Source: Escherichia coli
GTDB taxonomy: Bacteria > Pseudomonadota > Gammaproteobacteria > Enterobacterales > Enterobacteriaceae
Length of the DNA: 64,000 bases
Reading direction: 5' to 3' (one strand)
Assembly: GCF_044324875.1 (NCBI RefSeq)
Contig: NZ_CP172185.1
Under the pieces are notes generated by a model, which was not told the origin of the DNA, did not search any database, and saw nothing but the letters and a program-made list of their open reading frames with translations. Positions 1 through 64,000 of the stretch are shown here, piece by piece; position 1 is the stretch's first letter, and each line of letters begins with the position of its first letter. A program made the position numbers and the translations under genes.

Positions 1-10585: not shown

Positions 10586-11230
10586 TCAGCCGGTGCGCAG
10601 ACCGGCTTCGGTGAAGGTGTATTCGTTGATGAGAAGGGCCTCATCCACAGGGGCATCTGAGGTCAGCCTGTTGTGCTCGTTTTCCAGTTGACGGTACAGC
10701 CAGAAGGCCAGGTCGCGCAGGGCTTCGCTGACAGCGGCTTCCGCATCTGTTGTCATAGTCTGACCAGTCGGACTGTTCCGGGTAACAGTGATATCCATGC
10801 TGTACGGATGGCAGTAGCGTCCCCGGCGGTGGATTTCAGCCTGCAGTTGCCAGAAGTTACGCTTCTGCACCGCCTGCAGGGCATCCGCGATACGATGGAG
10901 TTCATGCTCCTGTGGGGCATACTTCCGGATTATCCGGGCTGTCGCCGGCTGCCAGTGCCAGCGTCCTTCAAAACAGGCTCCGTCCCCCTGGCTGCAGCAT
11001 CCGCTGAACCAGATGCACGGCTCTTCCATAAACCTGCCGTTGCTGAGCCGGAAAACGCGCTGGCGGAGGTCAATTCCGAAAATGTCACAGACCGCCCTGA
11101 AGTCCTCATACACGTTTTCATACCAGTTGCTGTCAGCATGATGCTGACGGTACCCGTCGCGGGCTTTTCCCCGTACCGGGCAGGAAAGTTCATCCAGCGT
11201 ATACACTGTGATGGTGATAATGCTGCTCAT
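10586..11230 (-). CDS. Hypothetical Cys/Trp-rich protein (214 aa) sitting between DUF987 and antitoxin genes
   Basis: ORF in operon orientation with RBS aaagggga before ATG; no family recognised; antisense ORF 10673-11410 regarded as shadow. Confidence 0.5.
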   Translation of the reverse strand: MSSIITITVYTLDELSCPVRGKARDGYRQHHADSNWYENVYEDFRAVCDIFGIDLRQRVFRLSNGRFMEEPCIWFSGCCSQGDGACFEGRWHWQPATARIIRKYAPQEHELHRIADALQAVQKRNFWQLQAEIHRRGRYCHPYSMDITVTRNSPTGQTMTTDAEAAVSEALRDLAFWLYRQLENEHNRLTSDAPVDEALLINEYTFTEAGLRTG

Positions 11231-11248
11231 CAGAATCCCCTTTCTGAT

Positions 11249-11470
11249 TCAGTTCAGGGTGACGCTCATCAGCCGGACATACGGGCCAAAACTGTCCTTA
11301 CGGCGTTCAGCAAACACGGCCAGCACACCGGGAATATCCTGTACTTCACGACCGGTATACGTCTCAGCACTGCCGTGCCAGCGGTACTTACCGGTGCAGA
11401 ACGGAAATAGACGGGATGCAGGATGCTGTTGGTGAATACGCATGGCTTCACCACGGGTGATAATTTTCAT
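11249..11470 (-). CDS. DUF987 protein (YeeT/YpjJ-like)
   Basis: 73 aa, position directly downstream of radC-like gene as in CP4-type islands. Confidence 0.6.
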   Translation of the reverse strand: MKIITRGEAMRIHQQHPASRLFPFCTGKYRWHGSAETYTGREVQDIPGVLAVFAERRKDSFGPYVRLMSVTLN

Positions 11471-11532
11471 AATGGGATACCTCTGAAGACAGAAGATAAA
11501 AGTGAAAACAGGTGTGATGTGGTTGTGACGGG

Positions 11533-12009
11533 TTAAAGCAGACCATGTTCGGCAAAGGAGAAAACCTGGCTGCCACCGACTATCAGATGGTCCGGCACCC
11601 GGATATCCACCAGGCCCAGTGCCTGTACCAGACGTTCCGTGATAAGGCGGTCTGCCTTGCTGGGTGTGACTTCACCGGACGGGTGATTGTGCGCCAGCAC
11701 CACGGCAGCGGCATTGTGGTACAGGGCGCGTTTAATCACTTCCCGGGGATGGACTTCCGTGCGGTTGATGGTGCCGGTGAAGAGGGTTTCACCGGCAATC
11801 AGCTGATTCTGGTTGTTCAGATACAGCACCCGGAATTCTTCACGCTCCAGTCCCGCCATGTTCAGAATCAGCCATTCCCGTGCCGCATGCGTGGAGGTGA
11901 AGGCCACGCCGGGTTCATGAAGATGGCGGTCCAGGGCTTTCAGGGCCCGCTGAATGAGGCTGCGCTCTCTGGTTGTCATTTCTCCGGGCAGAAAGGAAAT
12001 CTGTTGCAT
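11533..12009 (-). CDS. RadC-like JAB/JAMM-domain protein (YeeS/YfjY/YkfG-like)
   Basis: 158 aa with JAMM motif HNHPSG and upstream E; synteny with antirestriction gene. Confidence 0.8.
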   Translation of the reverse strand: MQQISFLPGEMTTRERSLIQRALKALDRHLHEPGVAFTSTHAAREWLILNMAGLEREEFRVLYLNNQNQLIAGETLFTGTINRTEVHPREVIKRALYHNAAAVVLAHNHPSGEVTPSKADRLITERLVQALGLVDIRVPDHLIVGGSQVFSFAEHGLL

Positions 12010-12024
12010 TGTTCCGGCCCCCTT

Positions 12025-12504
12025 TCAGTCAATGATGCGCATAATGGCGCTGCATTCCGGATGCTGCAGGGCGTAATCCCGCAGACGGTAATAATGAACC
12101 GTCATGGCATAACACTCCGTACGGCAGGCGTGATGACTGTACGTCATCAGACAGGCAGCAATGCCGGCGGCTTCCGGGCTCATTTCAGCGCGGTTACCGT
12201 TCATGGCATTGAACAGTACCCATGTTTCGTCATCATCATCATCCGGTTCGGGGGCCATAAATGCCCCGCCGTTGTTCAGGGTGTACAGATTCCAGATACC
12301 ACCGCAGTAGTCTTCGCACAGACGGTCCATCCAGCCGAAGACACTGGGCTCCAGGGTCACCCACTGTGGAATGAGGCCAAAATGCTGCGGCCAGAAGCTG
12401 ATGCGCTGTTCATCAGGGACGAGGCTGGCAACCAACTGAGGCGGATTATTCTCTGGTGTTGTAGCTGAATAAATTGTGGGGGTATTCTGAGAAACGGTTT
12501 TCAT
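12025..12504 (-). CDS. Antirestriction protein (ArdB/KlcA-like, YfjX/YeeR-position)
   Basis: 159 aa, acidic stretch DDDDDE; resembles remembered YfjX-family proteins. Confidence 0.6.
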   Translation of the reverse strand: MKTVSQNTPTIYSATTPENNPPQLVASLVPDEQRISFWPQHFGLIPQWVTLEPSVFGWMDRLCEDYCGGIWNLYTLNNGGAFMAPEPDDDDDETWVLFNAMNGNRAEMSPEAAGIAACLMTYSHHACRTECYAMTVHYYRLRDYALQHPECSAIMRIID

Positions 12505-12585
12505 GAGATAACGCCTTAAATAACAAATAAATGTGTGTTTTTCAGGAACGAAAGCTGAATGATTCCCTCACTCAGGGAAACGGCA

Positions 12586-13404
12586 TCAGCGCATGCTCTC
12601 CAGCAGCGTTTCTGCCATCACCCACAATGCGCGGTTGAGTTTTATATCGGTATCAATGCTGTGAATGGCCCGGGTATGGATACGTTTTCCTTTTGCACTG
12701 CGACCGGAAATCCCGCCTTTCAGCATATTCTCCTGGATGGTCTGATAAGCACTCCACAGGTCCTTACCGTAATCCTCCCGGCGTCGTGGTGTCAGAATGT
12801 CGGCGGTGGTGACGGGCTGATGTTCGTCACCATAACGGTAAGTCAGTGCCGCCTGTGCCAGCGCCTGGCGTGCCGGTGGCGGCAGGACCAGCGACTGCAT
12901 GGCATCACGCTTCTCCTCTATCCGGTCAAACACGCCCACCACCTCGTAAGCCCCTTCAATGACTCTGTCCACCACATTTCCCCGGTGCGGAACACGCACT
13001 TCCCCCCGAGACTGACCGCAGACGCATCCGTTCTGGCAGACGAACCTGAAGTAACCCGGCAGCATCTGGTAGCTGGAGGTACCGTCATGAGAGTTGAGCA
13101 GAATAATTTCAGGGACATGTTGTCCGTTTATCTCCCCGTCACGGCGCAGACGCAGCATGTGTTTGGTATACCCCCGGCGACCCGGGTCACGTACGCGGGT
13201 CTGGCAGGCGAAGAATGGCTGAAAGCCTTCCCGCTGCAGGCTTTCCAGCACGGTGATGGTGGGGATGTATGTATAGTTCCGGCTCCGGGAGGTGTGTTTA
13301 TCTTCCCCGAAAATCCCGGGCACATGGTGCATCAGCTCTTCACGGGTCAGCGGACGGTCACGGCGTATCTGGTTCGCATAACCAAAACGACTGGCTAATC
13401 GCAT
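12586..13404 (-). CDS. DUF932-family protein (YfjQ/YafZ-like)
   Basis: 272 aa; family assignment from memory of CP4-57 gene order and size. Confidence 0.55.
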   Translation of the reverse strand: MRLASRFGYANQIRRDRPLTREELMHHVPGIFGEDKHTSRSRNYTYIPTITVLESLQREGFQPFFACQTRVRDPGRRGYTKHMLRLRRDGEINGQHVPEIILLNSHDGTSSYQMLPGYFRFVCQNGCVCGQSRGEVRVPHRGNVVDRVIEGAYEVVGVFDRIEEKRDAMQSLVLPPPARQALAQAALTYRYGDEHQPVTTADILTPRRREDYGKDLWSAYQTIQENMLKGGISGRSAKGKRIHTRAIHSIDTDIKLNRALWVMAETLLESMR

Positions 13405-13448
13405 ACTTTGCTCCTTATCAGTGGTTAAGACTGAATGACGTAATCAAT

Positions 13449-13480
13449 GAAAAAGCCGCGTCTCACGGAGAAGACGCGGC
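13449..13480 (-). terminator. Rho-independent terminator on minus strand between secreted-protein gene and DUF932 gene
   Basis: 9-bp stem gccgcgtct / agacgcggc with 8-nt loop; A-run on plus strand equals U-tract on minus strand. Confidence 0.6.
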
Positions 13481-13662
13481 CTGATGGATGAAATGAATGA
13501 GGGTTTACCGAAGCCCTTCAGCATTGTGGTGACGCAACCGGAAATGCGTTCCCTGATCATCTTCAATAAGCACATTGCGGTAAGCTGTTGTGACAGCCAT
13601 CGCCTGTTCGCGTGAGAAAGGGCCTTCGGGCAATAAAACAGGGTGACAGTCCGACATACCGG

Positions 13663-14340
13663 CTATTTTCCGATAAATTCAACGCTGGCGCCGGTGGCAT
13701 TACCGTCAGCACCAACCGTGACGGTCACTTTGTCGTACGCACGGTCTTCAGGATTGAACACTTCAAACTCAACCTTATTGCCTTTTACTTCGTAAGAGCC
13801 AAAATCAGCGGTTTCTGTTATTTCCTCGTCATATTCCCGGGCGTATGCCTGCCGGGCAGCCTGCAGGACGGAATCTTTATTAATAGTGGTCGTCTGTTTC
13901 GGGGAAAAACCGGCAAGTGATGTGACAAATTTCGGACAGACCTTCAGCATATCACCGCGGGTGAATTCCATTCGTACACCAAATGCCTGTAAAACGGACA
14001 CATCACGCTCTGCTATGGAGTGAACGGCTTTTTTGACCATTTCCGGCGCCTGTCCGACTTCCACCTCAACAGCCCTGAATCCTGTCTGCTGATTACACAT
14101 TTGTGATGTGGGGATCAGGTTACCGTTAATACTGATACGGTTGCCCAGGAGCGTCTGTACGCCATTCGGGCATCCCTGCATCAGGCCGGTAATACCAATC
14201 GTGCCATTTTTCAGCATTACCAGCGCCTGACCATCTTCCGTCATGGTCTGACACCAGCCGTTTTTGACAGCCCAGTTGCCGGCGGAGGCGGAGAATGATG
14301 CCACAGTGAACAGCAGGGGAAAAAGAATTCTGGTATTCAT
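13663..14340 (-). CDS. Secreted/periplasmic hypothetical protein (225 aa)
   Basis: N-terminal signal peptide [20 protein letters not shown]; several Cys; no family recognised. Confidence 0.55.
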
Positions 14341-14458
14341 GACTGACCTCTGAAATTAAAGAGCGTGTTATTGATAATGACAGACGGTATACGGCAGTGG
14401 TTACCGTAATCCGTTGTCGTGTAAAGGTATACGGTTGCCACGGGGGACTCCGGAGCGT

Positions 14459-15343
14459 TCAGAACAGGTGATCCCACAGAGTGACCAGCAGGTGGATAAT
14501 GCGGTCCCGGGTTTTGCGCAGAAGCTGTAACATCCAGGCCGGAAAACTGAAACGGGCAACGGCGTCGTCAAAACTTTTCCCGATGGTTTCACCAAAAGTC
14601 TGTTGTGCGTGTTTCTGGACCCGTTCAGAGCGGTTTTCCCCCCGGATATGTGAATAAACCGCGCTGGTTGCCTGTGGCGGCAGTGCGTGGATCATCAGTG
14701 ACACCAGTGCCGGAATATTCCAGCCGACAGGCGCGGCAACGGGGAGTACCGGAAATGATGAAGGGAACAGGGTTGCCACCCGGGCTGTCACCGTCGCCAG
14801 CGAGAGTTCCTGGTGACGGGACGGGCATTTTTCTGTGTCGTTCCATTCTTCAGCAGGAAATACGCGATCGGCATGGCTGAGAACAAACAGAAAACGCGAG
14901 GGATCTGCACCTTCATTCAGTAAAAACTGATGCATGGCGATGTCGGCAGCATACGCACGTTCATCAGCCCGCAGGATCCAGATAATCAGATCCAGTTCGG
15001 GCAGTAACTGACTGTAAAGTGCCCGGTATTCCTGATCATGCTGTGGTGTTTCGCCAGTGCCGGGCAGATCGACCAGCGTCATTCTTCGTTCACCGGGCTG
15101 AAAGGTAAGACGATGAGCCTGACGGGTGCAGCCGTTCAGCGGATGCGTGGCGCAGACACGGGACTGAAAAATGGCATTGCACAGGCTGCTTTTTCCGGCA
15201 CCGGATTTACCCATAATGCCAATCACGGGCTCGTAATGAATAACACTGTGGAGATGTTCAAGGATTTTCTGGCGAATTTCTTCAGGAAGAAACGTCAGAT
15301 ATGATTTCACTTGTGCGGAGAGGGAAGAATGGCTGAATGACAT
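14459..15343 (-). CDS. 50S ribosome-binding GTPase-family protein (YeeP/YfjP/YkfA-like)
   Basis: 294 aa with P-loop GIMGKSGAGKSSL and DxxG (DLPG); first gene of the minus-strand island block. Confidence 0.8.
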   Translation of the reverse strand: MSFSHSSLSAQVKSYLTFLPEEIRQKILEHLHSVIHYEPVIGIMGKSGAGKSSLCNAIFQSRVCATHPLNGCTRQAHRLTFQPGERRMTLVDLPGTGETPQHDQEYRALYSQLLPELDLIIWILRADERAYAADIAMHQFLLNEGADPSRFLFVLSHADRVFPAEEWNDTEKCPSRHQELSLATVTARVATLFPSSFPVLPVAAPVGWNIPALVSLMIHALPPQATSAVYSHIRGENRSERVQKHAQQTFGETIGKSFDDAVARFSFPAWMLQLLRKTRDRIIHLLVTLWDHLF

Positions 15344-15448
15344 ACCGGTATCCTGTTGATTTCACTGAACCGGATCACACTAATCCGGTTTATCATTCAG
15401 GTAATATGGGCGTGAAAAAATCTGGAGTGACAAAGTTCGGGAGGAGTG

Positions 15449-16399
15449 ATGGCATCACTGTCGATTAATACGCTACGCCGAATGAGCATTTGTAAAAGTC
15501 AGGCCTGGAAAGATACCCAGCGAATACTGAAGCGTAGTGGACTTGTGTACAGAGGGGAACGGTCAGAATCGTTTGATCCTGAGAAACATTTTAATCGTTA
15601 TACGGTGCGTTATCTGTACCTGCTTAACATAATTGCGCTTAAGATAAGGTCGGTTAGTAAATTTTCCTGTTGGATCGAGGTGGGACAATGCCATCGTATG
15701 ACTGGTAAACATTTATCTCTTAATGCCCCGCCTTTTATGCTGATTCCGCGTAGTATCCGGAGAAAAGTGGATGGATTCAGACAGTCAAAAGGTGAAGCAA
15801 CCCCAAAATCGGCTCAACCGTTCACGGGCAGTTTGTATGAGGTTTTGAGAAAGGAGAGCGATTCAGCTAAGCTGGACGCATGGATTGCTGAACTGCCTCT
15901 GAACTTGCAGGAGGAGGGAAAGGAAATCTCAGTCATGGGATTTAGTCCACGGGCTGTGGCCCGACCTGTTCTTCGGTCAGCATCCCCGACGTTTGAACTG
16001 TTTTATCAGGAGTATCAATCCCTAAGATTAAAATCTGTTTTTAAATTTGAACCAAGATTTGAACAACTTTTAACAAGACTGAGCTTTAGAAAACAATCAA
16101 TTCTCAGAAAACAACAATACAGGGTTAAATCGCAATTACTGGAGAGACTGGGGAATGTGTTGTTTTTCACGTCGCTTTATAACCAGGGATGTTTAGAGGA
16201 GTTTATAAATGCACTTGTGGAAAAGGAGGACATTTATCTGAAAATGTCCCCTGGGGAGGAAAAGGTGAAAGCACACCAGAAAATGGTTAACTACATTGAA
16301 GCGTTCTGCAACAAAATGACGGAAAAATACCTGATGCCCGCAGCAAGCAGACACTACAAAAAGAAGAAAATCGCCAGGAGCGAAAGTGGTGAAAGTTAA
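15449..16399 (+). CDS. Hypothetical basic protein (about 316 aa), unknown family
   Basis: ORF divergent from GTPase gene; RBS gggagg before ATG 15449; lower-GC codon usage than core genes. Confidence 0.5.
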   Translation: MASLSINTLRRMSICKSQAWKDTQRILKRSGLVYRGERSESFDPEKHFNRYTVRYLYLLNIIALKIRSVSKFSCWIEVGQCHRMTGKHLSLNAPPFMLIPRSIRRKVDGFRQSKGEATPKSAQPFTGSLYEVLRKESDSAKLDAWIAELPLNLQEEGKEISVMGFSPRAVARPVLRSASPTFELFYQEYQSLRLKSVFKFEPRFEQLLTRLSFRKQSILRKQQYRVKSQLLERLGNVLFFTSLYNQGCLEEFINALVEKEDIYLKMSPGEEKVKAHQKMVNYIEAFCNKMTEKYLMPAASRHYKKKKIARSESGES

Positions 16400-17184
16400 T
16401 CCAGTCTACCGTACAGAATCAGTTGTTCCAGAATAGCCTGCTGTGTTGTTTTCCGCTCTCTGGTCAGTCTGTCCAGAGCGCTTTTTGCGGATGGCGATAT
16501 CTTTACGTTGATTTGTACCCGTTTATCTTTTTTTCCATCGATAAACTGTTTTCTGAATGCATTGTGCATCTTGTCGAAAAATCTTTCTTTTGCAGCGAAT
16601 CCTAGGTGAAATTCTTTTGGCGTCAGTAAACAGGGTGTGTCTGTGGGGAATAACATTTTTAGTAAAACTACAATGGCAATATATCTTTCGTTATCATTTA
16701 CAGGATTAAACCAGGAAAGATATGTGGGTGAGATACGTGCATCAATATATTCCCATGCCCATTTCAGTTGTTCGGTATTCTTTTTAAGCCATTTGGCTTC
16801 GTTTCTCTTTTCGAGTCCCAGCCAGTTTTGATGCATTATTGAGATAATCCGATCTGCTTCCCCATAAAGGATTAACGCATTAATCCATTTCCCTATAACA
16901 TTCAGTCGTGTTTCATGACTTGAAGGAATAATTGTCATGGGGTTATCCTTCATAACGATCACCCCCTTCAAGGCAGAGTTGAACTCAGATTCATTATTAA
17001 GTTTAAGTTTTTCGGGAACTGTATGAGACATAATTAACCAGAACCAGAATGCTGCAATTTCATTTTTTCTGATCCATTCAGGTATGTGATTATCTGCCAG
17101 ATTATTATCATTCAATAAATGCTCAGTTGTTTTATTTTTCCAGTCATATCTATTCACGTTATAACCGCCTTTATATTGTTTCAT
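16396..17184 (-). CDS. Hypothetical protein with C-terminal ribbon-helix-helix-like segment (about 262 aa)
   Basis: Start taken at MKQYKGGYN (RBS gaggcg upstream); C-terminus VQINVKISPSAKSALDRLTRERKTTQQAILEQLILYG looks like beta-strand plus two helices of RHH/CopG type; 3' end overlaps the convergent gene by 4 nt. Confidence 0.5.
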   Translation of the reverse strand: MKQYKGGYNVNRYDWKNKTTEHLLNDNNLADNHIPEWIRKNEIAAFWFWLIMSHTVPEKLKLNNESEFNSALKGVIVMKDNPMTIIPSSHETRLNVIGKWINALILYGEADRIISIMHQNWLGLEKRNEAKWLKKNTEQLKWAWEYIDARISPTYLSWFNPVNDNERYIAIVVLLKMLFPTDTPCLLTPKEFHLGFAAKERFFDKMHNAFRKQFIDGKKDKRVQINVKISPSAKSALDRLTRERKTTQQAILEQLILYGRLD

Positions 17185-17299
17185 CTGATTACGCCTCAAT
17201 CGTTTTCTTTTCTGGTGATTTTCACCATCACATGTCAGTTGTATATGCAAGGGGATCAATAAAAATATCACCCTGCAAGCACTTCAAAGCTGATTATGG

Positions 17300-18880
17300 G
17301 GATATTCTAGAACTATTCACAAAACTATTCCAGACATATCAAGAACTATTTCTTGACCTATTCATAATAAAATAAAACATGCTATCAACTACGGCTCATA
17401 TTCTCCTTGGGGGTGTCGTTGTACTGTTCGACTGTTCTTGTGGTCAGATTAACAATCTGAAGAGTAAAAGCGACAGTAATCTGTCTGTTATAGTGGCGAT
17501 AAAAACACTGAATGCGCATCCTGTATGTGAAATCCTGTCATGTAGAGCAGTAAGCAATGACAGACATGCATGTTATATGTGAAGGGGGCCGGGAGACGAC
17601 ATAATCAGTATGGCTGTCATTCTGGTTGTAAAACGCGATCACTTTCCGGGGGTAAAAGATGATATGGAGGTTGACAAACGGTTTGCTTCGGATTGTCTTT
17701 TCTGGGGCCTGAAATACGAGGGCAGAAAAATAATTCCAGAGTAAATCTGCTCTGTTTTTAGGACAGAAAACTCCATGCTGGCTGTAAAAGTGAAAAATTA
17801 ACACCCAGTATGTATGGAAGTCTGAAGATGTTGAGAATGTCGGTATGATACTATATACACATATTTTACTAAGTATTTTTACTAAGCATTTCAGTAAGTG
17901 TTATACACGTATTTTCTACTAAGTGTTTTACCAGACATACACGTGTTTTCATAAACAGCCCTATAAGTGTTTTCATTAAGCATTGCTGTACACATTGCTT
18001 TGTCTGAAACACATCCAGTTTAGTAAATCTTTACGTTAGCTAAAATCAGTTTAAAGCTGCTGTAAAACCTTTCTGTTTAAGCAATCAATCTGCTATTCGA
18101 TTTTACTGATGTTGCGTTTAACCTTTTCTGAGATTTCGAGTTTCGACGTTAGCATGAGAAAAGTATCTTTACGCTAAATCAACCCGAACTTTCCTGAAGT
18201 AATCTGACGTTTTTTTCGATGTGCTTACGACGATTCTGTTAAACGACTTTCTGGATGTTTTGATAACAATCAGATTGAGGCATTAACGATTCCTGACGTT
18301 TTCTTTTCCGTGTAAGGTCATTCTTTTTGTCATGAGGTTTCTTCTTGCATTGCGAAAGTGTGATGAACGGTTTTGGTGTTTTTGATTCAGATAAGGTTTA
18401 CGTTATCGATGGTTAATCGTTTTTATGGTGCGTAGTGAAACGTAACTTTTTCAGGATGAGAAAATCGATTCTGATGTTGGTGATTTTTGTTCTTGTGGCG
18501 GGGTTTATCTGTAAACAGGTTTTAAACGTGTCATTCACATCCGTGATTGAGTTGTGTGATTAAGCTGTAGGTTTTGGGGTTGTTGTTGATTTGCATTACC
18601 AGGAAGCGTTCTGGTTGCGTTTCTGGTGTTTTGTTCGAATGTTCTGTGGATCCTTTTCCCTTCTGACTTTTCTCGTTGTCCATGTCGTTTTTAAATCCAT
18701 TCGCTGTTCTTGAGTGTTTTTACCCTGCGTGTAGAATTATCTTTTCGTTCCGGGATGGTTTGTTCCGTTTCAATCACTCTTAATCAGAGAGTTGTAGCAT
18801 TGCTCAATGCCGGATGCCGTAAAGTTTTACCGCGGTGATTAATGATGTGAAGTCAATCCAAATCAACGGAGATCTCTCAT
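17300..18880. other. 1.6-kb AT-rich, ORF-poor region with short direct repeats upstream of the Gp2-family genes
   Basis: Repeated motifs tactaagt(a/g)tttt and acacgt(g/a)ttttc around 17870-17950; only short ORFs; strongly T-skewed plus strand. Confidence 0.5.
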
Positions 18881-18881
18881 C

Positions 18882-19613
18882 ATGAATCAACCAATACATA
18901 ATGCTTACTGGTTATCCCGTTTTGACAGCCTTCTCGACAGTGCCCTGGCGCAGCACCGTGCCGTCTCGTTAATCCGGGTGGATTTACGTTTCCCTGAGTA
19001 TATGCCTGTCACCATCATGGATCCCGATCCGGATTCAGCGGTGATTTCTCGTTTTTTTGCATCCCTGAAAGCCAAAATTCAGGCTTACCAGCGGAAAAAA
19101 AGATGTGCCAATCAGCGTGTGCATGCAACCAGCCTGCGTTATTTCTGGTGCCGGGAGTTCGGCAAGGAAAAAGGCAGGAAACATTATCACGTGATATTAC
19201 TGCTCAACAAAGATACCTGGTGCTCGCCAGGGGATTTCACCGTTCCTTCTTCGCTGGCGACACTGATCAAGCTGGCATGGTGTAGCGCTCTGCATCTTGA
19301 GCCCTGGCAGGGTAATGGACTGGTTCATTTTTCCAGGCGGACGCCTTTCCGTAAACCGGCATCATCTGATGCTCGCCCTTCTTCCGATGATACGCCTTTG
19401 TCGGGTGGATGTTCTGATACCAGGAAGGCTTCAGAAAAAAAGCCGGGTGAAGCCGCTGTTCTCTGGATCAAGCGTGGTGATGTGGAAGCGCTGCAGAAAG
19501 CCCGGAACAGAGCCAGTTATCTCGTGAAATATGAGACGAAGCAGCATGACGGTTCCGGGCAACGTAATTATGGTTGCAGTCGTGGGCCGGGGCGTCTGCT
19601 GGATGGCAGGTGA
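18882..19613 (+). CDS. Inovirus Gp2-family protein (YfjJ/YagK-like)
   Basis: 243 aa, contains RVDLRFPEYMP and HYHVILLLN motifs typical of the YagK/YfjJ family. Confidence 0.75.
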   Translation: MNQPIHNAYWLSRFDSLLDSALAQHRAVSLIRVDLRFPEYMPVTIMDPDPDSAVISRFFASLKAKIQAYQRKKRCANQRVHATSLRYFWCREFGKEKGRKHYHVILLLNKDTWCSPGDFTVPSSLATLIKLAWCSALHLEPWQGNGLVHFSRRTPFRKPASSDARPSSDDTPLSGGCSDTRKASEKKPGEAAVLWIKRGDVEALQKARNRASYLVKYETKQHDGSGQRNYGCSRGPGRLLDGR

Positions 19614-19969
19614 GCCCTGTAAAACGACATCCGGTGCCTGAGCTTATGCTACAGGACGTTGGCTGACGCCCTTAGCTCGTTTTCTGAAAAAGTCGTCCTG
19701 AAGTCATGCAACGGTATTTTTCTCTGCTTTCGCTCCTGGAAACACTCCGTCGGTAAAACCTTACTGTCCTGCTTAATGATGTGAACCGAAGTCAACGGAG
19801 ATCATTCATTCTGAACCTGCATCCGGTGTTCTGTCCCTTGTCGGTTACCTGATCTTCCCGTTCTGCCGCGGTTTTTCACTTATTCCATCAACCCCATACG
19901 CAAGCCATAACACGTCAGCGCATCCACGGGCAGGACGCGTTGTGGGCTGCGTATAACGGAACATATCTT

Positions 19970-20542
19970 ATGAATGCTATCCCTTATTTCGACTATAGCA
20001 TGGCGCCCTTCTGGCCATCTTATCAGAACAAAATCATCGGCGTTCTCAACCGTGTGTTGCGCGAGCAGTCCTGCTCCCGAATACGGCGGATCCTGCTTCG
20101 TCTGCCGGGGGAACATGGCAACATCTTCAGCGACAGAAAAACCTGGTTCGGTATGGCCTTTATCGAAACCGTCAGTGCGCTGATGAATGCAACCCCCGGA
20201 CGCGACCTCTGCTGGCTCCTGACCCGTCATCCTGAAAAACCGGAATACCACGTGGTGCTGTGCGTCAGACAGGAATATTTCGACGGCCCTGAGCTGGACC
20301 GGTTGATTCTGGATGCCTGGAGCAACGTACTGGGCTTCGCGTCACCGGGTGAAGCAGCACCGTACCAGAAACAGATAACCCGGGATGTGGTGCTGGACAG
20401 TTGTTCACCGGACTGCGAAGAGAGACTCAAAGAGCTGATATGGGCGTTCAGTGATTTCGCCCGCGATCGTCGTGGTGTGCGCGATCCGGAAGCCCGTTAC
20501 CTCGCCGGTAATCCCTGGTATCCCGTAGCAGGCCAGCTCTGA
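19970..20542 (+). CDS. Inovirus Gp2-family paralogue
   Basis: Same layout as previous gene (RILLRLPGEHGN ... EYHVVLCVRQ); start taken at MNAIPYF. Confidence 0.65.
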   Translation: MNAIPYFDYSMAPFWPSYQNKIIGVLNRVLREQSCSRIRRILLRLPGEHGNIFSDRKTWFGMAFIETVSALMNATPGRDLCWLLTRHPEKPEYHVVLCVRQEYFDGPELDRLILDAWSNVLGFASPGEAAPYQKQITRDVVLDSCSPDCEERLKELIWAFSDFARDRRGVRDPEARYLAGNPWYPVAGQL

Positions 20543-20610
20543 AAGCTCAGCTCAGCAGATTCACCCGCATTTGCCCAACATTCATAAATCTCACAGAGGA
20601 CATTCTGACC

Positions 20611-20847
20611 ATGTTGACCTCAATGACAGGTCACGACAGCGTATTGCTGCGTGCCGACGATCCCCTGATCGACATGAACTACATCACCAGCTTCACTGGT
20701 ATGACCGACAAATGGTTTTACAAGCTGATCAGTGAAGGCCATTTCCCTAAACCCATCAAACTGGGGCGCAGCAGCCGCTGGTACAAAAGTGAAGTGGAGC
20801 AGTGGATGCAGCAACGAATCGAGGCATCACGAGGGGCAGCAGCATGA
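20611..20847 (+). CDS. alpA: AlpA-family phage/island transcriptional regulator
   Basis: 78 aa; MTDKWFYKLISEGHFPKPIKLGRSSRWYKSEVEQW matches AlpA wHTH consensus. Confidence 0.8.
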   Translation: MLTSMTGHDSVLLRADDPLIDMNYITSFTGMTDKWFYKLISEGHFPKPIKLGRSSRWYKSEVEQWMQQRIEASRGAAA

Positions 20848-32352: not shown

Positions 32353-32919
32353 TACTTATTTGGTGGACACCACTTTGTCTAATTCGTCAGATTCTGACCA
32401 GACGGTTCAGGCTGTACGCTTACTGACCTTATCGGTCACCGCGCGGATGGTGGCTGTGGAAACGCTGAAGGCATATAAATCTTCAATCTCCCGACTGATA
32501 TCCTGGTAGCTCATTCCCAGCGCAAACAGGCGAATGATCTTGCGTTCGATCTCATCAGACAACGTGGTCTGGTGCTTCTTCACCAGTTGGGGTTAAAAAG
32601 TACCATTACGATCGCGCGGAGTCGCCAGTTCGAAGCTACCGGTCGGGGCTTTAATGGTCTTTTTGCCGGAGCCATTTTTACGATTGGCTTCCACATCCTG
32701 AGCCAGATGGGATTCAAGCTCTGCAGACAGGGCAGCCTAAGTTAACTGCTTGATTAATGACGTTAAGATTCCATCTTTGCCCGTTAATGCCTAGCCGGAC
32801 TGGAGTGCCTTAAGCGCTTTATCGAAATCGAAGGGTTGGGACATGTGTCATTCCTTTTTGATTGTATATTACTGGAATGACACAGAATTTCTAACACTCC
32901 CTTTTTAGATGAAATATAG

Positions 32920-33705
32920 TTAATCTTCGGTATGAATGTGTTGCAGCCAGTTTTTTATTACTGTATTTACTTCCTTTGCATGAGTGATATTTAGAGCGTG
33001 ATTTGCGTCGGGAATAACTTCAAGCTTGGAGTGTGCAATCACTTTGTGCATTTTAATTGCTTTCTCTAATGGGATTCCCATATCACTGTCACCATGAATA
33101 ATCAGTGTGGGGGTTGTGATTGTGTTAATTTTTTCTGAAATATCGTCACGTTCCAGCATTGCATTCATGGCATTTCTGATATTTTCTGGCTTATGTCCCA
33201 TCCATACTTTTTTCCATTTTTCTGCTTCAGAGACATTATTTCCGAAAAAAATGGGTAATAATAAGGAGATTATATTTTCCTTTATGATTGGGTCTTGCCA
33301 TCCATTACATAACTCCATGTAACTGGACGCGATTTCTGGTGGATCTTGCTCTGCCTGAGTTGCCATAAGGATTAGCCCTGACAAACGTTCTGAATGTGAC
33401 AGAGCAAATCGTAATGATATATATCCGCCCATCGACATTCCCCCTAAAACGAACTTATCCATTTGTAGTGAGTCTGCAACGCTTAAAATATCATCAACGA
33501 TATCATAGAGTGAGAAAGCTTCTGTTTTTTCAGTGTTTTTATCAAAACCCCGAACATTAATACAAACAAACCTGTGTTTTTCTTTTAGTTCGTCAAGTTG
33601 ATATTTAAACATGTCACTATTCATGAAAAATCCATGAACGAGTATGACTGGGGGATTATTTTTGTTTGTTTCAGTGTATCCAGAGTCAGCAAATGAATAT
33701 TTCAT
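32920..33705 (-). CDS. Alpha/beta-fold hydrolase (low-GC, likely horizontally acquired)
   Basis: 261 aa; HGFFMN oxyanion-region, nucleophile elbow GGMSMGG, C-terminal His (DANHAL); AT-rich codon usage. Confidence 0.7.
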   Translation of the reverse strand: MKYSFADSGYTETNKNNPPVILVHGFFMNSDMFKYQLDELKEKHRFVCINVRGFDKNTEKTEAFSLYDIVDDILSVADSLQMDKFVLGGMSMGGYISLRFALSHSERLSGLILMATQAEQDPPEIASSYMELCNGWQDPIIKENIISLLLPIFFGNNVSEAEKWKKVWMGHKPENIRNAMNAMLERDDISEKINTITTPTLIIHGDSDMGIPLEKAIKMHKVIAHSKLEVIPDANHALNITHAKEVNTVIKNWLQHIHTED

Positions 33706-34780
33706 GGAGCCTCCTTGATTTAGATGAATATATTGTGTGTTTTGTTAGTAATAGTGAAGCATTTCATTATATTGTCGAACTAGGATATATCTGTTGGATA
33801 AATATCCGTTTTAGAGTTTTTCAAATACTCGCCAGTTAAGACTCTTTTGGTGTGTTTACCAGTCTTGAGATATTGTTGTCAAGTATTTAAAAGGATATAA
33901 ACACACTGATTTAATGCTGATACTTATATATCAATAAATATTACCGGATGCCATGGTTAAAACTGGCTTATTTACTTCAGAAGAACAACGGCTAATGGAG
34001 CGATTGAAGTATTGTGGATATACCTATGCGAAGGTGTTTATGCTCGATTGGTTTTAGCAAACACGATAATATCCGAAAATTGCCTACATGGATAGATTTG
34101 TTAATTGCTATTAGCGGATGGGTAAGATTCATTGATGAGGCGGATTGATGGGCAAAGCCCCAGCCTCACGAACTGGTGGTCTTGAAAGCTTACATATTTC
34201 ATTTATTAAAGACGTAAACGTTTTAACTGTGTGGCATAAAAAGCAGAAGAGTGAAAATCCATAAATTACCGAATTATATCGGTGCCAGTCCGAATTTAGC
34301 CTTTGCACGGTTGCACGACTCATTGACTTCTCAGTTCTCACTGGACATGGCGAATTTTCTGTACGTTGATGAGGGATTTTCATATATCGTACAACAGGCA
34401 TTTCTTCCCGGTATTCCCTCAAGCGCAATACATCGGGGATTTTTCTGATTAGTGCCGATCATGCATCGGTGGAAAGGGGAGGTTTGTTCAGTAAGTCAGG
34501 TGGGGATAGTACCGCCAGCATCATCGGCTTCAGACCAGTAAAAAGAGACGCGGAAAAATATACAACAGGCACCACACGTCATGCATGGATTCAGATCGCT
34601 CATTTTTAGTACCATTTTAAAGTTTGACTTTGTATTTTTGCAACGAATCGCTAAAGAGAGCAGAAAAAACTATTCTCCAAAACTTGGTTATAACTACTTG
34701 ATTTTATAGATAGAGGCATGCTGTTTACACAGCAGTAAAAAGCATGCCAAATTTGCTATTAACCTTTTGAATATAAAATA

Positions 34781-35644
34781 CTAATCGTCTATTTCGGAAA
34801 CCTTCTTATTCAGCAGACGAGAAGCGCGCCAGTAAACCAGCAACATCAGGCCCATTACGATAGTCAGCGTAATGCTGGTGGCTGCACCAAACGGCCAGTC
34901 ACGAATATTGAGGAACTGTACCTTGATGACGTTACCGATCAGCAGGTTTTTCGCACCGCCCATCAGGTCGGACACATAGAACAGGCCCATCGCTGGCAGC
35001 ATCACCAGCAGACATCCGGCAATAATTCCCGGCATCGTCAGTGGGATAATGATGCGGATAAAGGTCTGCAACTTGCTGGCACCGAGATCGCGCGCCGCCT
35101 CAAGCAACGGCTTATCCAGTTTTTCGATACTGGAGTACAGCGGCATCACCATAAACGGTAGCAGAATGTAAACCAGACCGATAATCACCGCACTGGGCGT
35201 GAACATGATGCGAATTGGTGTATCAATAACGCCCAGCCAGAGCAAAAACTCGTTGAGATAGCCTTTGGTGCTGAGGAAAATTTTCAGCCCGTAGATACGA
35301 ATCAATGAGTTGGTCCAGAACGGAACAATCAGCAGAAACAGCAGCAGCGGACGCACCTTGTGTGGCAGCTTCGCCAGAAACCAGGCAAAAGGATAGCCCA
35401 GCACCAGGCAGGCGAGGGTGGCGATCAGCGCCATATTCAGCGAGTGCAATAGCACTTCAAAATAGAGCGGATCGAGCAGACGCGTGTAGTTATCCAGCGT
35501 AAAGACCATTTTGACGAAACTGGCGTCGTCGCGGGTCAAAAAGCTGGTGCCAATGATCATCAGGTTGGGCAGAAAGACAAACAACACAAGCCAACCGACA
35601 ATAGTGACAATCACTACATTCTGGAACTTACTTGTGTTCTTCAT
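34781..35644 (-). CDS. potB: Spermidine/putrescine ABC transporter permease PotB, C-terminal codons differ from the K-12 version as I remember it
   Basis: Matches PotB throughout; K-12 annotated start probably the internal GTG (MIVTIVGW); product here ends ...[12 protein letters not shown] whereas remembered PotB ends ...NKKVELE. Confidence 0.8.
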
Positions 35645-36764
35645 CAGCCAGTACGACCTCCCAGCTTTCTACCCAATTAATGGCCATTTTTTGGTCGAGA
35701 GAGTGGTCAAAGTCAGGATCGTCTTCATTGAAGAATTCGCTGACCATCACCATCTTGCCATTTTCCAGTTCAACAACCGACTCCAGCGTCATGCCTTTGT
35801 AGTTACGCTCGCGAACGTAACCAATCAGCCCTTCAGCGTGGTTGTCGTCGTTAATCTCTTCAACACGTAAGTCTTCCGGGCGCAGCAGAACATGCAGTTT
35901 TTGCCCCGGTTCAACGGCGAAGTTAACGTAGATATTACATTCGCGGCCTTCAACGTTGGCGCGTACGCGCTGCTCGTCTAGACGTTCGATGACAGTGGCG
36001 TTAAACATATTGATTTCGCCAATAAACCCAGCAACAAACAGGTTTTTCGGCTCTTCATAGATTTCACGCGGCGTGCCGTCTTGCTCAATGCGACCATCGC
36101 GCATCACCACAATCCTGTCCGACATGGTGAGTGCTTCTTCCTGGTCGTGAGTCACGAAGACGAATGTAATGCCAAGCTTACGCTGTAACGCTTTCAGCTC
36201 GTTCTGCATTTGCTTGCGCAGTTTGTAATCCAGCGCTGAGAGCGACTCATCCAGCAACAACAGACGAGGCTTGTTAACCACTGCGCGGGCAATGGCGACG
36301 CGTTGCTGTTGACCACCAGAGAGCTGATGCGGTTTGCGTTGAGCGAAGGTTTCCAGCTGCACCATCCGCAGGGCTTCCATCACGCGGGGCGTAATTTCAG
36401 CAGCGGGGGTTTTTTGCATGCGTAACCCAAAGGCCACATTTTCGAACACGGTCATGTGGGGGAAAAGTGCGTAGCTTTGGAAAACAGTGTTCACATAGCG
36501 GTTTTCCGCCGGAACGTGGGTGATGTCCTCGTTATCCAGCATGATGCGTCCGGAATCAACAGTTTCCAGACCTGCAATCAGGCGAAGAACGGTTGTTTTA
36601 CCGCAGCCAGAAGGGCCAAGCAGCGTGAGGAACTCGCCATTGTTGATAGTCAGATCCAGCTGGGGAATGACCTCTTTACCATCAAAGCATTTGCGAATTC
36701 CCGCCAATTGCACCAGCGGTGAAAGCGAACTCGGTTGTTTATTCAATTTTTTACTCTGTCCCAT
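35628..36764 (-). CDS. potA: Spermidine/putrescine ABC transporter ATP-binding protein PotA
   Basis: 378 aa; Walker [10 protein letters not shown], signature [10 protein letters not shown], Walker B LLLDES. Confidence 0.95.
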
Positions 36765-37013
36765 GTAAACGCAACGGATGGCTTACCGATGCGGGGTTTG
36801 TGGTTAACCACCTTGGTGACTCTTAATGAGGGCGGTAATTCTACGGCAAACCGCTTGAATCGCCAATCTTTGTTGTGAATTACTGGCTTAGCTTTATATT
36901 CATTAAGGTAATGCTGATAAATATTCCCGCTTGCAGGGGTAAAAGTGACCTGACGCAATATTTGTCTTTTCTTGCTTCTTAATAATGTTGTCACAAAAAG
37001 TGAGGGTGACTAC

Positions 37014-38240
37014 ATGGATAAACTACTTGAGCGATTTTTGAACTACGTGTCTCTGGATACCCAATCAAAGGCAGGGGTGAGACAGGTTCCCAGCACGGAA
37101 GGCCAATGGAAGTTATTGCATCTGCTGAAAGAGCAGCTCGAAGAGATGGGGCTTATCAATGTGACCTTAAGTGAGAAGGGCACTTTGATGGCGACGTTAC
37201 CGGCTAACGTCCCTGGCGATATCCCGGCGATTGGCTTTATTTCTCATGTGGATACCTCACCGGATTGCAGCGGCAAAAATGTGAATCCGCAAATTGTTGA
37301 AAACTATCGCGGTGGCGATATTGCGCTGGGTATCGGCGATGAAGTTTTATCACCGGTTATGTTCCCGGTGCTGCATCAGCTACTGAGTCAGACGCTGATT
37401 ACCACCGATGGTAAAACCTTGTTAGGAGCCGATGACAAAGCAGGTATTGCAGAAATCATGACCGCGCTGGCGGTATTGCAACAGAAAAACATTCCGCATG
37501 GTGATATTCGCGTCGCCTTTACCCCGGATGAAGAAGTGGGCAAAGGGGCGAAACATTTTGATGTTGACGCCTTCGATGCCCGCTGGGCTTACACCGTTGA
37601 TGGTGGTGGCGTAGGCGAACTGGAGTTTGAAAACTTCAACGCTGCGTCGGTCAATATCAAAATTGTAGGCAATAACGTTCACCCAGGCACAGCGAAAGGT
37701 GTAATGGTGAATGCGCTGTCGCTGGCGGCACGTATTCATGCGGAAGTTCCGGCGGATGAAAGCCCGGAAATGACAGAAGGCTATGAAGGTTTCTATCACC
37801 TGGCGAGCATGAAAGGCACCGTTGAACGGGCCGATATGCACTACATCATCCGTGATTTCGACCGTAAACAGTTTGAAGCGCGTAAACGTAAAATGATGGA
37901 GATCGCCAAAAAAGTGGGCAAAGGGTTACATCCTGATTGCTACATTGAATTGGTGATTGAAGACAGTTACTACAATATGCGCGAGAAAGTGGTTGAGCAT
38001 CCGCATATTCTCGATATCGCCCAGCAGGCGATGCGTGACTGCGATATTGAACCGGAACTGAAACCGATCCGCGGCGGTACCGACGGCGCGCAGTTGTCGT
38101 TTATGGGATTACCGTGCCCGAACCTGTTCACTGGCGGTTACAACTATCATGGTAAGCATGAGTTTGTGACTCTGGAAGGTATGGAAAAAGCGGTGCAGGT
38201 GATCGTCCGTATTGCCGAGTTAACGGCGCAACGGAAGTAA
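37014..38240 (+). CDS. pepT: Peptidase T (tripeptide aminopeptidase)
   Basis: 408 aa from [13 protein letters not shown]20 family metal-binding motifs (HVDT, GADDKAG). Confidence 0.95.
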
Positions 38241-38288
38241 GCGAAAAGGGATGCGGCATGTGATGCCGCATCCGGCTTAAATCCAAAC

Positions 38289-39410
38289 TTACCCTTCGAA
38301 GAACCAATACCCGCTATTGACCAGCGCCGCGAGCATCGCGAGGAATGACGGATCTTCCAGCGCATCGCCAAAATTCTCCGCAGTCAGCGCAATGTTGCTG
38401 GCGAGTGCATCCAGTGCCGGACGGTGCGGGGAATCGATCTTCTCACCATTGGCATACACGTCGTCGCCAATGCGCAATACGCGCAGACCACCCAGACGCA
38501 CCAGCACTTCACCTTGTTTCAGCGCATCGTAGATTTCATCCGGCTGATAAGGCGGCTCTGGCGGCGCGATATCCAGTTCATGGCGTGACTGGGATATAAA
38601 CTCCCCAAACCATTGCTTAAAGTGTTCCGGCTGGTTGATCAATTCGAGCATCATCTCACGCAGTTTATCCATCTCTTGCGGCAGAACATCCGCAGGATGA
38701 GCGCGAGGTGAAACATCAGGATCGCTGTAGTAGTTGCCGCCCAGTTCACGTTGCAGCACATAATCGGCAAATCCGCTAATCAGTTCCCGCGTATTTGGTG
38801 CGCGAAAACCGACGGAATAGTTCATCGCATTTTCCAGCGCGTAGCCTTCATGGGGGAATCCTGGCGGAATATAAAGAATATCGCCTGGCTCCAGTTCTTC
38901 ATCAATGATGGCTTCGAACGGATCAACCTGTAACAGATCCGGGTGCGGGCAGTGCTGTTTCATTTGCAGCTTTTCGCCCACTCGCCAGCGACGACGTCCG
39001 GTACCCTGAATGATAAACACGTCGTACTGATCGAGATGCGGGCCGACGCCGCCGCCAGGTACAGAAAAAGAGATCATCAGATCATCAATACGCCAGTCCG
39101 GTAGTTCACGGAACGGTCGCATCAGCGCGGCGGTCGGCTCATGCCAGTGGTTCACTGCCTGCACTAACAATGACCAGTTAGTTTCACCGAGATGATCGTA
39201 GCTTTCGAACGGGCCGTGGCTGACCTGCCATTTGCCATCCTGGTGGCTGACCAGTCGACTGTCGACTTCGCTTTCCATCGCCAGACCCGCCAACTCGTCT
39301 GGAGAGATCGGGTCAATAAAATTATTAAAGCCGCGTTTTAACACCACCGGACGTTTCTGCCAGTGACGTTCAAGAAAATCGGGCCAGTTAAGAGTGAGTT
39401 GGTATTCCAT
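38289..39410 (-). CDS. roxA: Ribosomal oxygenase RoxA (YcfD), JmjC/cupin family
   Basis: 373 aa from MEYQLTLNWPDFLERHW; synteny with pepT. Confidence 0.9.
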   Translation of the reverse strand: MEYQLTLNWPDFLERHWQKRPVVLKRGFNNFIDPISPDELAGLAMESEVDSRLVSHQDGKWQVSHGPFESYDHLGETNWSLLVQAVNHWHEPTAALMRPFRELPDWRIDDLMISFSVPGGGVGPHLDQYDVFIIQGTGRRRWRVGEKLQMKQHCPHPDLLQVDPFEAIIDEELEPGDILYIPPGFPHEGYALENAMNYSVGFRAPNTRELISGFADYVLQRELGGNYYSDPDVSPRAHPADVLPQEMDKLREMMLELINQPEHFKQWFGEFISQSRHELDIAPPEPPYQPDEIYDALKQGEVLVRLGGLRVLRIGDDVYANGEKIDSPHRPALDALASNIALTAENFGDALEDPSFLAMLAALVNSGYWFFEG

Positions 39411-39611
39411 GTTAAGCATCCACAGGCTGGTATCTGCAACCGATTATAACGGATGCTTAACGTAATGCGTGAAGTATGGGCATACTTTATCAATTAGTGT
39501 TTTTTGCCGTTTCATAATGTTTCAGGTTGTGCATTATGTTTTTGATTATAAACAAATTTGTGATTTTTCTTGTTCCAGCTTGTTTCACGTTGTAGCCCTT
39601 TGTGCAACGAT

Positions 39612-39637
39612 CGGTGTAGTTAATGGTGTAGTTAATT
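39612..39637 (+). repeat. attL core: 26-bp direct repeat cggtgtagttaatggtgtagttaatt
   Basis: Identical copy at 50721-50746; itself contains an internal tandem gtgtagttaat duplication. Confidence 0.8.
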
Positions 39638-40888
39638 GTGATGACCGGATTCAAAATTATGAGCAGAGCACTTAACAAGCTGAGCGATACACAGCTAAGG
39701 AAAATCAACGGCACACCCGCCCAAAAAACAGCCTTTCTTAATGACGGTGGAAACTTGAGCGTCAGGCATTCAACCAGCGGCCTTTTAACCTGGTATTTCA
39801 CTTACAGGGCCGGAACGGGAAGGGGGGCATCACCGGAACGCATTAAGCTGGGAAATTATCCTGATCTGAGCCTGAAATCAGCCAGGGAAAAAGCCGCCCA
39901 GTGTCGCGCATGGCTGGCTGAGGGGAAAAATCCACGTCATGAGATGAATTACACCGTACAGGAAGCGTTAAAGCCTGTAACGGTTGGCGATGCGCTCACC
40001 TACTGGCTTGAGTCGTACGCAAAGGAAAACCGTGTGGATTATGACCCACTGAAAAAGCGGCTAAATAATCACGTAATACAGCACATTGGCCCTATGCCGC
40101 TGGATAAATGCGAGCTACGGCACTGGCTGGCCTGTTTTGATCGGGTGGCAAAGCAAGCCCCTGTTTCCGCCGGGTTCCTGCTACAGACATGCAAACAGGC
40201 GCTTAAGTTCTGCCGGAAGCGGCGCTATGCAATCAGCAACGTTCTTGATGATATGAGTGTGGCTGACGTTGGGAAAAAACCGGATATAGGCGAACGTGTC
40301 TTAAGTACCAAAGAACTGGGCGAATTATTGCAGGCACTGGACAAAAAAATATTTTCCCCTTACTACGTCGCACTAATCCGCCTCCTGATTGTTTTCGGAT
40401 GCCGGACAGTAGAACTGAGGTTATCGGAGATCGGCGAGTGGGATTTTACCGAAATGCTCTGGACCGTTCCGAAGGAGCACAGCAAAACGAAGGTAGCCAT
40501 ATTCCGGCCCATACCGGAAGCGATACTGCCGTTCGTCACGCAGCTGATGGAGCAGAACAGGCACACGGGCTTATTGCTGGGGGAAGTGAAACAGGAAACC
40601 AGCGTGTCGCAGTACGGCAGATTAGTGCACAGGAGGCTTAAACACCCTCACTGGTCACTGCATGACATCCGGCGCACCTTTACAACGATGCTGAACGATT
40701 TAGGCGTGGATCCTCACGTCGTGGAGCAGCTTACAGGCCACCAGATGCCAGGAATGCAGCGAGTTTATAATCATTCCCGTTATCTGGATGCGAAACGCAA
40801 TGCGCTGGATATGTGGACGGAGCGGTTAGGGATACTGGCGGGAGCACATGAAAACGTAACCACGCTACCAGTAACCAGAAGAAAATAA
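39638..40888 (+). CDS. int: Tyrosine-type site-specific integrase (P4-like family)
   Basis: C-terminal catalytic signature (…HDIRRTFTTML…GHQMPGMQRVYNHSRYLD…); true start possibly at MSRALNKLS (39659). Confidence 0.85.
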   Translation: MMTGFKIMSRALNKLSDTQLRKINGTPAQKTAFLNDGGNLSVRHSTSGLLTWYFTYRAGTGRGASPERIKLGNYPDLSLKSAREKAAQCRAWLAEGKNPRHEMNYTVQEALKPVTVGDALTYWLESYAKENRVDYDPLKKRLNNHVIQHIGPMPLDKCELRHWLACFDRVAKQAPVSAGFLLQTCKQALKFCRKRRYAISNVLDDMSVADVGKKPDIGERVLSTKELGELLQALDKKIFSPYYVALIRLLIVFGCRTVELRLSEIGEWDFTEMLWTVPKEHSKTKVAIFRPIPEAILPFVTQLMEQNRHTGLLLGEVKQETSVSQYGRLVHRRLKHPHWSLHDIRRTFTTMLNDLGVDPHVVEQLTGHQMPGMQRVYNHSRYLDAKRNALDMWTERLGILAGAHENVTTLPVTRRK

Positions 40889-40937
40889 TTTTTTTCGTGT
40901 TTTTTCAGTATGCGCATACTGGATAAGTGCACAGATA

Positions 40938-40969
40938 CAACGTGAAACAATAAGCAACAACGTGAAACA
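40938..40969 (+). repeat. Two direct copies of CAACGTGAAACA (candidate integrase arm-type or regulator binding sites)
   Basis: Copies at 40938-40949 and 40958-40969; inverted copies tgtttcacgttg at 39581-39592 (near attL) and tgttccacgttg at 50690-50701 (near attR). Confidence 0.5.
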
Positions 40970-41262
40970 ACCACGAACAAGAGGTCAAAAAGTATACAGA
41001 TTTATAAGTTGCTGATTTTTAATGCTCAACTGGTTTTTTATACATTAGCGAATAACGCTTTAAATAGTGAGAAAAAAGTCATAAAACGAGATTTTATGCC
41101 TTTGCATAATACTGAATTAAAATGATTTTTATTAAAATCACCCCGTTTCTGTAAAATACCCGCCACCAACATTTGCCAACTCTGAATCACCCTGACACAA
41201 TCAGACACATCCCAACGCAATAGAACACGAAATAACTCTTTAAGAAACGAAAGGGGGCAATA

Positions 41263-41451
41263 GTGTTAAGCACTGATCGGTTTATACGTGAAAAAGAATG
41301 CGAAAAGCTAACAGGCCTTAGCCGCTCATGCCGCTACCGCCTGGAAAAGGCCGGACAATTCCCATCACGGCGTAAGCTGGGCGGTCGTTCCGTTGGCTGG
41401 TCTTTATCCGAAGTTCTGGCATGGAAGGAAAGCTGCGAGGCAGTTCACTAA
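41263..41451 (+). CDS. AlpA/Xis-like small DNA-binding protein
   Basis: 62 aa; ...KECEKLTGLSRSCRYRLEKAGQFPSRRKLGGRSVGWSLSEVLAWK matches AlpA-type wHTH. Confidence 0.7.
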   Translation: MLSTDRFIREKECEKLTGLSRSCRYRLEKAGQFPSRRKLGGRSVGWSLSEVLAWKESCEAVH

Positions 41452-41777
41452 AAAGACTGGCGGCACACAGCCGCCACCCATCCACTAATACAGAGATTTA
41501 ACCATGAAGACTGGATATACGCCCGAACAGGGGCGGGGCTTCGTTCGGCCTGGTGAAACTGAAAAACAACAAAATCGCGGTTTTTCAGGCATAAAAAAAG
41601 CGGCCCCGATAAGGAGCCGCCTTTCTGAACAATTAACCTACAGCGCAAAAAATGAATCTGAGCAGTGGGATTATATCAACCGTGCAACGAAGCGCCACAA
41701 TTGCCGGATAACGGGCAAAGAAAAGGCCACCTGTCACGGTGGCCAATGTGATCAGTGTGGTGGCTTGCTGGTGGCTA

Positions 41778-41969
41778 TCAACCTTTGGGTTCTATACCGC
41801 GCCGCTTTAGTTCAGCGCGCCCCAACTCTTTAAGCCAGTTGGCTAGGCTTATGCCGTCGCTCTGCGCTTCTTTGTCGAATTGCTCTTTTAGCTCTGGAGA
41901 AATTCGCATTCTGAATTGTGGGGATTGCCCATCACCCTTAGGGCTTTTATCACGTTTGATTGTTGACAA
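41778..41969 (-). CDS. Arc/MetJ-type ribbon-helix-helix DNA-binding protein (candidate island repressor)
   Basis: 63 aa; FRMRISPELKEQFDKEAQSDGISLANWLKELG; transcribed divergently from the replication operon. Confidence 0.55.
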   Translation of the reverse strand: MSTIKRDKSPKGDGQSPQFRMRISPELKEQFDKEAQSDGISLANWLKELGRAELKRRGIEPKG

Positions 41970-42103
41970 GTGGTCACCTATTAAATTAGCCTTTCTATTG
42001 TTAGGTGGTCACCTTAACACGGGGACACTTAAAAAAGCAAAGCCCGAAGGCGCTAGGAACACCAACGGGCTTCTAACCACAAACCGTTATGAGAGGTAGT
42101 TTT

Positions 42104-42301
42104 ATGGCTGTAAGACAGCATACCCCACGACTAGCGCACACACAAACCGCCTTTGTGTGGCGTTTTCTGGCACTGAGTGCCGGAGAATCTCAAATCATCC
42201 ACGTAACCGCCTGGACGGAACGCGAAGCGCGTAGCCGTTGCCCGTCCGGTTGTGTTGCTGTATTCGCCGCCCGTATTCGTCAGGGGGTGTACCATGATTA
42301 A
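42104..42301 (+). CDS. Small hypothetical protein, first gene of rightward operon
   Basis: 65 aa from ATG 42104 with RBS gagagg; unknown family. Confidence 0.45.
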   Translation: MAVRQHTPRLAHTQTAFVWRFLALSAGESQIIHVTAWTEREARSRCPSGCVAVFAARIRQGVYHD

Positions 42302-42662
42302 CCTGTCACTTACCGATCTTAACCGCGTTCAGTTTCGTGAGAAATTTACCGGACAGCTACTCGTCAATGTGGAGAACGGGCGCATAGTGCGTAATTATCA
42401 CCTGCCGGATGGTGCAATTGCCGGAAGCGTTGAAGCATTGCTGGAACTGGCGGAACGTGCGCGACTGATTAAGCCGTCAACGAGCCATCACGATGATGAT
42501 CTGCATTTTACCGGATGTATGGTGAGTCACTACGAAAACGGCGTCGAGGTATCCTGCGAACGGCTGCGTGATGATTGCTGTTTCGGCACACTGCCGGAAT
42601 TTATCGAATTGCTGACCAGTTGCGGATATCAGGTTATTCAGGGGGTGCGCCATGTGCAATAA
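42294..42662 (+). CDS. Hypothetical protein (122 aa)
   Basis: Start MINLSLTDL overlaps upstream gene end; unknown family. Confidence 0.5.
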   Translation: MINLSLTDLNRVQFREKFTGQLLVNVENGRIVRNYHLPDGAIAGSVEALLELAERARLIKPSTSHHDDDLHFTGCMVSHYENGVEVSCERLRDDCCFGTLPEFIELLTSCGYQVIQGVRHVQ

Positions 42663-43107
42663 CATCCGTCCGGACGCAGCAGGCGAAGCCATCATAACGC
42701 TAATGCACGCGCTGATTGATATTTCATGCACGGCAGCAACCGCAGAAAAACACATTACCAGAGAGCCGGAATATACAGGGGCAATAATCCCGCATTCGCT
42801 GGCCTACGCACAGCTAACCGCTGATATGGCGCTGAATGAGGCTAAAGCCATCCTGATTGCTGATTGTGAAAATGGGGGGGGGGTTATGCGTGATGATCGT
42901 TTTAATTCCCTGAAACAGGAATTTTCCGGCGTTCCTGATAATGCGGCTGATGCGCTTTCGTCAATATCTGAAATTATGCGGGTGGCTTTTTTCTTTCTTT
43001 GCACTGATGAGCACAGGGATACAGGGCTAAATATTCTTGATATCGCCGCTAATTATGCTGATTTCGTAACGGAAACTGTTTTAAGAAAAACGACGGACGG
43101 GGATTAA
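42652..43107 (+). CDS. Hypothetical protein (151 aa)
   Basis: Overlapping start with previous gene; unknown family. Confidence 0.5.
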   Translation: MCNNIRPDAAGEAIITLMHALIDISCTAATAEKHITREPEYTGAIIPHSLAYAQLTADMALNEAKAILIADCENGGGVMRDDRFNSLKQEFSGVPDNAADALSSISEIMRVAFFFLCTDEHRDTGLNILDIAANYADFVTETVLRKTTDGD

Positions 43108-43108
43108 T

Positions 43109-43342
43109 ATGCGTGATATTTACCACGAAACAATAGACCGCGCATTTCTTGCACTTTCTCACAGTGAAAATATGTTGGAAATATTGCGCATATGTCTTGA
43201 AACGCTTGGAGATAATGAACGTGATAAACAGAAATCAATGATTGTCACGGCATTAATAACGCTTCTTGAGCCTGTAATAAATGAGTTGCAGGAAATAGAG
43301 ACATTACACGACCAGTATAAAGCGCCCCACACCGGAGAATAA
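43109..43342 (+). CDS. Hypothetical protein (77 aa)
   Basis: Tightly packed in operon; unknown family. Confidence 0.45.
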   Translation: MRDIYHETIDRAFLALSHSENMLEILRICLETLGDNERDKQKSMIVTALITLLEPVINELQEIETLHDQYKAPHTGE

Positions 43343-43347
43343 AAAAC

Positions 43348-43635
43348 ATGAAAAATAAAAATTCTGGCGTTAATGCCAGCGGCCCCGCTCGTCCTGAAAT
43401 CCGTCCCGGCGATATTTTCCGTGATAACTACGGCGGCACGGTAATGATTAAGGGCGTGGAAGAACGGCGCGTAACCTACCGCCGTGATGGCTACGAATAT
43501 GACTGCGTTATGCCTGTTTATCAGTTCCGGCGTGATTTCACGCTGGTGGGCCATCGTAAAGCCGTTAATCAGAAACGTGCTGCAAGTTATATCCGCAAAA
43601 TCCGTGAAATGCTGGTCGCAGGGGGTAAGAAATGA
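43348..43635 (+). CDS. Hypothetical basic protein (95 aa)
   Basis: Overlaps helicase gene start (ATGA); unknown family. Confidence 0.45.
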   Translation: MKNKNSGVNASGPARPEIRPGDIFRDNYGGTVMIKGVEERRVTYRRDGYEYDCVMPVYQFRRDFTLVGHRKAVNQKRAASYIRKIREMLVAGGKK

Positions 43636-45038
43636 AACTTGCACCGAACGTAAAACTGTTACCGAAAGATAAACACACTGAGGCGGTTATTTTTGCGGGT
43701 GATAATGCTCACTCCTTTGCAGAACATTACATGATTGCACAGGCCAAAAAAGCAGGCGATCCCATCCCTCCGGTTTACCTGGGCCGTTATCAGTTAAGCG
43801 AACTGGACAACTTACAGATTGTTGATGAAGGACGATACAGGGCAAAGGTCATACGCGCCGGAAACCTGGACGATATGCAGATGCTGACCATTGCCACAAA
43901 ACTGGCGATCGCCGGAGTCCAGGAGGCGCGCCTACTTTCTGAAAATTTCGAACTGCTGGAGGACTGGAGCGACCAGCTACCACGACTACGGGAAACATGG
44001 GAGAGAGGGGAAAGCCTGGTCATGAATGGCGGAAAGCGAAAAATCACACTTCCCATCTCATGGGGTTCTGAGGGATTCGATGCGCAGCAAAGCTACGTCA
44101 TTAAGGGGCTTATTCCGGCTGAGTCATTATGCAGCACCTACGGGGCCAGCGGTTCTTATAAATCGTTCCTCGCCATTTCCTGGTCGTGCCATGTTGCCAC
44201 AGGTATGGCATGGGGAGGCCGCAGGGTAAGTAAGGGTGCGGTTATCTATATCGCTGGCGAAGGCAGCATGGGCGTAAAACGCCGCGTTAAGGCGTGGGAG
44301 ATAACCCACGACAAGGTGGTTACAGATTTGTGCATCATTAACGCGCCTGTTTTCCCTGCATCGCCTGACTATGTGGAGCAGGTTATCAGGACTGCCGGAC
44401 TTGTTAAGAGCAGAACGGGCGAAAATGTGCGGCTGATTGTGATCGACACGCTGGCCCGTTGCTTTGGTGGGAATGATGAAAATGATTCCCGTGATATGGG
44501 CGCATTTATCCAGGGGTGTGACGCGATAAAGCAGGCCACAGGGGCCACGGTGCTGGTGGTTCACCATTCCGGCAAGGATGAAACAAAGGGGGCGCGTGGT
44601 TCCAGTGCATTCCGTGCCGCGCTTGATGCAGAGTACCGAATCAGCCGCGAAAATTCAGACGTTACAGCACTGGTCGCAGCATGTACGAAGATGAAGGACG
44701 CAGAGGAGCCAAAAGAGAGCGCATACGACCTTAAAAGCGTGGAGGTGTTCACCGATACAGATGGCGAAGAAATTGTGTCCATGGTGGTGATTGACGTTCC
44801 CCGCGCCCCTGCTGAACTGGAGCGCATCGAGGAGGCAGGCAACAAGACGGAAAACCATACCGCGCTATGGGGGTGCATCCGTTCACGCACACAGAACGGC
44901 GACAAGTGCACGATCCCGCTGTTACGTGATGACATGAAACGGCTTGGGTATGACGTGAAAAATATGCGGCGATGGTTAGCCAAACTGGAAAAAGACGCCG
45001 TGATTTACATTGATGGTGATGATGTAGGACCACTGTAA
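43632..45038 (+). CDS. Replication protein, RecA-fold P-loop ATPase/helicase (RepA/DnaB-like, satellite pri-rep position)
   Basis: 468 aa; P-loop-like YGASGSYKS, Walker-B-like LIVIDTL, followed immediately by iteron cluster. Confidence 0.7.
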   Translation: MKLAPNVKLLPKDKHTEAVIFAGDNAHSFAEHYMIAQAKKAGDPIPPVYLGRYQLSELDNLQIVDEGRYRAKVIRAGNLDDMQMLTIATKLAIAGVQEARLLSENFELLEDWSDQLPRLRETWERGESLVMNGGKRKITLPISWGSEGFDAQQSYVIKGLIPAESLCSTYGASGSYKSFLAISWSCHVATGMAWGGRRVSKGAVIYIAGEGSMGVKRRVKAWEITHDKVVTDLCIINAPVFPASPDYVEQVIRTAGLVKSRTGENVRLIVIDTLARCFGGNDENDSRDMGAFIQGCDAIKQATGATVLVVHHSGKDETKGARGSSAFRAALDAEYRISRENSDVTALVAACTKMKDAEEPKESAYDLKSVEVFTDTDGEEIVSMVVIDVPRAPAELERIEEAGNKTENHTALWGCIRSRTQNGDKCTIPLLRDDMKRLGYDVKNMRRWLAKLEKDAVIYIDGDDVGPL

Positions 45039-45238
45039 AAAGTGAGTAGTAAAAGTGAGTAATGGTGAGGTTTTTACAAAATATTAACACAATTACTCAC
45101 TTTCTCACCTGTATACATGCTCAAAAGTGAGCAGTGAAAAAACACTTATGAAACATGCACATATAAAACACAAAAATCTCAAGTGAGACGAAGTGAGACG
45201 CTTTAAAAAGTGAGTAGTAAAAGTGAGAGATGGTGAGC
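45037..45238 (+). repeat. Iteron cluster, putative island replication origin
   Basis: Multiple aaaagtgag / ggtgag repeats in both orientations around an AT-rich spacer (tttttacaaaatattaacacaatta), directly downstream of helicase gene. Confidence 0.65.
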
Positions 45239-45239
45239 A

Positions 45240-45608
45240 ATGAATAAAAACCGAACAGCAGGACAAAATACCGAAGGTAAATTTATGAACACTGAAATTG
45301 AAACACTGAGCATATCAACTGCCCTTCCTGGCTGGTGGGCTAAGTTCAAAGACGACGACGGCACGGAATGGTATAGCCCAATTGCTGCATGGGCGCTTTG
45401 TGATATCCACCATTTCGGCACCGGAGATACTTACCGCGAAATCTTACCCGTGCTGACCAGTGAGCTGGGCATGAGTCCGCATAGTCCTGATGAGGGAATG
45501 TGCGAGTGCCTTTATCTGCCGGATAAGAAGTTTGTTCACTGTGGTGAATCGATGGTATTTGCCTGGTATCCGGTTAACGACAGCAGCAATAGCGGTACTC
45601 TGGAGTAA
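45240..45608 (+). CDS. Hypothetical protein (122 aa; alternative start at 45285)
   Basis: ORF after ori; unknown family. Confidence 0.45.
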   Translation: MNKNRTAGQNTEGKFMNTEIETLSISTALPGWWAKFKDDDGTEWYSPIAAWALCDIHHFGTGDTYREILPVLTSELGMSPHSPDEGMCECLYLPDKKFVHCGESMVFAWYPVNDSSNSGTLE

Positions 45609-45611
45609 ATC

Positions 45612-45854
45612 ATGAAGGTAAACCACAAAAAGACAGATCACCGCGCCATTGACCTTACAGAGCACTGGCTGAGGGTGGCGATAAAAATCATCGACCGCAA
45701 CACGGGGGAAGGATACGCGAAAGCACATCCCGAACTGATAAGTGCATTCATGACCACAGCGGCGGCAAACTTTGCCACGCTGACAGAGCGGGATATTGCC
45801 GAAGCAGAACAGGTAACAACCATCAACGTTAAAACCAGTGAGGTGGAATCATGA
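45612..45854 (+). CDS. Hypothetical protein (80 aa)
   Basis: ORF overlapping ssb start; unknown family. Confidence 0.45.
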   Translation: MKVNHKKTDHRAIDLTEHWLRVAIKIIDRNTGEGYAKAHPELISAFMTTAAANFATLTERDIAEAEQVTTINVKTSEVES

Positions 45855-46261
45855 CAGCACAGATAGCGGCTTACGGGCGGCTGGTGGACGACCCGCAGGT
45901 AAAACAGACCAGTAAGGGTACACCGATGACGCTGGCGCGTATGGCGGTATCTTTACCATGCGGCCAGGCACAGGACGGACAGGCGACGTTATGGTTATCG
46001 GTCATCGCATTTGGCAAACAGGCCGACTTTCTGGCTAAACATCAAAAAGGCGACGTTGCCAGCGTATCCGGCACGATGCAGGTCAGCCAGTGGACCGGAC
46101 AGAACGGGGAAACGCGGCAGGGTTATCAGGTTATTGCAGACAGCGTAATCAGTGCCCGTGCGGCACGTCCTGGCGGGAACAGACGCAAAACCACAGGCAC
46201 ACAGGGTAATCAGCCACCAGCGGGAGGCGATGACCCTTACGGTGATGATATTCCGTTCTGA
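45851..46261 (+). CDS. Single-stranded DNA-binding protein (short SSB)
   Basis: 136 aa OB-fold-like with Gly/Pro-rich tail ending in acidic DDIPF, as in E. coli SSB. Confidence 0.7.
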   Translation: MTAQIAAYGRLVDDPQVKQTSKGTPMTLARMAVSLPCGQAQDGQATLWLSVIAFGKQADFLAKHQKGDVASVSGTMQVSQWTGQNGETRQGYQVIADSVISARAARPGGNRRKTTGTQGNQPPAGGDDPYGDDIPF

Positions 46262-46271
46262 GGGGGTGACG

Positions 46272-46544
46272 ATGGTACATGACCGCATAGCGGAGGAACT
46301 CGAGGCAAAAGGATTTTACCGGAGGGCGGCGGCGCGATGGGGTGAAGTTATGAGGCTGGTGAGCACTGACAAGGAGCGCGAACAGGTGGCAATGCGACGG
46401 CTGGAATGTTCCCTGAAGGCACAGAGGCCACCGGAGCCGCCGGATGATTTAGGCGCTCTGAAAAGGTCAGTTAATCGCACTGAAAAACAAATGGGGATAG
46501 CTGGTATTGGCAAAGCAATATGGCGCAACTACCCGCAGAAGTGA
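46272..46544 (+). CDS. PerC-family transcriptional regulator homologue
   Basis: 90 aa from MVHDRIAEELEAKGFYRRAAARW (RBS aggggg); resembles PerC/Pch family N-terminus as remembered. Confidence 0.55.
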   Translation: MVHDRIAEELEAKGFYRRAAARWGEVMRLVSTDKEREQVAMRRLECSLKAQRPPEPPDDLGALKRSVNRTEKQMGIAGIGKAIWRNYPQK

Positions 46545-46551
46545 GCACACA

Positions 46552-46573
46552 GCCGGAGCAATCCGGCTTTTTT
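46552..46573 (+). terminator. Rho-independent terminator after perC-like gene
   Basis: gccgga-gcaa-tccggc followed by tttttt. Confidence 0.7.
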
Positions 46574-46585
46574 ACGCCTAAAAAA

Positions 46586-46622
46586 AGCCCGATAAGGTCA
46601 AAGGGGGCTTATCGGGCTTTTG
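46586..46622. terminator. Second hairpin, possibly bidirectional terminator
   Basis: 11-bp stem agcccgataag / cttatcgggct flanked by A-run and T-run. Confidence 0.5.
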
Positions 46623-46784
46623 TAGAGGAGGTTTTTTATGGTGCACTGGCACACATGATCGGGATAATCATTTCATAATTTGCAACATAACTCAATATTG
46701 TTGCGCAAAATGCAATCATGATTATAATCAGGACTGGATGAACATCCAGTTATGATTTTTTAAGTCAAAGAGGAATTTCTGACT

Positions 46785-46991
46785 ATGGCAGAAGAGAAAA
46801 AAGGCGGGGTGACGGTCTACATAAGCCCCGACATCGTGGAGGCGCTCAAGGAACGCCACCAGCAGAATGTAAAAGCAGGCATTGCGGCAGGACTTGATCC
46901 GCTGGCGATGGTTGAGCCGTCAACAGGCTGGCAGGTGCGTACCTATTTACGTGCGGCGCTGGGTATCAATCAGGTTCACGGAGGTGAATAA
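46785..46991 (+). CDS. Small hypothetical protein preceding capsid gene
   Basis: 68 aa; stop overlaps capsid gene ATG. Confidence 0.45.
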   Translation: MAEEKKGGVTVYISPDIVEALKERHQQNVKAGIAAGLDPLAMVEPSTGWQVRTYLRAALGINQVHGGE

Positions 46992-48046
46992 TGACAGGCA
47001 AAGCAAAGGCACTTACAACTAACCAGCTTTTCGCGTACCTGAATCGCGGGGATATTTCGGAATATAAATTTAGTCCGCTGTTTACCACGCTGTTTTTCCC
47101 GAACGTGGCGACCTTCAACACCCAAAACATCATGCTGGACACCCTGGACATTGAAGAGGTTACGATGTCAGCGTTCTGTTCTCCTATGGTGGGTAGTCAG
47201 GTCCAGCGCGATAAAGGGTACGAAACCAGCACGATTAAACCAGGCTACATGAAGCCAAAGCACGAAATCGATCCAACAAAGACCATCATGCGCATGGATG
47301 GAGAAGATCCGGCACAGCTTAACGATCCAACTTACCGCCGTATGCGCCTGATTACTGGCAACATGCGCCGCCAGATAAACGCCATTAAGGCGCGCGTGGA
47401 ATGGCTGGCGGTGAATGCGGTAACGACCGGAAAAAACATCATTGAGGGCGAAGGCATAGAACGCTATGAAATCGACTGGAAAATACCGGAAAACTGCATC
47501 ATACAGCAGGCCAGTGGTAAAAAATGGTCCCAGCAGGATAAAGACATGCACGACCCAATCTATGACATCGAGCTTTATGCTGATCAGGCAGGTTGCCCCG
47601 CCAACGTCATGATTATGGGCGGTGAGGTATGGCGCACATTACGCAGCTTTAAAAAATTCCGTGAACTGTACGATCTTTCCCGTGGATCAGAATCCGCCGC
47701 CGAGCTGGCCTGTAAAAACCTGGGCGAAGTGGTGAGCTTTAAAGGCTATCTTGGTGATCTGGCCCTTATCGTCTATTCCGGCAAATACACTGACAGCGAC
47801 GGGACCGAAAAATATTTCCTTGAGCCTGATTTGCTGGTCCTGGGTAACACCAACAATAAAGGGCTGGTGGCATATGGTGCGATTATGGATCAGGAAGCGG
47901 TAAGAACGGGCGCAACGCAAAACATGTACTACCCGAAAAACTGGATTGAGGACGGCGATCCGGCGATTGAGTACGTGCAGACGCACAGCGCACCGCAGCC
48001 TGTACCGGCAGATATTCGCAAATTTGTTACCGTCAAAATTGCTTAA
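46991..48046 (+). CDS. Lambda gpE-family major capsid protein homologue
   Basis: 351 aa; collinear similarity to lambda E (KFSPLFTTLFF / KFDPLFLRLFF; PGYMKPKHEI / PGYVKPKHEV; DPTYRRMRLI / DPAYRRRRII; YYPKNWIEDGDPAIEY / RYPKNWVTTGDPAREF). Confidence 0.8.
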   Translation: MTGKAKALTTNQLFAYLNRGDISEYKFSPLFTTLFFPNVATFNTQNIMLDTLDIEEVTMSAFCSPMVGSQVQRDKGYETSTIKPGYMKPKHEIDPTKTIMRMDGEDPAQLNDPTYRRMRLITGNMRRQINAIKARVEWLAVNAVTTGKNIIEGEGIERYEIDWKIPENCIIQQASGKKWSQQDKDMHDPIYDIELYADQAGCPANVMIMGGEVWRTLRSFKKFRELYDLSRGSESAAELACKNLGEVVSFKGYLGDLALIVYSGKYTDSDGTEKYFLEPDLLVLGNTNNKGLVAYGAIMDQEAVRTGATQNMYYPKNWIEDGDPAIEYVQTHSAPQPVPADIRKFVTVKIA

Positions 48047-48057
48047 CGGGGGATTCT

Positions 48058-48393
48058 ATGGACGCTCCATACATTGAGTTATTTTCAGGCAGCCAACAGG
48101 TATCCACGACGCTGGTACATTTTGCCGCTGATGCTGGCGTTATTCAGGAATTTACCCCGCTGATGCTGGCAGACAATGGCGAGTTTAAGCCGTGGGATGG
48201 TAAGGAATCTGGCAAGGCTGTTTATCTGACCTCGTACCCTGTGGACACGTCAAAGCAGAAATCAGCACAGTGTTACAAGACGGGGATATTCAATATTGCC
48301 GCCGTTAACTGGCCTGACAGCGTCGACACCGATGCGAAAAAATGCGCCGCCTTTGCGGGTTCCGGCGTATCCGTTCAGCCGCTGGCCCGATAA
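48058..48393 (+). CDS. Lambda gpD-like head decoration protein homologue
   Basis: 111 aa; C-terminal GIFNIAAVNWPDSVDTDAKKCAAFAGSGVSV parallels lambda D [32 protein letters not shown]. Confidence 0.7.
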   Translation: MDAPYIELFSGSQQVSTTLVHFAADAGVIQEFTPLMLADNGEFKPWDGKESGKAVYLTSYPVDTSKQKSAQCYKTGIFNIAAVNWPDSVDTDAKKCAAFAGSGVSVQPLAR

Positions 48394-48467
48394 GCAGGGG
48401 GAACGATGGCACAAACCAGGGCGATGACGGCGACATCTATCGCATACTGAAAACCATCTGAGACAAG

Positions 48468-48490
48468 GCCGGAGAAATCCGGCTTTTTTT
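48468..48490 (+). terminator. Rho-independent terminator after decoration gene
   Basis: gccgga-gaaa-tccggc followed by ttttttt; near-duplicate of terminator at 46552. Confidence 0.7.
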
Positions 48491-48492
48491 GC

Positions 48493-48620
48493 GGGTCCTT
48501 TCCGGCATGTGGACCCGTTACGGGGCGTCGACCTCGCACGTTTTCGCTATTTATGAAAATTTTCCGGGAAAAAGCATGTCAGTTCTTCTTGTTATTAACA
48601 TATTGTTTTTAAAGAAATAA
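48493..48620 (+). promoter_or_regulatory. Lambda-type cos site (cosQ/cosN/cosB-like) upstream of terS
   Basis: gttacggggcgtcgacctcgcacgttttcgctatttatgaaaattttccgg closely matches remembered lambda cos (gttacggggcggcgacctcgcgggttttcgctatttatgaaaattttccgg); putative cosN gggcgtcgacct at 48523-48534. Confidence 0.75.
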
Positions 48621-48710
48621 CTATCAAGAAAGAAACGACATCATAATGATGAAAAATCTGTTTTTTTTGGCATTTCATGTCGTAACTGATTTTTGATAAG
48701 GAATTGCTGA

Positions 48711-49295
48711 ATGAATGTTAATAAAAAGAGGCTTGCCGAAATTTTTAACGTGGACCCGCGGACGATTGAACGCTGGCAGTCACAGGGGCTTCCTTGCGTC
48801 TCCAAAGGCAGTAAGGGCATTGAATCTGTATTTGATACTGCCATGGCAATTCAGTGGTATGCGCGGAGGGAAACTGATATCGAAAACGAAAAGCTCCGCA
48901 AAGAACTGGACGATTTGCGTGCGGCAGCGGAGTCAGATTTACAACCCGGCACCATTGACTATGAACGCTATCGGCTCACAAAAGCGCAGGCAGATGCGCA
49001 GGAACTTAAAAACGAGCGCGATCGCGGTGACGTGATTGATACAGAGTTTTGCATGTACGCGCTTTCAAAACTGGCGAGTCAGATTTCATCAATCATGGAC
49101 AGCCTCCCGCTTACTATGCAAAGGAGCTTCCCACAGATGACCCCCGCCATGCTGGATGGCCTGAAAAAAGAAGTTGTCAGAGCCTGTAACGCATGCACAA
49201 AACTTGATGAAAACATCCCGCGAATGCTGTCCGATTATCTGATGGAAACTACCGGAAATGTGCCTGATAAGTTTCAGCCGGATAAAGACAAGTAA
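48711..49295 (+). CDS. Terminase small subunit, lambda Nu1-like
   Basis: 194 aa; [28 protein letters not shown]...[29 protein letters not shown] parallels lambda Nu1 (MEVNKKQLADIFGASIRTIQNWQEQGMP...[29 protein letters not shown]). Confidence 0.85.
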
Positions 49296-49536
49296 CGTAG
49301 TGCACAATGACCGAAGCCAGTTTACTGACTGGCTTTCAGCGTTGCGCTGGTGGGCGTTATGCGTCAGTGATAAACGTCTCCAATATTACTGATATTCGAC
49401 ATCCCCACCTCTCCACACCAGCTCGAATATCATTTTTCTCATTAAAAACAGGACATTAAAAACTGGTCAGATGTCCCATAAAAAGCCAAATGGGACAGGT
49501 CAAAAGCTTTTTTTGCAGTAATTTTCAATAGGTTAC

Positions 49537-49935
49537 TTGATGTGGTGGTGTCCCATGAAAATTCAAAAATCAGCCGTTTTCCGCGATGCTCCCGCCCCGT
49601 GGCAGGGCACCCCACAAGGAGGACCCGCCATCACTATGGAGGACATGACCATGACCGAGACCGAAGCGCTCGGGATAATCCGCAGTATTACCGGAATCAG
49701 CCAGCAGGCTGGCGAACAGGAGGCCACGCAGCCGGACAGCGTGATCGCCGAAAATTACGTGCGTGTTGTTGCTGATGTAATGCGCCGTGATGGTATTGAG
49801 CTTAACGGCGTGGATATGCGCGACATACGAATCAGAGTACTAGAGTTGCTGGCATACCGTCGACGCGTGGCGATGTATCAGGAGAGCGCGAAAAACACTT
49901 ATCAGTGGAAGAAGCCGGAGCGGTTACGGCGGTAA
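49537..49935 (+). CDS. Hypothetical protein downstream of terS (likely shorter, start near 49651)
   Basis: ORF of 132 aa; RBS ggagg favours ATG around 49651 giving about 95 aa; unknown family. Confidence 0.4.
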   Translation: MMWWCPMKIQKSAVFRDAPAPWQGTPQGGPAITMEDMTMTETEALGIIRSITGISQQAGEQEATQPDSVIAENYVRVVADVMRRDGIELNGVDMRDIRIRVLELLAYRRRVAMYQESAKNTYQWKKPERLRR

Positions 49936-50290
49936 CTGGTTGATATTTTCGAAATTCGCCAGCGGCGAACATCGGGGAAACCAGCCTAACCAGTTGATTC
50001 TTTCGGAAACAGCCATTGGCGGAATCCGGCGCGGTAACTTGCTGATATTCCCGATAACGCAAAATTGCGCTGGCTACATCCCTCACATCTGAGGACTGAT
50101 AATGCGACATTGCGCTGGCTGGCAAAGTGCAAAATTGCACGATGGCCTAACCCATTGATTATTTCGAAAACCTGCAATGCAGGAAATCGGGGAAGTAAGC
50201 CTAAGCTATTGATTCTTTCGGAAACCTCAATTTGAGGAAGTCGGCGCGGTAACTCGCTGAACTTAAAGCAAACCTCAAAATTGAGCTGGC
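49932..50290 (+). repeat. Array of four degenerate repeats of a ttgattctttcggaaac-like motif with associated short palindromes
   Basis: Motif variants ggttgatattttcgaaat (49938-), cagttgattctttcggaaac (49991-), cattgattatttcgaaaac (50154-), ctattgattctttcggaaac (50205-); cggcgcggtaact at 50028 and 50242. Confidence 0.6.
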
Positions 50291-50720
50291 TGAATAATCA
50301 TTATGATTACGCAGATGATTAAGGAATGACCGAAGGCGGAAATTCGCCTGTGGTTGATGGGGGAGTTGCAGATCTGCAACTCGACCATGAAACTACGGAA
50401 ACTACCCGTAGTTTGGGTAGTAAGAGTAACACCCAGATTTTGGGACTTACTCGTGATACCCAAATTTGGAGTATCGGTGGCAACCATAACGACTTTCGTT
50501 ACGGTTGATGCTTTTACCCCATTGGGGGAAAGGTATTACGATAATCATAACACCTACCGAACAGGTAAAGCCCACCAGCCTGATTGACATTTAACCGGAA
50601 AAAAAGCCAGGTAGCCCCGTTATGTGGATCCCCATATCGACAGCAACGCCCCCTTAAAATTACCCGCCTTTATATTTCTTGTGCCTATTTGTTCCACGTT
50701 GTTTCATACAGTGCGCCGAA

Positions 50721-50746
50721 CGGTGTAGTTAATGGTGTAGTTAATT
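50721..50746 (+). repeat. attR core: second copy of 26-bp direct repeat
   Basis: cggtgtagttaatggtgtagttaatt identical to 39612-39637. Confidence 0.8.
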
Positions 50747-50826
50747 TGCGATTTTTGGCACTTTTGTTTGTGTATATTTTTAATTAAATCAATACATTAA
50801 CTAATATCGGTGATAAAAGGGCATAT

Positions 50827-64000: not shown

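Follow-up and report, generated by a model that had tools for sequence, protein, structure and literature searches.

The 64,000-nt window analysed here, from Escherichia coli contig NZ_CP172185.1 (assembly GCF_044324875.1), carries an 11.2-kb phage satellite with 75-nt direct repeats at both ends. The mapped att repeats and the gene order confirm that a palindrome-dense segment, picked out in an initial annotation made from the sequence alone, lies between the packaging genes and attR. The segment is 3' of the last satellite gene, with phoQ, a host gene in convergent orientation, on its far side. The TAA stop of that last gene is also the first TAA of the first repeat unit (U1), and a weak terminator-like hairpin (49921-49938) is the sole separator of gene and array. 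The gene is common to cf-PICIs and E/D-capsid satellites. Its product had no match in Pfam, NCBIfam or the PDB; the homologues (n=948, from Escherichia and Shigella) are all annotated as 'hypothetical', and an AlphaFold2 model of moderate confidence (pLDDT 70.6) shows three helices. Iterons at 45033-45069 and 45201-45237 directly follow the satellite primase gene, 5 kb from the array, and a role of the array itself as replication-origin iterons was rejected on this ground. The features of the locus are collected in Table 1.

Table 1. Features of the satellite and of its palindromic tail (positions in the window; core, spacer and palindrome of each full unit in this order).
Feature	Position	Strand	Details
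attL copy, 75-nt direct repeat	39563-39637		
λ-like cosN	48523-48534	+	GGGCGTCGACCT, then CGCACGTTTTCGCTATTTATGAAAAT (λ left-end sequence)
Nu1-like terS	48711-49295		downstream of cosN, as in λ
Last satellite gene, PHROG 1561	49651-49935	+	94 aa; always precedes the array
U1	49933-49986	+	IHF-like core TAACTGGTTGATA, spacer TTTTCGAAA, palindrome TTCGCCAGCGGCGAA (49955-49969)
U2	49987-50034	+	TAACCAGTTGATT, TTGATTCTTTCGGAAAC, AGCCATTGGCGG
U3, type B	50035-50082	+	TAACTTGCTGATA, TTCCCGATAA, palindrome CGCAAAATTGCG (50058-50069), then CTGGCT
Palindrome CCTCACATCTGAGG	50081-50094	+	opens segment 50081-50147
Two truncated units without IHF core	within 50081-50147	+	TGCGACATTGCGCTGGCT; GTGCAAAATTGCAC (50127-50140)
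U4	50148-50201	+	TAACCCATTGATT, ATTTCGAAAA, palindrome CCTGCAATGCAGG (50171-50183)
U5	50202-50249	+	TAAGCTATTGATT, CTTTCGGAAA, palindrome CCTCAATTTGAGG (50225-50237)
U6, type B	50250-50291	+	TAACTCGCTGAAC, TTAAAGCAAAC, palindrome CTCAAAATTGAG (50274-50285), then CTGGCT
Palindromic module TAATCATTATGATTA-CGCAG-ATGATTA	50295-50325		within 50293-50350
Palindromic module AGGCGGAAATTCGCCT	50334-50349		within 50293-50350
Conserved hairpin module, about 116 nt	50363-50478	+	20-bp perfect palindrome GAGTTGCAGATCTGCAACTC (50363-50382)
Hairpin CAACCATAACGACTTTCGTTACGGTTG with unit-like TTGATGCTTTTA-CCCCATTGGGG	50481-50530		conserved in related islands
attR copy, 75-nt direct repeat	50672-50746	+	includes GGTGTAGTTAAT twice

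Between 49933 and 50291 the segment is built of full units, six in number and 48-54 nt long, together with truncated ones, in tandem and in one orientation. The layout of a unit is TAA-N4-YTGAT, a spacer of about 10 nt and a variable palindrome of 11-15 bp. Four TTGATTCTTTCGGAAAC-like motifs had been described here and all four are present: at 49994 and 50209 the match is exact, at 50155 there are two mismatches, and the copy at 49941 is more diverged. A palindrome follows every motif, as had been claimed (TTCGCCAGCGGCGAA, GCCATTGGC at about 50012-50020, CCTGCAATGCAGG and CCTCAATTTGAGG). Our analysis adds two further full units, starting at 50035 and 50250, and the truncated units, as well as the perfect IHF consensus embedded in the motif and the homology of the units to the interiors of phage rha and roi genes. 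Tandem Repeats Finder detected only the att repeat, because the units are too diverged. A CRISPR array was rejected: the constant parts are only about 60-90% alike, 11-25-nt palindromes make up the variable parts, and cas genes are absent.

The region 49932-50520 contains 20 perfect palindromes (arms of at least 5, centre of at most 4) that cover 170 nt, and it ranks first in palindromes among the 589-nt windows of the whole 64 kb. In 300 shuffles that preserved dinucleotides the averages were 3.1±2.0 palindromes and 31 nt, and no shuffle exceeded 10 palindromes or 85 nt. The density is therefore real and far above chance. Folding z-scores were -7.0 for the + strand and -10.0 for the - strand. 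The view that the region holds no convincing ORF was upheld, as no ORF is conserved in it; the minus-strand ORFs are artefacts, since the units resemble rha/roi genes. A coding array was likewise rejected, similarity to Roi being limited to residues 42-57 and reiterated, with stops and frame changes between units. Scans of the region for promoters and terminators gave no enrichment. An Rfam search of 35000-52000 on both strands, the check proposed for a structured non-coding RNA, returned nothing at E<=1, C4/CI antisense RNA families included, and Esr41 and other O-island sRNAs bear no relation to the locus.

Each full unit opens with a predicted site for the host DNA-bending protein IHF. The core consensus WATCAANNNNTTR, read on the minus strand, occurs perfectly four times in 49933-50214 (at 49933, 49987, 50148 and 50202, all in one orientation), out of 10 occurrences in the whole 64 kb. 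The type-B units have diverged flanks and a core relaxed to YTGAW (50035 in U3 and 50250 in U6). An A/T-rich tract lies 5' of the core, the minus-strand bases before WATCAA being CGAAAGA, CGAAATA or CGAAAATA. In 47 distinct related satellite tails IHF cores are about 30-fold over background and point 47 one way versus 6 the other way, and the core is conserved over 58 distinct units. The TAA and TTGAT positions stay conserved, and the N4 bases vary, even when unit detection drops the TAA requirement.

Comparison with phage genomes revealed where the units come from. Five of the six have clear opposite-strand homology to one internal segment of different rha/roi-family alleles, and each of the five bears the palindrome specific to its matching allele; identities to phage alleles range from 81% to 94% over 35-48 nt, for at least nine alleles. 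U5 is the closest: it shares 45/48 positions in BLAST, and 43/45 in a local alignment, with a segment of the roi gene of HK620, H-19B, HK75, HK140, CUS-3 and many Stx phages. U4 is 36/40 identical to the internal segment of CP-1639 roi, and its palindrome recurs as CTGCATTGCAG inside HK022 roi, 13 nt from an IHF core that is the sole perfect one of the HK022 P-Q region. U1 matches a 'DNA-binding protein' gene of Stx2_EH2201, a Roi paralogue, at 35/43 positions (palindrome CGCCATTGGCG), and U2 matches phiP27 p14 ('Ant', another Roi paralogue) at 37/45, with AGCCATTGGCGG common to both. U6 agrees at 29/35 positions with the L-N-F-E segment in the Rha gene of Klebsiella phage ST15-VIM1phi2.1, and a sister unit, AGCGCAAAATTGCGCT, matches P13374 Rha. 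U3 has weak phage matches at best, to P22 rha (28/37) and P13374 Rha (29/37); its palindrome corresponds to the R-N-F-A codons of Rha-type alleles, and its flank type was found in satellites only. Units from other satellites match JLK-2012 roi, the Stx1_14040 DNA-binding protein and P13374 Rha, again with the palindrome of the matching allele. A scan of viral contigs with a 17-mer gave mostly chance matches, plus roi genes, and a search with the Roi N-terminal alignment recovered 80 near-identical HK620-type alleles, which are uninformative on diversity.

In the phage modules a constant distance separates the allele-specific palindrome from the IHF core. The residues encoded over it vary (LPQIEV, LPALQV, KPPMAV, FPQTVE) yet the DNA is palindromic every time, so the phage palindromes are selected at the nucleotide level; in Rha the residues beside N-F are encoded by reverse-complement codon pairs (R/A, L/E, H/V). 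In the satellite the palindromes are intact and often exceed their phage counterparts in length, with arms of up to 12 bp. The window has no roi or rha gene, and of the roughly 720-nt roi only the segment of about 50 nt is present; as the array is non-coding, the unit does not lie inside the regulator's own coding sequence, unlike the phage module.

The element is common, parts of the region being matched in 1,611 of 5,426 complete E. coli genomes. Related islands show a mosaic of differing palindromic modules with variable copy number, in which the truncated-unit modules of 50081-50147 recur, and unit orientation and register are uniform over 47 islands. Comparison of homologous islands, another check that had been suggested, showed the IHF consensus kept across the 58 distinct units while N4 varies, and the palindromes preserved. 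In cf-PICIs the array sits after a P27-type TerS/TerL/HNH module, that is, a different packaging system. Decayed cargo, one of the explanations offered at the outset, is unlikely: a single segment of roi of about 50 nt recurs as several alleles in one orientation, with palindromes intact or extended.

Downstream of the units, 50293-50530 consists of conserved hairpin modules that are separate from the array and whose role our reading of the array does not explain. A variant of the first, TGGTCATAATGACCA-CGCAG-ACCATCA, is present in other islands. The module at 50363-50478 recurs, little changed, in about 20 related islands. It can form alternative hairpins around AAACTACGG/AAACTACCCGTAGTTTGGGTAGT, and the sequence GTAAGAG...CTTACTC...GATACCCAAATTTGGAGTATC can form a long one. 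Two palindromes listed in the initial annotation belong to this part: GTTGCAGATCTGCAAC lies inside the 20-bp palindrome and CCAAATTTGG at 50460-50469. The consensus fold of the module has 37 pairs, 98.6% paired, with one compensated pair, and the one-sided changes are all G·U-compatible on the + strand; covariation is weak and not significant, 39/500 shuffles scoring as high. BLAST of 50300-50640 against phages gave no match, and neither 50293-50350 nor 50363-50478 has a phage counterpart.

In hosts deficient in IHF, rha and roi are the genes known to prevent phage growth, and Roi of HK022 reportedly has a binding site inside its own gene, next to one for IHF. According to PMC4936722, which cites Mozola & Friedman 1985 and Henthorn & Friedman 1995, Rha stops phages from growing in IHF-defective hosts and IHF regulates rha. 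Because the units combine an IHF consensus with palindromes of different rha/roi alleles, we read 49933-50291 as a putative multi-allelic array of Roi/Rha operators and IHF sites that would act at the DNA level, a docking or decoy platform for phage regulators, and we give this reading a probability of roughly 0.45. It keeps the operator and IHF part of an earlier suggestion, a multi-site operator or Nu1/IHF-type binding array, on the strength of the IHF core and the allele palindromes; the Nu1 part falls, with cosN, and presumably cosB, upstream of terS. The unit would be the same cis-module that lambdoid phages keep inside rha/roi-family regulator genes, and the satellite would have gathered such modules from several alleles. 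Once a Roi- or Rha-encoding phage is active, IHF and dimers of the phage Roi/Rha would assemble on the cognate units of replicating satellite DNA, and the array would titrate or sense these growth-inhibitory regulators. IHF is abundant in the cell, which makes titration of IHF itself implausible.

Other observations sit less well with an operator array. The palindrome centres vary (1-4 nt) and the arms reach 12 bp, which a hairpin or cruciform would accommodate no less readily than a fixed dimer operator; a strict one-strand orientation is also expected of an RNA function; and for some units (the U3 type, CCCAAAAATGGG and CAGCCAACGGCTG) the database searched contains no phage counterpart. HK106 is the experimentally proven helper of an O157 cf-PICI that carries such an array, and according to bioRxiv 10.1101/2022.09.08.507074 this island does not interfere with its helpers, so that a decoy effect has not been seen so far. 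The 30-41.5-kb early/late region of HK106 has no roi or rha, and the array is thus not needed for induction by this phage.

Several points would suit an RNA. Read-through of the late operon on the + strand, past the weak hairpin at the end of the last gene, would yield hairpin segments complementary to several rha/roi mRNAs, which they might silence or destabilise by kissing-loop control, as P1 c4 or P22 sar do against ant; the 50363-50478 hairpin could belong to the same RNA. Relative to the satellite operon the units are antisense to roi (47 versus 6) with complementarity as high as 45/48, the + strand folds strongly (z = -7), long arms and variable centre lengths suit hairpins, and the G·U-compatible changes at 50363-50478 point the same way. 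We nevertheless hold an antisense or structured RNA array to be possible but unlikely. The Rfam, promoter and terminator searches and the covariation test described above lend it no support, and most units are just 81-89% identical to the nearest allele found. Above all, conservation is centred on the IHF bases and on a palindromic symmetry more perfect than that of the phages, unlike what selection for mRNA pairing would give. A broader proposal spans operators and RNA: a Cas-independent, array-type 'catalogue' of rha/roi fragments of about 50 bp, serving either as decoy operators for particular alleles or as an antisense RNA with multiple targets, would neutralise the growth-inhibitory regulators of co-resident or competing phages and let satellite and helper complete the lytic cycle. 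We put it forward as a speculative idea that is, on balance, doubtful.

The position between the last satellite gene and convergent phoQ, the many palindromic module types with copy number variable among islands, and the strong folding on both strands also recall BIME/REP-like structural repeats. As a hairpin-plus-IHF mosaic at an operon 3' end, the array would then insulate or terminate in both directions between satellite and phoQ, or stabilise mRNA 3' ends there, with the rha/roi likeness a mere matter of origin. Such a role is distinctly unlikely: the REP consensus is absent, the palindromes are direct rather than alternating, the hairpins lack trailing T-runs and terminator-like sites show no enrichment, and a generic structural role leaves allele-specific matches to at least nine phage alleles unexplained.

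Quite improbable is the idea that the units are scars of, or substrates for, satellite-prophage exchange at an IHF-plus-palindrome site, having no function of their own or merely offering homologies of about 50 bp for Red/RecET-type exchange. The arrays are indeed highly mosaic, with hybrid palindromes such as GCTCAAAATTGCGC, the matched alleles come from Stx prophages and others that the same E. coli lineages commonly carry, and roi is itself a mosaic junction, CP-1639 roi being broken exactly at the unit. Neutral scars should decay, yet here the IHF core and palindromes are preserved or improved, other parts of roi/rha are never retained, and orientation and register do not change over the 47 islands. 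A cosB-like packaging array binding Nu1/TerS and IHF, modelled on the IHF sites and repeats of λ cosB and on the Nu1-like TerS of the island, is scarcely credible: the λ-like cosN sits upstream of terS, so the array, 1.4 kb away and downstream of terS, is not the cos site, and the same array follows the P27-type module in cf-PICIs.

PICIs and cf-PICIs hijack their helpers via proteins and cos/pac sites. Reiterated, apparently multi-allelic regulator-binding modules copied from inside phage genes had no description in the literature that we searched. Should Roi/Rha and IHF indeed bind the array, this would give a function to a poorly understood regulator family that is widespread in temperate phages, explain at the sequence level the site behind the 40-year-old 'Rha phenotype', and add a new layer to the conflict among phages, satellites and prophages in EHEC lineages, with their rha/roi-carrying Stx phages. 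Were the catalogue proposal true, it would represent a new class of satellite-phage interaction built on captured cis-elements. In the phage genes themselves, an intragenic palindrome upheld by reverse-complement codon pairs is an unusual constraint, relevant to the evolution of overlapping codes.

Among known systems, the intragenic Roi site of HK022 resembles the units over the whole module of about 50 bp, with a palindrome, about 12 nt and then WATCAANNNNTTR; U4 has the HK022/CP-1639 palindrome and U5 that of HK620/H-19B. The phage site is a single copy in coding sequence, whereas the satellite has at least six tandem non-coding copies of different alleles and encodes no Roi. The rha genes of P22 and φ80 (Phage_pRha family) differ in the same way, with one intragenic copy; P22 rha has the same module, CGCATTTTTGCG followed by TTTCCGAAAAAATCAATAACTTAGG, and Rha alleles share N-F-centred palindromes with the type-B units. 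The BIME-1/RIP (RIB) elements of E. coli, in which REP palindromes flank an IHF site, are likewise reiterated extragenic palindrome mosaics with an IHF consensus at operon 3' ends, but the array lacks the REP (PU) consensus, and its palindromes are direct, variable, phage-derived and confined to satellites. Like the P1/P7 c4, P22 sar and P4 CI RNAs, it combines a satellite position and hairpins with an antisense relation to an Ant/KilAC-family gene; it differs in having no Rfam C4 match, a target that would lie in another genome, multiple alleles and no recognised processing signals. λ cosB (R3-I1-R2-R1) and PICI cos (Rpp-TerS) are also cis arrays in which an IHF site accompanies repeated elements derived from or mimicking the helper, but the array is not beside cosN, lies on the other side of terS and is found in HNH/P27-type cf-PICIs too. 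P1 incA and E. coli datA, which has an essential IHF site, provide the precedent for clustered regulator sites with IHF and a proposed sequestration; in contrast to both, the array offers candidate sites for heterologous phage regulators of several specificities.

All the features listed in the initial annotation were found in 49932-50520, the non-coding interval from the satellite's final gene to attR, in which, as that annotation had also claimed, no credible ORF was found. The interval contains 20 perfect palindromes (arms at least 5, centre at most 4), together 170 nt, versus 3.1±2.0 palindromes over 31 nt in dinucleotide-preserving shuffles (maxima, 10 palindromes and 85 nt), and it ranks first in palindrome density among 589-nt stretches of the 64-kb Escherichia coli window. 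The suggested folding test gave structures far more stable than shuffles on both strands (z = -7.0 and -10.0). A structured RNA family, also suggested, was not matched in Rfam at E≤1, and promoter-like and terminator-like sites were not enriched in the region.

The satellite (11.2 kb) lies between a roxA/ycfD-like gene and phoQ. It encodes a λ E-like capsid protein, a D-like decoration protein and TerS itself, but genes for portal, protease and TerL are absent. Outside the array, the two iteron copies look like a satellite replication origin, the two GC hairpins are likely intrinsic terminators or attenuators within the late operon, and the tandem repeat near the integrase gene may have a regulatory or operator role in the satellite.

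Features of the satellite and its non-coding tail
Feature	Position	Details
roxA/ycfD-like gene	38289-39419	flanking gene
75-nt direct repeat, satellite ends	39563-39637, 50672-50746	
Integrase	39638-40888	first satellite gene
20-nt tandem repeat	40937-40976	ACAACGTGAAACAA(TAAGCA/CCACGA), just 3' of integrase gene
Primase-helicase	43632-45038	
37-nt iteron copies	45033-45069, 45201-45237	92% alike, rich in AAAGTGAG; directly 3' of primase-helicase gene, flanking the gap before ORF 45240-45608
SSB	45851-46261	
Near-identical GC hairpins + T runs (ACAnnGCCGGAGnAATCCGGCTTTTTT)	46547-46573, 48463-48489	3' of ORF 46152-46544 and of decoration gene, respectively
Major capsid protein, λ gpE-like	46991-48046	
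Decoration protein, gpD-like	48058-48393	
λ-like cosN	48523-48534	GGGCGTCGACCT, then CGCACGTTTTCGCTATTTATGAAAAT; 5' of terS as in λ; within 48500-48560, one mismatch to λ cosN, next sequence near-identical to λ left end
Small terminase (terS), Nu1-like	48711-49295	
94-aa protein, PHROG 1561	49651-49935	last satellite gene
Unit array	49933-50291	U1-U6 and truncated units
U1		palindrome TCGCCAGCGGCGA; Stx2_EH2201 paralogue (CGCCATTGGCG)
U2		palindrome AGCCATTGGCGG; phiP27 p14
U4		palindrome CTGCAATGCAG; CP-1639 roi
U5	50202-50249	roi of HK620 and others
U6		palindrome CTCAAAATTGAG; Rha of Klebsiella phage
Unit of other satellite		TCCTCAAATTGAGGA + CTTCCACAAT spacer; JLK-2012 roi
Unit of other satellite		TTCCACAGACTGTGGAA; Stx1_14040 DNA-binding protein
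Unit of other satellite		AGCGCAAAATTGCGCT; Rha-like regulator, P13374-type Stx2a phages
TAATCATTATGATTA-CGCAG-ATGATTA module	50295-50325	
AGGCGGAAATTCGCCT module	within 50293-50530	
~116-nt block	within 50293-50530	20-bp perfect palindrome + alternative hairpins
CAACCATAACGA...TCGTTACGGTTG module	within 50293-50530	
CCCCATTGGGG module	within 50293-50530	
AAACTACGG-AAACTACCCGTAGTTTGGGTAGT	50392-50421	two possible hairpins
phoQ	50827-52287	minus strand

Six full units, each 48-54 nt long (U1-U6, numbered 5' to 3' on the plus strand), make up the array together with truncated ones. In each unit, TAA-N4-YTGAT is followed by a ~10-nt spacer (TTTCGGAAA, TTCCCGATAA or TTAAAGCAAA), a palindrome (arms of 5-6 bp, centre of 1-3 bp) and a short G-rich tail. 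TAA-N4-TTGATW corresponds, when read on the minus strand, to the core consensus of the host DNA-bending protein IHF, WATCAANNNNTTR, with an A-rich tract before it. Four perfect IHF cores, in a single orientation, lie in 49933-50214; the whole 64-kb window has ten on both strands.

U5 is identical at 45 of 48 positions, on the opposite strand, to a segment within the phage regulator gene roi of HK620, H-19B, HK75, HK140, CUS-3 and many Stx phages. The corresponding stretch of different alleles is matched by the other units, each with the matching allele's own palindrome, and units of other satellites match three more alleles. The rha gene of P22 carries CGCATTTTTGCG, then TTTCCGAAAAAATCAATAACTTAGG. 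In 7 kb of the HK022 P-Q-lysis region, the single perfect IHF core is located within roi, 13 nt from CTGCATTGCAG, the U4 palindrome. No roi/rha gene is present in the 64-kb window, where only Roi residues 42-57 give similarity, repeatedly. In CP-1639, roi is broken into two ORFs (1207-1374 and 645-866 of phage segment L205) by a frameshift in the unit's own T-run (TTGATTTTTTTCGAAAAC), directly past the palindrome.

The residues encoded at the palindrome are wholly unlike between alleles (LPQIEV, LPALQV, KPPMAV, SAPMAN, FPQTVE), and the DNA is palindromic in every allele despite this, with arms of up to 9 bp within coding sequence. Judged from these alleles, selection acts on the phage palindromes at the nucleotide level. 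In Rha-type alleles the conserved N-F codons form the palindrome centre, flanked by the reverse-complement codon pairs CGC/GCG (R/A), CTC/GAG (L/E) and CAC/GTG (H/V), an unusual coupling of DNA symmetry to protein sequence within an ORF. Such pairs were noted in P13374 Rha (L288), a Klebsiella phage Rha (L293) and cdtI orf44 (L294).

The PHROG 1561 gene, again last and with a comparable non-coding tail, is present in two kinds of satellite: those with the E/D-capsid module as here, at other integration sites (e.g. cspD/clpS), and the HK97-type capsid-forming PICI beside phoQ in O157:H7 (EcCIEDL933 type). Of 5,426 complete E. coli genomes, 1,611 carry matches to parts of the region, only 3 of them with coverage of at least 80%, and the tail is therefore a shuffled mosaic. 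The 47 distinct tails fetched via the PHROG 1561 gene hold from one to at least six units each and ~20 different palindromes overall; their IHF cores are oriented as in the window in 47 cases versus 6 opposite, ~30-fold over background. This comparison, proposed earlier for homologous islands, found the IHF core and TAA conserved and the four N positions variable, even when units were detected independently of TAA (YTGA + palindrome). In four related islands (L131, L140, L142, L192), three to five GTGAC(A) copies at 10-11-nt spacing, e.g. GGTGACATACTGTGACGGAGAGTGACAACCAGTGACACACAGTGACA, replace or accompany the units ~10-60 nt and 280-450 nt past the PHROG 1561 stop, a layout that hints at phased binding by a different protein. 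In island L146 (~3560-3900), the PHROG 1561 gene precedes an apparent second Nu1-like terS reading frame, suggestive of tandem or nested satellites.

The modules of 50293-50530 are kept in ~20 islands with few changes and have no match to phages or Rfam; the consensus fold of the ~116-nt block is 98.6% paired, with covariation no higher than controls. In other islands (L192, L002 and others) the TAATCATTATGATTA-CGCAG-ATGATTA module takes the co-varying form TGGTCATAATGACCA-CGCAG-ACCATCA, its palindrome arms changing in step with a third copy further downstream. AAACTACGG-AAACTACCCGTAGTTTGGGTAGT, conserved in ~20 islands, could form either of two mutually exclusive hairpins, ACTACGG/CCGTAGT or ACTACCC/GGGTAGT.

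The best-supported reading, to which we give a probability of about 0.45, is that the array represents putative IHF + Roi/Rha operator modules of several alleles, selected at the DNA level. We favour it because IHF consensus bases and palindromic symmetry are the conserved features, satellite palindromes are often longer and more perfect than the phage versions, the rest of the roi/rha genes is not retained, and unit register and orientation are uniform. Among the options of the initial annotation, the operator or IHF-type array is the one favoured by the IHF cores and allele palindromes; its Nu1 site is not, since cosN lies 5' of terS. Action as an RNA would agree with a plus strand antisense to rha/roi, with the one-strand bias of the units, expected for RNA, and with a last gene trailed by a weak hairpin only; we consider it unlikely. 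A generic BIME-like insulator or stabiliser is less probable still, giving a poorer account of the allele-specific matches and core preservation. Recombination scars, with the same shortcoming, are slightly less probable again.

For operator modules, the most economical idea is that phage Roi/Rha would be titrated or docked on the replicating multicopy satellite, a consequence of binding that we infer. Units of the O157 island match Stx-phage regulator alleles. The cf-PICI paper (bioRxiv 10.1101/2022.09.08.507074) gives induction of this island by 0 of 17 resident prophages, and HK106, its published helper, has no roi/rha homologue in the immunity, nin and lysis region (L291, 30000-41468); the array is therefore not an induction sensor for HK106. 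If it has a function, co-resident or competing phages are its more probable targets. The same HK106 segment has a single perfect IHF core, near 30147.

HK022 Roi reportedly binds inside the gene that encodes it, at a site close to one for IHF, and this binding is said to be stabilised by IHF; Roi reportedly inhibits growth in IHF mutants. The IHF core and palindrome in HK022 roi presumably correspond to this site. PMC4936722 (citing Mozola & Friedman 1985, Henthorn & Friedman 1995) states that rha is regulated by IHF and that φ80 and P22 rha harm lytic growth without IHF. The Roi/Rha-IHF module is already known, its function in satellites is a prediction, and what is new is its reiterated, multi-allelic form there.
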